Both the position numbers and the translations under genes were made by a program. DNA of 64,000 bases from Myxococcota bacterium. Lineage in GTDB: Bacteria; Myxococcota; JACRCW01. The stretch covers positions 1 through 64,000 of the forward strand of contig JBFMGU010000003.1 in NCBI GenBank assembly GCA_040752415.1, in the 5' to 3' direction. Below the pieces are notes generated by a model, which saw only the letters and a program-made list of their open reading frames with translations, was not told the DNA's origin and searched no databases. This document shows, one piece after another, positions 1 to 64,000 of the stretch (positions within the stretch are counted from its first letter, which is position 1; every line of letters starts with the position of its first letter).

Positions 1-676
1 CGGCAAGCAGCCGCCCACCCCGCCCGGCGGCGGGCCGCCCGCCCAGAAGCCCCAGCCCGGCATCCTGGCCGCGCTCACCAAGCTGCCCAAGAACAGCGGC
101 GCGGCGGGCAGCCAGACCATGCTGGCGGCGGTGAGCAACATCAACGCGGTCAAGGTCCCCGGCGGCGCGTCCAGCTTCAAGGTGAGCGCGCTCATTGGTC
201 GCGGCCCCACCACCGGCGTGCAGATTGGTGGCTCCGGCGGTGGCGTGGAGACCAAGGGCCTCAACAGCATCCTGCGTGAAGGCGGGGGCGAGGGGCCCGG
301 TGCGCTCGGCGGCAAGGGCAAGGGCCAGGTGCGTGCGGCTCCCGCCATGGCGCTGCACCGTCAGGCCACCGCGCAAGGTGAGCTCTCGCGCGAGGAGATC
401 AGCAAGGTCATCAACCAGAACATGGGTCAGATCCAGTTCTGCTACGAGAAGGAGCTGCTCAAGAACCCGGGCCTGCAGGGCAAGGTCGTCTTCGAGTGGA
501 CCATCAAGCAGGACGGCTCGGTGTCCGTGGTGCGTACCAAGGTGGGCGCGCTGCCCTCGCCCGCCGCCACCAACTGCATGATCGACAAGATCAAGGGCTG
601 GCAGTTCCCCAAGCCCCGCGGCAATGGCGTGGTGGTGGTGACCTATCCGTTCATCTTCAAGCAGGCTGGCTTCTGA
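1..676 (+). CDS. 5'-partial CDS running in from upstream of the window; AgmX/PglI-type (TonB-C-like) C-terminal domain protein, Gly-rich linker
   Basis: Frame 2 is open from position 2 (GKQPPTPPGGGPP...) to the stop at 676, so the gene is truncated by the window. The C-terminal block EISKVINQNMGQIQFCYEKELLKNPGLQGKVVFEWTIKQDGSV...VVVTYPFIFKQ matches the AgmX/PglI C-terminal domain as I remember it. Gly-rich low-complexity region upstream. Confidence 0.5.
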   Translation, partial: GKQPPTPPGGGPPAQKPQPGILAALTKLPKNSGAAGSQTMLAAVSNINAVKVPGGASSFKVSALIGRGPTTGVQIGGSGGGVETKGLNSILREGGGEGPGALGGKGKGQVRAAPAMALHRQATAQGELSREEISKVINQNMGQIQFCYEKELLKNPGLQGKVVFEWTIKQDGSVSVVRTKVGALPSPAATNCMIDKIKGWQFPKPRGNGVVVVTYPFIFKQAGF

Positions 677-738
677 ACTGAATGCGCGGCCTGCCGTCGC
701 CATGACGACGGTGCCGCGGATGCAAGGGTGCAACTGGC

Positions 739-1467
739 ATGAGCGCGGCGTTGCGGTCCAGGTTTGGCCGTTGGGGGATGCTGCCGGGGTGGCTGCTGTG
801 TGCGGCGGTGTTGTGGTGCGCGCCGTCCACCGCCAGCGCGGTGACTCCCTGGTCTCCCTATGACGACGAGGAGCAGACGCTGAAAGCGGAGGTGGTGCAG
901 CAGCGCCGCTTTGGCAAGCTGCACGAGTTCTCCCTCAGCGGCGGCGTCTATCCCCTGGATGCGCTCTACACCGGCGTGGTGGGCACGTTCCGGTACGTGC
1001 TGCATCTCTCCGACCTGTGGGCCTGGGAGATTGCCGGCGGCAGCTACTCGTTCAACATCACCAGCGGCGTGGAGAAGCGCATGCTGGACCGTTACGGGCT
1101 GCAGTTCACCGACACGGAACGCATCCTGGCGCTGGGCGAGAGCAACGTCATCCTCAAGCCCATCTACGGCAAGTTCGCCGTCTTCAACCGCTGGATCTGG
1201 TACGCGGAGCTCTACCTGCTCGCCGGCGTGGCGCTCTCGCGTTACTCGGCCAGCTGGCGCCCCGGCCCCGACTACGGCGCGGGCATCCGTTTCCACCTCT
1301 TCGACTGGCTCGCGCTGCACATGGATGCGCGGCATTACATCCTGTGGTCCGGCATTCCGCCGCCACCGCGTTCCCCGGCGGATTTCCTGCAAGGCCCCGC
1401 CACCCTCAGCAACGTCGTCTATTTCGGCTCCGGCGTGAGCTTCCTGGTCTGGGACAGGTCCCCATGA
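739..1467 (+). CDS. signal-peptide small outer-membrane beta-barrel-like protein (GltA/GltB/NfsA-B-like paralog 1)
   Basis: 242 aa. N-terminal signal peptide (LLCAAVLWCAPSTASA). Alternating aromatic/hydrophobic beta-strand pattern with a C-terminal aromatic (..VSFLVWDRSP). Its stop overlaps the next start (ATGA at 1464-1467). Paralogous to the next ORF (shared motifs such as NVILKPIYGKFAVFNR vs NLVLKPLYGKFSFFNR). Confidence 0.5.
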   Translation: MSAALRSRFGRWGMLPGWLLCAAVLWCAPSTASAVTPWSPYDDEEQTLKAEVVQQRRFGKLHEFSLSGGVYPLDALYTGVVGTFRYVLHLSDLWAWEIAGGSYSFNITSGVEKRMLDRYGLQFTDTERILALGESNVILKPIYGKFAVFNRWIWYAELYLLAGVALSRYSASWRPGPDYGAGIRFHLFDWLALHMDARHYILWSGIPPPPRSPADFLQGPATLSNVVYFGSGVSFLVWDRSP

Positions 1468-2279
1468 GCACGTGGCATCCCATGCGGCTCCTCGTCGTCG
1501 CCCTTCCTGCGTTGTTCCTGGCGCTCACGCCGGAAACCGCGCGCGCCGACCGTCAGGTCATCCAGAACCGCACCTACCGCATGCAGCATGAGTTCACGTT
1601 GGAAGGCGGCGTGCTGCCGTTGGACGTGCTGTACAAGGCCGGCACCGTCACCGGCCGCTACACGTTCCACTTCAACGACTTCCTGGCATGGGAGGCCTTG
1701 AGCCTGACCTATGCGCCCATGACGGACATCAGCATCTTGAACCTGGGCTTTGGCCCATTCCGGTTCAACCACTTCACGCAGCAGGGCAACGACCTCCAGG
1801 ACAACCACGGCTACGACACCTTTGACGTCGACCAGCTGCGCCTGTTCGCGGAGAGCAACCTTGTGCTCAAGCCGCTGTACGGGAAGTTCTCCTTCTTCAA
1901 CCGCGCCAACGCGCGCGTGGAACTTTTTGGCGTTCTGGGCGGGGCTGTGGCCAATTTCATTGCGTACCGCGCCTGGCCCTTCCAGCCGGAGGAGAACATC
2001 GGCACCGTGCCGCCGCTTCCCGCCACCGCCGCCGACATCTTCCCCAAGCCGGGCCAGACCCTGCTCATCCGCCCCGGCGTCAACTTCGGCGGAGGCACGC
2101 GGCTCTACGTCGGTGAGCACTTCAGCGTCCGCCTCGACGCGCGCAGCTACACCTTCCTGGAGGGCTACACCACGCCCAAGGCGCCCGTGCCGCGGGAGCT
2201 GCCGGAGATTCCCGTCGGCTTCACGCAGGTCCTCTACCTCGGCGTGGGAACCAGCCTGAGCTTTGGAGGTGGGCTGTGA
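1464..2279 (+). CDS. signal-peptide small outer-membrane beta-barrel-like protein (paralog 2)
   Basis: Start MSTWHPMRLLVVALPALFLALTPETARA lies inside the longer ORF 1017..2279 and is translationally coupled to the upstream gene. About 271 aa, with similarity to 739..1467 across the whole length. Stop overlaps the next gene's GTG start (GTGA at 2276-2279). Confidence 0.5.
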   Translation: MSTWHPMRLLVVALPALFLALTPETARADRQVIQNRTYRMQHEFTLEGGVLPLDVLYKAGTVTGRYTFHFNDFLAWEALSLTYAPMTDISILNLGFGPFRFNHFTQQGNDLQDNHGYDTFDVDQLRLFAESNLVLKPLYGKFSFFNRANARVELFGVLGGAVANFIAYRAWPFQPEENIGTVPPLPATAADIFPKPGQTLLIRPGVNFGGGTRLYVGEHFSVRLDARSYTFLEGYTTPKAPVPRELPEIPVGFTQVLYLGVGTSLSFGGGL

Positions 2280-3820
2280 AGGCGCGCGGTCTGGTGTTGC
2301 TGGCGCTCGTCGTGGCGCCGTGGTGGGTGGCCGCGCAGGCCGACAAGAATGGCAAGCCCCCGCCGCCTCCTCCCGCGCAGCCCGTGGCCCCAAGTCCCGA
2401 CGGGGGACCCGCTGCTTCCGTCGACGGCGGTGCTCCCGCGCCCAAGGCGGTGCCGGCCAGCGTGTTCGAGAGCGGTGTGAAGGCCTTCAATCGCGGCAAC
2501 TACGGTGAGGCCGCCGGCAAGTTCTTCCAGTACATCCAGGGCAACGAGCCCGCGGCCACGTTCTATGACTGGTCGGAGTACTACCTGGGGCGCAGCCTGC
2601 GCGCCGGCGGGCTCAACCACGCTGGCGACGAGTATCTCTACAACGTGGCCAAGGCGCGCAGCCGCCCGGAGCTGGTCCCCGACGCACTGCGTGGCATCGA
2701 GGAGGACATCCGCACCGGCGTCTACGACGAGGAGCTGCTCATCAAGGACCTGATTGCCGGCAGCGAGTTCGGCGACCAGCCCAACGACGTCACCGCGTTC
2801 ATCCAGTTCTACCAGGGCGTGGCCGACCTGCGGGACCGCAATGAGCTGTGGGCGCGCGGTCACTTCGAGCGCATCCCGCCCGGCACGCGTTACACCGCGC
2901 AGGCGCAGTACGTGATTGCCGTTCAGGAGCTGGCGCGCGGCAACCTGGAGAAGGCGCGGGAGCTCTTCACGGAGGCCGCCGAGGACCCGCGCGCCGACCT
3001 CAAGACGCGCAACAACGCGCACCGCGCCCTGGCGCGCATGGCGTTCGAGGAGAAGGACTACCTGGGCGCCATCAAGAAATATGGCGACGTGAAGGTCCCG
3101 TTCCTCTCCGAGGAGGAAGCCACCATCTTCCTGGAGATTGCCTGGGCGCGTTACCACCTCAAGGACTACCGCGGCGCACTCGCCATCCTGATTTCGCTGG
3201 ATGCGCCGAGTTATCGCCAGGCCTACTTCCCGGAGCGCTGGATTCTCGAGGCGCTCATCTACAAGAGCCTGTGTCACTACGCTGCGTCCAAGAGCAGCGC
3301 GCGGGAGTTCACCCGTCGGTACGGTGACGCGCTCAAGGCCGTGCGCGAGCAGCGCTCACCGCTGGCCCATCCCGTCATCCGCAACGCCGCGTTGCAGAGC
3401 CCGGTGGCGGGTCGAAGGCTGGCGCACCTCAAGCGTCTCAACGCCGAGCGCGACCGGCTCTCCGGCTTCTCCACCAGCGCCGACCTCTCCAAGCACCTCA
3501 AGCGCCTCTACGACCTCAAGGTCAAGGAAGGCGCGCGTCTCCTCGAGGAGGACCTGGAGAAGGAGGCCAAGCGCGTGGCGGAGGAGCTGTTGGACTTCGA
3601 GGAGCAGGCCCGGCTCGTCGACTACGAGGTGGGCCTGGAGGTGTTCCGACGGGTGCCGCAGGCCGCGCGTCGGGCCACGGTGGAGTCGCGCAGCTCGGCT
3701 CCGCCGCTGGGCGGTCACGACGTGCACTACGTCTTTGACGGTGAATACTGGAACGACGAGCTGCACGACTACCAGGTCTCCATCGAGGACCGGTGCTTTG
3801 CGGAAGGGTTGTTCAAATGA
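2276..3820 (+). CDS. secreted TPR/helical-repeat protein (GltC/NfsC-like position)
   Basis: 514 aa. GTG start with signal peptide MKARGLVLLALVVAPWWVAAQA. A Pro/Ala-rich linker is followed by helical repeats. Stop overlaps the next start (ATGA at 3817-3820). Confidence 0.45.
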   Translation: MKARGLVLLALVVAPWWVAAQADKNGKPPPPPPAQPVAPSPDGGPAASVDGGAPAPKAVPASVFESGVKAFNRGNYGEAAGKFFQYIQGNEPAATFYDWSEYYLGRSLRAGGLNHAGDEYLYNVAKARSRPELVPDALRGIEEDIRTGVYDEELLIKDLIAGSEFGDQPNDVTAFIQFYQGVADLRDRNELWARGHFERIPPGTRYTAQAQYVIAVQELARGNLEKARELFTEAAEDPRADLKTRNNAHRALARMAFEEKDYLGAIKKYGDVKVPFLSEEEATIFLEIAWARYHLKDYRGALAILISLDAPSYRQAYFPERWILEALIYKSLCHYAASKSSAREFTRRYGDALKAVREQRSPLAHPVIRNAALQSPVAGRRLAHLKRLNAERDRLSGFSTSADLSKHLKRLYDLKVKEGARLLEEDLEKEAKRVAEELLDFEEQARLVDYEVGLEVFRRVPQAARRATVESRSSAPPLGGHDVHYVFDGEYWNDELHDYQVSIEDRCFAEGLFK

Positions 3821-6800
3821 GCCGCGGTCTTGCTCTCCTCCTGGCGTTGTCCATTCCGCTGATGTCCGGCGCCGCGGATTGGCGCAACAAGCAGCAGCGC
3901 AAGGATGAGTTCCTCCTGCAGCTCAAGCGGGACATCAACAAGACCGACAAGTCCATTGCCATCACCAAGGACCTCATCGCCCGCAGCAAGGGCGAGAAAT
4001 ACCTCCCGGACCTCCACTTCCGCTTGGCCGAGCTCTACGTGGCCAAGAGCCGCCTCCTGTACTTCAAGGTGCTGGAAGAGGCCGGGCTCGAGGACAAGCG
4101 CAGCGTCACGGCGCCGGAAGCGCGGCTGCTGAAGGACCAGGCCATCCGCACGTACCGTCGCATCCTGCAGGAGTTCCCGGACTACCCGGACAACGACAAG
4201 ATCCGCTTCTTCGTCGGCCATGAGCTGCGTGAGCTCGGCGAGTTCGAGGCGATGATCCGCGAGTACCAGCTCCTCGTGGAGCAGTACCCGGACAGTGATT
4301 TCCGCTGGGAGGCCTACCTCGTCCTCGGCGACTACTACTTTGACAAGGCCGACCTCGATAACGCCGAGCTCTATTACAAGAAGATCGTCAACAGCCCGGA
4401 GACCTACGTCCACAACCTGGCGCGCTACAAACTCGCGTGGTGCCACCTCAACCGCGAGCGCTTCAAGGAAGCGCTGGAGCTGTTCGAGAAAGTCATCCTC
4501 ACCGAGCAGATCGACGTCAACAAGAGCCTCCAGATTGACGCGCACGGCCGCATGAACGTGAAGCGGGAGGCGCTGGTGGACAGCGCGTTCTGCTACACCG
4601 AGGTGAAGAAGCCGCAGGACGCGGTGCCGTACTATCGCAAGCTGGCGCAGAGCCGCTCCGACTACATCGCCGCGCTGGAGAAGCTGGCCCGTCGCTATTC
4701 CATCAAGGGCGACCCGGGCGCCGCCGCCACGCTGTACCGCGAGGCCATGGCGTACTCCAATGACGTCGAGCACAACATGGACCTGGCCCTCAAGATCTAC
4801 GAGATGGTCCAGCAGTCCAAGAAGCGCGACGAGACCGACAAGGACGTGGAGCTCATGGTGGCCGCCGCCGCGCGCTACCGCTTCTCCTGGCGCGGTACCG
4901 AGGAGCAGAAGAAGCAGGCGCTGGAGGACTTTGAGCTCCTCACCCGTGACCTCAGCACCAAGCTGCAGCTGGAAGCGCAACAGAAGGACGACGCCAAGCT
5001 GCACGCCAAGGCCGCGCGCGCCTACAAGGCCTATCTCTCGCTCTTCAAGGACAGCCCCAACGGCAAGGACATGACGTGGAATTACGCCGAGGCGCTGTTC
5101 GAGAGCGGGCAGTACGTCGAGGCGGGGCGCGTGTTCGAGAAGCTGGCGCAGGACGCGGAGAGCGCTTCCGGTCCCAAGCAGGCCGCCGCCGACAAGCCCG
5201 CCGACGCCAAGGCCGCCAAGCCCGACGAGAAGAAGCCCGCCAAGGCCGCGCCCGCTGTGCCGCCTCCGCCCAGGAAGGGGGCCGGCGCCAAGAAGGATGA
5301 CGTCGTCGAAATTGCCACCAAGGCGGGTGGGGGGGCGCCGGAGGATGGTGAGCGTCGCAAGGCCATGTACAGCGCCGTGATGGCGTACTTCCAGGCGCTG
5401 CGGAAGACGCAGAACCTCACCCGGCTGGAACAGACCCTGGCGCGCGAGGGCATCAAGAACCTGGGCGTGCGTTTCGTCGAGGAGTATCCGAAGGATGAGT
5501 TCGCCGCGCAGGTGAAGTTCAACGTGGCGCGCGCGTACTACGAGCAGGGTGAGCTCAAGAAGGCCAATGAGCTCTTTGTGGCCTATGCCGCCGAGCATCC
5601 CGGCAGCAAGGACGCCGTGGCCGCCGCCAACCTGGCGCTGGACGCGTTGCAGCAGCAGGAGAACTACGTGGAGCTGGCCAAGCAGGCGCGCGCGTTCGCC
5701 AAGGACACGCGGCTCGGCGACGACAAGTTCCGCTCCGACATGACCGCGTTGGCCTCGTCGGCGGACCAGCAGGAGATCGACCGCCGCACCATCGAGGCGC
5801 AGGGCAACCTCAAGGAAGCGCTCTCCGACATCATCAAGGAGAAGAAGGGCACCGACCTCGCCGCCAAGGCGCTCTACCAGGCGTTCGCGGTGGCCAAGGA
5901 CCGTCGGGACATCCAGTCCATGCAGAGCGTGGGCACGGAGATCATCACCGAGTATCCCGACTCCACCTACGCGCAAGGCGTCCTTCCCGCGCTGGGTGAG
6001 CTGGCCATCAACGGCGGCGAGTACGACCGAGGCGCCGGCTACTACGAGGAATTCACGCGCCGCTTCCCCAACGACAAGGCCTCCACCGACCTGCTCTCCG
6101 CCGCCACCGAGCTGCGCCTCGCGCTCGGCGACCGCGCCAACGCCATGACGAATCTCGAGAAGCTCATCAAGGCTTCCGAGGGACCCAAGCGCACCGAGTA
6201 CCAGATGCAGCTCATCCGCACGGCGCTGGAGGCCAAGGCGTGGCGTCGTGCCGCCGACGCGTCCGAGCCGCTGCACGACAACCCGCAGGTGGGCGCCGAG
6301 GCGCGCGTGCTGGGGGCGGAAGGGCTCATCAAGGCCGGTGAGGAGGCCGCGGCGGCGCGCGTGCTGCTGGGGGCCACGCAGATGGTGGCGCGCGGTGAGG
6401 GCGGGGAGAATGGCAAACAGGCAGCCTCACGCGCGTCCTTCATGCTGGGGGAGCTGCTGCGCAAGGAGTACGAGCAGATCAAGTTCGGTTCGGGTGCCGA
6501 CGACGCCACCGTGCTGGCCGCCAAGTTCCAGAAGCTGGAGGAGCTGGAGAAGATCTACGGCCAGGCGGTGCAGCTGGGAGATGCCGGCTCCGCCATTGCC
6601 GCGCTCTACCGCGTGGGCCAAGCCTACCGAGGCGCCGCCGACATGCTCGACGGTGCGCCCATGCCCGAGGGCCTTGCCGAGGCCGACCAGCAGGCCTACC
6701 GCGCCGCGCTGGCCGAGCGCAGTGGCCCGCTCCGCAGCACCGGCGACGAGTACCTGAAGACCTGCAAGGAGAAGAGCGGTCAGCTGCGCATCTTCTCCCC

Positions 6801-7269
6801 GTTCGCCCGCGCGTGCCTCACCGGCGCCCCCGTCCCCGACGAGCTGCCCGGTCCCGCGCCGCGCGCCGTCACCGAAATCCCCGGCGCCGCCGAGCTGCGC
6901 GTGAAGCTGCGCAACAACCCCAAGGACGTGGAAGCGCTGGTGGAGCTGGGCAAGCGCGCGCTGGCCGCCGGCGACTACTACGGCGCCCGCGTCATCTTCA
7001 GCCGCGCCGAGGAGCTCGCCGGCAACCGCGCCGACGTCCACAACGGCCTGGGCGTGGCCAACCATGGCACCGGCGACGTGCAGGCCGCGTACTTCTCCTT
7101 CAAGCGGGCGCTCGAGATCGACAGCGGGTTCGCGCTGGCGCATCACAACCTGGCCATCATGTTCTCCGAGGTGGGCGACACCACCAACGCCAACGCCGAG
7201 AAAGGCGCGGCCGGTGGCGCTCCGCCCGACTCCCCGGAGATCATCAAGCCGCAGGGCGGGGGGGCCTGA
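3817..7269 (+). CDS. large secreted TPR-repeat protein (~1150 aa; AgmU/GltD/NfsD-like)
   Basis: Start MSRGLALLLALSIPLMSGAA (signal peptide) is 8 codons inside the listed ORF 3793..7269 and overlaps the previous stop. It is TPR-like across its length, with a Lys/Ala/Pro-rich linker near the middle (KPAKAAPAVPPPPRKGAGAKK). Stop TGA overlaps the next ATG (7269). Confidence 0.55.
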   Translation: MSRGLALLLALSIPLMSGAADWRNKQQRKDEFLLQLKRDINKTDKSIAITKDLIARSKGEKYLPDLHFRLAELYVAKSRLLYFKVLEEAGLEDKRSVTAPEARLLKDQAIRTYRRILQEFPDYPDNDKIRFFVGHELRELGEFEAMIREYQLLVEQYPDSDFRWEAYLVLGDYYFDKADLDNAELYYKKIVNSPETYVHNLARYKLAWCHLNRERFKEALELFEKVILTEQIDVNKSLQIDAHGRMNVKREALVDSAFCYTEVKKPQDAVPYYRKLAQSRSDYIAALEKLARRYSIKGDPGAAATLYREAMAYSNDVEHNMDLALKIYEMVQQSKKRDETDKDVELMVAAAARYRFSWRGTEEQKKQALEDFELLTRDLSTKLQLEAQQKDDAKLHAKAARAYKAYLSLFKDSPNGKDMTWNYAEALFESGQYVEAGRVFEKLAQDAESASGPKQAAADKPADAKAAKPDEKKPAKAAPAVPPPPRKGAGAKKDDVVEIATKAGGGAPEDGERRKAMYSAVMAYFQALRKTQNLTRLEQTLAREGIKNLGVRFVEEYPKDEFAAQVKFNVARAYYEQGELKKANELFVAYAAEHPGSKDAVAAANLALDALQQQENYVELAKQARAFAKDTRLGDDKFRSDMTALASSADQQEIDRRTIEAQGNLKEALSDIIKEKKGTDLAAKALYQAFAVAKDRRDIQSMQSVGTEIITEYPDSTYAQGVLPALGELAINGGEYDRGAGYYEEFTRRFPNDKASTDLLSAATELRLALGDRANAMTNLEKLIKASEGPKRTEYQMQLIRTALEAKAWRRAADASEPLHDNPQVGAEARVLGAEGLIKAGEEAAAARVLLGATQMVARGEGGENGKQAASRASFMLGELLRKEYEQIKFGSGADDATVLAAKFQKLEELEKIYGQAVQLGDAGSAIAALYRVGQAYRGAADMLDGAPMPEGLAEADQQAYRAALAERSGPLRSTGDEYLKTCKEKSGQLRIFSPFARACLTGAPVPDELPGPAPRAVTEIPGAAELRVKLRNNPKDVEALVELGKRALAAGDYYGARVIFSRAEELAGNRADVHNGLGVANHGTGDVQAAYFSFKRALEIDSGFALAHHNLAIMFSEVGDTTNANAEKGAAGGAPPDSPEIIKPQGGGA

Positions 7270-7901
7270 TGAAGACCACGCGTGACCTGCTCATCCCGGT
7301 GCTGATTGCCGCTGCCGCGTTCGCCGGTTGCGGATTGCGCCACCGCGTTGACCGCGACCTGCTGGAACCCATCCCCAACGAGGACAAGCTCCTCCTGTTC
7401 GAGGCGGAGAACGACGTCCTGATCGCCAAGGATGAGATTGCCGCCGCGGAGACCGACCTGGAAGACGCCAAGAAGGCGCTGGACAACGCGGAGGACCAGG
7501 CGGACACGCTGCGTGGGCAGGCGGGTCGCGAGAAGAACGCGCAGCTGGCGGCGCTGTTGCGTCAGTGGGCGGACAAGAAGATCGACTGGCGGGAGGCGGA
7601 GGTGGACCTGGCCAAGGCCCGCAAGGCCGCCGCGTCCGACGCGCTCACCGCCGCCCGCGCCCGCTACGAGAGGGCCAAGGCCCAGATCGTCAAGGAGCAC
7701 GCACCGCGCAGCGCCACCGGCATCTCGCTCAAGGACTTCGAGGGGCAGGTGAAGGACAAGGAGCAGGACGCCGAGAGCGGTCGCAAGGACGTGGAGAAGG
7801 CCAGGAAGCTGCGCGACGAGAAGCGCGCGGCCTATGATGCCGTCAGTCGCAAGCTGCAGCAGGTCAGCGACGGCGCGTACGGAGGGCCGTGGGCGGACTG
7901 A
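7269..7901 (+). CDS. coiled-coil lipoprotein
   Basis: MKTTRDLLIPVLIAAAAFAGC.. is a lipobox (AFAGC), followed by charged heptad-like sequence (EDAKKALDNAEDQADTLRGQ...). The listed ORF 6813..7901 is an in-frame upstream over-extension running antisense-like through the previous gene. The ATG at 7269 is coupled to the upstream stop. Confidence 0.5.
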   Translation: MKTTRDLLIPVLIAAAAFAGCGLRHRVDRDLLEPIPNEDKLLLFEAENDVLIAKDEIAAAETDLEDAKKALDNAEDQADTLRGQAGREKNAQLAALLRQWADKKIDWREAEVDLAKARKAAASDALTAARARYERAKAQIVKEHAPRSATGISLKDFEGQVKDKEQDAESGRKDVEKARKLRDEKRAAYDAVSRKLQQVSDGAYGGPWAD

Positions 7902-7922
7902 CCCCGGCAGAAGAGGCCAACC

Positions 7923-9944
7923 ATGCAACGCCCCCTTCACTCCTGCACCCTGCGCCACCTCCGTCGGCCCGGTAGCGCCCTGGCGCTCTGGTGCGCGCTC
8001 TCCGTGGCTCCCGCCTCCACGCTGGCACAGGAAGAGACCGCGCCCGCACCCGACGCGCCCCCCGCCACCGTGGAGTCGCTGGAGGCCGCCCGCAGCTCCC
8101 AGCCCGACGACGCGGAGAGCCGCTACCTTCTGGCCATGGCCTACGCCAAGGCGGGCAAGGTCGACGAGGCCATCAAGGAGCTGGAAGCCGCCATTGCCAC
8201 CGAGCCGGAGAACCCGGATTTCCACCAGGCCCTGGCCCTCATCCTCGAGAAGAAGGGCGACCAGCCGCGCGCGCTCGAGGAGTACAAGAAGGCCTTTGAC
8301 CTGGCCACCACGCCGGAGACGCAGTTTGACCTGGCGCGCGGTCTCATCCTGGCCGGCAAGGCCGACGAGGCGTGCAAGCACCTGGAGCGCCTGCTGCAGA
8401 AGGACCCCAGCTTCACCGCCGCACGCTTCAACCTGGCGCAGGCCTATGAGGCGGCGGGCCGCTACGAGGACGCGGTTGCCAGCTACACCAAGGTGAGCCA
8501 GGAGCTGCCCGGCGACTCCCGCGCGTTCATTGCCATGGGCAAGATGTACGCGGAGCGCGGCATCTACGACCAGGCGCTGGAGAGCTTCAACAAGGCGCTG
8601 GCCGTCAATCCCAAGGACGCCGACGCCAAGTACAACGTGGGGGTGGTCTATTTCCGCATGAAGCGCTTCGCGGAGAGCGCGCGTGCGTATGAAGAGGCCA
8701 TTGCGCTCAACCCCAAGCGCATCGAGGCGCACAACAACCTCGGCGTGGCCTACCAGAAGCTGGGTCAGAAGGAGAAAGCGGTGGCCCAGTTCCGAAAGGT
8801 GGTGGAGCTGGACCCCGGCTTTGCCGACGCGCATTTCAACCTGGGCCTGGCCGCCTTCCACGCCGCGCAGTTCGACGAGGCGGAGCGCGAGTTCAAGAAG
8901 ACCCTGGAGCTGAAGCCCAACAGCCCGGAGGCCAAGTTCCACCTCGGGGAGGTGTATTTCCAGAAGGGCCAGACCGGCAAAGCGCTGGACGAATACAAGG
9001 CCGCCCTCCAGCTCAGCCCCGACGACGCCGCCACGCACCGTCGACTGGCCGACGCGTACCTCAAGCAGGGCGAGCTGGACCTGGCCATTGGTGAGTACCG
9101 CGCCGCGGTGCAGGGCGACGCCAAGGACACGCAGTCCCGTCACCAGCTGGCGCGCCTGCTGCTGCTGCGCAACCGCGCCGAGGAGGCCGTGGAGGTTGCC
9201 AAGGCCGCCATTGCTGCCAACGAGAAGGACATGGAGGCGCATCACCTCGCCGCCGAGGGCTACAAGGCGCAGTCCTTCAGCGTGCTGGCGGAGAAGCAGT
9301 ACCTGGCCGCGCTGGCCGCCAACCCCGACCACGCGCTCACCCACGCGCGCTACGGCACCGTGCTGCTGGACAAGGGTGACGACGTCAGCGCCGTGCGCGA
9401 AGCCGACGCTGCCCTCAAGCTCGACCGCAAGTGCGCGCTCGCCTACTGGATTCTCGGCGAGGTCAATCTCAAGCGGCAGAACGACACCAAGAAGGCCATC
9501 GACTCGTACAAGAAGGCGGTGGACGCGGACCCCAAGTTCGTCGACGCGCGCGTGGACCTGGCCTTTGCGCAGCTGAAGGATGGCGACACCAGGAAGGCCA
9601 TCGAGAACTTCGAGCGCGCCATCCGTGACGACGGGAAGAACGCTCGCGCGCGCTACTACCTGGGCTTCGCGCTGTACAAGCAGGGCGACAAGAAGCGCGC
9701 GCTCAAGGCCTTTGAAGCCGCCGCGGAGCTGGATCCCTCGCTGGCGGAGGCGCATTACCAGGCCGGGCGCATCCTGCTGGGGGAGGGACAGAAGCAGGAG
9801 GCCGCCAACGCGTTCTTCAAGGCCGCCAGCGCCAAGCAGGGCTACGGCGACGCGCTCCTGGAACTGGACAAGCTCGCCAAGGACGGTATCAAGCCTGCGG
9901 AGACGTCAGCGGCACCGTCGCCCGGGGGCGAGGCACCGCGCTGA
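7923..9944 (+). CDS. secreted tetratricopeptide-repeat protein (AglT/GltE-like)
   Basis: 673 aa. Signal peptide (ALALWCALSVAPASTLAQE), then more than 12 canonical TPR units (e.g. AYAKAGKVDEAIKELEAAIATEPENPDFHQALALILEKKGDQPRALEEYKKAF). Confidence 0.6.
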   Translation: MQRPLHSCTLRHLRRPGSALALWCALSVAPASTLAQEETAPAPDAPPATVESLEAARSSQPDDAESRYLLAMAYAKAGKVDEAIKELEAAIATEPENPDFHQALALILEKKGDQPRALEEYKKAFDLATTPETQFDLARGLILAGKADEACKHLERLLQKDPSFTAARFNLAQAYEAAGRYEDAVASYTKVSQELPGDSRAFIAMGKMYAERGIYDQALESFNKALAVNPKDADAKYNVGVVYFRMKRFAESARAYEEAIALNPKRIEAHNNLGVAYQKLGQKEKAVAQFRKVVELDPGFADAHFNLGLAAFHAAQFDEAEREFKKTLELKPNSPEAKFHLGEVYFQKGQTGKALDEYKAALQLSPDDAATHRRLADAYLKQGELDLAIGEYRAAVQGDAKDTQSRHQLARLLLLRNRAEEAVEVAKAAIAANEKDMEAHHLAAEGYKAQSFSVLAEKQYLAALAANPDHALTHARYGTVLLDKGDDVSAVREADAALKLDRKCALAYWILGEVNLKRQNDTKKAIDSYKKAVDADPKFVDARVDLAFAQLKDGDTRKAIENFERAIRDDGKNARARYYLGFALYKQGDKKRALKAFEAAAELDPSLAEAHYQAGRILLGEGQKQEAANAFFKAASAKQGYGDALLELDKLAKDGIKPAETSAAPSPGGEAPR

Positions 9945-9962
9945 CCGTGTGGAGCTGGGGTC

Positions 9963-10511
9963 ATGGGGCGCCTGCTGTTGTGTGCAGCGCTGCTGGTGTC
10001 CGTGGGTGGTTGCTCGCTGCTGCCGTGGAATCGCGCGGCGGAGGAACGACGTCGTCAGGCCCGCAATGATGCGCTGGTCCGCAAGATGGACCACGTGGTG
10101 CGCTCCTACCTGGGCACGCGCTACCGCCTGGGCGGCAACAGTCACAAGGGCATTGATTGCTCCGGCCTGCTGGTGCGCATCTATGAGGCCGTGGGCATCC
10201 GGCTGCCGCGCACCGCCTCCGCGCAGTACGACGTGGGTCGCGGGGCGGACTCCGACGAGCTCCAGTACGGCGACATCCTCTTCTTCAACACCAAGCCGCT
10301 GGGAAGACGGACGTCGTGCCTGTTCCCCGGGCCCATGGCCCGCGCGGATGTGCCGCTCATCTATGGGTTGACCCACAGCGGGATGTACGTGGGGCGCGGC
10401 CGGTTCGTGCACGCTTCGTCCAGCAGCGGCGTGAGCTATGCCCACCTGGATGACGAGTACTGGCAGGACCGGTTCATCGGCGCTCGTCGGATCCTGGATG
10501 ATTTTGACTGA
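9963..10511 (+). CDS. NlpC/P60 (C40) peptidoglycan endopeptidase lipoprotein
   Basis: Lipobox LVSVGGCS. Catalytic Cys context GIDCSGLLVRIY and His context LTHSGMYVGRGRFVHAS are typical of NlpC/P60. Confidence 0.75.
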   Translation: MGRLLLCAALLVSVGGCSLLPWNRAAEERRRQARNDALVRKMDHVVRSYLGTRYRLGGNSHKGIDCSGLLVRIYEAVGIRLPRTASAQYDVGRGADSDELQYGDILFFNTKPLGRRTSCLFPGPMARADVPLIYGLTHSGMYVGRGRFVHASSSSGVSYAHLDDEYWQDRFIGARRILDDFD

Positions 10512-10619
10512 TCGGACTTGCGCGTGGGCTGGGCCCTTGCCAAATGGCCGCGGCTGATTTTTCTTGTTTCCCCACACCGGGCCTTGGTAGCCCGGGGGCC
10601 TTCCGAGTGGGACCACGGT

Positions 10620-10960
10620 TCATGATTCGTCTGGCGCGTTGGGTTCGACTGCTGTGCGTGGGGGCCATGTTGTGCGCCCCGGGCGCGGCGTTGGCCCGTG
10701 CGCAGACGGACCTGGCCGAGCAGTCATCGCCGGGACAGCGCCTGCTCGAGGAAGAAGTCCACCAGCACGTGGAGCGTCGGCCGGTGGCCCTGCGACACCG
10801 CGGGGTGGTGCCCACGCCCCGGGTTGGCGTCCACCACAAGCGCATCGTTGACCAGCAACCGGTGCATCCCCTGCTGGAACGGGGAGTGGCCGCGCGCCAG
10901 CGCTCCGTCCAGCTGCCGCGGCGCACCGCGCCCCCTCCAGACGTAGAGAAACGCGCCTGA
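10620..10960 (+). CDS. hypothetical small secreted protein (weak call)
   Basis: Internal start MIRLARWVRLLCVGAMLCAPGAALARAQ looks like a signal peptide. No recognisable domain. It overlaps a long antisense artefact ORF. Confidence 0.2.
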
Positions 10961-11144
10961 CGGCGTGAAGGCCGGCTGATTCCCTGACGAGCCCCGGGTT
11001 CGGGCTGCGCATTGTTGCGTGGTCCGCCCGGCCCGTCACCGGCCCACCCATCCACACGCAGAACTGCAACCTCTGTCGTCGTCGGTGATGCCGCCGCACG
11101 CGCTGCGTGTGCCCGGTGTCTCCGAAAGCGCGGGCTGAACCACC

Positions 11145-12755
11145 ATGTCCAACACCTCCTCCGACGTCACCGAGCTGGTCCCGGCGCCCGTCGCGCATGA
11201 CCCCCCTCTCGACGTCACCGAGCCGCCCCGCGTGGTTCCGGTGCTCCTCCTTGCCGTGGTGTCCACCGGACTGCTGGGCGCCTCCAGCCTGGCGCTGGCG
11301 CCGCTGAGCGCGCTGCTGGCCACCCCGTTCCTGGGCGGGCTCCTCGTGCTGCTGGCGCCGGTCTCGCACCGCGGGGTGCTGCGCGCGCTCACACTGGTCA
11401 CGTCGGTGGTGACGCTGGTGCGGGCCTGGTCGCTGCTGGGGCCCTTTGACGGGTCGGTGGCCAGCCTGCAGCTGGTGGAAAGGCACCCGTGGGCCCCGGA
11501 AATGGGGATGTCCTACGTGCTGGGTGTCGACGGGCTCTCGTTCCCGCTGGTGCTCCTGACCACGCTGGTCAGCACGGTGGCCACGGTGGCCTCCGCCAAC
11601 CTCGGCGACCGGCCGCGCGGATTCTGGGGCTGCCTGCTGCTGCTGGAGGCGGCCATGCTCGGCGTGTTCACCGCGCAGGACTGGTTCCTCTTCTACAGCT
11701 TCTGGGAGATCACGCTCATCCCGCTGTTCCTGCTCGTCGGAGTGTGGGGCGGGGCGGGTCGTCACCATGCGGCCATGAGCTTCTTCCTCTACACGCTGGC
11801 CGGCTCCATCTTCATGCTGCTCGCCATGCTCGCGGCGCACGACGCCACGCCGGGCCACACCTTTGACATGGCGGAGATGGCGCACGCCGCGCGCAGCTGG
11901 CCGCTCAACTTCCAGGAGATGGTGCTGCTGGGTTTCCTCCTCGGCTTCGCGGTGAAGATCCCGGTCTTCCCGCTGCACGGGTGGCTGCCGCTGGCGCACG
12001 TGGAAGCTCCGGTGCCGGTCAGCATGCTGCTCTCCGCGGTGCTCCTGAAGATGGGCTCCTACGGGCTGCTGCGCGTTGGCGTCATGGTCCCCGCGGCGCT
12101 GGACGCGTTCGCGCCGGTGCTGATGGGCCTGGCGCTGGTCAACATCATCTACGGCGCGCTCATGAGCTGGCGCCAGAACGATCTCAAGAGCGCGGTGGCG
12201 TACTCGTCGGTGAGCCACATGGGCTTCGTGGTGCTGGGCATCTCCGCCGCCAACCTCACCGGGCTCGTCGGCGCGACGATGCAGATGCTCACCCACGGCA
12301 TCATCACCGCCGGGCTCTTCATGATGGTGGGCGCGCTGTATCACCGCACGCACACGCGACAGCTCACCGAGTACGGCGGCCTGGGTCCGCGGGTGCCCGT
12401 GCTGGCCGCGTTCACGACGGTGGCGGTGCTGGGCTCCATGGGCCTGCCCGGCCTGGCCGGTTTCGTCAGTGAGCTGCACACGCTCGTCGGCGGGTTCGAG
12501 CGCTGGGGCATGGTGGCGGTGCTGGCGTGCGTGGGCGTGATCATCACCGGCGCCACGTGCATCCGCATCCTGGCCCGCGCCTTCATGGGTCCGGCCAACC
12601 CACGCCTCCCGCACCTGGGCGACGCGAACGTCTGGGAGTGGGTGGGCATGGCGCCGTTGGTGCTGCTCGTCGTGGGACTGGGGCTGCAGCCGGCGCTGGC
12701 CCTGGACCTCATGTCCGCCACGCTGGGCCGCATGGCCGCGGCGCTCAACCGATGA
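11145..12755 (+). CDS. complex-I antiporter-like subunit, NuoM/ND4 family (Proton_antipo_M)
   Basis: 536 aa polytopic membrane protein. ND4/NuoM hallmarks are present: LGVDGLSFPLVLLTTLV, FLFYSFWEITLIPLFLLVGVWGG, FFLYTLAGSIFMLLAML, AYSSVSHMGFVVLGI. Confidence 0.75.
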   Translation: MSNTSSDVTELVPAPVAHDPPLDVTEPPRVVPVLLLAVVSTGLLGASSLALAPLSALLATPFLGGLLVLLAPVSHRGVLRALTLVTSVVTLVRAWSLLGPFDGSVASLQLVERHPWAPEMGMSYVLGVDGLSFPLVLLTTLVSTVATVASANLGDRPRGFWGCLLLLEAAMLGVFTAQDWFLFYSFWEITLIPLFLLVGVWGGAGRHHAAMSFFLYTLAGSIFMLLAMLAAHDATPGHTFDMAEMAHAARSWPLNFQEMVLLGFLLGFAVKIPVFPLHGWLPLAHVEAPVPVSMLLSAVLLKMGSYGLLRVGVMVPAALDAFAPVLMGLALVNIIYGALMSWRQNDLKSAVAYSSVSHMGFVVLGISAANLTGLVGATMQMLTHGIITAGLFMMVGALYHRTHTRQLTEYGGLGPRVPVLAAFTTVAVLGSMGLPGLAGFVSELHTLVGGFERWGMVAVLACVGVIITGATCIRILARAFMGPANPRLPHLGDANVWEWVGMAPLVLLVVGLGLQPALALDLMSATLGRMAAALNR

Positions 12756-12765
12756 CGGAGTCACC

Positions 12766-15700
12766 ATGAGCACGCACAACCACGCGCACGAAACTCCCCG
12801 GGACCCCCGCGAGCGCCTCCGTCACGAGGTGGAGCACGCCAGTCATCTGCTCGCGGCGCAGGGGCCCATCCGCACCTTTGTGCACCACAATACGCTGCAT
12901 GGCCTGCAACACCTGCACTTCGACGACGCCATCCGGGAAGCGGAGCGCGTGCTGGGAGGGCAGGGTTATCTGCCGGTGGAGACGTTCCGGCGCCTGCACG
13001 TCGAGGGACGTATCCCGCGGGACCAGCTGCTGCGCGCGCTGGAGGAGCTGTCCGGCCTGCCCCTGACCGAGAAGCCAGCGGCCAACGTCACCGTGCGCGA
13101 CGTGGTGATGGCCCACCTGCTCCACGGCGTGGACCGGGCGTCTCCGTCGGAGTTGGCGTGGGAGATCGAGGGGCGGGGTGCGTTGGGCCGCTTGCGCGGG
13201 GACCTGCCGGCGGACGTGCGCGCGCAGTTGCTGCGGAAGGCCCACGACGAGCTGGAGCGTGGAGTTGCGCGCATTGGCGTGGAGTGGACCATCTCGGACT
13301 GGCTGGGCTCCATCACCGGTCTCGACGTGGCCGGGCATGTCACACGGGTTGCCGCGAGCGGAGGAGACGCCGGTGGCGCGGAACGCGCGTTGCGCGAGCT
13401 GGGGATTCCCGTCGAAAAGCGGGCGGGATACGTCGAGCTTGCGCAGCGTCGATGTCCTTCCGGACCGGACGCGTGGCTGCACCTGGAGGCGTTGACCGTG
13501 TCCGCGCTGGCGGAACGGCATTGGAGCGTGGAGGGAAATCTTCCGTCGCTGCAGCGCCACTTCCGAGAGCACGTGGAGGCCTATGCCGCCGAGACGCTTT
13601 GGCGCGCCTGCCTGGGCATCTGGGCCCTCGAGGACCCCACGTCTCCGACGGACGCCGCGTTGTCCCCGCGCGACCCGCACGGAGGCGTGGCCGAGCAGGC
13701 GTGGATCCATGCGGAGGAGATGGAGGCGGCCGGCGGTCCCGCGGTCACGTTGACGTCGTCACAGGTGGCCACCGTCCAGGCGCTGCTGACGCGAGCGGAC
13801 GAGGGTGACCACGCACGCCTGTGCTGGACCATCCAGCGCGAGTTGCGGGCAGCGGAGCTGGGGCGCGCAGGCTTGGAAGCGCTGCGCACGTTGCTCTCGC
13901 TCCACGCCGATGAAGTGGCTGCCAGGTTGCAGGAAGAGCTGCGCACGCAGGACCCGCACGCGCGCATGCTCGCCCACGCCCACGACGTCGCGACGAGCCT
14001 CATGGACGGACTGGCACACGGTTCCACCCACCGTGACGTTCTCCTGGCGGTCACCGGCGTCGACGTCAACGAGCGCGTGCATCCACGCATGTTGGAGCTG
14101 TGCTCCGCGTTCCTCGACGGAGGGATGGCCACCTGGCGCATGCCCGGTCGGACGCTCGGCCTCTACGACGCGTGGCGGAACCATGCTTCGCATGTGCTCG
14201 ATCTCGGAAATCCCGACGACCAGGAGCTGAAGTCGGCGCTCGCGGAGCTTCCCGTGCTGCCCGTGGACGCGGTGTTGCAGTCGCTGCGCGCGCTTGGTGT
14301 CGAGGAGGAGGCGTGGGGAGGGTACCTGGGACGCATCCTGCTGCAGCTGCCGGGATGGGGCGGGATGATCAGCTGGATGGAGCGCTCCGGACGACGGGAA
14401 CGCTCCGTGGACCTGGTGCAATTCCTCGCGGTGCGACTGTTCCTCGAACGGATGGAGATTGCGCGGCTGGCGCGTCGGACGTGGCACGTGGAGGGGACCA
14501 CCGAGGGCCTGCGCCAGTATTTCCTGACCCACCCCGAGGAGATCGTGGTCCGGCGGGAGCTGTTCTCCGGTTCCCTCCCCGAGCACCTGGCGGAAACCGC
14601 GCGACACCTCTGCCACGACGAGAATCCCCGACACCGCGCCGGTTGGACCTCGCTCGCGAATCTCCTGTGGCACCACCACGAGATCACCGGCGGCATCTCC
14701 GCGCATGACCACGCCTGGCGTCTCTTCCACCTCTCGCAGCTGCTGGGCCTGGGCGCCGAGGAGGTCCGTGCGCTGACCCGCGACGACGCCACGGCGCTGC
14801 TGAGGGTGCTGGACGGGTTTCCCGTCGAGAAGCACCGGCGCATCTGGCAGGCCGCGTATGAAAGCACCTACCGCGACCAGGTCCTGGACGCGCTCTGGCA
14901 GAACCGCGGGCGTGGACGTTGGAAGGACCGCCCGACGAGACCGCGCGCGCAGATTGCTTTCTGCATCGATGACCGGGAGGAGTCGTTCCGTCGTCACGTG
15001 GAGGAGATTGACCCGGAGTACGAGACGCTGGGCGTGGCCGGGTTCTTTGGCGTGGCCGTGCACTACCAGGGTCTCGACGACGAGGCGGCCAGCGCGCGCT
15101 GTCCCCTGGGTGTGAACCCGCAGCACCACGTGCGCGAGGTGGCGCAGGAGGATGCGGGGCGACAGATGGCGCGTCATCGCTCGGAGTCACGCTGGCAGCA
15201 GGCGGTTTCCGACGTGTTGTGGGAGCTGCGTCGCAGCCTGGTGGGCAGCTACTTCCTGGTGGACCTGGTGGGGGCGGTCTCGGCGGTGCCCTTGCTTGGG
15301 CGCGTGGCGTTCCCCGGCGCGTTTGACGACGTGGCGAACCGCGTCCGTAGCCCCATGAACACCGCCGTTCCCACCCGCCTCACCGTGGACGCGCGGGAGG
15401 TGGACGGACGCCGCAGCGGGTTCACCACCGCCGAGCAGGCCGACCGCGTGGAAGCCACGTTGCGCAACATGGGATTGACGTCGGGATTCGGGGCGGTGGT
15501 GCTGCTGTTTGGTCACGGATCCATCAGCGTCAACAATCCACACCTTTCCGCGTACGACTGCGGCGCGTGCGGCGGCAACCACGGTGGCCCCAACGCACGA
15601 CTCTTCGCCGCCATGGCCAATGCGCCGGAGGTGCGCGCGGTGCTGGCCACACGCGGCATCGTGATTCCCGACGACACCTGGTTCGTGGGCGCGGAGCACA

Positions 15701-16524
15701 ACACCTGCAATGAGCTGCTCACGTACTACGACACCGACGTCATTCCCGCGTCCAACAAGCAGGCCTTCGCGGAGCTGGTGAAGGACATGGAGGAGGCGCG
15801 TCGACGTTCCGCGCACGAGCGGGCTCGGCGTTTCCGGTCCGCGCCGCGCAATCCCACGCCGGAGCGCGCGTTGCGGCACGTGCAGGAGCGCGCGGTGGAC
15901 CTCAGCCAGGCGCGACCGGAGCTGGGACACGCCACCAACGCCTGCGCCGTCGTGGGGCGGCGGTCCCTGACGCGCGGGGTGTTCCTGGATCGCCGCGCGT
16001 TCCTCATCTCCTACGACGCCACGCAGGACCCCACGGGGAGCATCCTGGAGCGCATCCTGATGGCGGTGGGGCCGGTGGGGGCGGGCATCAACCTGGAATA
16101 CTACTTCTCCACCGTCGACAACCTGCGCTTCGGCTGCGGCTCCAAGGTGGTGCACAACGTCAACGGGCTGCTCGGCGTGATGGACGGTCCGCGCAGCGAC
16201 CTGCGTACCGGGCTCCCCAAGCAGATGGTCGAGATCCACGAGCCCATGCGGCTGCAGATGATCGTCGAGGCCAGCACGGAAACCCTCGGCGCCATCTACG
16301 GACGACAGAAGCCGTTGCAGGAGCTCATTGGCAACGCGTGGGTGCACCTGGTGGCCGTGGACCCGCACAGCGGGGAGGCCTCGGTGTTCACGCCTGGCCG
16401 GGGATTCGTGCCCTGGACGCCGCCGGGGAGCGCGCTCCCAACGGTCAAGGCCTCGTCGGACTGGTACCGCGAAAAAGCGGATTTCATTCCTCCCGCGCTG
16501 ATCCAGGGGGACCGCCATGCTTGA
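12766..16524 (+). CDS. DUF2309/DabA-like protein (putative beta-CA-like CO2-hydrating subunit of a DAB-type complex), unusually long (1252 aa)
   Basis: N-terminal AAQGPIRTFVHHNTLHGLQH matches the conserved DabA/UPF0753 N-terminus. Internal FCIDDREESFRRH (CxDxR) and GHGSISVNNPHLSAYDCGACGGNHGGPNAR (His/Cys) resemble the Zn-ligand motifs reported for DabA. It starts 11 nt after the upstream ND4-like gene, and its 3' end overlaps the next gene by 8 nt. Confidence 0.8.
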   Translation: MSTHNHAHETPRDPRERLRHEVEHASHLLAAQGPIRTFVHHNTLHGLQHLHFDDAIREAERVLGGQGYLPVETFRRLHVEGRIPRDQLLRALEELSGLPLTEKPAANVTVRDVVMAHLLHGVDRASPSELAWEIEGRGALGRLRGDLPADVRAQLLRKAHDELERGVARIGVEWTISDWLGSITGLDVAGHVTRVAASGGDAGGAERALRELGIPVEKRAGYVELAQRRCPSGPDAWLHLEALTVSALAERHWSVEGNLPSLQRHFREHVEAYAAETLWRACLGIWALEDPTSPTDAALSPRDPHGGVAEQAWIHAEEMEAAGGPAVTLTSSQVATVQALLTRADEGDHARLCWTIQRELRAAELGRAGLEALRTLLSLHADEVAARLQEELRTQDPHARMLAHAHDVATSLMDGLAHGSTHRDVLLAVTGVDVNERVHPRMLELCSAFLDGGMATWRMPGRTLGLYDAWRNHASHVLDLGNPDDQELKSALAELPVLPVDAVLQSLRALGVEEEAWGGYLGRILLQLPGWGGMISWMERSGRRERSVDLVQFLAVRLFLERMEIARLARRTWHVEGTTEGLRQYFLTHPEEIVVRRELFSGSLPEHLAETARHLCHDENPRHRAGWTSLANLLWHHHEITGGISAHDHAWRLFHLSQLLGLGAEEVRALTRDDATALLRVLDGFPVEKHRRIWQAAYESTYRDQVLDALWQNRGRGRWKDRPTRPRAQIAFCIDDREESFRRHVEEIDPEYETLGVAGFFGVAVHYQGLDDEAASARCPLGVNPQHHVREVAQEDAGRQMARHRSESRWQQAVSDVLWELRRSLVGSYFLVDLVGAVSAVPLLGRVAFPGAFDDVANRVRSPMNTAVPTRLTVDAREVDGRRSGFTTAEQADRVEATLRNMGLTSGFGAVVLLFGHGSISVNNPHLSAYDCGACGGNHGGPNARLFAAMANAPEVRAVLATRGIVIPDDTWFVGAEHNTCNELLTYYDTDVIPASNKQAFAELVKDMEEARRRSAHERARRFRSAPRNPTPERALRHVQERAVDLSQARPELGHATNACAVVGRRSLTRGVFLDRRAFLISYDATQDPTGSILERILMAVGPVGAGINLEYYFSTVDNLRFGCGSKVVHNVNGLLGVMDGPRSDLRTGLPKQMVEIHEPMRLQMIVEASTETLGAIYGRQKPLQELIGNAWVHLVAVDPHSGEASVFTPGRGFVPWTPPGSALPTVKASSDWYREKADFIPPALIQGDRHA

Positions 16525-18553
16525 TGTCGTCATCCTGCTTGTTCCCGCGCTCCCGCTGCTGGCGGCCGCGTTGCTCGGCGTGTTGTGGGCGTCCGGTCGC
16601 ACGTTGGCGGAACGGACCGTCAGCCGGATGGTGTGTGGCGCCATCGGCCTCTCGCTCGTCGGGTCGGCGTTTGCGTTGACCCAGGTGCTCACGCTCCATC
16701 ACGGCGTGGAGGTGCGCGCGTGGCGCTGGCTGGAGAGTGGTCGCTTCACCGTGGACGTGGCGTTCCTCGTCGACCCGCTCTCGGGCGTCATGATGACGCT
16801 GGTTTCCCTGCTGTGCCTGGTGGCGTCGTGGTTTGCACGCAACTACATGCACGCGGAGGCGGGGTTCACGCGCTTCTTCGCCCTGGTGAGCCTGTTTGCC
16901 GGCGCCATGCTGGTGCTGGTGATGGCCAACAACTACGTCGTCATGTTCGCCGGGTGGGAGCTGGCGGGCATCTGCTCGTACCTGCTCATTGGCTACCAGC
17001 ATGAGCGCACCTCCGCGGTGCAGGGCGCCACGAGGGCATTCATCACCAAGCGCGTGGCGGAAGTGGCCCTGGTGTTGGGCATCCTGCTCGTGTTCGTGCA
17101 GTTCGGGACGGTGGACTACACGCGGGTGTTCGGTGCGGTGGGTGGATTGTCGACGGAGATGGCCAACGTCATGGCGCTCTGTCTGTTCCTGGGCGCCGCG
17201 GGGAAGGCCGCGCAGCTTCCGTTCGCCACGTGGTTGCCACGCGCCATGGAGGGGCCCACGCCGTCGAGCGCGCTCTTCTACGGCGGCACCATGGTCTCCG
17301 CGGGGGTGTACCTGGTGATCCGCAGCCAGCCCATCTTCAACGCCGCGCCCAACGTGCTGGTGATGGTGGCCATGGTGGGCGTGCTCACCGCCGTGTACGG
17401 CGCGCTCGTCGGGTGGGTGCAGACGGACGTGAAGAGCATCCTGGCGCATTCCGTCATGACGCAGCTGGGGCTCATGTTCCTGGCGTGCGGGCTGGGGGCG
17501 TACACCGCGGCGGTGCATCACCTGGTGGCCCACGCCGTCTTCAGCACGCTGCTCTTCCTGACCGCGCCCTCCATCCTCCTGCGCCTGCGCGACGCGAGCC
17601 CGCGTGAACACGGCGACCGCCACCAGATGACGACGCCACAGTGGCTCTTCATCCTCGGCGTGGCGGGCCTGATGGCCATGCCGTTCGTATCCGGCTGGTG
17701 GGAGACCGACGAGCGCGGCGCGGCATTCGAGGACGCCGGTCACGTGCTGCTGGCTTTTGGCGCGAAGGCGGCGTTCGGCACGGTGGTGCTCTCGTCGCGC
17801 GCGGTGCAACGCGCCTTCGGTGGTCCGCTGGGATCCTCGGTGCTGCGCGTCATGGTGATCAGTCTGGTCGCCGTGGGGCTCGCGGTGGCCGTGCAGCAGA
17901 CGGTGCTCGCCGGTGGGATCGACCAGGGCTGGTTCCAGCGTTTCATGGGCGGGCCGGATGTGAAGCACGGCGACGTGGCCCCGCTGCTGCTCCACGCCTT
18001 GATGCTGGTGCTGCTCGTGGCGCTTACCGTGGGCTGGCTCGGTGCGCTGTACTTTGACCGGCAGCAGCCCGAGGTCCACGGCGCGCTGATGGTCCGGTTG
18101 CGCACGTTGCACGCGGTCGCGTTGCGACGGTTCCATCTCGAGGATCTGCAGGAACGCTGGTTGGTGGCGCCGTTGCTGCGGCTGGGGCGCTGGCTGGACC
18201 GCGTGGATCGTCGGGTCATTGACCGCGCCATGGGGACGCCGGGGCCCGCGCAGCAGGTGCGCAGCGTGCTGGCGCAGTGGGAGGAGCACGTGGCCACCGG
18301 CGGTGCGGTGTCGTCGGAGGGACGGGGCCTGGGACCGGCGCGGGGGCTCATGGGGACGCTGGCGGAGGTTGCTGCGGCGTTCTCGTCGGCGTTGGAGCGC
18401 TACGTCATTGGAATGCTGGTGGGGCGGGGCGTGCCGCAGACCAGTGGCCTGCTGGGGCGGGCGCTCAACGGGCTGGAGCACGTGGTGGGCAAACCCGTGG
18501 TGCTGGGGGCCGTCGTGGCGGCTGGAGCCCTGATGCTGTTGGGGGTGCGTTGA
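16517..18553 (+). CDS. complex-I antiporter-like subunit, NuoL/ND5/MnhA family (DabB-like)
   Basis: 678 aa. ND5/NuoL-type motifs: FAGWELAGICSYLLIGY, AGKAAQLPFATWLPRAMEGPTPSSALFYGGTMVSAGVYLVIRS, SILAHSVMTQLGLMF. Long C-terminal extension typical of L-type subunits. Overlaps DabA-like stop. Confidence 0.8.
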   Translation: MLDVVILLVPALPLLAAALLGVLWASGRTLAERTVSRMVCGAIGLSLVGSAFALTQVLTLHHGVEVRAWRWLESGRFTVDVAFLVDPLSGVMMTLVSLLCLVASWFARNYMHAEAGFTRFFALVSLFAGAMLVLVMANNYVVMFAGWELAGICSYLLIGYQHERTSAVQGATRAFITKRVAEVALVLGILLVFVQFGTVDYTRVFGAVGGLSTEMANVMALCLFLGAAGKAAQLPFATWLPRAMEGPTPSSALFYGGTMVSAGVYLVIRSQPIFNAAPNVLVMVAMVGVLTAVYGALVGWVQTDVKSILAHSVMTQLGLMFLACGLGAYTAAVHHLVAHAVFSTLLFLTAPSILLRLRDASPREHGDRHQMTTPQWLFILGVAGLMAMPFVSGWWETDERGAAFEDAGHVLLAFGAKAAFGTVVLSSRAVQRAFGGPLGSSVLRVMVISLVAVGLAVAVQQTVLAGGIDQGWFQRFMGGPDVKHGDVAPLLLHALMLVLLVALTVGWLGALYFDRQQPEVHGALMVRLRTLHAVALRRFHLEDLQERWLVAPLLRLGRWLDRVDRRVIDRAMGTPGPAQQVRSVLAQWEEHVATGGAVSSEGRGLGPARGLMGTLAEVAAAFSSALERYVIGMLVGRGVPQTSGLLGRALNGLEHVVGKPVVLGAVVAAGALMLLGVR

Positions 18554-20082
18554 TGGAAACGTTTCCGCTGTTGAGCGCGTTGCTGTTCCTTCCGTTGGTG
18601 GCGTCGGTGACCATGACCGCGCTGCGCGACGAACGGGTGGCGCGCCTGGCCGCGTGGGCCTTCGCTGGCGTCGAGCTGTTGCTGGCCGGTGTGATGATCC
18701 TGCGCTTCCAGTCTGGTGTTCCAGGGCCGCAGCTCGTCGAGAACGGGTTCCTCATCCCGGGTCTGGGAGTGCAGTACCACCTCGGTGTCGACGGAATCAG
18801 CGCGTTGTTCGTCCCGGTGGCGGCGCTGATGACCCTGCTCATGGTCCTCCACACCGACGAGCAGGCAGGCGGCGCGCGGCAGAACCTGGCGTCCATCTTC
18901 GCCATGGAGGCCAGCACGGTGGGCGTGCTCGTCTCGTTGGACCTGGGGCTGTGGTGGCTGTTCCTCACGCTGGAGGTGTGGCCCGCGTACCTGGTGATCC
19001 GACGCTGGGGCACCGGGGAACGTCGTCACGAGGTGGCGCGCAGGTTCGCGGCGTTCATGGCGGTCAGCGTGGTGACCTCGTTGGCGGCCGTGGTCTGGCT
19101 CCGCGTGCAGGGCGCGGGACGGCCGTTTCCCCTCAGCGTGACGTCGTGGATGCAGGATCCGCTGGCCGCCGCGGCGCAGGAGCCGGTCTTCCTCCTGTTG
19201 CTGTTGGCGTTGGCCATCCGCATCCCCGTCTTCCCGTTCCACACGTGGCTTCCCCAGGTGGTCGAGCACGGTCCGCTCGTCGGGGTGACGGTGTTCTTCC
19301 TGGGGCTCAAGGTGGGCGCGTACTCACTGCTCCGCGTGGTCATCCCGGTGCTCCCCGACGCCGCGCAGCACTGGGCGTGGTTGATGGCCGGCCTGGGCGT
19401 GGCGGGGCTGTTGCACGGCGGGCTGATTGCCATGGTGGAGCCGAATCTCCGTCGCATGCTGGCGTTCGCGAGCGTGAGTCACGTCGGCGGAGTGCTGCTG
19501 GGAATTGCTTCCCTCACCATGGCGGGGTTCCAGGGCGCGTTGCTGCAGATGCTGAGCCTGGGCGTCTGCGTGGTGTGCCTGTTCTTCCTCGCGGGTTTCC
19601 TCCAGCGGCGGACCGGCGCCGTCGACGCGCCGTCCCTCGGCGGACTGGTGCACCGCGTGCCGCGGCTCTCGGTGGTCTTCCTCGTCATGGCCATGGCGTG
19701 CGTGGGCATGCCGGGCACCAGCGGTTTCAACGGGGAGCACCTCATCATGCTGGGCGCGCTGCGCGCGAACTGGCTCTGGGGCCTGGCCGCGGGTGTGGGA
19801 ACGTTGCTGAGCGCCGCGTACTTCCTCATCTACTTCCAGCGCGCCTTCATCCGCGCGCCCGTCGTCAACACGGCTTCTCCCATCTCCGACCTGACCGCGC
19901 GGGAGTGGCTCACCTGTGGAACGTTGTGCGCGCTGGTGTTCTGGTGCGGTCTCTTCACCGGTCCGTTCCTCGACGTGATGAACGGTTCACTCAAGTCGCT
20001 GGCCCACAAGGTCGACCGTCGCGCGCACACCACCGTGACCACGCTGGAGCAGCAGCCGGGGAGCAACCATGCCCTTGAATGA
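18553..20082 (+). CDS. complex-I antiporter-like subunit, NuoM/ND4 family
   Basis: Start METFPLLSALLFLPLVASV shares the A of the upstream TGA (TGATG). Motifs LGVDGISALFVPVAALMTLLMVL, WWLFLTLEVWPAYLV, FPFHTWLPQVVEHGP. Confidence 0.75.
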   Translation: METFPLLSALLFLPLVASVTMTALRDERVARLAAWAFAGVELLLAGVMILRFQSGVPGPQLVENGFLIPGLGVQYHLGVDGISALFVPVAALMTLLMVLHTDEQAGGARQNLASIFAMEASTVGVLVSLDLGLWWLFLTLEVWPAYLVIRRWGTGERRHEVARRFAAFMAVSVVTSLAAVVWLRVQGAGRPFPLSVTSWMQDPLAAAAQEPVFLLLLLALAIRIPVFPFHTWLPQVVEHGPLVGVTVFFLGLKVGAYSLLRVVIPVLPDAAQHWAWLMAGLGVAGLLHGGLIAMVEPNLRRMLAFASVSHVGGVLLGIASLTMAGFQGALLQMLSLGVCVVCLFFLAGFLQRRTGAVDAPSLGGLVHRVPRLSVVFLVMAMACVGMPGTSGFNGEHLIMLGALRANWLWGLAAGVGTLLSAAYFLIYFQRAFIRAPVVNTASPISDLTAREWLTCGTLCALVFWCGLFTGPFLDVMNGSLKSLAHKVDRRAHTTVTTLEQQPGSNHALE

Positions 20083-21586
20083 GATCATGGCGTTGCAGCA
20101 GGTGGGCTTCCCCATCCTGACCACGCTCATCCTGCTCCCGGTGGCGGCGATCTTCGCATTGCTGGTGGCGCCGGTGAGCTGGTCGCGGAGGGTGGGTTAC
20201 GTGGCCGCGGCGCTGGAGCTGGCGTTGTCCGTGCTCCTGGTGGCGCGCTTCCGGCCCGGCGTGGCGGACATGCAATTCGTGGAGCGCGCCAGCTGGATTC
20301 CCACGCTGGGAGTGAACTGGCACGTCGGTGTCGACGGCATCAGCCTGCTGTTCATCCCGCTGACCTGTTTGCTGACGCTGCTGGTGCTCATCCAGCGCGC
20401 GCCCTCCGCCAAGGTCCACCCGCGCGGGTGGCTGGCGTGCATGTTGGGGTTGCAGGCGGCCACCGTCGGGGTGTTCGCAGCGCTGGACCTGATCCTGTTC
20501 TTCATCTTCTGGGAGCTGACGCTCATCCCCACGTTCTTCCTCGTGTCCCGTTGGGGCTTCGGTCCGCATCGACGGTTCGCCGCCGTGAAATACGTGGTGT
20601 TCATGCTTGTGGGCTCGGCGCCGTTGCTGGTAGCCAACATCATCCTGGGCACCCACGCGGCGCGCATTACCGGCAACTTCGTCGGAGCGTTCGACCTCAC
20701 CGCGCTCCTCGCCACGCCGCTTCCCGTCGAGCTGCAGACCCAGGTGCTCTTCCTGCTGGTGCTGGGGTTCGCCGTGAAGGCGCCCATGTTCCCGTTCCAC
20801 ACCTGGCTGCCCGCGCTGCTGCTGGAGGGGCCCGTCGGGATCGGGGTGTTCATGGTGGGTGTGAAGCTCGGCATCTACGGGCTCGTCCGCCTCGCCATTC
20901 CGCTCGCTCCCGACGCGGCTCGCGAATGGGCCACGGCGGGCATGGCCTGGGGGCTGGTGGGCGTCCTCTATGGCGCGCTCGTGGCGCTGAGCCAGGACAA
21001 CCTCCGTCGGATGCTGGCGTTTCTCGGCGTCAGTCACGTGGGGTTGATGGTCATGGGCCTGTTCTCGCTCAATGTGCAGGGCGTGCAGGGCGCGCTGCTG
21101 GTGATGCTCAACATGGGGATCACCTCCACGGGACTGATGTTCCTCCTCGGCGCGCTCTACGCGCGCACCGGCTCGTCGGACCTGACGGCGCTGGGCGGAT
21201 TGGCGCGACATGCTCCCATGCTCACCACCGCCTTCTTCGTCCTGGCGCTGGGCTCCATGGGTGTCCCGGGAACCAGCGGGTTCAGCAGCGAGCAGGTGCT
21301 GCTGTTGGGCGCATTCAAGGCCCACGGGGGCTGGGCGGCGGCCGCGCTCGTCGGTGCGCTGGTGGGTGCCGCGGCGCTCATCTGGGCCTTCCAACGCGCC
21401 TTCGTCGGTCCCGCCAGCCCACGCCGCGTCGACGATCTGCTCCCCCGCGAGAAGGCCGTGGCCGCCGTTCTCGTCGTGCTCGTGCTTGCCCTGGGGCTCC
21501 ACCCGCGACCGGTGATGGAGACCAGTCGCGCCGCCGTGGATGCCTTCCACCAACGTCTCAACCTTCGCGTCACCGCGTCACGCTGA
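20069..21586 (+). CDS. complex-I antiporter-like subunit, NuoN/NuoM (ND2/ND4) family
   Basis: 505 aa. Motifs VGVDGISLLFIPLTCLLTLLVL, ILFFIFWELTLIPTFFLVSRWG, MFPFHTWLPALLLEGPVGIGVF. Overlaps upstream gene by 14 nt. Confidence 0.75.
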   Translation: MPLNEIMALQQVGFPILTTLILLPVAAIFALLVAPVSWSRRVGYVAAALELALSVLLVARFRPGVADMQFVERASWIPTLGVNWHVGVDGISLLFIPLTCLLTLLVLIQRAPSAKVHPRGWLACMLGLQAATVGVFAALDLILFFIFWELTLIPTFFLVSRWGFGPHRRFAAVKYVVFMLVGSAPLLVANIILGTHAARITGNFVGAFDLTALLATPLPVELQTQVLFLLVLGFAVKAPMFPFHTWLPALLLEGPVGIGVFMVGVKLGIYGLVRLAIPLAPDAAREWATAGMAWGLVGVLYGALVALSQDNLRRMLAFLGVSHVGLMVMGLFSLNVQGVQGALLVMLNMGITSTGLMFLLGALYARTGSSDLTALGGLARHAPMLTTAFFVLALGSMGVPGTSGFSSEQVLLLGAFKAHGGWAAAALVGALVGAAALIWAFQRAFVGPASPRRVDDLLPREKAVAAVLVVLVLALGLHPRPVMETSRAAVDAFHQRLNLRVTASR

Positions 21587-21602
21587 ACCGTCAGAGGTCC
21601 CC

Positions 21603-23234
21603 ATGCAGACCGATTCCGTCGTCAAGGAAAAGCCCGTCGCCAAGAACGTTGCACCGCCGCCCGCGCAGCCCGCGTCGGCGACGCCCAAACCGGACGCGCC
21701 GGACCTGCGTCCCACCGCGAACATCAAGTACGACCTGCCCGCGGGCCTGGTGGTCTTCCTGGTGGCGCTGCCGCTTTGCCTGGGCATTGCGCTGGCCTCC
21801 AACGCGCCGCTGTTCTCCGGCGTCATCGCGGGGATTGTGGGTGGCCTGGTGGTCCCGTTCATCAGCGGCTCACCGCTCAGCGTCAGCGGTCCCGCGGCGG
21901 GACTGGCGGCGATTGTCTCCATGGGCATTGCGCAGGTGGGCGGCTTCCCGCAGTTCCTGGCGGCGGTGCTCCTGGGCGGCGTCATCCAGATCCTGCTCGG
22001 CGCGTTCCGGCTGGGCGCGGTGGCGTATTTCATCCCCTCGTCGGTGATCAAGGGCATGCTCACCGCCATTGGCCTGCTCCTCATCTTCAAGCAGCTCCCG
22101 CACGCCATCGGTTATGACGTCGACAACTTTGCCTCCGTGAAGTTCAAGGCCGCCGACGGCAACACCTTCAGCGTGCTGCTGGACTCGGTGAAGACCATGG
22201 AGTGGGGCGCGTTCCTCATCAGCGCGGTCTCGCTCGTCATCCTGGCGGGTTGGGAGCACACGCCGCTCAAGAAGATCTCGTTCCTCCCGTCGGCACTGGT
22301 GGCGGTCGTTGTTGGCTCGCTCATCAATGAGGGACTGGTGTCGTCGGGCTCCGCGCTGGCGTTGGGGAGCACGCACCTGGTGGACCTTCCGCCCATGGAC
22401 GGCGTGGGTGGCTTCGTGGCGCAGCTGCAGATGCCGCAGTGGAGCGCGTTCACCAACCCGCAGGTGTGGGTCATGGGGCTCACGCTTGGCATCGTGGCGT
22501 CGTTGGAGACGCTGCTCAGCATTGAGGCGGTGGACAAGCTGGACCCGTTCCACCGCAAGAGCCCGCTCAACCGTGAGCTGCTGGCGCAGGGCGCGGCCAA
22601 CGCCACCTCCGGTCTCATCGGCGGGTTGCCCATCACCGCCGTCATCGTGCGCAGCAGCGCCAACGTGAATGCCGGTGCGCGCACGCAGGCCTCCGCCATC
22701 TTCCACGGTGTGTTCCTGTTCCTCGCGGTGGTATTCGCCGGGAGCCTGTTGGTGCACATCCCGCTGGCGTGCCTGGCCTCCATCCTGCTCATGACCGGCT
22801 ACAAGCTGGCCAAGCCCGCCATGTTCCGCGCCATGTTCCAGCTGGGTTGGGGTCAGTTCATCCCGTTCATGGCCACCATCGTCGCCATTGTGTTCACCGA
22901 CCTGCTGCGCGGCATTGGCGTGGGCTTGGTGGTGGGCCTGGCGTTCGTGATCCGCGCCAACATCCGCGACGCGTTCACCGTCAAGAAGCACGGCTCCAGC
23001 TATCTCATCCTGCTGCGCAAGGACGTGTTCTTCTACAACAAGGCCGTGCTCATCCAGGCGCTGGAGCGCATCCCGTCGGGCGCCAGCGTGATTGTCGACG
23101 GAGGCAGCACCGAGTTCATTGACATGGACATCTACGAGGCGGTGCTGGCCTTCAAGGCAGGCGCCGCGGCGCGCAACATCAACGTGGAGCTGCGGCTGCG
23201 CGCGCCCGGCGTCATGGCGCCCGCGGCGCATTGA
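21603..23234 (+). CDS. SulP-family anion transporter with C-terminal STAS domain (BicA/sulfate-permease-like)
   Basis: Start MQTDSVVKEK is preceded by GAGG 7 nt upstream. The listed ORF 21540.. overlaps the previous gene and is less likely. SulP hallmarks: LVVFLVALPLCLGIALASNAPLFSGVIAGIVGGLV.. Multiple TM segments. C-terminal STAS-like fold (YLILLRKDVFFYNKAVLIQALERIPSGASVIVDGGSTEFIDMDIYEAVLAF). Confidence 0.8.
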   Translation: MQTDSVVKEKPVAKNVAPPPAQPASATPKPDAPDLRPTANIKYDLPAGLVVFLVALPLCLGIALASNAPLFSGVIAGIVGGLVVPFISGSPLSVSGPAAGLAAIVSMGIAQVGGFPQFLAAVLLGGVIQILLGAFRLGAVAYFIPSSVIKGMLTAIGLLLIFKQLPHAIGYDVDNFASVKFKAADGNTFSVLLDSVKTMEWGAFLISAVSLVILAGWEHTPLKKISFLPSALVAVVVGSLINEGLVSSGSALALGSTHLVDLPPMDGVGGFVAQLQMPQWSAFTNPQVWVMGLTLGIVASLETLLSIEAVDKLDPFHRKSPLNRELLAQGAANATSGLIGGLPITAVIVRSSANVNAGARTQASAIFHGVFLFLAVVFAGSLLVHIPLACLASILLMTGYKLAKPAMFRAMFQLGWGQFIPFMATIVAIVFTDLLRGIGVGLVVGLAFVIRANIRDAFTVKKHGSSYLILLRKDVFFYNKAVLIQALERIPSGASVIVDGGSTEFIDMDIYEAVLAFKAGAAARNINVELRLRAPGVMAPAAH

Positions 23235-23237
23235 GTC

Positions 23238-23620
23238 CCCCCAAGAAGGAAGTCAGGAGTCAGAAGTCAGAAGATGGTCCCGCGACGACGACGGGTAGGC
23301 ATCTTCTGAAGGGGCGTTGGAGAAGTTCCGACAAGGGCGTCACAACGGAGAGTGTGGTCCTGCCCTGCTTGTTGCGGCGGGCGAGCCCGCACCTGGCAAT
23401 GTGGCGGCGCCAAGCGCGTCACGAAGCGGGTGGGCGGAAGCAGCGGCGCCCTGGAGTGCGGTGCGAACCGAGCGAGCGGTCGACGACGTGAAGCACCGCC
23501 CTGGATCGGGCCGCTCCGACGGCGCATCCGACAGACCCTCAGAAGGTGCTCTCCCGTCGTCGTCACGGGACCAACCTTCTGACTTCTGACTCCTGACTCC
23601 TGACTTCCTTTTGGGATCCC
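23238..23620. repeat. long imperfect palindrome: ~75-bp inverted-repeat arms (GGAAGTCAGGAGTCAGAAGTCAGAAG...GGTCCCGCGACGACGACGGG...) separated by ~235 bp
   Basis: Left arm 23238-23312 and right arm 23545-23620 are reverse complements with only a few mismatches. The outer parts carry a tandem GTCAGAA/GTCAGGA motif. A nested second inverted pair (GTCCCGCGACGACGACGGG / CCCGTCGTCGTCACGGGAC) sits inside. Intergenic between SulP and a hypothetical gene. Confidence 0.7.
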
Positions 23621-23674
23621 CGACAACCCATGACCCACATTGCGACCGCAGATCGCGACCTCTAACGTCAGGGC

Positions 23675-24226
23675 GTGCCGCGCCCGTCCATTCCCCGCGC
23701 CGTGCCTCCCGCCACGCCCGCGGGTGTCATCTCCGCGCGGCCCGGATTGCGTGGTCACGACGGGCGTTGGCCGCGTCGCATCCTGGGCCTGATGCTGTTG
23801 CTGGCGTGCATCCCCGCCACCTGCATGGCGGTGGTGGACCGCCTGTTTCCCACCGAGGGGAGCTTCGCCAACCTGGCGGCCATGCGGGAGCGCGGCTGGC
23901 ACGTGCCCACGTTCGTCCCGCCTGTGGCGACGGAGATCCGCGTGTGGAGCCATCCGCCGGCGCGCACGTGGGCCATGCGGTTCCGTTTCCCGACGGGGAA
24001 TCCCTGGATCTCGTCGCACGGCGTGGAGGTGCCCACCGCGGAGGTGCCCTACCGTCTGCCCACGGAGCAGGTTCCCCCGTGGTGGCCCCCGGAGCTCGAC
24101 GGCGCACGCGCGGTGGGAGCGCAGCCGGGTGTGACGTACGTGCGGTTCCACCGGTCGCGGAATTCCTCGTTCTTCTGCGCGGTCACGGCGGAATCCGTGG
24201 CGCACTGCTGGCACCGGCGACACTGA
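23675..24226 (+). CDS. hypothetical membrane protein
   Basis: 183 aa. One clear TM helix (ILGLMLLLACIPATCMAVV). No recognisable domain. Codon usage is consistent with neighbours. Confidence 0.3.
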   Translation: MPRPSIPRAVPPATPAGVISARPGLRGHDGRWPRRILGLMLLLACIPATCMAVVDRLFPTEGSFANLAAMRERGWHVPTFVPPVATEIRVWSHPPARTWAMRFRFPTGNPWISSHGVEVPTAEVPYRLPTEQVPPWWPPELDGARAVGAQPGVTYVRFHRSRNSSFFCAVTAESVAHCWHRRH

Positions 24227-24287
24227 GTTGCACGGCTGGTTTCCCCGGGGCGGTCCTGCTAGGAGGGGGCCCGGAACCGAGCAGCCC

Positions 24288-24653
24288 ATGCCCAATCCCG
24301 CCGACATTGCCAAAGTGCGTGCGTTCATTTCCCGCGAGCTGGACACCATCAGTGAGTACGTCGCCATGGCGGAGGCCGCCGAGGACCCCGTGGTGAAGGA
24401 GCTCTTCATCCACGTGGCGCGCGAGGAGAAGGAGCACGTGGCGGAGGGCATGCGCCTGTTGCACGCGCTGGATCCGGATCAGGCCAGCGTGGAGTCGGCG
24501 CACGCGGAGGCGCTGCTGGGCGGGGCGGCGGGCTCGTCGTTGGGGCCGTTGGCCACGCCCGTGTCGTCGGCCGCGTCCACGCCCGCTTCCGCGCCGCCGG
24601 ATGGCCCCGGGAAAGGCACCTTCACCGTAGGCAACCTCCGACGGGGCGCCTGA
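24288..24653 (+). CDS. encapsulin cargo: ferritin-like (EncFtn/rubrerythrin-like) protein with C-terminal targeting peptide
   Basis: Start MPNPADIAK is preceded by AGGAGGGGG. ExxH ferritin-like helices (VAREEKEHVAEGMRLLHALD). Disordered Ala/Ser/Pro linker, then C-terminal ...GKGTFTVGNLRRGA, resembling the TVGSLR-type encapsulin cargo-loading peptide. Immediately upstream of an encapsulin shell gene. Confidence 0.7.
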   Translation: MPNPADIAKVRAFISRELDTISEYVAMAEAAEDPVVKELFIHVAREEKEHVAEGMRLLHALDPDQASVESAHAEALLGGAAGSSLGPLATPVSSAASTPASAPPDGPGKGTFTVGNLRRGA

Positions 24654-24709
24654 CCTCCCACGTTGTTATCTTCCTCCCACCCGCATTCCGGTTTGCACGG
24701 AGACACTCC

Positions 24710-25594
24710 ATGCCCACCCCTCCCAGCTATCACAGCTACACCGGTCACGCCGAGAACCCGCTGACGCCCGACGAGTGGAACAAGATGCGCGCCGCGGTCA
24801 TCGAGAGCGCCACGCGTCACATGGTGGGACGTCGGATCATTGACGTCTACGGTCCGCTGGGGCCGGGCGTGCAGAGCCTCCCGTTCGAGCAGTTCGCCGA
24901 CGCTTCGCTGGGCACCGTGGACCTGATTGGTGAGAAGAGCGAGGGCGCGGTGGTGGCGGAGAGCCGTCGCTTCAAGCCCATCCCGATGATCCACAAGGAC
25001 TTCGTGCTGCACTGGCGTGACCTGGAGGCCAGCCGTGGCGGGGCCTTCCCCCTCGACGTCTCGGCGGCGGCGGGCGCGGCCTCGCTGGTGGCGCGGGCCG
25101 AGGACCGGCTCATCTTCTTTGGCAACGCGGAGCTGGGTTACGACGGGCTCATGAACGCGCAGGGCCGCTCCCACGTGGAGATGCGGTCCTGGGAGCGCAC
25201 CGGCGGCGGGTTCGAGAACGTGGTGGAGGCGCTGGAGGTCCTGCTGGCGCACGGTCACTACGGCCCCTACGCCATGGCCGCCAGCCCCAAGCGCTTTGCG
25301 CAGCTGCACCGCGTCTACGAGAAGACCGGCGTCCTCGAGATCGACTCGATCAAGAAGGTGGTCACCGAGGGCATCTTCCAGTCCACCGTGCTCACCGGGG
25401 ACCAGGCGGTGGTGATTGCCGTCGGGAGCGAGCACTTTGACCTGGCGGTGAGCGTGGACGTGGACCTGGCGTACCTGGGCGCGGAGAAGATGAACCATCC
25501 CTTCCGCGTGCTGGAGTGCGTGGCGCTGCGCATCAAGCACCCCGACGCCATCTGCACCTTCGAGGCGGGTCCGCAGCGTCGTGGCAAGGGCTGA
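24710..25594 (+). CDS. family-1 encapsulin shell protein (HK97 fold, linocin M18-like; EncA-like)
   Basis: 294 aa. About half the residues match M. xanthus EncA as I remember it (GHAENPL..EW, VGRRIxDxYGPLG, KDFxLHWRD, PLDVSAAAGAA, GHxGPYA, YEKTGVLEI, MNHPFRVLE..LRIKHPDAICT). Confidence 0.85.
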   Translation: MPTPPSYHSYTGHAENPLTPDEWNKMRAAVIESATRHMVGRRIIDVYGPLGPGVQSLPFEQFADASLGTVDLIGEKSEGAVVAESRRFKPIPMIHKDFVLHWRDLEASRGGAFPLDVSAAAGAASLVARAEDRLIFFGNAELGYDGLMNAQGRSHVEMRSWERTGGGFENVVEALEVLLAHGHYGPYAMAASPKRFAQLHRVYEKTGVLEIDSIKKVVTEGIFQSTVLTGDQAVVIAVGSEHFDLAVSVDVDLAYLGAEKMNHPFRVLECVALRIKHPDAICTFEAGPQRRGKG

Positions 25595-25630
25595 GGCGCA
25601 GGCCGCAGCGGGAAGGAAGATGAGGCGGTC

Positions 25631-26923
25631 ATGACTGGCGTGGTCTGCGTTGGTGCGCAGTGGGGGGATGAGGGCAAGGGCAAGATCGTGGACCTGCTGG
25701 CGGAGCGCGCCGACGTGGTGGTGCGCTTCCAGGGCGGCAACAACGCCGGGCACACGCTGGTGGTGGGCGGAGTGCAGACGGTCCTGCACCTGATTCCCAG
25801 CGGCGTGCTCCACCCGGGCAAGCTGTGCGTGATTGCCAATGGCGTCGTGGTCGACCCGGACGTGCTGCTCTCCGAGGTGGAGACGCTGCAGGCGCGCGGT
25901 CACCTCAAGGACCCTTCCCGGCTGGCGGTGAGTCACCAGGCACACGTCATCCTGGACATCCACAAGCGCATTGACCTGGCGCGGGAGAAGTACCTGCCGC
26001 GCAAGATCGGCACCACGGGGCGCGGCATTGGTCCGGCGTACGAGGACAAGGCGGCCCGTCGGGGATTGCGCGTCCTGGACCTGATGAAGAAGGAGACCTG
26101 GGCGGACCTGCTGCGCGCGCGCGTGTCCGGTGCCAACACCTATCTCGCGGGCCTGGGCGCGCCCCCGGTGAGCGGTGCCGAGCTGGAGGAGATGATCGAG
26201 AAGACGCGTCGCACCGCGGACGCGCTGCGGCCTTTCGTGCGCGACACCGTGGTGCTGCTGGATGAGCAGCGTCGCGCGGGGAAGCACATCCTGTTCGAGG
26301 GCGCGCAGGGCACGCTGCTCGACGTGGATCACGGCACCTACCCGTACGTGACCAGCTCCAACACAGTGTCCGGCGCGGCGTGCGCGGGGGCCGGCGTGGG
26401 GCCCACGGCCATCCAGCGCGTCATTGGCGTGTGCAAGGCGTACGCAACCCGCGTGGGCGAGGGACCGTTCCCCACCGAGCTCCACGACGAGATTGGCGAG
26501 CGGCTGCGGGGCCGGGGGCTGGAGTTTGGCGCCACGACGGGTCGGCCGCGGCGTTGCGGTTGGCTGGACATGGTGAGCCTGCGTCGGGCGGTGCGTCTCA
26601 ACGGCGTGGACTGCCTGGCGGTGACCAAGCTGGACATCCTCTCCGGGCTGAAGCCGCTGAAGGTGGCCGTGGCGTACGAGGTGGATGGCAAGCGCGTCGA
26701 GGAGTACCCGGCGGACACCGAGGAGCTCGCGCGGGCCAAGCCCGTCTACATCGACATGCCGGGTTTCGACGGTGACGTCACCGGGGCTCGTCGCCTGGAG
26801 GACCTGCCGCCGAACGCGCGCGCGTACGTGGAGTGGATTGCGCGGGAGCTCGGCGTGAAGCTGGCGTTGGTGAGCGTGGGCGCGGGTCGTGGCGAGGAGA
26901 TCGCGCTGGACCCCGTGTTCTGA
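25631..26923 (+). CDS. purA: adenylosuccinate synthetase
   Basis: GAQWGDEGKGKIVD P-loop, GGNNAGHT, KIGTTGRGIGPAYEDK, GATTGRPRRCGWLD are canonical PurA motifs. 430 aa. Confidence 0.9.
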   Translation: MTGVVCVGAQWGDEGKGKIVDLLAERADVVVRFQGGNNAGHTLVVGGVQTVLHLIPSGVLHPGKLCVIANGVVVDPDVLLSEVETLQARGHLKDPSRLAVSHQAHVILDIHKRIDLAREKYLPRKIGTTGRGIGPAYEDKAARRGLRVLDLMKKETWADLLRARVSGANTYLAGLGAPPVSGAELEEMIEKTRRTADALRPFVRDTVVLLDEQRRAGKHILFEGAQGTLLDVDHGTYPYVTSSNTVSGAACAGAGVGPTAIQRVIGVCKAYATRVGEGPFPTELHDEIGERLRGRGLEFGATTGRPRRCGWLDMVSLRRAVRLNGVDCLAVTKLDILSGLKPLKVAVAYEVDGKRVEEYPADTEELARAKPVYIDMPGFDGDVTGARRLEDLPPNARAYVEWIARELGVKLALVSVGAGRGEEIALDPVF

Positions 26924-26960
26924 GGCGTTGCGGTTCTCGCGGTGACGTCGTCATCCCCAA

Positions 26961-27127
26961 CCGGCGCGGCCCCTCCGGTGCCTCCCCGAGGTGACGGCGC
27001 AGCGTGACGCGTGGGTTGGGTTGGGAGGGTGTGGCCGGGGGGCCCGCGGAAGGTTCACTTGTCCCAAGGTGTATTACACCTCAAAGAGAACATGACATGC
27101 CCGGCGAGGGGCCCCCCTCCGCACCGG
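26961..27127 (-). repeat. dispersed ~150-bp repeat, copy A (palindromic core GGTGTATTACACC; conserved CCCTCCCAACCCAACCCACGC block)
   Basis: The reverse complement of 26961-27127 aligns nearly base-for-base with 27261-27385 and partly with 39441-39600. Confidence 0.65.
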
Positions 27128-27260
27128 AACCGGTGACACCGACGGTCACCTGACGCGCTGATCCGGATCACCTGGGTCCGGGCGCACGCGGTGGCAGGCG
27201 GCGCATGCCGCTGTTTCAACGTACCCGAAAGCGGCCGGGTGACGGGGCCCGTGCGGCGAT

Positions 27261-27385
27261 CATGTCAAGTCTTGTTTGAGGTGTAATACACCTTGGGGCA
27301 AGTGGAGCTACCGCGGGCCCCCCGGCCACACCCTCCCAACCCAACCCACGCATCACGCTGCGCCGTTACCTCGGGGAGGCACCCC
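27261..27385 (+). repeat. dispersed ~150-bp repeat, copy B (inverted relative to copy A, ~130 bp spacer)
   Basis: CATGTCAAGTCTTGTTTGAGGTGTAATACACCTTGG...CCGCGGGCCCCCCGGCCACACCCTCCCAACCCAACCCACGCATCACGCTGCGCCG. Lies in a convergent intergenic region (purA 3' end / minus-strand gene 3' end). Confidence 0.65.
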
Positions 27386-27413
27386 AAGCGGCCCATCCCG
27401 CGGCGCGCGAAGG

Positions 27414-28013
27414 TCAGACCATGCCGGGGCAATCACCGAACGCGACGACGGCGTTGCGCGCTTCCTCACTCAGCGTGGTGAGGCGCACGCGCCAGCGACC
27501 CTGGTCCTGCACGGCCATCACCGCCCGCGTGACGACGCCGCCATCCACGCTCTCGATGATGGCGCTGCGGTCCGGCTTGAAGTTGAAGCGGCCGCGGTCC
27601 TCGGGCCACTCGAAGAAGACCACCATGCCCGCCTTGGGCTCCACCGGCCCGCCGCGCGGGTAGTAGAGGCTCATGCGCTGCAGGCAGTGTCGCACGTTGG
27701 CGTGGCGACGGAGGAAGTACCCGGCCTTGGGCGTGTTGGCGCCCCCGCCGATCTTCCGGTAGCCGCCCGGGTCGCGCTGGTAGTCGGCGAGCATGGCTTC
27801 CCGGAGGTGGGGCTCGGCCGCGAAGGGGAAGACGTCCAGGGGCGTGAGGGGGCCGCGGCGCCAGTCCCAGCCGTCGTCGGTGGTGGCGCCAATGAGGCCC
27901 TTGGCACGCTCCAGGAGGCGCTTGCGAGCCATCTCCCGCGCGGGGCTGTCAGCGCCCGAGGACGTCTGGGGAGTGCCGCCAGACTTCATGCCCAATGTCC
28001 TCACCACGGCCAT
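27414..28013 (-). CDS. hypothetical protein
   Basis: 199 aa ORF with consistent GC3 bias. No family recognised. Start codon uncertain (alternatives at MKSGG or MARKRL). Confidence 0.35.
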   Translation of the reverse strand: MAVVRTLGMKSGGTPQTSSGADSPAREMARKRLLERAKGLIGATTDDGWDWRRGPLTPLDVFPFAAEPHLREAMLADYQRDPGGYRKIGGGANTPKAGYFLRRHANVRHCLQRMSLYYPRGGPVEPKAGMVVFFEWPEDRGRFNFKPDRSAIIESVDGGVVTRAVMAVQDQGRWRVRLTTLSEEARNAVVAFGDCPGMV

Positions 28014-28173
28014 GCCATGAACCCATGCGTGCGCAAATGTTCTTTCCTCCCGGGAGTTTACGACGACGGGTCCCGGAAGTCATTGCGCCCGTGGCCTGGC
28101 CCCCGGCTGGGACGTCCAAGCCCAGGTCCGAGCGCGTGCCCGCCGGCCGGGTGCGAGGTAACTCCGCGTCCTG

Positions 28174-29382
28174 ATGGCTTCCCCCACGCTGGTCCAGGCC
28201 CCCACCGGGGTCTACGTGCACGTGCCCTACTGCCGGCACCGCTGCCCGTACTGCGACTTCTACCTGGTGGTGGGCCGCCCCACGCCCGCGTTCACCGACG
28301 CCCTGTTGGCCGATTGGTCCGCCGCACGGGAGCTCCTGGCGGGGGTGTCCACGCTGGAGAGCGTGTACCTGGGCGGAGGCACGCCGGGGCGGATGGCGCC
28401 CGGGGAGGTGGGACGGCTGCTGGAGGCCATCCACGCCGCCATCCCGCTGAAGGCCGGGGCGGAGGTCACGCTGGAGGTGAACCCCGACGACGTCACGGCG
28501 GAGACGCTGGCGGGATGGCGCGCCGCGGGCGTGACCCGGATCTCGCTGGGCGTGCAGGCGCTCGACGACGCCACGCTGCGCTGGCTGGGGCGCGGACACA
28601 GCGCGGAGGAGACGTTGGGCGCGTTGGAGGCGGTGGCGGCCGCGGGGTTCCCCACGTTCTCGGCGGACATCATCTTCGGCGCGCCGCAGCAGCCGCTCAG
28701 CGCGCTGGACGAGGCAGTGCGCATCATGGCGGGCCTGGCGCCGCACATCAGCGCGTACTGCCTGACCTACGAGGAGAACACCAACCTGGGCCGGCGCGTG
28801 GAGAAGGGACGCGTGATGCCCTTGGACAACGACGTGGAAGCCGACCTCTACGAGCGCGTCCGCGACGGGCTGCACCGCGCGGGGCTGCGACAGTACGAGG
28901 TGAGCAACCACGCGCGCCCGGGACACGCGGCGGTGCACAACCGGCTCTACTGGGCGGGCGCGCCCACGCTGGGCCTGGGGCCGGCGGCAGCGTCCTACCT
29001 GCGCTTCTCCGACGGAACCGCGCGGCGCTGGCGCGTGGCGCCCGACCTGGACGCGTACCTGCGTGGAGAGCGGCGTGCGGTCGACGTCGACGAGATGGCG
29101 CCGGCGTTGGCCCTCCGCGACCGCATCTTCGCCGGCATCCGCGACCTGGAGCGCGGTGTGGACCTGCGTCGTCTCGAGGTGGAGCACGGGGTGGGGGTGC
29201 CGGATGACGTCGTGGCCGCGCTGGAGCGCGAGGTGGCGGCGGGTGCGCTGGAGCGGGTGGGGGAGGGCCGCTACCGGCTCACCCCGTCGGGCGCGCTGGT
29301 GGGGGACCGGGTGGCGCGCGGTGTGGTGGCCCGGGATGACGACGGAAACCGTCCGTCTCCGCTGACCGTGCTTCCGTCTTGA
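28174..29382 (+). CDS. hemW: radical SAM heme chaperone HemW-like (HemN family, oxygen-independent coproporphyrinogen-III oxidase-like)
   Basis: VYVHVPYCRHRCPYCDF (CxxxCxxC radical-SAM cluster motif at the N-terminus), YLGGGTPG, HemN-like C-terminal domain. About 400 aa. Confidence 0.75.
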   Translation: MASPTLVQAPTGVYVHVPYCRHRCPYCDFYLVVGRPTPAFTDALLADWSAARELLAGVSTLESVYLGGGTPGRMAPGEVGRLLEAIHAAIPLKAGAEVTLEVNPDDVTAETLAGWRAAGVTRISLGVQALDDATLRWLGRGHSAEETLGALEAVAAAGFPTFSADIIFGAPQQPLSALDEAVRIMAGLAPHISAYCLTYEENTNLGRRVEKGRVMPLDNDVEADLYERVRDGLHRAGLRQYEVSNHARPGHAAVHNRLYWAGAPTLGLGPAAASYLRFSDGTARRWRVAPDLDAYLRGERRAVDVDEMAPALALRDRIFAGIRDLERGVDLRRLEVEHGVGVPDDVVAALEREVAAGALERVGEGRYRLTPSGALVGDRVARGVVARDDDGNRPSPLTVLPS

Positions 29383-29521
29383 AGGTGCGTTGGAAATCTC
29401 AGAAGCCTACCCGTGCCCGGCCTTCAGGTTCTCGCCGCGCAGAGGTTGTCGGCGGAAAACCTCGTGGGGCCGCTGCGCCCTCAAGCCGGGCACGGGGTTG
29501 TGAGTGGTTCCCGGTTGGGGC

Positions 29522-31399
29522 CTACCGCTGGGCCAGCGCGGACTGGGAGGTCACGTCGCGCAACGCCAGCGCACTGCCAAACCGCGCGCTGTTTCCGACG
29601 TCACCGCTCCGAACGCGCACGTTCGACGGGTCCAGGCCGCGGGGGCCGCCCAGCATCAGGTACACCCGGCCACCGTGCGCATCCTGCGGCGCCCCGACGA
29701 GCACGTCGCTGTACCCGTCGCCGTTGGTGTCGCCCACGCCGCGCAAGGCACCGCCAAACCCCGCGCCCAGCTGTCCGCGGATGCGCGCGGCGGGCTCTCG
29801 CGGCGCGGTGGTGGCGCCGTGGAACACGTGGATGCGACCCGGTTGCTGCGCGCTCTCGGGAATGGCCACCACCACGTCGGCAAAGCCGTCCGCGTTCACG
29901 TCGCCGGCGCCGGACACGTTCATTCCAAAGCCAAGCTCCTCGGGTGCGCCCTCCAGCATCCAGCCGCGGGCATCCACGCCGGTGGCACCACCCAGCTGCA
30001 CGTAGGCCCGCCCGCTCTCCTCGCCCGGTGCGCCCACCACCAGGTCCGCGTAGCCGTCGCCATTGACGTCGCCAGCGCCGGAAAGCGCGGTGCCCAGGCG
30101 GCTCTCCGACGTGGTGCCCATCAGCGTGGTGGCCGCGCGCGGGTCCGTACCGTCGACGGACCCGTGGTGGACCAGCACCATCCCGCGACCCGCGTGCGAC
30201 ACCGGCGCGCCCACCGCGAGATCGCCGTAGCCATCCCCGTTGACGTCGCCAAGCCCGGCCAGCGCGGCTCCAAACCCGGTGCCCGACGAGCCCCGCAGCA
30301 CCGTGGCGGGAGCCGCCTGCAGCCCGGAGGGCATCCCGTGGTGGATGAACACGCGCGCGTCGCCGGGTGAGCCCACCGCCACGTCGCCGTACCCGTCGCC
30401 ATTGACGTCGCCCACGCCGGCCACGGTGGCCGCGAAGCGCGTGCTGCTGTCCAGCGGGCCGCGCAGCGTGGTGGCCGGGGTCGTCGACAAACCGGCGGCG
30501 TTGCCCAGGTACAGGTGCACCACGCCCCGACGTCCCTCTCCCGGCGCGGTCACCAGCACGTCGGAGAATCCGTCGCCATTGACGTCGCCGGCGTGCGCCA
30601 CGGCGTGGCCCAGCCCGGTGGCGCCGGTGGCATGCGGGAGGACAACGGCGTCCGCGTGACCGGTGAGCACGGACGCGCCGCCGAGGAAGAGCTGCACCTG
30701 CCCCGCGCCATCTGCCGCGCCATGCGCGCCCACCACCACGTCGGCGTGGCCATCCGCGTTGACGTCGGTAACGCTGCCCACCGCCACCGCGCGCGGAGCA
30801 CCGTGACGTCCCACCACCAGCTGCCACGTGGGGCTGACCATGGTGCCCACCGCGCGGCCCTGCAGTGCGCGCAGGCGCCAGTAGACCACGCCGGTGGGAA
30901 GGTCGCGCGGCAGCTCCAGCGTCGAGCCCGTGGCGGTCACGGTTTCCGCCGGACATTCGCAGCGACGGTCGTGACAGATCTCCACCTCCACGCCGGTGGC
31001 CGCCACGTCCGCCAGGAAGCGCAGCGTGGGGCGGGTGCCGGTCACCACCGTCGACGACAGTGGCGCCAGCTGGCGCGGGGGCCGGAGCTCCACGCGTTGC
31101 AGCGCGGGTCCTGGCGAGGGCGTTGTCACGGGCCGCACCACGTCGGGACAGCGCGCCGGCGTCACCCGGACCTGGTCGCCGTCACGGGCGTTGAAGACGC
31201 CGCCGGAGCTGGAGACGGTCAGCACCTCACCTTCCGGTGGTGGGGAGCTGGGCGCCTGGCAGGTGCGGTCCTGGCACACGTTTCCCGTCGGACAATCCCG
31301 GTCCTCCCGGCAATCCGGTGGGTTGAGATCCACGGAGCACGCCGTGACGGAGAGTGTGCAGCCCGCGGTGAGAGCAAGGAGCCCCCGGATGGAGAGCAT
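29522..31399 (-). CDS. FG-GAP (integrin-alpha-like) repeat lipoprotein
   Basis: Lipobox LTAGCTLSVTACS. At least seven repeats of GxxGDVNGDGYxDLxVGAP (FG-GAP/VCBS-like). Confidence 0.7.
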   Translation of the reverse strand: MLSIRGLLALTAGCTLSVTACSVDLNPPDCREDRDCPTGNVCQDRTCQAPSSPPPEGEVLTVSSSGGVFNARDGDQVRVTPARCPDVVRPVTTPSPGPALQRVELRPPRQLAPLSSTVVTGTRPTLRFLADVAATGVEVEICHDRRCECPAETVTATGSTLELPRDLPTGVVYWRLRALQGRAVGTMVSPTWQLVVGRHGAPRAVAVGSVTDVNADGHADVVVGAHGAADGAGQVQLFLGGASVLTGHADAVVLPHATGATGLGHAVAHAGDVNGDGFSDVLVTAPGEGRRGVVHLYLGNAAGLSTTPATTLRGPLDSSTRFAATVAGVGDVNGDGYGDVAVGSPGDARVFIHHGMPSGLQAAPATVLRGSSGTGFGAALAGLGDVNGDGYGDLAVGAPVSHAGRGMVLVHHGSVDGTDPRAATTLMGTTSESRLGTALSGAGDVNGDGYADLVVGAPGEESGRAYVQLGGATGVDARGWMLEGAPEELGFGMNVSGAGDVNADGFADVVVAIPESAQQPGRIHVFHGATTAPREPAARIRGQLGAGFGGALRGVGDTNGDGYSDVLVGAPQDAHGGRVYLMLGGPRGLDPSNVRVRSGDVGNSARFGSALALRDVTSQSALAQR

Positions 31400-31564
31400 G
31401 GCAACCTCGTCGGGAAGCGGTGCTGCCGTGCGCAGGCGCGTGCCTTCACGACCCGCGAGGGGCGGCGCATCACGTTGGTGCGGACGACAGGAAACAGTGC
31501 GCGCCCCACGTGGGGCAACGCGGCAACCCGGCTTGTTATAGCGACGACACGGGCATGCGACCGT

Positions 31565-32347
31565 TCAACGCGACAGGTGCGCCACGATCACCGTGATGTT
31601 GTCCTTGCCCGCCACGCGGTTGGCCATCTTCACCACCTCGTTGGCCAGCCAGTTGATGCGTGAGCCGCGGTGCTCGCTCGGCGCCAGCGCGGCGCGGATG
31701 AGCTCGGTGAGCTTGCGCTCGCTGACAAAGTCGGTGACGCCGTCGCTGCACAGCAGGTAGAGGTCATCATCCTTCACGCGGTCCACGCGCACCGTGGGCA
31801 GCACGTCCATCTCAATGCCCAGCGCCCTGGTGATGATGTTCTTCTCCGGGTGGAAGCGCGCCTGCTCCGGTGAGAGGCGACCGGCGTCAATGAGCTCGTT
31901 GACCTCGCTGTGATCGCGCGTGAGGGGCTCCAGCTTGTCCGCGCGGAAGCGGTAGACGCGGCTGTCTCCCACGTGCGCCACGTGCGCCAGCCCGTCGTGG
32001 AAGAGCAGCGCGGCCACCGTGGTGCCCATGCCCTGCAGGCCGCTGTTGCGCGCCGCGGCGTCGTAGATGGTGTAGTTGGCCACGCGGATGGCCATGGAGA
32101 GACGGTTGCTCTCCGGCAGCAGATTGGGGTCCCACGGGTAGGGCAGCGGGAGGTTGGTGCCCTGGCGCGTGGCGCGGATGAAGTTGGCAATGCTGTCGCA
32201 TCCCAGGCGACTGGCCACCTCACCACCCGCGTGACCACCCATGCCATCACACACCACGTAGAAGCGGTGCACGTCGTCCGTGACGTAGTGATCTTCGTTG
32301 ATCTTGCGATGCACGCCGACATCCGTGCAGGCCACGACTTCAAGCAT
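31565..32347 (-). CDS. PP2C-family Ser/Thr protein phosphatase
   Basis: MLEVVACTDVGVHRKINED..FYVVCDGMGGHAGGEVAS...DNITVIV are PP2C/PPM motifs. The listed ORF extends 16 codons further upstream (to 32395). Start at MLEVV is preferred by homology. Confidence 0.75.
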   Translation of the reverse strand: MLEVVACTDVGVHRKINEDHYVTDDVHRFYVVCDGMGGHAGGEVASRLGCDSIANFIRATRQGTNLPLPYPWDPNLLPESNRLSMAIRVANYTIYDAAARNSGLQGMGTTVAALLFHDGLAHVAHVGDSRVYRFRADKLEPLTRDHSEVNELIDAGRLSPEQARFHPEKNIITRALGIEMDVLPTVRVDRVKDDDLYLLCSDGVTDFVSERKLTELIRAALAPSEHRGSRINWLANEVVKMANRVAGKDNITVIVAHLSR

Positions 32348-32410
32348 CGCGCGACGAACCTCAGGTGGGCCCCACTCTGACGTGATGGGCCTCACAACGC
32401 AATGACGATG

Positions 32411-34525
32411 TCAGTCCTCGGAGCGTGGGACCTTCAGCATGCTGCCCACGCCGGTGAAGGATTCTTCCCCACCTTCTCCTCCCTGGAACGCCTGCCAGAT
32501 GCGCTGGGCGGTGGCGCGGGTGACGCCGGGGACCGCGGCCAACTCCTCGGGTGAGGCCTGCTTGACGGCGGTCAGCGAGCCGAAGTGACGCAGCAGGGCC
32601 TTCTTGCGCGTCTCACCCACGCCGGGAATGGCGTCGAGCTCGGAGCGGAACGCGCTCTTCTTCCGGCGGGCGCGGTGGAAGGTGATGGCAAAGCGGTGCG
32701 CCTCGTCGCGCAGGCGGGTCATGAGGTGCAGCTCGGCGGTGTTGGTGCGCAGCGCAATGGGGTCCTTGACGTCGGGGAGGAACACGCGCTCGGGGCTGTG
32801 CCGGGAGCCGCCCTCCTCGCCGCCTTCCTCCCAGCGCTCCTCAGGCGCGGCCTCGTCCACCAGCTGCTTGCGACCGAAGTAGCCACGTCGACCATCCGCC
32901 TTGAGCGCGCGCGCCTTGGCCAGGGAGCACAGCTCCACCCAGCTCTCGCGGCCGCGTGGCCACAGGGGGGTCCCGTCGTCACGGGTGCGGTTGCTGAACG
33001 CCTCCGCCTCGGTGGCGCTGATGGGGATGCCCACGTCCTGGAACGCGGCGCGCGCCACGCCCAGCTGGCCCTTGCCGCCGTCGATGACCATGAGGTCCGG
33101 GAGGTCATCCTCCTCCAGTCCACGACGGAGACGACGCACCAGCACCTCGTGCAGCATGGCGAAGTCGTTGGTGCCCTGCACGCTCCTGATGACAAAGCGG
33201 CGGTAGCGGCTCTTGTCCGGGACTCCGTCGACAAAGACCACCTTGCTGGCCACCGGCTCGTGCCCCTGGAAGAGCGAGACGTCAAAGCACTCCATCACCG
33301 TGGGACGACGGGAGAGCCGCAGCCGTTGCTGCAGGCGTTCCAGCGCGCGTGAGCGGGTCTCGTGACGTCGGAGATGGTCCTCCAGCAGGGTCTCCGCGTT
33401 GCGCGTGGCAATCTCCACCAGCTTGCGCTTGTCACCGCGTTGGGGCGCGTGGAACTCCACCTTCCGACCGCGCAGCTCGCGGTAGTAGTCGGCGCGCGCC
33501 TCGGCCTCGCCCTCGGGGAGCTCGAGCGGGAGCAGGACCTCGTCGGGGAGGTCGGCGGGGGGCCGCTGGGCGCGCACGTCCAGGACCTGGAGGATGAGCT
33601 CGTCGTCGGGAAGCTCCGCGTCGGCAAAGTACAGGTTGTCCTTCCCCACGATGCGGCCGCCACGCAGGCTGAGGATGCTCACCGCCACCGCGTTGCCGCT
33701 GCGCGCCAGGCCCACCACGTCGGAGTCGGGACGGTCCGGGTCGGCCACCACCTGGCGCTCCACGGTCCGCTCGATGTCCCGCAGCTGGTCGCGGAGTCGC
33801 GCCGCCTCCTCGAACCGCAGCTCCTCGGAGGCATTCAGCATGCGTTGCTGCAACGTGTCCACCAGGGCGTCCTGCTTGCCGGAGAGGAACAGCACCGCGT
33901 CGTCGACGTGCTGGCGGTAGGTCTCCTGCGGAATCTCGAACACGCACGGCGCCATGCAGCGACCGATCTGGTACTCCAGGCACGGGCGCGAGCGGTTCTG
34001 CAGGACGTGGTCGGTGCAGGTGCGGAGCTGGAAGTGCTGATTGAGCAGCCGCAACGTTCCCCGCACCGCCGCCGCCGACGAGTACGGACCGAAGTAGCGG
34101 AACCCCGGCTGCGCGCCTTCCTGGACGAGCTGGTGGGTGCGGAAGACCTCGATGCGGGGGTAGTCGTGGCGCAGGTTGAGCCGGAGGGTGATGAAGCTTT
34201 TGTCGTCCTTGTGGACCACGTTGTAGGGCGGCTTGTGCTGCTTGATGAGCGCTTCCTCCAGCAGCAACGCCTCCTTCTCGCTCCGGACGACGATGACCTC
34301 GAGATCCCCCAGCACGGCGGTGAGCAGGGAGACAAAGGCCCGCGTGTCTCCGCTGCGGTTGAAGTAGCTGCGCACGCGCGAGCGCAGGTTGACGGCCTTG
34401 CCCACGTAGATCACCGCGCCCTTGCGGTCCCTCATGATGTAGACGCCGGGCTCCTGCGGCAGGTTGTCAATGCGGCCGGTCAGCTCGTCGGAGAGGCCGT
34501 AGCGCGAGGGTTCGGGCAGGGTCAT
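32411..34525 (-). CDS. uvrC: excinuclease ABC subunit C
   Basis: N-terminal GIY-YIG (PGVYIMRDRKGAVIYVGKAVNLRSRVRSYF), UvrBC domain, C-terminal RNase H-like and HhH (IPGVGETRKKALLRHFGSLTAVKQASPEELA). 704 aa. Confidence 0.9.
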   Translation of the reverse strand: MTLPEPSRYGLSDELTGRIDNLPQEPGVYIMRDRKGAVIYVGKAVNLRSRVRSYFNRSGDTRAFVSLLTAVLGDLEVIVVRSEKEALLLEEALIKQHKPPYNVVHKDDKSFITLRLNLRHDYPRIEVFRTHQLVQEGAQPGFRYFGPYSSAAAVRGTLRLLNQHFQLRTCTDHVLQNRSRPCLEYQIGRCMAPCVFEIPQETYRQHVDDAVLFLSGKQDALVDTLQQRMLNASEELRFEEAARLRDQLRDIERTVERQVVADPDRPDSDVVGLARSGNAVAVSILSLRGGRIVGKDNLYFADAELPDDELILQVLDVRAQRPPADLPDEVLLPLELPEGEAEARADYYRELRGRKVEFHAPQRGDKRKLVEIATRNAETLLEDHLRRHETRSRALERLQQRLRLSRRPTVMECFDVSLFQGHEPVASKVVFVDGVPDKSRYRRFVIRSVQGTNDFAMLHEVLVRRLRRGLEEDDLPDLMVIDGGKGQLGVARAAFQDVGIPISATEAEAFSNRTRDDGTPLWPRGRESWVELCSLAKARALKADGRRGYFGRKQLVDEAAPEERWEEGGEEGGSRHSPERVFLPDVKDPIALRTNTAELHLMTRLRDEAHRFAITFHRARRKKSAFRSELDAIPGVGETRKKALLRHFGSLTAVKQASPEELAAVPGVTRATAQRIWQAFQGGEGGEESFTGVGSMLKVPRSED

Positions 34526-34655
34526 GGTTGCGGGTCGTCAGCACGGCGGACGTGCCGTGGGCAGCCTTTATAGTGACCGCCGCCGCCTTGGTCAGGGGCA
34601 TCCGGGCGAAGGCCGTCCGACGCCGCCGTGAGCGCAACCGGACCGGTGTTGGGAG

Positions 34656-36242
34656 TCAGGCGGGCTCCACGTTGCGGGGGCCGGCGTGCGTGGTGAGGCC
34701 CCTGGGCCGGCGCAGCGACGTGGCTCCACGGAATGCCAGACGGCGCAGCAGTCGCAGGGCGGGGATGGGACCCTCGATCATGGTCTCCAGCTCGCGCACG
34801 ACGTTGAGGTTTCCCTTCTGCACCCCGGGTTGGAAGAGGACGCGTTTCTGCTCGGCGGGCTCCAGCAGCATGTCCAGCGCGGACCAACCCTCCGTCATGG
34901 GCAACGCCTCCATCTGCATCATGTTGAACCAGAGCCGGCCCAGCCCCGTCAGCGTGTGGCCGGGGCCGCCTGGCTCGATCAGTCCACGACGCCGCCAACT
35001 GTCGACGAGGGCCCGCCCCGCCAGGTTGTCCACCGTGTGCCGCGGCACGCGGAAGAGCAGCAGCCCAAACACCAACGCCCGACGACGGGCCTGGGGAGCC
35101 GCCAGTGGTTTCCACGCGCGGATGGGGAGTTTCTCCTCGGAGATCAGCCGCAGGTACTCCGGCAGGGACGCCACCTGGTGGTAGAGCGTCCCATCGACGA
35201 GGCCGTAGGAGGAGGGCCCCAGGGCGAGGATCTCATCCAGTCCGCTTTGTCCGCCGTAGTGGGTCTGGTTGAACGCGGTGAGGCGCGCGGGGTTCCGGTC
35301 AAACACGTCACCCGCGACGTGGTGGAAGCCCGCGGCAAGCAGCTGCGCTGTCGAGTCCACGCGCATGCGCAACAACGTGTCGCCCGCCGCCTGCGCCGCA
35401 CGCACGCCGGCTCGGATCATCTCGTAGTAACGCGTTCCTGGCGTGGCGACGTAGTGCAGCACGTCCAGCGACGTGGCACCCAGCTCCGTGGCCCGCGCAA
35501 GATCCGAGAGCAGCATCGGCCCATCCTGGCCGGGCAGACCCATCAGGAAGTCCATGTTGAGATCCTGGAAGCCCACGCGCGTGACCGCCTCCGCGCACGC
35601 CGCCACGTCTTCCGCGGTGTCCAGTCGGCCAAGCTGTACGCGCAGCGGCTGGTGGAAGGTCTGCACGCCGATGCTGATGCGCGTGACGCCCAGCGCCTGG
35701 AGGCCGCGCAGGTAGGGCTCGTGGCGGAGTTGATGGGACATGCCCTCGAACGTCACCTCCAGGCCACGACGGAGCGGGAGGTGTCGTGCGGCGGTGGTGA
35801 GGATGCGCTCCACCTGGTCCAAGGTGAGCATGCTGGGGGTCCCGCCGCCGACGTAGATGCAGTCGATCTCGCGCGCCCGCGCCGTGGCGGTGGTTCCCTG
35901 CAGCTCGATCTCACGACACAGCGCGCGGACAAACCGCTCGATGACGTCGGAGGATTGCTCCTTGGGATCCGTGGTCTTGTAGAGCATGCAGAAGTGGCAG
36001 AACGCGGGACAGAACGGCACGTGGAGGTAGAGCTGCCGGGTGCGCTGGCGGCCTCCGGGGCACGCGTCGAGGTAGCGCGCGGTGTCGGGGCGGAGCGCTG
36101 GCGCCCACTGCTCCGGGTGCGGCGCCGGTGACGACGGAAGAAGCTGGTGCACCGGGTACATCTTGATGATGGGTGGAAGGAGGGCGGGGAAGGGTCGGCC
36201 AGGTGGGCCGAACCACCCGCTCCAGAGCGCATCAAGCTGCAT
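34656..36242 (-). CDS. HemN-like (class C-type) radical SAM protein with N-terminal extension
   Basis: LYLHVPFCPAFCHFC (CxxxCxxC), IYVGGGTPSML and a HemN-like fold. Start ambiguous: MQLDALW at 36242 (11-nt overlap with the upstream P450 stop) or MYPVHQ at 36161. The listed ORF runs to 36380 through the P450 3' end. Confidence 0.6.
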   Translation of the reverse strand: MQLDALWSGWFGPPGRPFPALLPPIIKMYPVHQLLPSSPAPHPEQWAPALRPDTARYLDACPGGRQRTRQLYLHVPFCPAFCHFCMLYKTTDPKEQSSDVIERFVRALCREIELQGTTATARAREIDCIYVGGGTPSMLTLDQVERILTTAARHLPLRRGLEVTFEGMSHQLRHEPYLRGLQALGVTRISIGVQTFHQPLRVQLGRLDTAEDVAACAEAVTRVGFQDLNMDFLMGLPGQDGPMLLSDLARATELGATSLDVLHYVATPGTRYYEMIRAGVRAAQAAGDTLLRMRVDSTAQLLAAGFHHVAGDVFDRNPARLTAFNQTHYGGQSGLDEILALGPSSYGLVDGTLYHQVASLPEYLRLISEEKLPIRAWKPLAAPQARRRALVFGLLLFRVPRHTVDNLAGRALVDSWRRRGLIEPGGPGHTLTGLGRLWFNMMQMEALPMTEGWSALDMLLEPAEQKRVLFQPGVQKGNLNVVRELETMIEGPIPALRLLRRLAFRGATSLRRPRGLTTHAGPRNVEPA

Positions 36243-37566
36243 GGTGTCCCCCGTGGTGATGTGGGCAGTGCCTGATGGCCGGCCGTCGTCGAGGATGGAT
36301 GGCGGTGATTTCCACGCGCGTCCCGGTGGAGGGCGCCACCGTGACGCCACCCAGGCGCGCACGTGGTGTTGCGCGTTCAACGAGTCGGTAGTCCGCGGCG
36401 CGCAACAGGGAGGCCAGAAGAACCTTCATCTCGTGCAACGCGAGGTGCCACCCCACGCAGCGACGGACGCCACCGCCGAACGGCAGGAACTCGAAGGGCC
36501 CGAAGGTGCGATCCCCAAAGCGTTCCGGGTGGAATCCGTCGGGATCGCGGAAGACGTCGGGGAGGTGATGGGTCAGGTACAGGCACCCCACCACGGTGTC
36601 GCCGACGGGAATCTCGTAATCACCCACGCGGAAGGGACGCAGCGCCCTGCGCGGCACAAACGGCACCACCGACGCGCGTCGCAGCGCCTCCTGGCATACC
36701 TGCGCCAGGTACGGAAGGTCGACGACGTCACCAGGCGTCGCAGCATCACGAAGCTCCTCCTTCAGACGCAGGTGGACGTGGGGGTGGGCAAGCACCAGGT
36801 ACATGGCCCACGCCAGCGCCTTGCCCAGCGTTTCCTGGCCCGCCACCAGCAGCGACGTCACGTTCTCCAGCAACGCCTGCTCGTCGCCACCGCGAAGGTC
36901 GTCGAGAATGTCCGCAGGATCCACGGCGTCCCCTCGTCGCCGGAGCTCCCGGCGCAGCAGCTCGTGGACCCGCGCTCGTCGACGCAGGACGGGGTCCACC
37001 AGGACGCCCCGCTGCAACGCCGGCACGAACATGGTGACGCCCAGCGAGTTCGCGAAGTCGATGATCGCGGGAACCAGGCGCGCGGCGACGTCGTCAGGGC
37101 ATCGGCCCAGGAGTGCATGGACCACCACGCGCGTGGTCATTCGTTGGAGCGTGGGCAGCAGCGCCATCGGGACGCCCCGTTGCCACGTGGCCGACTCCTC
37201 GTCGACAACGCGCTGGATGACGTCGTTGATCTGCCCGGTGACCGCACCGCGCATGCACCCCTGCACACGTCGGTATTCCGCCAGGTAGGCAGCGCCGGAG
37301 AGCATGAACAAGGACCCGTTCCCGAACAGCCAGCGACCGGATTCCGCCGCGGCGGCAGCGCACAGCACGTCGTCGGGAGCGGTGAGGATTTCGCGCAGAT
37401 GCTCGGGTCGTGAGAACACCACCCAACGCATCCCGGCCATGCGTGGCAACGTGAATGAAGCGCCATACCGCTGAGCGGTGAGACGCAGGAACCCGAAGGG
37501 GTCATGCGCCCAGTGCAGCAACGTGGGAAGCAGGTGCCGCGGACCAGGCGGCAATGACGACGACAT
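36232..37566 (-). CDS. cytochrome P450 monooxygenase
   Basis: Heme-binding loop FGGGVRRCVGWHLALHEM (FxxGxRxCxG). AGQETLGKA is an I-helix-like oxygen-binding motif (AGxET). EALRR is the K-helix ExxR. 444 aa. Confidence 0.8.
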   Translation of the reverse strand: MSSSLPPGPRHLLPTLLHWAHDPFGFLRLTAQRYGASFTLPRMAGMRWVVFSRPEHLREILTAPDDVLCAAAAAESGRWLFGNGSLFMLSGAAYLAEYRRVQGCMRGAVTGQINDVIQRVVDEESATWQRGVPMALLPTLQRMTTRVVVHALLGRCPDDVAARLVPAIIDFANSLGVTMFVPALQRGVLVDPVLRRRARVHELLRRELRRRGDAVDPADILDDLRGGDEQALLENVTSLLVAGQETLGKALAWAMYLVLAHPHVHLRLKEELRDAATPGDVVDLPYLAQVCQEALRRASVVPFVPRRALRPFRVGDYEIPVGDTVVGCLYLTHHLPDVFRDPDGFHPERFGDRTFGPFEFLPFGGGVRRCVGWHLALHEMKVLLASLLRAADYRLVERATPRARLGGVTVAPSTGTRVEITAIHPRRRPAIRHCPHHHGGHHAA

Positions 37567-37730
37567 GGGTTTCCTCCCGCAGTGTCACGGGAGCGGTCCC
37601 AAGCAACGGGGATACCAAGCGCGCGCCGCCTCATTCGGGGGAGGCTGAGGCAATGCGCGGCCTGATCATGCAAGAGTTGCCCGGCTGGATGTTGCCCAGT
37701 TGAGCAAGCGTTGCTTCGTGTCGTCGGGAG

Positions 37731-38798
37731 TCAGTAGGGAAGGTCGCCGACGCCGAGGATGCGTGTGAAGGGCGGGGCGCTACCCACGTCCTGCAAACGC
37801 CCCACCACGCTGGCCTTCTGGCCCAACGTGCCCAGGACGTCGACGGCGCGCTGGGCGTCTTCCTGCCTCACCACCGCCACCATCCCCAGGCCCATGTTGA
37901 AGGTGCGGTACATCTCGTCGGGGGAGACGTTGCCACCGTCGGCGAGCACCTTGAAGAGCGGCGGGGTGGGCCAGGTGGCGGGATCGAGGATGGGGGCGAG
38001 TCCCTTGGGCAGAACGCGCGGGAGATTCCCCGGCAGTCCCGAGCCGGTGATGTGACTCAGCGCGCGGACCTCGAGCTCCTTGCACAGCGTCGTGACGGCG
38101 CGGGTGTAGAGCGCGGTGGGGGTGAGCAGGGCGTTGGCGGCGGTGGTTCCGTCGGGCAGCAGGGGGTCGTGAACGGAGCGGCCCATGCGCTCGAAGATGA
38201 TCTTCCGTGCCAGGCTGAGGCCGTTGCTGTGGATTCCCGTCGAGAGCATGCCCACCAGCGCGTCGCCGGCGCGGACCTTGCTGCCATCAATGAGCTGGCT
38301 TCGCTCCACCACGCCCACGGCGAAACCGGCAAGATCGTATTCTCCCTCGTCGTAGAGGCCGGGCATCTCCGCGGTCTCCCCGCCCACCAGGGCAATCTGC
38401 GCTTCCTCGCAGGCGCGGGCGATGCCGGTGATGACGGACTGCGCCTGGCCCACCTCCAGCTTTCCGCACGCGAAGTAGTCGAGGAAGAAGAGGGGCAGGG
38501 CGCCGGTGGTGAGGACGTCATTGACGCACATGGCGACGAGGTCCTGGCCCACGGTGTCATGCTTGTTGGCCATGAAGGCCACCTTGAGCTTGGTACCCAC
38601 GCCGTCGGTGCCGCTGACGAGGACTGGGTCGGTGAACTTGCCCGCGGCCATGAGCTGGAAGAGGGAAGCGAAACCGCCGACGCCGGCCATGACGCCGGGA
38701 CGGTGCGTGCGCTTGGCTGCCTCGGAGATGGCGTCGACCAGGCGGTCCCCGGCCTCCGCGTCGACACCGGCATCACGATACGTCAGCGAGCGCGTCAT
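37731..38798 (-). CDS. purM: phosphoribosylformylglycinamidine cyclo-ligase (AIR synthetase)
   Basis: MTRSLTYRDAGVDAEAGDRLVD... is the typical PurM N-terminus. GGFASLF and DVLTTGA motifs. Start chosen 5 codons inside the listed ORF. Confidence 0.9.
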   Translation of the reverse strand: MTRSLTYRDAGVDAEAGDRLVDAISEAAKRTHRPGVMAGVGGFASLFQLMAAGKFTDPVLVSGTDGVGTKLKVAFMANKHDTVGQDLVAMCVNDVLTTGALPLFFLDYFACGKLEVGQAQSVITGIARACEEAQIALVGGETAEMPGLYDEGEYDLAGFAVGVVERSQLIDGSKVRAGDALVGMLSTGIHSNGLSLARKIIFERMGRSVHDPLLPDGTTAANALLTPTALYTRAVTTLCKELEVRALSHITGSGLPGNLPRVLPKGLAPILDPATWPTPPLFKVLADGGNVSPDEMYRTFNMGLGMVAVVRQEDAQRAVDVLGTLGQKASVVGRLQDVGSAPPFTRILGVGDLPY

Positions 38799-38904
38799 GC
38801 AGTCACCCTTCACGTCAAGGAGCCTTGCTGCGGTGTATCAGTTCGAGGGACGTTGTCCATAGCGGCACCGAGGACGCCCCCTGGGGTGGTATTGGCGTGA
38901 CGTC

Positions 38905-39453
38905 GTGGCGCGCGAGGCGTGGCAAGGTCGGGAGGAAGGGATGAACGCTGACCGGGATGAAGACTTCGAGGACGGCCCTGACGCGGATCGCGCGGCTGCG
39001 GGCTCGAGGACATTGAAATCCATCCGGCTGCCAACGCACCTGGTGCAGGCGGCGGAACGGCAGGCGAAGCACCTGGGGATCGGGTTTGGTGACGTCGTGG
39101 GGGATGCATTGGCGTCGTGGCTGGGCCACCCGCGAGAGCCCCGGACCATGTTGCTGGCCGAGCTTGCCTCATTGCTGCGGACCGCCTTCTACGACGAGTG
39201 TCCGCCCGACGTGGTGCGCCGCCTCTACCTGGAGATCCAGAACACGCCGCAGTTGTGGGATCTCTATACGGCGGCGATCTCGGAACGCGGGCGTCCCGAT
39301 GAGAAACGACGAGAGTCGCTGCACATCGCGATTGGGCGGATGGTGCCCAGGGTCCTCGAGGCCTTCCCGGATGGGCGCGTCGCCACGGCGGAGGAGACCG
39401 AGCTCATCCGAGGTTATCCCCTTCTGTTTCGCACCCGTGTCAACAAGGTGTAA
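38905..39453 (+). CDS. hypothetical protein
   Basis: 182 aa, acidic N-terminus. No family recognised. Its TAA stop lies inside the palindromic core of repeat copy C. Confidence 0.3.
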
Positions 39454-39600
39454 TACACCTCGAACACAACTTGACATGCCTGCCGGAGGGGGCCCCCCGC
39501 GCCCGCCGGCTCTTCCGCGCTCCCCGCGGACACGCCCTCCCAACCCAACCCACGCATTGCGCTGCGCCGACGTTGCACGGTCAAGCACCCAAGGGGACGT
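39441..39600 (+). repeat. dispersed repeat, copy C (core GGTGTAATACACC; CCCTCCCAACCCAACCCACGCATTGCGCTGCGCCG block)
   Basis: Shares the palindromic core, the TTGACATGCC segment, GGGGGCCCCCC, and the CCCTCCCAACCCAACCCACGCA..GCGCTGCGCCG block with copies A/B at 26.96-27.39 kb. Located in the 5' leader of the pyrC-pyrB fusion gene. Confidence 0.6.
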
Positions 39601-39692
39601 GGAAGTCGTCACGTACAGACTTCCGGACAAACGGAGTGGTCACAGCAGGCATTGTCGCGCGGAACATGATCCGGGTAACAAGCGCGCCGCCC

Positions 39693-41756
39693 ATGGCCAC
39701 CCTCCGACTCCCTGGACTGATCGATCCCCACGTTCATCTCCGTGATCCCGGCGCCACCCACAAGGAGGACTGGGACACCGGCACCGCGGCCGCGTTGGCA
39801 GGCGGATTCACGTGTGTGCTGGAGATGCCCAACACGACGCCACCCGTGACGGACGCGGCGTCGTTGTTGCTGAAGCAGCAGGCGGCGCGAGCGCGCGCGC
39901 GATGCGACTACGGCCTGTACCTCGGCGCCGGCGAGTCGAACGTCGACGACGCTGCGTCACTGGCACCGCAGGTTGCGGGGTTGAAGTGCTACATGGACAC
40001 CACGTTCGGTCCATTGAAGATCGACGGGTTGGCGGCGCTGATGGCACACGCGGCGCGCTGGCCGGCGGATCGTCCGCTGGCGTGTCACGCCGAGGGGCGC
40101 AACGTGGCGACGGCGATCCTGGTGGCGCACCTGACGGGTCGCGCGGTGCACATCTGTCACGTGGCGACGAAGGAGGAGATCGAGCTGATCCGTGCGGCCA
40201 AGAACAAGGGCCTGAAGGTGACGTGCGAGGTTGCGCCACATCACCTGTTCCTGACCGCTGACGACGTCAAGGGAATGGGTGGTCGCGGTACGGTGCGCAC
40301 GCCTCTGGCCACGGCGGCGGATCGCCAGGCGTTGCGCAACAACCTGGACATCGTCGATTGTTTCGCCACGGACCACGCGCCGCACACGCTCGAGGAGAAG
40401 GACTCCGAGAAGCCGCCGCCCGGATTCCCCGGTCTGGAGACGGCGCTGCCGCTGTACCTGGCGCTGGTGCGGGAGAAGGTGTTGACGCTGGAGGACCTGG
40501 TCCAGAAGTGCGTCGACAATCCGCGCCGGATCTTCAACATCCCCGCGCAGCCGGAGACGTGGGTGGAGGTGGATCCGGACTCGGAGTGGGAGGCGCGTGG
40601 CAAGGACATGTTCACGCGCGCCAAGTGGACGCCTTTCGAGGGATGGAAGATGCGTGGCCGCATCACGCGCGTGGTGCTGCGCGGCAAGACCGCCTTCCAC
40701 GACGGAAAAGTGCTGGCGCCGCCAGGCAGCGGGCTGGACCTGATCCGTGAGGGCATCCCGGCGCAGCCCACGGAGCAGCTCCAGCGCTCCACGCGGTTCA
40801 CCGCGCCGATGGCGTCGTCGCCAGGCGGCTCGCGGTTCCACAACCAGCACATCCTGTCCATCTCCCAGTTCACACGCTCCGACCTTCAGGACATCTGTGC
40901 CGTGGCCGAGCAGATGCGCACCATGGTGGAGCTGGTGGGCACGTTTGATCTGCTCAAGGGCAAGGTCCTGGCGTGTCTGTTCTACGCGCCGTCGACACGA
41001 ACGTCGTCGTCATTCATCGCGGCGATTGAGCGCCTGGGCGGCTCGGCCATTCCCATCAGCGGCGTGCAGTTCTCGTCGGTGGCCAAGGGAGAGTCGCTCC
41101 CGGACACGGTGCGCACGCTGGAAGCCTACGCCGACGTCATCGTCCTGCGACACTCCGAGACCGGCGCGGCGGCCACGGCGGCACGGTACGTCAAGAAGCC
41201 CATCATCAACGCAGGCGACGGCGTGGGCGAGCACCCAACGCAGGCATTGCTGGACCTGTTCACCATTCGCGAGGAGCTCGGCCGCGTCGACGGGCTCACG
41301 GTGACCATGCTGGGCGACCTGAAGTACGGCCGCACCGTGCATTCCCTGGCGCGCCTGCTCTCCCTCTACGACGTGAAGCTCAACTACGTCTCACCGGAAA
41401 TCCTGAAGATGCCGCCGTCCATCGTCGAGGAGCTGAAGGCGAAGGGCGTGCCGCAGCGGGAGTTCAACTCGCTGGACCCGGTGCTGGCGGAGACCGACGT
41501 GCTCTACGTGACGCGCGTCCAGAAGGAGCACTTCACGGACATGAAGGAGTACGAGTCCGTGCAGGGTTCGTACTCGATCACGTCGGAGACCATGCTGCGG
41601 GCCAAGCCGCGGATGGTGTTGATGCACCCGTTGCCGCGCGTGGGGGAAATCTCCATGGAAGTGGATAACGACCCGCGCGCTGCGTACTTCCGCCAGATGA
41701 ACTACGGCCTCTACGTCCGCATGGCGCTGCTGGCCATGGTGTTGGGGAAAGCATGA
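39693..41756 (+). CDS. pyrB: fused dihydroorotase-like / aspartate carbamoyltransferase (PyrC-PyrB single polypeptide)
   Basis: N-terminal [20 protein letters not shown]...DHAPH is the amidohydrolase/DHOase metal-binding signature. From about residue 380 the sequence reads as ATCase: [12 protein letters not shown] (STRTR carbamoyl-P site), [15 protein letters not shown] (HPTQ), [15 protein letters not shown]. No stop between the two halves. The listed ORF from 39471 has a non-homologous 5' extension; an alternative start is MIRV at 39666. Confidence 0.75.
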
Positions 41757-43129
41757 GCTTCTTTGGTCTGCTGGAGGAGCGGGCACGCAAGACGTCGTCG
41801 CTGCTGTGTGTGGGACTGGATCCCGCGACGGAAAACGTGGATGGCATCCGCGACGCCTGCTTCCGCATCATCGACGCCACGGCGGAGCATGCCTGCGCGT
41901 TCAAGCCGAACAGTGCGTTCTTCGAGGCGCACGGCGCGAAGGGATGGGCGGCGCTCAAGGAGGTGATTGCGCACGTTCCCCAGGGCATTCCCGTCATTCT
42001 CGACGTCAAACGCGGTGATATCGGCGACACCAACGACGCCTACGCGCGCGCGTGCTTCGACGAGCTGGGCGCTCACGCCATCACCGCGAGCCCGTATCTC
42101 GGCGGGGAAGCGCTTTCACCGCTGCTCAAGCGTTCGGACCGCGGCGTGTTCCTGCTGTGTCGCACGTCGAACCCGGGCGCGGAGGAGCTGCAAGGGCTCA
42201 CCGTCGGTGGGCAGGCGCTGTTCGAGGTGGTGGCGGGGAAGGCGCAGCAGTGGAACCGCAACGGGAACGTGGGCCTCGTCGCGGGCGCGACGGATCCGGA
42301 TGCGCTGGCGCGCGTGCGAGCCGCGGCGCCCGACCTGTGGCTGCTGGTTCCCGGCGTGGGAGCACAGGGCGGTGACCTGGAGGCGTCGGTGCGCGCGGGC
42401 CTGCGTGGCGACGGGCTGGGCATGCTCATCAACGTGTCCCGCGGCATCTCCCGGGCGCAGGACCCCGGCGCGGAGGCGCGCAAGCTCAAGGAGTCCATTC
42501 GCGCTGCCGCCGAGAAGCGCGGTGTGACGACGAGGGCCAAGCACCCCGGTCTCGCGCAGGCGCTGGCGCAGGCGGGTTGTGTGCGCTTCGGAAAGTTCAC
42601 GCTGAAGTCGGGGAAGAGCTCGCCCATCTACATGGACCTGCGACAGCTCGTGAGCTTCCCCGTCGTGCTGCGTCGGGCGGCGCAGGCGTACGCGGGCATC
42701 CTGGCCACGCTGAAGTTTGATCGCGTCGCCGGCATTCCCTACGCCGCGCTGCCCATCGCCACCGCGATTGGTCTCGAGACGGGGCTGCCGGTCATCTATC
42801 CCCGTCGCGAGGTGAAGGAGTACGGGACCAAGGCCGCCATCGAGGGCGTGTTCAAGCCAGGTGAAACCGCAGTCATGATCGACGACCTGGCCACGACGGG
42901 CGACACCAAGATCGAAGCGATCAAGAAGCTGGAGGAGCAGGACCTCGTCGTGAAGGACATTGTGGTGCTGATCGAGCGAGGGCAGGGCGCCACCGAGATG
43001 CTGGCCAAGGCCGGTTACCGCATGCACGCCGTCATCACACTGCGCGAGATCCTCGAGGACCTCCGTCAGACCAACGCCATCACCGTCGAGCAATACCGCG
43101 AGGTCATGGACTTCCTCGCCGCTGGCTGA
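41753..43129 (+). CDS. pyrF: fused orotidine-5'-phosphate decarboxylase / orotate phosphoribosyltransferase (PyrF-PyrE)
   Basis: The N-terminal half is type-2 OMP decarboxylase ([24 protein letters not shown]). The C-terminal half is OPRTase ([32 protein letters not shown] as the PRPP-binding motif). Contiguous 458-aa ORF, ATGA-coupled to the upstream gene. Confidence 0.8.
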
Positions 43130-44208
43130 TGTACCCGCTGATCAAGCCCCTGCTGTTCCGGATGGACCCGGAGCGCGCGCATGAGCGCACCGTGGCCGCC
43201 CTGCAGCGAGTCGGCCATTCCGCCGCGGCGTTGGCCGCCATGCGGGCCATGTATGTCGTCGAGGATCCGCGGTTGCGCGTGAGCGTGGCGGGCCTGGAGA
43301 TGCGCAACCCGGTGGGCCTTGCCGCGGGCTACGACAAGAACGGCGTGGCGGTTCCCGCGTTGGCTGCGTTGGGCTTCGGTCACGTCGAGGTGGGGACGGT
43401 CACGCGCGTGGGGCAGCCCGGCAATCCGCGGCCGCGTGTGCACCGCATCCCGGAAGCGCGCGCAGTGATCAACGCCATGGGCTTTCCCAACGGCGGCGCC
43501 GACGTGATGCACGTGCAGAAGGTCCCCGGCGTACCGGTGGGCATCAACGTGGGGAAGAACAAGGACACGCCGCTGGAGCACGCCGCGGAGGAGTACAGCG
43601 GGCTGTTGCAGAAGGTGCATCCGCAGGCGGATTACCTCGTCGTCAACGTGAGCAGTCCCAACACGCCCGGGCTGCGGCAGCTGCAGACGCGCGCGTTTGT
43701 CGAGGGGTTGGTGCAATCGGTGACGACGGCGGTGAAGTCGCTGACGCCGAAGAAGCCGCTGTTCATCAAGATCTCGCCGGACATGGAAGACGCGGACCTC
43801 GATCACCTGCTGGAGACACTGCTCGCCCACGGGGTTGACGGCGTCATTGCCACCAACACCACGCTCTCCCGCGCGGGTGTCACCGGGTTTGACGACGTGG
43901 CCGGCGGTCTGAGCGGCGCACCGCTGCGAGCGCGCTCCACGGCGGTGATCCGGCGCGTGTATGAGCGGACGCAGGGGCGGTTGCCGATCATCGGCGTGGG
44001 CGGGATCGCCAGCGCGGAGGATGCGCTCGAGAAGCTGCGGGCAGGCGCGTCGGTGGTGCAGGTGTACACGGGTCTTGTCTACGAGGGGCCGGGCCTGGTG
44101 CGACGGATCCTGGAGGGCCTGATCCGCGCATGTGAACGGGAAGCGGTGGCGGATCTCCCGGCGCTGGTCGCGCGCATCCGGTCCGCGCCGCAGGCCCCAA
44201 GCGGTTGA
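43129..44208 (+). CDS. pyrD: dihydroorotate dehydrogenase (quinone), class 2
   Basis: [19 protein letters not shown] is the class-2 N-terminal helix. GLAAGYDKNG, NAMGFPNGG, NVSSPNTPGLRQLQ motifs. 359 aa. Confidence 0.85.
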   Translation: MYPLIKPLLFRMDPERAHERTVAALQRVGHSAAALAAMRAMYVVEDPRLRVSVAGLEMRNPVGLAAGYDKNGVAVPALAALGFGHVEVGTVTRVGQPGNPRPRVHRIPEARAVINAMGFPNGGADVMHVQKVPGVPVGINVGKNKDTPLEHAAEEYSGLLQKVHPQADYLVVNVSSPNTPGLRQLQTRAFVEGLVQSVTTAVKSLTPKKPLFIKISPDMEDADLDHLLETLLAHGVDGVIATNTTLSRAGVTGFDDVAGGLSGAPLRARSTAVIRRVYERTQGRLPIIGVGGIASAEDALEKLRAGASVVQVYTGLVYEGPGLVRRILEGLIRACEREAVADLPALVARIRSAPQAPSG

Positions 44209-44340
44209 CCTCCCAACGGTTTCTCGACGTGCGCAGACCTTGCCGTGAGCAGGTGCAACGTCGATGTCGGCTGGCTATCTCGCGTGCCCACGCGCGGGGT
44301 CTTGTTCCCGTTCATGGCATAGGTTAGGTGCCCAGCCCTC

Positions 44341-47208
44341 ATGGTCGCTCCCACGTCGCCGGTTCACTGTCTCGTCGTCACGTTCCACCGCGCCGAGGAC
44401 CCGCGCGCCCACGGGCTGCTCTCCAGCGCACATGCCCTGGGCTTCACCGGGATCACGCAGGTGGAATGCGCGGATCTCTACTTCCTCGAGGGAGCGCTCA
44501 CGTCGCAGGACCAGCAACGCCTGGCGCGCGAGCTGCTCAGTGATCCCGTGGCGCAGCGTGCGGAGTGGCGCATGGGCAAGGCGGCTGCGTCGGGAGCGGG
44601 GGTCCACCTCGTGGAAACCGCGTTGCGCCCCGGCGTCACCGACCCCGTGGCGGAGCAGATCATCCGCAGCTCGCGCATGCTGGGCATTGCCAGCGTGACC
44701 GCCGCGTCGACGGGACAGCGCTTCGTCCTGCGCGGCGCCATCGACGAGAAGCAGCTCCAGCGCCTGACCCGCGCGCTCCTTGCCAACCCGGTCATCCAGC
44801 GGTGGTCGTTCGGTGAGATCGACCCCGTGTTCCCGCATCCCGCCGAGGCTTCGGGGAAGGTGGAGACCATCCCGGTGCGGGAGCTGAGTGACGACGGACT
44901 GCTGGCCCTCAGCAAGCAGCGTCGTGCCGCGTTGGACCTCGCGGAGATGAAGGCGATCCAGGGCTTCTATCGCAGCGTGGGACGCGACCCCACCGACGTG
45001 GAGCTGGAAACGATCGCGCAGACCTGGAGCGAGCACTGCGTGCACAAGACCTTCCGCGCACGCATCAGCGTGACCGGTCCCGACGGTGCGTCGTCGGAAG
45101 TGGATGGCCTGCTCCGCACGTTCATCCGCGCGCCCACCGAGAAGATCGCCGCGCCGTGGGTGCGCTCCGCCTTCGTCGACAACGCCGGCATCATCGACTT
45201 TGACGACGAGAACGAGGTCTCCTTCAAGGTGGAGACGCACAACCATCCCTCGGCCATTGAGCCCTTTGGTGGCGCCAACACCGGCGTGGGCGGCGTGATC
45301 CGCGACGTGCTCGGTGTCTCCGCCAAGCCCATCGCCGCCACCGACGTGTTGTGCTTCGGCCCGCAGGAGACGCCGCCGCAGGGCCTGCCCGAGGGCGTGC
45401 TGCACCCGCGACGCATCCAGTCCGGCGTCGTCGCGGGCGTGCAGGACTACGGCAACAAGATCGGTATTCCCACCGTCAACGGCGCCATCCTGTACGACGA
45501 GGGCTACACCTCCAACCCACTCGTCTATTGCGGCTGCGTGGGCATTGCGCCCAAGGGCAGTCACCCGCGTCAGCCCCAGAAGGGCGACCGCGTGATCGTC
45601 CTCGGCGGACGCACCGGGCGCGACGGACTCCGCGGCGCCACGTTCTCGTCGATGACCATGGACGCGCAGACGGGTGAGGTGGCCGGCGCGTCGGTGCAGA
45701 TCGGTGATCCCATCGTCGAGAAGGGGCTCATCGAGGTCTGCACGCGTGCGCGGGACCGCAAGCTCTACCACGCCATCACGGACTGCGGCGCCGGTGGTTT
45801 GTCCTCCGCCGTCGGGGAGATGGCCGCCGGAGTAGGCGCCGACGTCGAGCTCTTCAAGGTGCGGCTGAAGTATCCCGGCCTGGCGCCCTGGGAGATCTGG
45901 CTCAGTGAGGCGCAGGAGCGCATGGTGCTCGCGGTGCCGGACGTGGCCCCGCTGCAGGCGCTGTGTGACCTGTATGACGTCGAGCTCACCGACATCGGCG
46001 CGTTCACCGGCGACGGAAAGCTGGTGGTGCGCTACCAGGGCCGCCCCGTCCTGGATCTGCCCACGGACTTCATGCATGACGGCATTCCTCGTCGTCATCT
46101 GAAGGCGGAGATCGTGACGCCGGTGCGTTCGGCCGCTCCCGCGCCGCGCGTTGACGACGTGGGGCGCACCACGCTGAAGTTGCTGGCGCATCCCAACATC
46201 GCGTCCAAGGCGCCCGTCATCCGCATCTATGACCACGAGGTGCAGGGCGGTACCGTCGTGAAGCCGCTGACCGGCGCGGTCAATGACGGCCCCTCCGACG
46301 CGTGCGTGCTGAAGCCCATGGGCACCAAGGGGCTGCGCGGCATCGTGCTCTCCAACGGCGTCAATCCCCAGTTCGGCAAGCGCGACGCGTACCGGATGGC
46401 GCTCAGTGTCGTCGACGAGGCGCTGCGCAACGCTGTGGCGGTGGGTGCGGATCCCACGCGCGTCGCCATCCTGGACAACTTCTGCTGGGGCGACCCGCTG
46501 CGGCCGCAGACACTTGGCGCGCTCGTCGAGGCGGCGCGGGGTTGTCGGGATGCGGCGCTGCACTTCGGAACGCCGTTCATCAGCGGCAAGGACTCGCTCA
46601 ACAACGAGTACCTGGGCGCCGACGGACAGCGTCATGCCATCCCGCCCACGCTCCTCATCAGCGCCATGGGGGTCATCGACGACGTCACCCAGGCCGTCAC
46701 CATGGATCTCAAGGAAGCCGGCAACGTCGTGTATCTCCTGGGGGAGACGCGCGCGGAGCTCGGCGGTTCCCACCTGGGTCTCGTGCTCGGACGCGACATC
46801 GGCGGCGTGGTGCCCGACCAGGTGGAGTTCGCGCCCGCGTTGTTCAAGGCCCTGCACGTCGCCATCCGCGCCGGTGTGGTGCGGGCGTGCCACGACCTCA
46901 GCGAGGGTGGTCTCGCCGTGGCGGCGGCGGAGATGGCCATCGCCGGTCGACTGGGGCTGGAGCTCACGCTGGACGTCGACGACGTGGTGACCGCGCTGTT
47001 CAGCGAGTCCAATGCGCGCTTCCTCGTCGAGGTGCGCAGCAAGGACACCGCCGCGTTCGAGTCCCACCTTGCGGCGCTTGGTCCACGTCGTTACACGCGG
47101 CTCGGCTCCGTCGTCGCCACGCCGGCGCTAAGCATCAAGAACCGCACCGAAACCCTTTGCGCGCTGCCGGTCCAGGAGCTGGTGGCTGCGTGGAACACCC
47201 TTCCGTGA
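44341..47208 (+). CDS. purL: phosphoribosylformylglycinamidine synthase, small-type PurL fused to two N-terminal PurS-like domains (PurS-PurS-PurL)
   Basis: Residues ~1-200 contain two PurS-like units (..LRPGVTDPVAEQIIRSSRMLGIASV..FVLRG..). The PurL body follows (TWSEHCVHKTF, ETHNHPSAIEPFGGANTGVGGVIRD, GDPIVEKG). 955 aa, versus ~740 aa for stand-alone small PurL. Confidence 0.85.
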   Translation: MVAPTSPVHCLVVTFHRAEDPRAHGLLSSAHALGFTGITQVECADLYFLEGALTSQDQQRLARELLSDPVAQRAEWRMGKAAASGAGVHLVETALRPGVTDPVAEQIIRSSRMLGIASVTAASTGQRFVLRGAIDEKQLQRLTRALLANPVIQRWSFGEIDPVFPHPAEASGKVETIPVRELSDDGLLALSKQRRAALDLAEMKAIQGFYRSVGRDPTDVELETIAQTWSEHCVHKTFRARISVTGPDGASSEVDGLLRTFIRAPTEKIAAPWVRSAFVDNAGIIDFDDENEVSFKVETHNHPSAIEPFGGANTGVGGVIRDVLGVSAKPIAATDVLCFGPQETPPQGLPEGVLHPRRIQSGVVAGVQDYGNKIGIPTVNGAILYDEGYTSNPLVYCGCVGIAPKGSHPRQPQKGDRVIVLGGRTGRDGLRGATFSSMTMDAQTGEVAGASVQIGDPIVEKGLIEVCTRARDRKLYHAITDCGAGGLSSAVGEMAAGVGADVELFKVRLKYPGLAPWEIWLSEAQERMVLAVPDVAPLQALCDLYDVELTDIGAFTGDGKLVVRYQGRPVLDLPTDFMHDGIPRRHLKAEIVTPVRSAAPAPRVDDVGRTTLKLLAHPNIASKAPVIRIYDHEVQGGTVVKPLTGAVNDGPSDACVLKPMGTKGLRGIVLSNGVNPQFGKRDAYRMALSVVDEALRNAVAVGADPTRVAILDNFCWGDPLRPQTLGALVEAARGCRDAALHFGTPFISGKDSLNNEYLGADGQRHAIPPTLLISAMGVIDDVTQAVTMDLKEAGNVVYLLGETRAELGGSHLGLVLGRDIGGVVPDQVEFAPALFKALHVAIRAGVVRACHDLSEGGLAVAAAEMAIAGRLGLELTLDVDDVVTALFSESNARFLVEVRSKDTAAFESHLAALGPRRYTRLGSVVATPALSIKNRTETLCALPVQELVAAWNTLP

Positions 47209-47219
47209 GGAATCCCGTC

Positions 47220-47969
47220 ATGGCGCCCCGTGTCCTCATCCTCCACGCCACCGGCACCAACCGGGACCACGACGCAGCCGCGGCCTTCCAGCTCGCCGGC
47301 GCGGAGCCGGAGATTGTTCCGCTCCAGGAGCTGCGTGAACGTCGTCGGAAGTGGCAGGACTACCAGATCCTCGTTGTGCCCGGCGGGTTCAGCTACGCGG
47401 ATGCGCTGGGCGCGGGGAAGCTGTTCGCGCTGGACCTGCAGAGCTACTTCGTCGACGAGGTGAAGGCGTTCGTGCAGAGCGGCCGTCCCGTCATCGGCAT
47501 CTGCAACGGTTTCCAGGCGCTGGTGAAGTCCGGCCTGCTCCCCGCGCTCGACGGAGCCGAGGCCACGCTGACCTTCAACGCGTCGGGCCACTTCGAGTGT
47601 CGCTGGGTGACGCTGCGCCCGGTCTCCCGCGTCTGCCTCTGGACGCGCGACCTCACCGACGAGATCTACTGCCCCGTCGCGCACGGTGAGGGCCGGTTCC
47701 TCGTGGCGTCGGACAGCGCGCTCTCCCAGCTCAAGCAGCGCGACCAGGTGGCGCTCACCTACGTGGGCAACGGCTACCCCGACAATCCCAATGGCTCGCC
47801 GGGTGACGTCGCGGGCGTGTGCAATCCGCAGGGGAACGTGCTCGGGCTGATGCCGCACCCGGAGGATCACATCCAGCCGTTCCAGCATCCGCGCTGGACG
47901 CGGGGTGAGCGCGGCAAGCTGGGGCTCAAGCTGTTGGAAGCCGGCGTGCGCCACGCCGCGGCGATGTGA
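47220..47969 (+). CDS. purQ: phosphoribosylformylglycinamidine synthase glutamine-amidotransferase subunit
   Basis: MAPRVLILHATGTNRDHD..VVPGGFSYAD..GICNGFQAL.. (catalytic Cys)...HPE is a class-I GATase triad. The start is inside the listed over-long ORF 46302..47969. Confidence 0.85.
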   Translation: MAPRVLILHATGTNRDHDAAAAFQLAGAEPEIVPLQELRERRRKWQDYQILVVPGGFSYADALGAGKLFALDLQSYFVDEVKAFVQSGRPVIGICNGFQALVKSGLLPALDGAEATLTFNASGHFECRWVTLRPVSRVCLWTRDLTDEIYCPVAHGEGRFLVASDSALSQLKQRDQVALTYVGNGYPDNPNGSPGDVAGVCNPQGNVLGLMPHPEDHIQPFQHPRWTRGERGKLGLKLLEAGVRHAAAM

Positions 47970-48955
47970 CGGAGGTGATGAAGGTGGACCGGCAGCTCAT
48001 CGTCGACGCGTTCAAGGCGCCCTTTGACGGGACGCAGCTCCCGTTGCCCGGCAAGAAGACTGGCAAGGTGCGCGACTGGTACCCGCTCCCCGACGGGCGC
48101 CGCCTCCTCATCACCACCGAGCGGCTCAGCGCGTTTGATCGCATCCTCGGCTGCGTCCCGTACAAGGGCCAGGTGCTCAACGAGCTCAGCGCGTGGTGGT
48201 TCGAGCAGACGCGCGACATCATCCCCAACCACGTCGTCAGCGTCCCGGATCCCAACGCGCTCATTGCGCGCGAGGCGCAGGCGTTCCCGGTGGAAGTGGT
48301 GGTGCGCGGCTTCATCAGCGGTGTGACGTCGACGTCGCTGTGGACGCGCTACGCCAAGGGTGAGCGCAACATCTACGGCTACACGTTCCCCGACGGGCTC
48401 AAGAAGAACCAGGCGCTCCCGCAGCCCATCATCACGCCCACCACCAAGGCCCAGGACGGCGCCCACGACGAGCCGGTGACCTGCGCGGAGGTGGTCCAGC
48501 GTGGTCTCCTCGACACGCGCACGTGGGACGCGGTGCAGTCCGCCGCCATTGCGGTGTTCAAGCGCGGTCAGGAGCTGGCGCGGAAGGCGGGGCTGGTCCT
48601 CGTCGACACCAAGTACGAGCTGGGCCGCGCCCCCGACGGGACCATCCTGCTCATCGACGAGGTCCACACGCCGGACAGCTCGCGGTTCTGGAAGGCGGAC
48701 ACGTACGAGGCGCGCGTGGCGGCGGGCGAGGAGCCGGACAACTTCGACAAGGAGTTCATCCGCCTGGCCTACGCAGCCAAGGGCTACCGTGGCGACGGAG
48801 AGCCGCCCGTGATGCCCGACGACCTGTGGATCTCCGTCGCCGAGCGTTACATCACGATTTTCGAGAAGCTGACGGGTCGCACGTTCATCCCGGCGTCGCG
48901 CCCGGTTGGGCCGCGGCTGGAGCAGAACCTCCGACGTGCGGGAGTGATGTCATGA
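47966..48955 (+). CDS. purC: phosphoribosylaminoimidazole-succinocarboxamide synthase
   Basis: Long-form SAICAR synthetase: GKVRDWY, ITTERLSAFDRILG. 329 aa. Overlaps purQ and purF start/stops. Confidence 0.85.
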   Translation: MTEVMKVDRQLIVDAFKAPFDGTQLPLPGKKTGKVRDWYPLPDGRRLLITTERLSAFDRILGCVPYKGQVLNELSAWWFEQTRDIIPNHVVSVPDPNALIAREAQAFPVEVVVRGFISGVTSTSLWTRYAKGERNIYGYTFPDGLKKNQALPQPIITPTTKAQDGAHDEPVTCAEVVQRGLLDTRTWDAVQSAAIAVFKRGQELARKAGLVLVDTKYELGRAPDGTILLIDEVHTPDSSRFWKADTYEARVAAGEEPDNFDKEFIRLAYAAKGYRGDGEPPVMPDDLWISVAERYITIFEKLTGRTFIPASRPVGPRLEQNLRRAGVMS

Positions 48956-50382
48956 GCGCGCTGCCCATCCTCTCCACCGACGACCGTCCGCACGAGGAGT
49001 GCGGCATCATCGCCATCTCCGCTCCCGACGAGGACGCCGCGCGCATGGCGTTCTTCGGCCTGTTCGCGCTGCAGCACCGCGGGCAGGAGGCGGCGGGCAT
49101 TGCCGTTTCCGACGGGTCCACCGCGCGCCTGCACAAGGACGTGGGCCTGGTCACCCACGTGTTCCACCCGCAGGACCTCAAGAACCTGCACGGACACGTC
49201 GCCATCGGGCACACGCGGTATTCCACCACCGGTTCCTCGTCGGTGCGCAACGCGCAGCCGTTCCTCATCGAGACGCAGTGGGGCTCGCTGGGCGTGGCGC
49301 ACAACGGCAACCTGGTGAACGCGGGGCAGCTACGGCGGGAGGTGCTGGAGCGCGGCGTGGGGCTCTCGTCGTCGTCGGACAGCGAGGTCATGACCATGAT
49401 GCTCGCGGGCGCCGCCGGGCACACCTGGGAGGAGCGCATCCAGAGCGCCATGGCGCGTTGGCGCGGTGCGTACAGCCTGGTGATCCTGGCGCGCGACTCC
49501 GTCTACGCCGTGCGCGACCCGTGGGGCTTCCGCCCGCTCTGCGTGGGTCGGCTGTCGGGGGGCGGGCACGCCGTGGCGTCGGAAACGTGTGCGCTGCGCA
49601 CGCTGGGCTGTGAGTCCATCCGTGAGGTGGCGCCCGGCGAGATCGTGCACATTCGTGGGAAGGATCTGAAGAGCCACCAGGCCATGCCGGCCATGCCGCA
49701 GACCGCGCTCTGCACGTTCGAGCACATCTACTTCTCGCGCCCGGACAGCGAGCTCGACGGACTCTCCATCCACCAGGTCCGCCAGCGTCTGGGCGAGGAG
49801 CTCGCGCGGGAAGCGGGAGTGCCTGCTGACGTCGTGGTGCCGGTGCCGGACAGCTCGGTTCCCGCCGCGGTGGGCTACGCGCGCGCTTCCGGCATCCCGT
49901 ACAACGACGGGCTCATCAAGAACCGCTACATTGGTCGCACCTTCATCGAGCCCACGGACTCGCTGCGCAAGCAGGGCGTGGCCATGAAGTTCAACGCACT
50001 GGAAGCCAACCTGCGCGGCAAGCGCACCGTCCTCATCGACGACAGCATCGTGCGCGGCAACACCTCCGGTCCGCTGGTGAAGCTGCTCCGCGACGCTGGC
50101 GCCACCGAGGTTCACCTCCGCATCACCTGCCCGCCCATTGCGCACCCCTGTTACATGGGCGTGGACATGGGCACCTACGACGAGCTGCTCGCGCACCGCC
50201 TCTCGCTCGAGCAGATGCGCGCGCACATCGGCTGCGACAGCCTGCGCTTCCTTTCCGTCGAGGGAATGATGCGCGCCATTGGTCGGAGCAGCGGCTACTG
50301 CAACGCGTGCTTCACGGGGAAGTATCCCATTGATGTTCCCGCTGGTGCGGCCAAGACGGGTTTCGAGAAGGCCATTGGATGA
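48952..50382 (+). CDS. purF: amidophosphoribosyltransferase
   Basis: MSALPILSTDDRPHEECGIIAI is the N-terminal nucleophile Cys after Met. HTRYSTTGSS and VLIDDSIVRGNTS (PRTase motif). The start is inside the listed ORF 48523.. and overlaps the purC stop (ATGA). Confidence 0.9.
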   Translation: MSALPILSTDDRPHEECGIIAISAPDEDAARMAFFGLFALQHRGQEAAGIAVSDGSTARLHKDVGLVTHVFHPQDLKNLHGHVAIGHTRYSTTGSSSVRNAQPFLIETQWGSLGVAHNGNLVNAGQLRREVLERGVGLSSSSDSEVMTMMLAGAAGHTWEERIQSAMARWRGAYSLVILARDSVYAVRDPWGFRPLCVGRLSGGGHAVASETCALRTLGCESIREVAPGEIVHIRGKDLKSHQAMPAMPQTALCTFEHIYFSRPDSELDGLSIHQVRQRLGEELAREAGVPADVVVPVPDSSVPAAVGYARASGIPYNDGLIKNRYIGRTFIEPTDSLRKQGVAMKFNALEANLRGKRTVLIDDSIVRGNTSGPLVKLLRDAGATEVHLRITCPPIAHPCYMGVDMGTYDELLAHRLSLEQMRAHIGCDSLRFLSVEGMMRAIGRSSGYCNACFTGKYPIDVPAGAAKTGFEKAIG

Positions 50383-52487
50383 GCACGAAGCGTCTGGTCG
50401 TGCTGGTGTCCGGGAATGGCAGCAACCTGCAGGCCATCCTGGACGCGTGCGCGTCGGGGGCGTTGAACGCGCAGGTGTGCGCGGTGGTGTCCAACAAGCC
50501 GGATGCGTTCGGGCTTGAGCGTGCTCGTCGGGCTGGGGTTCCCGCGGTCAGCAGGAAGAAGGACCCGCAGCAGGATCGCAGCGCGTACGACGCGGAGCTG
50601 GCGAGTCTCGTCGAGGAATACGCCCCCGACTACGTGGTGCTGGCGGGATGGATGCGCATCCTGGGCATGCCGTTCCTCGGTCGGTTTCCCAATCGCGTCA
50701 TCAACCTGCATCCCGCGCTGCCCGGTGCGTTCGCGGGCACGCATGCGATTGAGCGCGCCTTCGACGCATTCAAGCGCGGCGAGGTCACGCACACCGGCGT
50801 CATGGTCCACCTTGTCCCCGACGAGCGCGTGGACCTGGGCCCGGTGCTGGCGCAGGTCAACGTGCCCATCCACACCACCGATACGTTGGACGTGCTGGAA
50901 GCGCGCATGCACGCCGCCGAGCACGTGTTGCTGGTGGATGCACTGAAGCAGCTCTGCAACCAACCTCATTCCTCGACGGAGAAAGCCATGAAGCGGGCCA
51001 TTCTTTCGGTGCACGACAAGACAGGCGTGGTGGAGTTTGCGCGCGGGCTGCATGAGCTGGGGTGGACGCTGATTGCGTCGGGTGGGACGGCCAAGCTGCT
51101 GACGCAGAGCGGGCTGCCGGTGAAGGAGGTGTCCGACTACACGGGCTCGCCGGAGATGCTGGGCGGGCGGGTGAAGACGCTGCACCCGGCCATCCACGGC
51201 GGCTTGCTGGCCCGTCCCACTCCCGCCGACGAGGGCGACCTCAAGAAGCAGGGTTATGGCTACATCGACCTCGTGGCGGTCACCCTCTATCCGTTCGAGC
51301 AGACCATCGCGAAGCCCAACGTGACGATGGAAGAGGTCATCGAGAACATCGACATCGGCGGAGTGACGCTCATTCGCGCTGCCGCCAAGAACCACGAGCG
51401 CGTGACGCTGGTCTGCGACCCGCGCGACTACAATGCGGTGCTCAGCGAGCTGCGGACGGGTGCGGTGTCGTCGGAAACGCGCAAGCGCCTGGCCATCAAG
51501 GGCTTTGCCTCCACCGCGCACTACGACGCCACCATCGCCGGCTACCTCAACCCGGAGGGCGGTCATCACGTGCAGGCGTACACGGTGCAGAAGCTCCGTT
51601 ACGGCGAGAATCCGCACCAGGCCGCCACGCTCTACTCCTTGCAGCCGGGCGGTGGTCCGCTGGGTGGTCGTATCCTGCAGGGCAAGGAGCTCTCCTACAA
51701 CAACCTGCTGGACCTCGACGCTGCGTGGCGCGCCGCGGTTTCGTTTGAGCGGCCCAGCGTCGCCATCGTGAAGCATCTCTCTCCGTGCGGCGTGGCCAGC
51801 GGCGACGATCTCACGACGGCATTCAAGGCCGCGTTGGCCTCGGATCCCATCTCCGCGTTCGGCGGTGTCATTGCGAGCAACAAGCCCTTCGACGCGAAGA
51901 CGGCGGAGACGCTGGGTGATCTCTTCGTGGAGTGCATCGCCGCGCCCGGTTTCACCGACGACGCCAAGGCGTTGCTGGCCAAGCGCAAGCAGTGTCGCCT
52001 GCTGGAGATGCCGGACACGTCGGTGGAGCCGCGCCACGAGCTGCGTTCGGTGACGCGCGGTCTGCTGAAGCAGGACGTGGACTTTGGTGACCCGTCGGAT
52101 GCGCAGTGGAAGGTGGTGAGCAAGCGTGAGCCCACGGCGGCGGAGTGGACGGCGTTGAAGTTTGCGTGGAAGGTGTGCGCGCACGTGAAGAGCAACGCGA
52201 TTGTGTTCGCGCAGGGTGAAGCCACGGTGGGCATTGGTGGCGGTCAGCCGAATCGTGTGGACTGCGTGCGCATTGCGTCGGAGCGGGCGGGCGAGAAGTC
52301 CAAGGGTGCCGCCATGGCGTCGGACGCATTCTTCCCGTTCCCGGACTCCGTTCAGGTGGCGGCCAAAGCCGGCATCACCGCGGTCATCCACCCCGGTGGC
52401 TCCATCCGTGACAAGGAATCCATCGCCGCCGCCGACGAGGCGAACATGGCCATGGTCGTCACCGGCGTGCGCCACTTCCGCCACTGA
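50379..52487 (+). CDS. purH: fused phosphoribosylglycinamide formyltransferase / AICAR transformylase-IMP cyclohydrolase (PurN-PurH single polypeptide)
   Basis: Residues 1-200 are PurN ([29 protein letters not shown]). From ...[23 protein letters not shown] onward it is PurH (MGS-like IMPCH domain, then AICARFT domain with GVASGDDL and [10 protein letters not shown]). No intervening stop. 702 aa. Confidence 0.85.
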
Positions 52488-52553
52488 CCGACTTCGAGTG
52501 GTGGCCGCAGGTTGCTGCGGTTTGACCGGCCAACCGACGGCATGGCCCCCGCA

Positions 52554-54140
52554 CTACTTCCGCTGCGTCTCCAGGATGAGCTGCTTGAGGGCCTCCGTCG
52601 GCCGACGATCATTCGGCAGCATCTTGCACGCCTTCCTCAGCAGCGCATCCGCGCCCGCGTGGTCACTCAACGCGCGCGAAATCTCCCCCGCGTAATACAC
52701 GGCCAACCCGCACTCCGGGTCCATGCGCATCGCCTCTTGCAGGTCCTTGAGGCACTGGGCCGCCAACTTCGGCGTCGCGCGGTACCGGCTCCACGTCAGC
52801 TCCGCGCGGTAGAGCCCCTTCTGCGGATCACAATCGGAAGCAAACTCGAGGAACGGGATCGCCTCCGCGAACTTCCCCGCGTTCATCCTTGCCACGCCTT
52901 CCTTGAACTGCCCGGTGGCGTCGAGGAGGTTCGTCTTGATTGCAAAGTACTTGTCCGGATTCCCGCGGCTCTCCTGCACCGGGTTCATCTTCCGGTGGAT
53001 GAGTGAATTGCGCTGCTCCGCGTCCTGCAGCAGCGCGTACGCGCGGGCCCCGGCAAGGAACAGGTCCTGCGCCCGTTCCGCCAGCGGCTGCAGGTCCGGG
53101 TGCTGGAACGTCCACGGCGCGTATTTCTGGGAGAACGCCAGGAACTTGTCGCGGATGGCAGAAGGCGTGGCGTCGAGCTTGAGGCCCAGCAGGTCAAAGG
53201 CATCCTGCTTGCGGTAGTTGAGGTACGCCGCGGTGACCTCGTTGCGCGTCTTCTCCACATCGACGGGCGGAGGTGGCGGCGCCGCGGGCGCAGGCGCAGC
53301 GGCCGCCGGCGCGGGTGCGGGTTCCGTCGCCACCACGGGCGCTTCCACCACCGGGATCGTCTTCGTGGTGGTCTTCGCGGGGGCGGCGTCGGCGGGAATC
53401 TGGTCCGCCGGGAGCACCACGCCCATGAGGGCGAGCGCGTAGATGAAGCGCGTGAGCTCGTCGGGCGGCAGGTTCGCCTCGACCATCAGCTCGTCGATAC
53501 GCGGCCGCTTCTTGAGCAGCGTCATGACGCGCGTCTGCTTGGCGGACAGCTTCAGGCTGCTGACGCTGATGGGCGGGGCAGGGTGCACCCCCAGGTTCCT
53601 CCCGACGAGCGCGCCAATGTCCGCATCCACCTGTTCCTGCGGCGCGAATCCGGTGACTCCCGCCAGCACGAGCTGCGGCACCCGCACCTTCAGCGGTGAC
53701 TCCACGGCGGGCACGTCGGTGTGGACCTTGAACTGACCCGTCTTCCACGTGAACCCGTCGAGCAGCTTGTGCGCCAGGTTCTGCTGCAACATCTTGAACA
53801 GGTCGAACGCGTTGATGAGCCCGTACTTCAGCAGCACGTCACCCAGCTGCACGCCGCCGGCCACGCTCTCGGAGAGGCAGCGCTGGTAATCCTCCTCTCC
53901 CAGCTTCCCGCGCTCGACGAGAAACTTCCCCAGCGTCTCGTGCAGCAGGTTGGAACGGCAATCCACGGGGATCCCGTCCTCGAAGATGATGTGCTTCTGC
54001 AGCTGGTTGCGTGTGATCTCCAGGACCAGGGAGCGCTCGTGCACGGAGAACGCGTAGAGCAGCACCGGGAACGGCTGGTCGACGAGGTTGCCCTCCTTGA
54101 GGCGGGAGATGTCCTGCAGGTCCTTCGCGCTTGGGATCAC
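52554..54140 (-). CDS. DUF4388 (PATAN-like) / J-domain / TPR multidomain protein
   Basis: N-terminal [26 protein letters not shown] is DUF4388-like. Pro/Ala linker. The J-like domain has [37 protein letters not shown] (HPD motif). C-terminal TPR-like helices. Confidence 0.55.
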
Positions 54141-54152
54141 GACTTCCCCTCC

Positions 54153-54572
54153 TCAGCCCACGCCACTGATGTGCACCACCAGCCGGCGCGCGTGCGACCT
54201 CCCGCGGTGCTCCCAGACATACAGCCCCTGCCACGTCCCCAGGGCCAGCTGGCCGCGGGTGACGGGGATGGTCTCGGAGGTGCGGGTGATGGCGCTGCGG
54301 GCGTGCGCGGGCATGTCATCGGGTCCTTCAGCGTCATGCTCCCATCGCCGGGACTCGGGCGCCAGATCCTGCATCCAGGCGGAGAGGTCGCGCAGGACGG
54401 CCGGGTCGGCGTTCTCCTGGATGACCAGGCTGGCGGAGGTGTGCTGGATGAACACGGTGCACAGCCCGGTAACCACGCTGCTGCGTGCCACCACGGCGGC
54501 CACCACGTCGGTGACGTTGGTGAGCGCGCCGGCGCGGGTCCGGACCTCCACGGTCTCCTGGTGCACCTTCAT
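54153..54572 (-). CDS. YjbQ/UPF0047-family protein (secondary thiamine-phosphate synthase-like)
   Basis: MKVHQETVEVRTRAGALTNVTD..GLCTVFIQHTSASLVIQENADP..GRSHARRLVVHISG is a typical YjbQ fold signature. The start is internal to the listed 200-aa ORF. Confidence 0.7.
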   Translation of the reverse strand: MKVHQETVEVRTRAGALTNVTDVVAAVVARSSVVTGLCTVFIQHTSASLVIQENADPAVLRDLSAWMQDLAPESRRWEHDAEGPDDMPAHARSAITRTSETIPVTRGQLALGTWQGLYVWEHRGRSHARRLVVHISGVG

Positions 54573-54657
54573 GATCGCTCCGTTGCGTTGGCGGCCAAGA
54601 CTGCCCCGTGCCGCCACGTCCTGGCCACCGGCGCCCGACCACCCTACAAACCTGCTC

Positions 54658-55650
54658 ATGCAGCGGCTGGTGGTGGATCCCACAAACCCCGACCCGCGTG
54701 TGCTCCAGCAGGCGGCCCAGGTCCTCCGACGTGGTGGCCTGGTGGCCTTCCCCACGGAGACCGTCTACGGCCTTGGCGCTCGCGCCCTGGACCAGGCTGC
54801 GGTGCAGCGCATCTACGCGGCCAAGGGGCGCCCGGGGTGGAACCCGCTGATTGCCCACGTGCTGGACGCCCACATGGCCCAGCGCGACGTGGTCTCGTCG
54901 TGGCCCCCGCTTGCCGAGACGCTGGCGCGCGCGTTCTGGCCGGGTCCGCTGACGCTGGTGCTTCCGCGACAGGACCGCGTCCCGCCCAACGTGAGCGCCG
55001 GTCTTCCGTCGGTGGCGGTGCGTGCGCCGGCGCATCCGGTGGCGCGGGAGCTGATCCGCCTCCTGGACGAGCCGGTGGCCGCGCCCAGCGCCAACCGCTT
55101 CATGGCCATCTCGCCCACCACCGCGGACCACGTCGAGAAGGGCCTGGGGGAAGCGGTGGACATCCTGCTGGACGGCGGGCCCGCCAACGTGGGCGTGGAG
55201 AGCACGGTGGTGGATTTGACGTCGTCACCGCCGCGCGTGCTGCGCCCGGGGGGGATCACGCTGGACGCGCTGCGCGCCGCCGCGCCGCAGGTCACCTTCA
55301 TCACCGCCGCGGAAGTCGTCGACGGAGAAGCGCGCGCCTCACCCGGCCAGGTGCGCAAGCACTACGCCCCGAAAGCGCACGTCATCCTGGTGCCCCACGG
55401 CGACGTCGGTGGCTGGCGTTCCGCGCTGGCCACCGCGGCGCAGCCCGTCGGCACGTTGTCCTTCACGCTGCAATCCTCCGCGCCCACGGTCGTGCACCTC
55501 CCGCTGGACCCCGTGGCCGCCCAAGCCGCCCTCTACGGCGCATTGCACCAGCTGGAGGACGCGGGTTGCGCCACGGTTGTCGTCGAGGAGCCACCCGCCG
55601 GCCCCGACTGGGACGCCGTCCGCGACCGCCTCTCCCGCGCCGGCGCGTAG
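54658..55650 (+). CDS. tsaC: L-threonylcarbamoyladenylate synthase (Sua5/TsaC/YrdC family, with Sua5 C-terminal domain)
   Basis: VAFPTETVYGLGARALDQAAVQRIYAAKGRPGWNPLIAHV is the YrdC signature. SANRFMAISPT. About 330 aa including the Sua5-type C-terminal domain. The start MQRLVV is internal to the listed ORF 54088... Confidence 0.8.
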   Translation: MQRLVVDPTNPDPRVLQQAAQVLRRGGLVAFPTETVYGLGARALDQAAVQRIYAAKGRPGWNPLIAHVLDAHMAQRDVVSSWPPLAETLARAFWPGPLTLVLPRQDRVPPNVSAGLPSVAVRAPAHPVARELIRLLDEPVAAPSANRFMAISPTTADHVEKGLGEAVDILLDGGPANVGVESTVVDLTSSPPRVLRPGGITLDALRAAAPQVTFITAAEVVDGEARASPGQVRKHYAPKAHVILVPHGDVGGWRSALATAAQPVGTLSFTLQSSAPTVVHLPLDPVAAQAALYGALHQLEDAGCATVVVEEPPAGPDWDAVRDRLSRAGA

Positions 55651-55714
55651 AAACGAAAGGCCCCCGCACCATCCACCGGGGCGGGGGCCCTTCGTCATTC
55701 CATGAGAGACGGGT

Positions 55715-57880
55715 TCAGGGGTCTGACGTCGTCAGCGTGAAGCTGGAGGCCTCGTAGCCGTGCACACCGATGTGCAGCGTGCCGTTGGCGGTGGGCGTGT
55801 CACGCAGCTCCTCGTTGCCGCTGCTGGTGTACGCCAGGGCCACGTGGCTCTCGGTGGTGGGCTGGGCGTCCATCTGCAGGTAGAGGTCCACGTCGTTGGG
55901 CGCGGTGGTCCGGATGACAATCTCCTTGCCCGCCGTCACCGCCACCGTGAAGTACGCAAAGGCTCCCTGCGCCACCGTGCCGCTGACGTTGAGGTGCTGC
56001 GTGGCCGGCGGCGTCACCACCGTGCCACCTCCGCCACCGGCGCCCGGCTCCAGGTAGGTGATGTCCAGCGTGTAGTCGCTGCTCTGCGCGTAGCCGTGCA
56101 CCGCCACGTAGAACTGGCCGGGGCCCTGCGGGCTGCACGTCTCATTGGAGCCGCTCTTGTACGGACGACAGTCGTAGCTGGTCAGCGTGGGCGCGGAGCC
56201 CTTGCGCACGTAGAGGTCGGCGTCACCGGTGCCGGTCATCTTGACGGAGAACAGGCTGCCCGCCGCCACGTTGAACGGGCCGTAGTGCTTCAGCGCGCCC
56301 TTGGTCACCGTGCCGCGCTCCTGCACCGTGCGCTGCTGGCCGCTGCCGGACTCCTCGGTGGCAATGGACGCGTTCAAGAGCGTCATGACGTCGGCGTACT
56401 TGATCTTCCCCTCCGCCACCGACTGCTGCCGCGCGCGCACCGGCAGCCACAGGAAGTCGGGGTGCTGGCGCTTGCTGTCCCCCAGCCACTCGCCGCCCAG
56501 CAGCCTGCCTTCCTGGTCCGCCTCCAGCACGTAGTGCAGCGTGTCGGTGTGCGTGTAGCGGTCAATCTGCGAGGTCAGCGGGCCGTCCACGTTGCTTGCG
56601 CTCTCGCCGATGTACGCGAGATCGGTGATGACCTCGAAGAAGCGCTTGGCGTTGGCGTTGAACTTGTACGCCTTGGGCGTGGTGCCGCCGGAGGTGATGG
56701 TGAGGTTGACGTTGGCCTCGGTGTAGCCGTGCACGGAGATGAACGCCTGGGTCTGGCCCGCAGGCACGTCCAGCTCGCAGGTCTCCGTCGAGCCGTTCTC
56801 GTACGGCCGACAGTCAAAGGCCTGCGCCGTGGGCTGCGCGCCGAACTTCACGTAGAGGTCGCCGTCGCCGGTCATGCCGACCTTCAGCTTGCTGCCCGCC
56901 GTCACCGCCACGGGGTCCAGGTGCTGCCACTGGTCCTTCTGCAGCGTGGCCGCCTTCGTCGTCGTGGTGCCGCCCTCGGTGGTGACGCCCACCAGCGCGT
57001 TGGCTTGCTCGGCGGTGACCTCGGCCCACTTCGTCACGCGGAAGCTGCGCAGCGGCTGGTTCCAGACCTCGTCGTCAAAGGTCCGGTCCATGACGAAGGA
57101 CTGCTGTCGCTTGCCAAGGTAGTTGGCCAGCAGCAGGTGCAGCGTGGCGGGGTTGGTGTCCATGCAGTCGCCCTGCTTGGGGCGGCCGTACTCGTCGTAT
57201 TCAATCTTGCCCTGTCCGTCGTCACGGTCACAGCGCAGGGAGACGAACTTGTTCTCCACGCTGTCGTGCACCAACGTGACCAGCGCCTTGATGTCATTGA
57301 CCTTGAAGGTGACGCCATTGTGGGTGACGGGGTGCTGCGGCTCGGGCACCAGGATGGAGGCGGGGCCCCACGCGTGGCACACGCCCCACCACGTGGGAAT
57401 GCAGCGACCTTCCGTCTGCCCCTCACGCTTGGCACACGCCTCGCCAATCTCCGCCTTGCACTGGCTGTTCTCCGTGCACGCGGTGCGGGTGGAGGCGCCG
57501 GCAATGCCCCGCATGCGGCTCACCGCGTCCTCCACGCCGGTGACGCTGAACGCCTTGCCGAACTTCGTCGTCGGGGCTTCGCTCTGCGGACCGTCCCACT
57601 TGTAGTTGATGCCGTCCTGGTAGACCGGCCAGTAGCTGCCCGCCCACGGCGGGGAGGCGGCCTGGCCCTCCCGCGGCAGCTCGTCGACCTTGTAGGTGAG
57701 GTCGGCGGCAAAGATGCTGGGGCTGTCCGAGGAGCCCCACGCCACGGGCTTGGTGGCCTCCGCGTCCTTGCCGCCCGGAGCCACCTCATCCACCGGCGTG
57801 CTCTCAAAGCCTTCCGTCTGCACCACGCAGCCGCTCGACACGGCCGCACCCACCAGCATCATTCCCAGGACGTTCCGCAT
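55715..57880 (-). CDS. secreted lipoprotein with N-terminal Cys-containing domain and three pre-peptidase C-terminal (PPC)-like beta-sandwich domains
   Basis: Lipobox AVSSGC. N-terminal ~330-aa domain contains WWGVCHAWGPASIL. Three repeats of the pattern (GxxxxFxV..G.GD.DLYV..G..PT...YDCRPY..GS.ETC...Q.FISVHGY). 721 aa. Confidence 0.55.
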   Translation of the reverse strand: MRNVLGMMLVGAAVSSGCVVQTEGFESTPVDEVAPGGKDAEATKPVAWGSSDSPSIFAADLTYKVDELPREGQAASPPWAGSYWPVYQDGINYKWDGPQSEAPTTKFGKAFSVTGVEDAVSRMRGIAGASTRTACTENSQCKAEIGEACAKREGQTEGRCIPTWWGVCHAWGPASILVPEPQHPVTHNGVTFKVNDIKALVTLVHDSVENKFVSLRCDRDDGQGKIEYDEYGRPKQGDCMDTNPATLHLLLANYLGKRQQSFVMDRTFDDEVWNQPLRSFRVTKWAEVTAEQANALVGVTTEGGTTTTKAATLQKDQWQHLDPVAVTAGSKLKVGMTGDGDLYVKFGAQPTAQAFDCRPYENGSTETCELDVPAGQTQAFISVHGYTEANVNLTITSGGTTPKAYKFNANAKRFFEVITDLAYIGESASNVDGPLTSQIDRYTHTDTLHYVLEADQEGRLLGGEWLGDSKRQHPDFLWLPVRARQQSVAEGKIKYADVMTLLNASIATEESGSGQQRTVQERGTVTKGALKHYGPFNVAAGSLFSVKMTGTGDADLYVRKGSAPTLTSYDCRPYKSGSNETCSPQGPGQFYVAVHGYAQSSDYTLDITYLEPGAGGGGGTVVTPPATQHLNVSGTVAQGAFAYFTVAVTAGKEIVIRTTAPNDVDLYLQMDAQPTTESHVALAYTSSGNEELRDTPTANGTLHIGVHGYEASSFTLTTSDP

Positions 57881-58142
57881 GACCCATTCCCTCGCAAAAG
57901 GCCCCCACGTAGCGCCCCAGATGGGTGTGCTCGTGTGGGAAGAGGCCTACATTGTCGCACAGGCCGCGAAAGGGTTGCGAGGAAGATCGGTCAGGTGGAG
58001 GACCCGACTTCTAACGGCATGAATTATCAGGTGAATTTGCGCTCGAGATGATCCCGTGACGGCCGGATACGGCAAGGTGCGGATGGTTTCCGGCGGATGT
58101 CTGTGCCGCACCCCGGTTGGGAATGCGGATCGTGCTGGCCGG

Positions 58143-61100
58143 TCAGCTCCGGCCGCCCCGCGCGCGCCAGCGCCGGCGCCACGTGGTGAGCAGGGCGAGC
58201 GACGCACCCAGCAGGACGGGAGCGCCGGGGTCGCGGCTGGTGTTGCACGCGCACGTGGTGTTGTCGTCGCCGGGGTCGGAGCCACCCGAGGAGGAGCCGC
58301 TCCCACCGCTGGACGTGCTGGAGCCGCCGGTGGCCGCGTCCGGGGATGCCGTGACCGCCGCGTCGCGACCGCCCCCGCCCGCATCCGGCCTCCCCGCGTC
58401 GGGGCGCACCACCGCCGCATCCGGCTCTTCCGACGTGGCCGCGTCCGCGGCGTCGCTGGCGTCGGGCGGGCTGCCCGCGTCGGGAACGGCGCCAGGAGTG
58501 GAGCCGGTGATGGGGATCTCGCGCAGCACCTGGTCGCCCGACTCCAAGCGCAGCGCGCCCTGGAACTGGCCTTCCGTCGTGGGCGCGAACTGCACGCGCA
58601 CCACCGCGGGCGCCCCGTGGAAGAGTTCCGGGGGCAGGGCGGTGTCGGTGAGCGTGAACGCGGGGTCGGTGGTGCTGGTGAGGAGCACCGCGGGCGTCAG
58701 GGGTGTCATGGACAGGCTCTGCAAGCGCAGCTGAAGGCTTGCGGTCTGGCCCACCGCCACCGCCGGGAAGGTCAGGGACGCGGGGTCCGCGTACAGGCTC
58801 GTGGGGCTGAGGTCCGCGTCGTCAAAGATGGACGTCGGGTCACCGCCCAGCAGCAGCTCCATCTCGTCGGCAACGCCGCCCATGTCGGTGTCCACGCTGG
58901 TGGGGTCGGTATTGGTCCCGCCCTGCGCCACGCTCAACAGCTCACGGCCGTCCGCAATCGTGTCTCCGTCGCTGTCCCACAGCTCCGGCCAGGTCCCGGC
59001 CAGGTATTCATCCTCGCTGCTGAGGCCGTCACCATCCTGGTCCAGCGTGCTGTCGGTGCCGTGCGGGTTCGTGCCGTGGAGCTGTTCCCAGCGGTCGGGC
59101 ACGTTGTCGCCATCCGAGTCGACGCCGGGGTCCACCTGCAATCGCTGCGTGGCGCCGCGGCTGACGGGCCCGGCCGAGCTGTCCAGGCGCGCCGTCACCT
59201 GCACCTCGTGTCCCCCCACCGCGGCGGTATTCAGGTACCAGCCCGAGTACACGGAGTCACCCGCAACGCGGTCCGCGCCCAGTCCGTCGTCACGCAGCAG
59301 CAGCAGGCGGCCGGTGCCGTTGGGCGCGCGCACGGTGGCGGAGATGTCCATCACCTGCGCAGCTCGGCTGCTCACCACCCCATTCACCACCACCGGCTCT
59401 CCCTGCGTGGCCCGCGGCGGCGAGAATGAGACGGAGACCACCACGTCGGAGATCACCGACACATCCAGCGTGAAGGGCATGGTCGGCGGCCCGTGCGGGG
59501 TCCATTGGACTTCCGCCTGCCACGTGCCCACGGCCATCTCGTCGGAGCGGTAGCGGATGAAGGTGGAGCCACTGCTGTACTCGAAACCGCTGGTCGGGGC
59601 GTTGCCCCGGTCATAACGCGTGCCGTCCGGCGCGAGGAGCGAAAGCTGGAAGGGCTCCAGCAACGTCCTCCACTTCAACGCCACCATCACATCCTGGACG
59701 GACGGGTCGACCACGAACTCGTAGCGTTGCGGCTCTGCGCTGGTGGCCGCCCCGCGCTCACGCAAAGTGGTGCTCCTCCGTCCCAGCGTCTGGGAAAGCT
59801 CGTAGTAGATGTCCAGCAGCTCATTGGGGTCGTCGGTGAATGCGTAGGTACCTCCGGTGTACTCGGCTATCTGCTGGAGCTGCTGGCTGTCGGCGCCGCC
59901 CAGACCCACGGTGTAGACGGGAATGCCGCTGGAGATCACCGTGGGCAGCACGTCGGCAACCATGGGCGGGGAATTCTCCTGCCCGTCGGTCATGAGGATG
60001 ATCGCCTGGAAGCCGCCGGCATTGCTGTTGACCAGGGAGAGGTAGCCCTGTTGCAGACCGCCACCCACCGACGTGGCACCCCGCGCGTAGATCGTGTCGA
60101 TGGCGTCGATGATGTCGTTGACCACGGTCTGGGCCGCCCCGTCGGTCACGCGCACCGCATCCACGAACCAGCCCTCTCCCGGTGAGGCGCCGGTGATGAG
60201 GCGGAAGCGCACGTGGACGGTGGCGTTCACCGGCAGCGCCTGCTCCACCAGGCCTTCCGCCACGCCGGTGCCGGTCCAAAGCGTCGTCCAGCTGGTTCCG
60301 TCGGTGGAGGTCTGGAGCTGCGCCTGGTCGCCGGTGCCAAGCCGGGACTGCTGCCAGAAGCGCAACGTGGGCTCCCCCAGGGCGCTGGTGTCCAACGGCT
60401 GTGTCAGCGTGGCCGTGGTGTCCGACGACGCGGTGGCCGTGGCGCCCGGGCTGTCGCTGAGGGCGGTGGTGAGTCCCAGGCCCACGCCGGTCTCCGCGGC
60501 CCAGCTACCCGTCAACGTCCATGCCTGCGTGCCCTGTTCGAAGTTGTCGTCGAGCGCCGGGCCGGTGGCGCCGCCCTCCGCGTCGAGTTCGGTGAGCGGA
60601 TAGAGCAGGTCCACGGCGTCGTCGAAGATCACCACGCTCACCAGGTCGCCGGGGGACAGGAGCCGCACGAACAGGCGCGCCGCCTCCTTGGCAACCTCCA
60701 TGGGCAGGCCGCCCATGCTGCCGGAGCGGTCCAGCACCAGCGCCACCTCCACGAACCGGCTCACCTCGCCAAAGTTCACGCTCGTCGTCGCGGTCCCCTC
60801 CGACTGCGCGCCGCCCAGGTTGGCCCGCACCACGAGGTCGCGCAGTCCCACCGAGGCCTGAGCCGCCGGGAGCACCGTCAAGACGTGACCGTCGAGGGCG
60901 GGGAACACGGCGGTGACCGGCGCGGGCAGCCCGCCCACCTCCGCGCTGAACGACTCGCGGCCCAGGAAGCTGGCGTAGCGCCCGGCGGGCGTGTCCAGGC
61001 GCACGTGGACCTGGATGGGGGAGGGCGCGTCGAAACGGCCAGCGTTGGCGGGGCGCGTGGTGGTGGGCTCCACCACGGTGAGCGTGGGACTGCTGCGCGG

Positions 61101-62771
61101 CGGGAGCGCGGCCAATCCCGCACCGGTCAGGAAGTCCACGCCGACCATGCCGGTGGGGCTGGCTGAGGAGAGCAGGGCGGTCTGCAGACCGTCGGGGGTG
61201 AGGGTGGGGTCGGCGGACAGGAGGAGCGCGGCCGCGCCGGCCACGTGGGCCGCGGCGGCGGAGGTCCCCTGGAACACGCCGGTGCCCGTGGCCCGGGTGT
61301 GCACGGCGGCGTAGCCCATCAGGTCCGGCTTGTGCCGGCCATCCGCGGTGGGACCCTGCGCACTGTACGTCTCATCGACGAGACCGCTGCTCCAGCTCGC
61401 CGCGCCCACCGTCAGCACGTGTGGGGAGTCGGCGGGGAAGGCCAGGCTGCCCACCGCGGTGGAATGCTCCAGGCCGGTGCTGGACCAGAGCTCCAGGCGG
61501 ATGCGCCGCCCCGGCGCCACCTGCGGGCTCTTCTGGCGGATCTTGATCCAGTACTCGTCGGTGACGTCGGGGTTGAAGATGAGGTGCTCGTAGGGGAAGT
61601 CATCCCCGTCCTGCACCGCCGTGCCGCCCCACGCCTGACCGGGCTGGATGTCATCCTCCGCCGACGCGGTGGCCACCGGCATGAACGGCGTGTTGATGCC
61701 GCGACGCAACAGCGAGATGTCGAAGTCGTCGCGCGCAATGGCCTGGCCCACGTCCTGCGCGTCCCACTCGTCCCACGTCAGGAAGATGTCCACGCGCTCG
61801 CCCTGCGTGAAGCGCACGTTGTTGAGGCTGTCGGTGGCAAGGTCGGCGTTGAAGTAGTGACCGGTGGCGCCGTTGCCGGTGTACGCGCCGGAGAACACCT
61901 TGTGACGGCCGTTGCCCGCGCCCACCACCACCAACACGCCGGCCGCGCGCGCAGCTTCCAGTGCCTGGTTCACGCCGTGGGGATCCCGCCCGTCCATCGG
62001 CGCCAGCGGCGCGTAGCCCACGGAGAGGGCCACCACGTCGGCGCCCAGGGCCACCGCCTCGTTGATGACGCTGGGCAGCGCGGACAGCCCGCCGTCATTG
62101 CGCATGAGCATCAGCGTGGCTTCGGGCGCCACGTCGTGGATGACCTCCGCGCACGCCACGCCGTGGGCACCGGCGCTTCCGGTCTCCACCTCGGTGGCCA
62201 CGCAGCCGCTGGCCTGACAGAGGTAGCCCTCGGTGTTGGCGGGGAGCTCTCCCGCGGTCTGCGCCGCGGCCACGCCGAGGAACTCGGTATCCACCACCGC
62301 CACGCGCACGCCGGCCCCGGAAATGGCCGGGTCACCGCCCACGTACTCCGCGGCGTTGAGCGGTCCCACGCCCTCCGACGAGACGGCCAGGAGCTGCGCG
62401 GGCGGCATGGGGATGACGGTGCGGAGCCAGGCCTGCTCCGCCAGCGTGTCCAGCGCGGCCAGCGGTCCTTCCACGCTGGCGGAGGCGCCCTCGGTGCGCA
62501 GGACGCGGAAGCCCAGCGCGCGCAGCGCGGCGGCGTGATCGCTTGCTGGGCCGCGTGTGGAGACCAGCAGCGGAAGCGCGTCGGCGCGGGAGGCGAGACC
62601 CAGACGCCGCACCCACGCGTCGGCCCGCTCCGGGGTCAGCCGCGACGTCCGCAGGTGCGCCAGCGGCCCGCCCAGGCTGCCGGCGGGAACGCGCGAGGAT
62701 GCGTCGGCGGAAATGATGGTGGCGGCCGCGAGCAACGCGGCAACGCGGATGGACCTGGAATTCACGTGCAC
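58143..62771 (-). CDS. S8 subtilisin-like serine peptidase with VWA domain, thrombospondin-type-3-like Asp-rich repeats and C-terminal MYXO-CTERM sorting signal
   Basis: Signal peptide. S8 triad contexts VAVVDTEF (Asp), HGVACAE (His), GTSAAAAHVAGAAALL (Ser). VWA MIDAS motif VALVLDRSGSMGG. Asp-rich Ca-binding repeats (DSDGDNVPDRWE, DQDGDGLSSEDE, DSDGDTIADG). C-terminal NTTCACNTS...GAPVLLGASLALLTTWRRRWRARGGRS is MYXO-CTERM-like (Cys-rich motif, TM helix, Arg-rich tail). 1542 aa. Confidence 0.8.
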   Translation of the reverse strand: MHVNSRSIRVAALLAAATIISADASSRVPAGSLGGPLAHLRTSRLTPERADAWVRRLGLASRADALPLLVSTRGPASDHAAALRALGFRVLRTEGASASVEGPLAALDTLAEQAWLRTVIPMPPAQLLAVSSEGVGPLNAAEYVGGDPAISGAGVRVAVVDTEFLGVAAAQTAGELPANTEGYLCQASGCVATEVETGSAGAHGVACAEVIHDVAPEATLMLMRNDGGLSALPSVINEAVALGADVVALSVGYAPLAPMDGRDPHGVNQALEAARAAGVLVVVGAGNGRHKVFSGAYTGNGATGHYFNADLATDSLNNVRFTQGERVDIFLTWDEWDAQDVGQAIARDDFDISLLRRGINTPFMPVATASAEDDIQPGQAWGGTAVQDGDDFPYEHLIFNPDVTDEYWIKIRQKSPQVAPGRRIRLELWSSTGLEHSTAVGSLAFPADSPHVLTVGAASWSSGLVDETYSAQGPTADGRHKPDLMGYAAVHTRATGTGVFQGTSAAAAHVAGAAALLLSADPTLTPDGLQTALLSSASPTGMVGVDFLTGAGLAALPPRSSPTLTVVEPTTTRPANAGRFDAPSPIQVHVRLDTPAGRYASFLGRESFSAEVGGLPAPVTAVFPALDGHVLTVLPAAQASVGLRDLVVRANLGGAQSEGTATTSVNFGEVSRFVEVALVLDRSGSMGGLPMEVAKEAARLFVRLLSPGDLVSVVIFDDAVDLLYPLTELDAEGGATGPALDDNFEQGTQAWTLTGSWAAETGVGLGLTTALSDSPGATATASSDTTATLTQPLDTSALGEPTLRFWQQSRLGTGDQAQLQTSTDGTSWTTLWTGTGVAEGLVEQALPVNATVHVRFRLITGASPGEGWFVDAVRVTDGAAQTVVNDIIDAIDTIYARGATSVGGGLQQGYLSLVNSNAGGFQAIILMTDGQENSPPMVADVLPTVISSGIPVYTVGLGGADSQQLQQIAEYTGGTYAFTDDPNELLDIYYELSQTLGRRSTTLRERGAATSAEPQRYEFVVDPSVQDVMVALKWRTLLEPFQLSLLAPDGTRYDRGNAPTSGFEYSSGSTFIRYRSDEMAVGTWQAEVQWTPHGPPTMPFTLDVSVISDVVVSVSFSPPRATQGEPVVVNGVVSSRAAQVMDISATVRAPNGTGRLLLLRDDGLGADRVAGDSVYSGWYLNTAAVGGHEVQVTARLDSSAGPVSRGATQRLQVDPGVDSDGDNVPDRWEQLHGTNPHGTDSTLDQDGDGLSSEDEYLAGTWPELWDSDGDTIADGRELLSVAQGGTNTDPTSVDTDMGGVADEMELLLGGDPTSIFDDADLSPTSLYADPASLTFPAVAVGQTASLQLRLQSLSMTPLTPAVLLTSTTDPAFTLTDTALPPELFHGAPAVVRVQFAPTTEGQFQGALRLESGDQVLREIPITGSTPGAVPDAGSPPDASDAADAATSEEPDAAVVRPDAGRPDAGGGGRDAAVTASPDAATGGSSTSSGGSGSSSGGSDPGDDNTTCACNTSRDPGAPVLLGASLALLTTWRRRWRARGGRS

Positions 62772-62939
62772 CTCCCCGGGTGGGACGGCGCGTCGACGAA
62801 GACGTGACCGCCCTGCGGGCCAAGGAGGCTACCAGTCGTGGGTGTGCCGAGGAAGGGAGCGTGCCCCGCGGGTGCGAACGCATGCCGGGCGGAGCATGCA
62901 GCGCGGCGGCCGAGTCTGGGGCCGCCGCGCCGCGAAGGC

Positions 62940-64000
62940 TCAGGGAGTCGCAATGCGGTAGTAGACCTCACCCTGCATGGTGAGGGAGCGCTTCTCCTTG
63001 TAGCCCGTTCGTGTGTCGGTCTCGAACTCGACGGTCACGGAGATGCGCGCAGGACCCGCGTCCGGCAGCGCCACCTCCAGGCTTGGCGTCAGGAGGGTGA
63101 AGGCGGTGTAGCCCCCCACGAGGACCGGCGCCTCGGGAGAAACCAGCGTGACCTCCGTGTTGGGGCCCAGGCCCTGGACCTTCACGCTGATGCTGGCGGA
63201 GTCATACGGAGAGGCGGCGTTGCCGTTCACGTCCACGAAACGCACGATGAAGGTGCTGCCGCCATCCACGGGGTGCACGAAGTAGTCGCTGGCGCCCGTG
63301 TGATCGGTCGCGTCCACCGTGTCGATGCTCGCCCCGGGGTAGGCCGGGTCGTTGGCCTCCTGCCCGTCGGGGACCACGTGGAAGAAGCTGTGGAGCCGGT
63401 CGTACAGGACAATGGGACCCACCTGCGCCGGGCCATCCGCGTAGCGCCCGTAGCCGCTCAGCGCCAGCACACCCGCCGGGAGTCGGCCGTTGATGATGGG
63501 ACCCGGGTCGCGCCAGTCGTAGCTGTTGAAGTGGCTGACGCCCAGGAGGTCCGTGGCCAGACCCGCACGACCGGAGAACGCCACGCCGCTGAGCGTCACG
63601 TTCTTGAAGATGAGCGTGTCGGTGTCGTAGCAGGAGTTCACGTCGTCCCACACGCCGTTGTTGTTGCCGTCAATGAACTGGTCGGTCTGGGCAATCCGCA
63701 GCTGGCTGCGTGCAAAGTCGTCAAACGGCGCGCGCTGGTCACCGTCGGTCACCACGAATGAGGCGGTGGTGTCCACCAGCGGCAGCTCCGACGGCTCGAA
63801 CTTCACGAACAGCTTCTGGCCGTTGTCCGCCGTCAGCTCCACCACGCCGAATTGCTGGTTCACCGGGTCAATCACCGCCTGCACGTCGGTGCCAAAGTTG
63901 GTGCGACCCGGAGCGCGGTAGGCCAGCAGGCCCGGGCTGTCTGCGGTGTAGCGCAGCGCGCCCGGCGTCTCGAGCAGGCCCGTGGTGGGCGTGTCATCCG
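62940..64000 (-). CDS. secreted hypothetical protein, probably 5'-truncated by the window end
   Basis: The ORF is open to at least 63884 on the minus strand (first Met). The reading frame may continue to the window edge. Beta-rich with a DGNNNGVWDD calcium-binding-like segment. No family recognised. Confidence 0.35.
   Translation of the reverse strand, partial: DDTPTTGLLETPGALRYTADSPGLLAYRAPGRTNFGTDVQAVIDPVNQQFGVVELTADNGQKLFVKFEPSELPLVDTTASFVVTDGDQRAPFDDFARSQLRIAQTDQFIDGNNNGVWDDVNSCYDTDTLIFKNVTLSGVAFSGRAGLATDLLGVSHFNSYDWRDPGPIINGRLPAGVLALSGYGRYADGPAQVGPIVLYDRLHSFFHVVPDGQEANDPAYPGASIDTVDATDHTGASDYFVHPVDGGSTFIVRFVDVNGNAASPYDSASISVKVQGLGPNTEVTLVSPEAPVLVGGYTAFTLLTPSLEVALPDAGPARISVTVEFETDTRTGYKEKRSLTMQGEVYYRIATP

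Follow-up and report, generated by a model that had tools for sequence, protein, structure and literature searches.

Is a bacterial gene that joins dihydroorotase (DHOase) to aspartate transcarbamoylase (ATCase), in the order seen in the eukaryotic CAD protein, a genuine two-enzyme fusion, and is its DHOase half catalytic or purely structural? Textbooks assign the first three steps of the pathway in bacteria to three separate proteins (PMC7052976). A first-pass annotation of the 64-kb stretch of DNA analysed here (the window) had proposed an in-frame DHOase–ATCase polypeptide of about 690 aa in CAD-like domain order. We found that the ORF list contains a single open frame at 39471..41756 (+), in which the reading frame from the ATG at 39693 to the stop codon at 41754–41756 is free of internal stops and encodes 687 aa. 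Codon bias is weaker in the 222 nt of the frame that precede 39693 (GC3 of 0.73 versus 0.88), and this part is probably not translated. Three Pfam domains lie on the one protein in the order DHO then ATC, as proposed: Amidohydro_1 (aa 6–283), OTCace_N (385–527) and OTCace (533–682). The protein also scored above the NCBIfam cutoffs for both aspartate carbamoyltransferase (TIGR00670, 358 bits, cutoff 237) and dihydroorotase (TIGR00857, 288 bits, cutoff 279), and its AF2 model had a mean pLDDT of 86.9 with two folded domains. The NCBI protein record 'MAG: aspartate carbamoyltransferase [Myxococcota bacterium]' is identical over all 687 aa, so the coordinates given by the first-pass annotation match the deposited gene model exactly. 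Judged by sequence, this is a two-enzyme fusion with both halves of the eukaryotic CAD subtype, a more specific assignment than a generic pyrC–pyrB fusion. The features of the locus are collected in Table 1.

Table 1. Coordinates of the fused gene, its parts and the downstream genes of the operon in the window
Feature	Coordinates	Strand	Basis
Fused pyrC-pyrB gene	39693..41756	+	Stop-free ORF (687 aa) with DHOase, linker and ATCase
CAD-type dihydroorotase domain (aa 1-352)	39693..40748	+	CAD DHOase similarity, 14/14 functional residues
Inter-domain linker, aa 353-382 (30 aa)	40749..40838	+	Gene ends of relatives, GC3, pLDDT
Internal in-frame ATG (M373), 10 codons before ATC core	40809..40811	+	Read from sequence
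CAD-type aspartate transcarbamoylase catalytic domain (aa 383-687)	40839..41753	+	CAD ATCase similarity, motifs
pyrF-pyrE fusion (OMP decarboxylase then orotate phosphoribosyltransferase)	41753..43129	+	Pfam OMPdecase; two NCBIfam models over cutoff (TIGR02127, TIGR00336)
pyrD, quinone-dependent (class 2) dihydroorotate dehydrogenase	43129..44208	+	NF003652, 440 bits; TIGR01036, 394 bits

The bacterial relatives of this gene, mostly Chloroflexota/Anaerolineae, carry an operon of pyrC, pyrB, pyrF-pyrE and pyrD. No pyrC–pyrB fusion turned up in 79 genome loci or in 76 bacterial metagenome loci (130 non-redundant). Of about 150 related loci in bacteria, the window gene alone is fused, which agrees with the earlier view that such a fusion is uncommon in bacteria. 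Protein searches covering 5.8 billion clusters and 1.84 billion representatives also returned no other close fused relative. Full-text literature searches gave no paper on CAD-type DHOases or ATCases from bacteria, nor on a DHO–ATC fusion in a bacterium, a result that is not proof of novelty. We roughly estimate a median of about 44 nt for the pyrC–pyrB spacer of the split relatives, some of which have pyrC and pyrB in the same frame. In the closest relative, the syntenic and high-GC locus L001, a stop codon and a spacer of 69 nt with 59% GC and no periodicity set pyrC apart from pyrB, which is preceded by an AAGGAG.

We found that the junction flagged by the first-pass annotation at 40.75–40.85 kb is the 30-codon linker, and that this linker corresponds to the end of the DHOase, the spacer between the genes and the ATCase N terminus in the split relatives, whose DHOase genes stop 1–17 codons past window residue 350. 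Codons 353–372 have G or C at 20/20 third positions. Elsewhere in the 64 kb, 3.5% of the 60-nt windows drawn from unannotated DNA reach the same value, so that this is a moderately strong argument that the linker is coding. Both other frames through the junction contain stop codons. The AF2 pLDDT is below 50 for residues 355–378, and the model thus predicts that the linker is a flexible or disordered tether between two folded domains. Additionally, 152/152 split ATCases carry an N-terminal ΦPΦG[DE] motif that precedes the ATC core by 12 residues; it occurs in 0/113 long CAD-type proteins and is absent from the window protein. The anchor-to-anchor distance at the junction is 96 nt in the window, compared with a minimum of 80 and a median of 137 in the split loci. 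Because this distance falls inside the split-locus range, a deletion is not needed to explain the fusion, and we discarded deletion as a required origin. Together these features suggest that the junction has been remodelled, not simply read through.

The leading alternative is that the genes are really split, and that a base error or small misassembly in the consensus of the metagenome-assembled genome erased a stop codon or brought the two genes into frame. The fusion has been seen once, on a single metagenome-assembled contig, every one of the roughly 150 related loci is split, the protein searches gave no close fused relative, and where the two genes of a split relative share a frame a single stop-codon change could fuse them. 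However, a point error in a stop codon would leave the ATCase N-terminal motif and the ribosome-binding site in place, and both are missing, even though the ATC core beside the motif-less junction is still 75–80% identical to that of the relatives. The uniform third-position G/C across the former spacer also differs from the aperiodic L001 spacer, and stop codons interrupt both other junction frames. As far as can be read from the DNA, no hidden stop lies at the junction. The third-position pattern and the missing motif make an artefact unlikely.

It is also rather improbable, slightly more so than an artefact, that the locus makes two products, with the fusion only partly penetrant and a separate ATCase translated from the internal ATG at M373. 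This codon lies in frame, about where the relatives start pyrB, and may be what is left of the former pyrB start. Against internal initiation, the 20 nt upstream of M373 contain no AGGAG-like ribosome-binding site, unlike L001, and we detected no sigma-70-like promoter across 38.7–44.5 kb; the N-terminal motif carried by all stand-alone ATCases of the clade is also absent. Terminator-like sites across the same interval were no commoner than expected by chance.

We then compared the DHOase half with known DHOases, among which the CAD subtype is marked by a short N-terminal extension, a long C-terminal one and the lack of a large β-sandwich domain. It matched human CAD DHOase with 433 bits and 54% identity in one full-length stretch (aa 4–350), and non-CAD types far less well: 181 bits for Aquifex (type I, the best of these), 148 for M. 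jannaschii (archaeal) and 142 for type III. Foldseek superposed its model on the human CAD structures 4C6x/6HFx with a TM of 0.95 and an rmsd of 1.2–1.3 Å over about 352 columns. In the alignment, 14/14 functional residues of human DHOase are kept. The HxH metal site noted in the first pass is present as H13 and H15, and the residues that it had singled out for alignment, the carboxylated Lys and the catalytic Asp, are K98 and D227. The full set of Zn ligands is H13, H15, K98, H132, C155/H156 and D227; R17, N47 and H231 bind substrate, and the flexible loop is of the long kind, with T104 and F105. Of these residues, H13, H15, K98, H132, H156, D227, T104 and F105 align with human H1471, H1473, K1556, H1590, H1614, D1686, T1562 and F1563, respectively. 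We also observed that C155, E179 and H184 align with human C1613, E1637 and H1642, and presumably correspond to the third-Zn site of human CAD DHOase; Grande-Garcia et al. reportedly described these human residues in 2014 as an extra Zn site. The functional residues are conserved across the bacterial clade. At the C155 position, however, 49/80 clade sequences have Ala instead of Cys, so the third-Zn-site Cys is not universal in the clade. Type I DHOases have an Asp for the carboxylated Lys, a short loop and a large adjacent β-sandwich domain (PMC9771888), whereas the window DHOase has K98 and the long loop and matches the type I structure 3D6N in two separate stretches.

Because all 14 functional residues are kept, the DHOase half should be catalytic rather than a purely structural, PyrC'-like scaffold. 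The opposing view, that it resembles PyrC' or the fungal CAD DHO domain and that an active DHOase is encoded elsewhere, is very unlikely. It is well known that ATCases can have DHOase-like partners without activity (PMC7053772; fungal CAD 5NNL), and the view taken here is limited to 64 kb of the genome, so that a second pyrC could lie elsewhere. By contrast, the lost metal ligands or catalytic residues that are the hallmark of PyrC' are not found here: the loss of every metal ligand would have pointed to a degenerate domain, and each ligand is present, as are the catalytic Asp, the loop Thr and Phe and the substrate-binding Arg, Asn and His, clade-wide. The match to the active human DHOase also far exceeds the 141 bits to the inactive Chaetomium domain, and no second DHOase is encoded in the operon, which otherwise covers steps 2 to 6 of the pathway.

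The ATCase half is equally CAD-like. It matched human CAD ATCase (5G1N) with 381 bits and 57.6% identity, its model superposed on the human CAD domain with a Foldseek TM of 0.97, and its Pfam scores were 150 bits (PF02729) and 108 bits (PF00185). The first-pass annotation had cited STRTR and HPTQ motifs. HPTQ is indeed present at residues 514–517, but the carbamoyl-phosphate motif reads STRTS, as in CAD, not STRTR. Further motifs are STRT (434–437), KGES (465–468), RH (486–487), GRTVHS (546–551), RVQKE (608–612) and HPLPR (645–649), and the substrate-binding motifs are invariant in 74–77 of 77 clade members. The trimer ion pairs R447–D481 and D471–R649 are conserved. Among the DHO interface residues, W123 is conserved, human M1601 is replaced by L143 and human S1538 by G80 (the roles of the ion-pair and interface residues in CAD are described in bioRxiv 10.1101/2024.07.30.605799). 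From the conserved catalytic residues of the two halves we infer that both activities, DHOase and ATCase, are real.

The fused gene heads an operon that encodes steps 2 to 6. The pyrF-pyrE start overlaps the pyrC-pyrB stop (ATGA) and pyrD overlaps the pyrF-pyrE stop by 1 nt, overlaps that suggest translational coupling of the operon. The pyrF-pyrE product matched PDB 3QW4 ('UMP synthase') over its full length with 549 bits, and in 87 related loci pyrB is likewise followed by this fusion; the best PDB match of the pyrD product was E. coli 1F76, with 289 bits. The operon lies between purM and purL and has 68% GC and a GC3 of 0.87, equal to its flanks. No CPSase domain was detected among the 28 larger ORFs scanned in the window, and no Rfam family was found in the 64 kb. 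Some of the unannotated stretches of the window with G or C at all 20 third positions are probably unannotated genes. The best named relatives of a UvrC encoded nearby are Myxococcota, which places the host in this phylum by that marker. In the host's closest organismal relatives by this marker, with UvrC homologues labelled 'Myxococcota_JACRCW01' (P0322 and P0323, 63–67% identity), we saw no pyr operon up to 10 kb from uvrC. A recently acquired or contaminating fragment of eukaryotic CAD, which would make the CAD-likeness trivial, is extremely unlikely: although all full-length top protein matches besides the self-match are eukaryotic CADs at about 50% identity, the gene groups not with eukaryotes but with the roughly 150 bacterial loci (55–80% identity), with full bootstrap support in the ATC tree. 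Its operon is bacterial, translationally coupled and host-like in composition, between purM and purL and near the myxobacterial-type uvrC, and the gene has no CPSase part and no introns.

Trees of both domains were built by neighbour-joining with 200 bootstraps, and the intended outgroups fell inside the ingroup. In both, the smallest clade that unites every bacterial locus contains the window gene and is free of eukaryotic sequences; its bootstrap support was 200/200 for ATC and 46/200 for DHO. The named tree neighbours were fungi, Rigifila, Curtissbacteria, Levybacteria and one Chloroflexota. Bacterial clade, Patescibacteria-type DHOases and eukaryotic CAD groups come out in no well-supported order in these trees, and given this and the position of the outgroups, we claim no direction of transfer. 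By this grouping the window gene is a divergent, fused member of a bacterial CAD-type pyrC–pyrB clade.

The closest known counterpart of the fusion is the C-terminal half of eukaryotic CAD (animals and Amoebozoa; GLN-CPS-DHO-ATC), which has the same DHO–ATC order in one chain with a disordered linker. Beyond the identities to the human domains (54% for DHO and 57.6% for ATC), the two share the same catalytic residues, including C1613/E1637/H1642, the ATC trimer ion pairs and predicted folds that superpose at TM 0.95–0.97. By contrast, the window protein has no glutaminase or CPSase domains, starts at the DHOase and sits in a bacterial operon, and its linker is 30 aa, compared with 96 aa in human CAD, and is nothing like the long eukaryotic regulatory linker. 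Carbamoyl phosphate must therefore come from a separate CPSase, none of which was seen in the 64-kb window. The split Anaerolineae-type pairs (L001, L003, L058 labelled Anaerolinea thermophila) have the same operon, belong to the same clade in both trees and are 55–72% (DHO) and 68–80% (ATC) identical to the window; they differ in having a stop codon, a spacer, their own pyrB start and the invariant ΦPΦG[DE] motif at the ATCase N terminus. The Aquifex aeolicus DHOase–ATCase dodecamer (PDB 3D6N) also forms one particle of ATC trimers and DHO dimers (PMC8442968), but this complex is non-covalent, and its DHOase, a type I enzyme of about 422 aa, has a large domain beside the catalytic one and matches the window DHOase with only 181 bits. 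The Pseudomonas-type class A ATCase likewise pairs an ATCase with a DHOase-fold partner, but its PyrC' is dead and a separate chain, whereas the window DHOase keeps every catalytic residue.

Other candidate fusions were rejected. P0109 (658 aa, locus L083) is likewise a stand-alone two-domain DHO–ATC protein without CPSase, 45–48% identical to the window protein, but in the trees it falls outside the bacterial clade. Encoded on the same contig are an eIF2γ of eukaryotic type with an eIF2β-like tail, a class I aaRS and orphan genes, which indicates a protist or giant virus, not a bacterium. The Logan matches of about 800 aa come from terminal exons of CAD genes in animals; L130, with more than 2044 aa, is a full CAD without introns; and P0137 (L085) is a 2113-aa CAD adjoining a ubiquitin E2 and CCCH zinc fingers.

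Overall, we consider it probable that the window gene encodes a bifunctional CAD-type fusion enzyme that arose by the joining of split pyrC and pyrB genes in a bacterial clade. Its C-terminal ATCase would convert carbamoyl phosphate and aspartate to carbamoyl aspartate (step 2), its N-terminal Zn-dependent DHOase would convert carbamoyl aspartate to dihydroorotate (step 3), and pyrD and then the pyrF-pyrE fusion would carry dihydroorotate to UMP. The fusion would have arisen in a clade with adjacent but separate CAD-type pyrC and pyrB genes; in the myxobacterial lineage the pyrC stop codon and spacer would have been lost or remodelled, turning the DHOase tail, spacer and ATCase N terminus into a flexible 30-residue tether. 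Judging from the interface residues that we compared, the protein may assemble as in the current model of the CAD core, a hexamer in which ATC trimers are bridged by DHO dimers, although the much shorter linker and the G80 substitution at the DHO dimer interface weigh against this; and the fusion may replace a non-covalent contact made by the lost N-terminal peptide. The operon may have reached the Myxococcota lineage by transfer from Chloroflexota-like bacteria. More tentatively, in a scenario that we rate as less likely than not, the DHO–ATC module of eukaryotic CAD could share a specific origin with a Chloroflexota/Patescibacteria-type pyrC–pyrB pair already in CAD order, most likely through an ancient bacterium-to-eukaryote transfer followed by fusion, with the myxobacterial gene an independent and recent replay. 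Under that scenario the ΦPΦG[DE] peptide would be a non-covalent DHOase tether in the split enzymes, dispensable once the two are covalently joined, which would explain its absence from both this fusion and the long CAD-type proteins.

Why the CAD enzymes are fused, and how DHO and ATC build the hexamer, are questions still being asked, and the structure of full CAD is unsolved, partly because of the instability of human CAD (PMC8442968; bioRxiv 10.1101/2024.07.30.605799). One view holds that a covalent DHO–ATC link is needed for assembly (PMC9771888). The fusion in the window qualifies the statement that bacteria use three separate proteins, and its clade provides close prokaryotic relatives of the CAD DHOase subtype that are unlisted in the published DHOase classification as summarised in PMC9771888. 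Enzymes of this clade are about 55% identical to the human domains and occur in two natural states, split in many taxa (including loci labelled Anaerolinea thermophila and Thermoflexales) and fused in the window. With these two states, the necessity of the covalent link, any benefit of channelling and the role of the lost peptide become testable with tractable prokaryotic proteins, in a natural comparison of split and fused enzymes that bears on how CAD was built.

The pyrC-pyrB gene at 39693-41756 proved to be the in-frame DHOase-ATCase fusion that the first-pass annotation had described, with one ORF, three Pfam domains and an identical deposited protein (P0001, from a 94-kb contig and titled 'MAG: aspartate carbamoyltransferase [Myxococcota bacterium]'). 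An ORF scan placed it in a single open frame on the + strand (39471-41756), and translation from the ATG at 39693 gave 687 amino acids with zero stop codons. Among NCBIfam models, the fused protein scored 358 bits against TIGR00670 aspartate carbamoyltransferase (curated cutoff 237) and 288 bits against the TIGR00857 dihydroorotase 'multi' subfamily (curated cutoff 279). On this sequence evidence, we regard the gene as a real fusion, specific to its lineage, of a CAD-type DHOase with a CAD-type ATCase, known from a single MAG.

Coordinates of the features discussed (nucleotides of the window unless stated otherwise)
Location	Strand	Feature	Remarks
aa 6-283, fused protein		Amidohydro_1	Pfam
aa 385-527, fused protein		OTCace_N	Pfam
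aa 533-682, fused protein		OTCace	Pfam
11145-12755		Mrp/Nuo-type proton-antiporter subunit	flanks DabA homologue
12766-16524	+	DabA homologue	unusual length, 1252 aa versus 747-position Pfam profile, 844 bits
16517-18553		Mrp/Nuo-type proton-antiporter subunit	flanks DabA homologue
38905-39453	+	putative 182-aa ORF	directly upstream of pyr operon; no Pfam match
41753-43129	+	PyrF-PyrE fusion	order OMP decarboxylase, then OPRT
44341-47208	+	PurS-PurL fusion	PurS + FGAR-AT linker + AIRS/AIRS_C, 955 aa
47205-47966		purQ
47966-48955		purC
48958-50382		purF
50379-52487	+	PurN-PurH fusion	Formyl_trans_N + MGS + AICARFT/IMPCHase, 702 aa
5069-5146 of L001		ATCase N-terminus bearing the motif of split ATCases	example in the closest split relative
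6974-8977 and 52-2037 of L083		P0109 contig	Logan SRR30207599, 45% GC
3108-9449 of L085		full CAD P0137	JGI 3300017989, 17 kb, 46% GC

A genome scan with one genome per GTDB species found relatives in 181 genomes. The 80 of these that we fetched were nearly all from Chloroflexota class Anaerolineae (Anaerolineales and Thermoflexales; labels Anaerolinea, Leptolinea and Brevefilum), the rest being a few bins with delta-proteobacteria or Desulfobacteraceae labels; a metagenome scan added a further 80 loci. DHOase and ATCase are adjacent separate genes, ordered as in the window, in all bacterial loci with both halves (79 split loci in the genome set and 76 in the metagenome set; 130 non-redundant). 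The split DHOases end 1-17 codons past window residue 350, and the ATCases start ~25 codons ahead of their core. The closest relative, locus L001 (72% identity in DHO and 75% in ATC, 72% GC), has the order pyrC, pyrB, pyrF-pyrE, pyrD, purL; its pyrC ends in a stop codon, the spacer measures 69 nt, and an AAGGAG site precedes pyrB. Because the relatives, including L001, are split, these loci indicate that fusion in the window is derived and lineage-specific. Additionally, four Chloroflexota loci (L072, L075, L079 and L082) have 1.0-1.5 kb of extra sequence between CAD-type pyrC and pyrB, and L034, L050 and L056 have no pyrB match adjoining pyrC, so the pair is not always contiguous.

Neither a word-indexed search of 5.8 billion clusters nor an exhaustive HMMER search covering 1.84 billion representatives found a second fused protein of the bacterial clade. 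We rejected the only metagenome match that seemed fused, L130, an intronless full-length CAD (>2044 aa) with eukaryote-level identity, and P0109, a stand-alone 658-aa DHO-ATC protein without CPSase and with eukaryote-type gene neighbours. The P0109 contig also encodes a class I (Trp/Tyr) aaRS and a eukaryote-type eIF2γ whose C-terminal domain resembles eIF2β, and is probably of giant virus or protist origin. Other similar-sized two-domain proteins were animal CAD exons or lay on protist or giant-virus-like contigs. P0137 is an intronless 2113-aa full CAD with 14 near-identical copies on metagenome contigs of up to 115 kb; its neighbours on L085 are a ubiquitin-conjugating E2, a CCCH zinc-finger protein, FolD, a formyltransferase and many orphan genes, and L085 looks like a giant virus or compact protist genome.

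Occurrence in a single MAG would fit an assembly or sequencing artefact, a reading that we judged by signatures beyond the reach of a consensus error and consider improbable. The former tail and spacer (codons 353-372) carry G or C at 20/20 third positions; with a gene-wide GC3 of 0.88 and an overall GC of 0.68, the binomial P is ~4e-4. This argues against an artefact, although in unannotated stretches 3.5% of the 60-nt windows also reach 20/20, compared with 8.4% of in-frame coding windows. The true spacer of L001 has 59% GC and no periodicity. All 152 split ATCases bear an N-terminal motif starting exactly 12 residues ahead of the ATC core; 149 of them fit [HY][LM]P[FL]G[DE], and the other 3 have close variants. 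This motif is missing from the window protein, where another 13 residues stand at that position, despite 75-80% identity of the neighbouring core to relatives. Nor was a ribosome-binding site found ahead of the internal ATG (M373). Since a stop-to-sense error alone would remove neither the motif nor the ribosome-binding site, the junction appears to have been remodelled over evolutionary time. The composition of the pyr operon equals that of its flanks, which argues that the contig is not a chimera. Motif-bearing loci lie among L003-L082 and L086-L165; the motif was found in 0/113 long, mostly eukaryotic CAD-type proteins and is also absent from other stand-alone ATCases.

For both halves of the fused protein, the nearest solved structures are the matching human CAD domains, not bacterial PyrC or PyrB. 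The DHOase half gave a single co-linear match to human CAD DHOase (433 bits), compared with 181 bits for Aquifex type I, ~175-179 for type I of Bacillus and Staphylococcus, 148 for the archaeal M. jannaschii enzyme, 142 for type III and 141 for the inactive fungal CAD domain. The human DHOase superposed on an AlphaFold2 model of the fused protein (mean pLDDT 86.9) with a TM of 0.95. All 14 human functional residues checked are identical (H1471, H1473, R1475, N1505, K1556, T1562, F1563, H1590, C1613, H1614, E1637, H1642, D1686 and H1690; all 14 letters of this numbering agreed with the human sequence). We therefore predict a catalytic DHOase half and reject a PyrC'-type scaffold, in answer to the earlier question of a catalytic or structural role. 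The ATCase half is closest to human CAD ATCase (381 bits, 57.6% identity; TM 0.97), followed by Chaetomium CAD (341 bits) and Pyrococcus abyssi (338 bits). The ATCase motifs, invariant across relatives, are all present, and the inter-subunit ion pairs R447-D481 and D471-R649 are kept.

The ATCase half would form carbamoyl-aspartate and the DHOase half would cyclise it. In the current CAD model, DHO dimers bridge ATC trimers into a hexamer (bioRxiv 10.1101/2024.07.30.605799; PMC8442968), and by analogy the window protein may assemble likewise. The DHO interface is largely kept (W123 retained; M1601 replaced by L143 and S1538 by G80). The model predicts a disordered linker (pLDDT <50 at residues 355-378), as in eukaryotic CAD, although it has 30 residues rather than 96. 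AlphaFold2 left the split-ATCase motif disordered in a monomer model: in P0129, a split-type ATCase, confidence was low over the first 20 residues, where the motif lies and the alignment was shallow, which is weakly compatible with a free docking peptide. Such a peptide may act as a non-covalent tether between ATCase and DHOase and become dispensable after fusion.

Neighbour-joining grouped the window with the bacterial loci in one clade without any eukaryote (bootstrap 200/200 for ATC and 46/200 for DHO), branching near animal, fungal and amoebozoan CAD, with the intended outgroups falling inside the ingroup. Other Chloroflexota, as well as Patescibacteria (Curtissbacteria and Levybacteria), have short DHOases of this subtype that are more divergent. 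The published DHOase classification, as summarised in PMC9771888, has no bacterial CAD-type group, and bacteria are described as using three separate proteins (PMC7052976).

The fused gene lies in a purine/pyrimidine supercluster rich in fusions (purM, pyrC-pyrB, pyrF-pyrE, pyrD, purS-purL, purQ, purC, purF and purN-purH). Its stop overlaps the next start (ATGA), which predicts translational coupling to pyrF-pyrE directly 3' of it; pyrD follows with a 1-nt overlap. The PyrF-PyrE domain order is the reverse of that in animal UMPS, and the protein matched PDB 3QW4 'UMP synthase', the Leishmania OMPDC-OPRT enzyme, over its whole length (549 bits). Fused pyrF-pyrE also follows pyrB in 87 related loci; given both observations, the kinetoplastid fusion may have close prokaryotic relatives in this clade. 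No carAB, pyrI, pyrR or Rfam element was found within the 64-kb window, and no clear promoter or terminator across 38.7-44.5 kb. The best named relatives of UvrC are Myxococcota (Anaeromyxobacter, Cystobacter and Myxococcus, ~50%; MAGs at 63-67%, one labelled Myxococcota_JACRCW01), which identifies the host, by sequence affinity, as a deep myxobacterial lineage. As the pyr operon nests among Chloroflexota sequences, this suggests an old inter-phylum transfer, since adapted to host composition. Elsewhere in the window, 11145-18553 reads as a DAB-type locus for inorganic-carbon transport, here in a MAG of myxobacterial affinity.

The main interest lies in what the fusion exposes, more than in the fusion as such: a large bacterial clade has split enzymes closely homologous to the human CAD core, with one member fused. 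Together, the split and fused members provide a natural experiment on the reasons for the fusion in CAD and on the way it came about.
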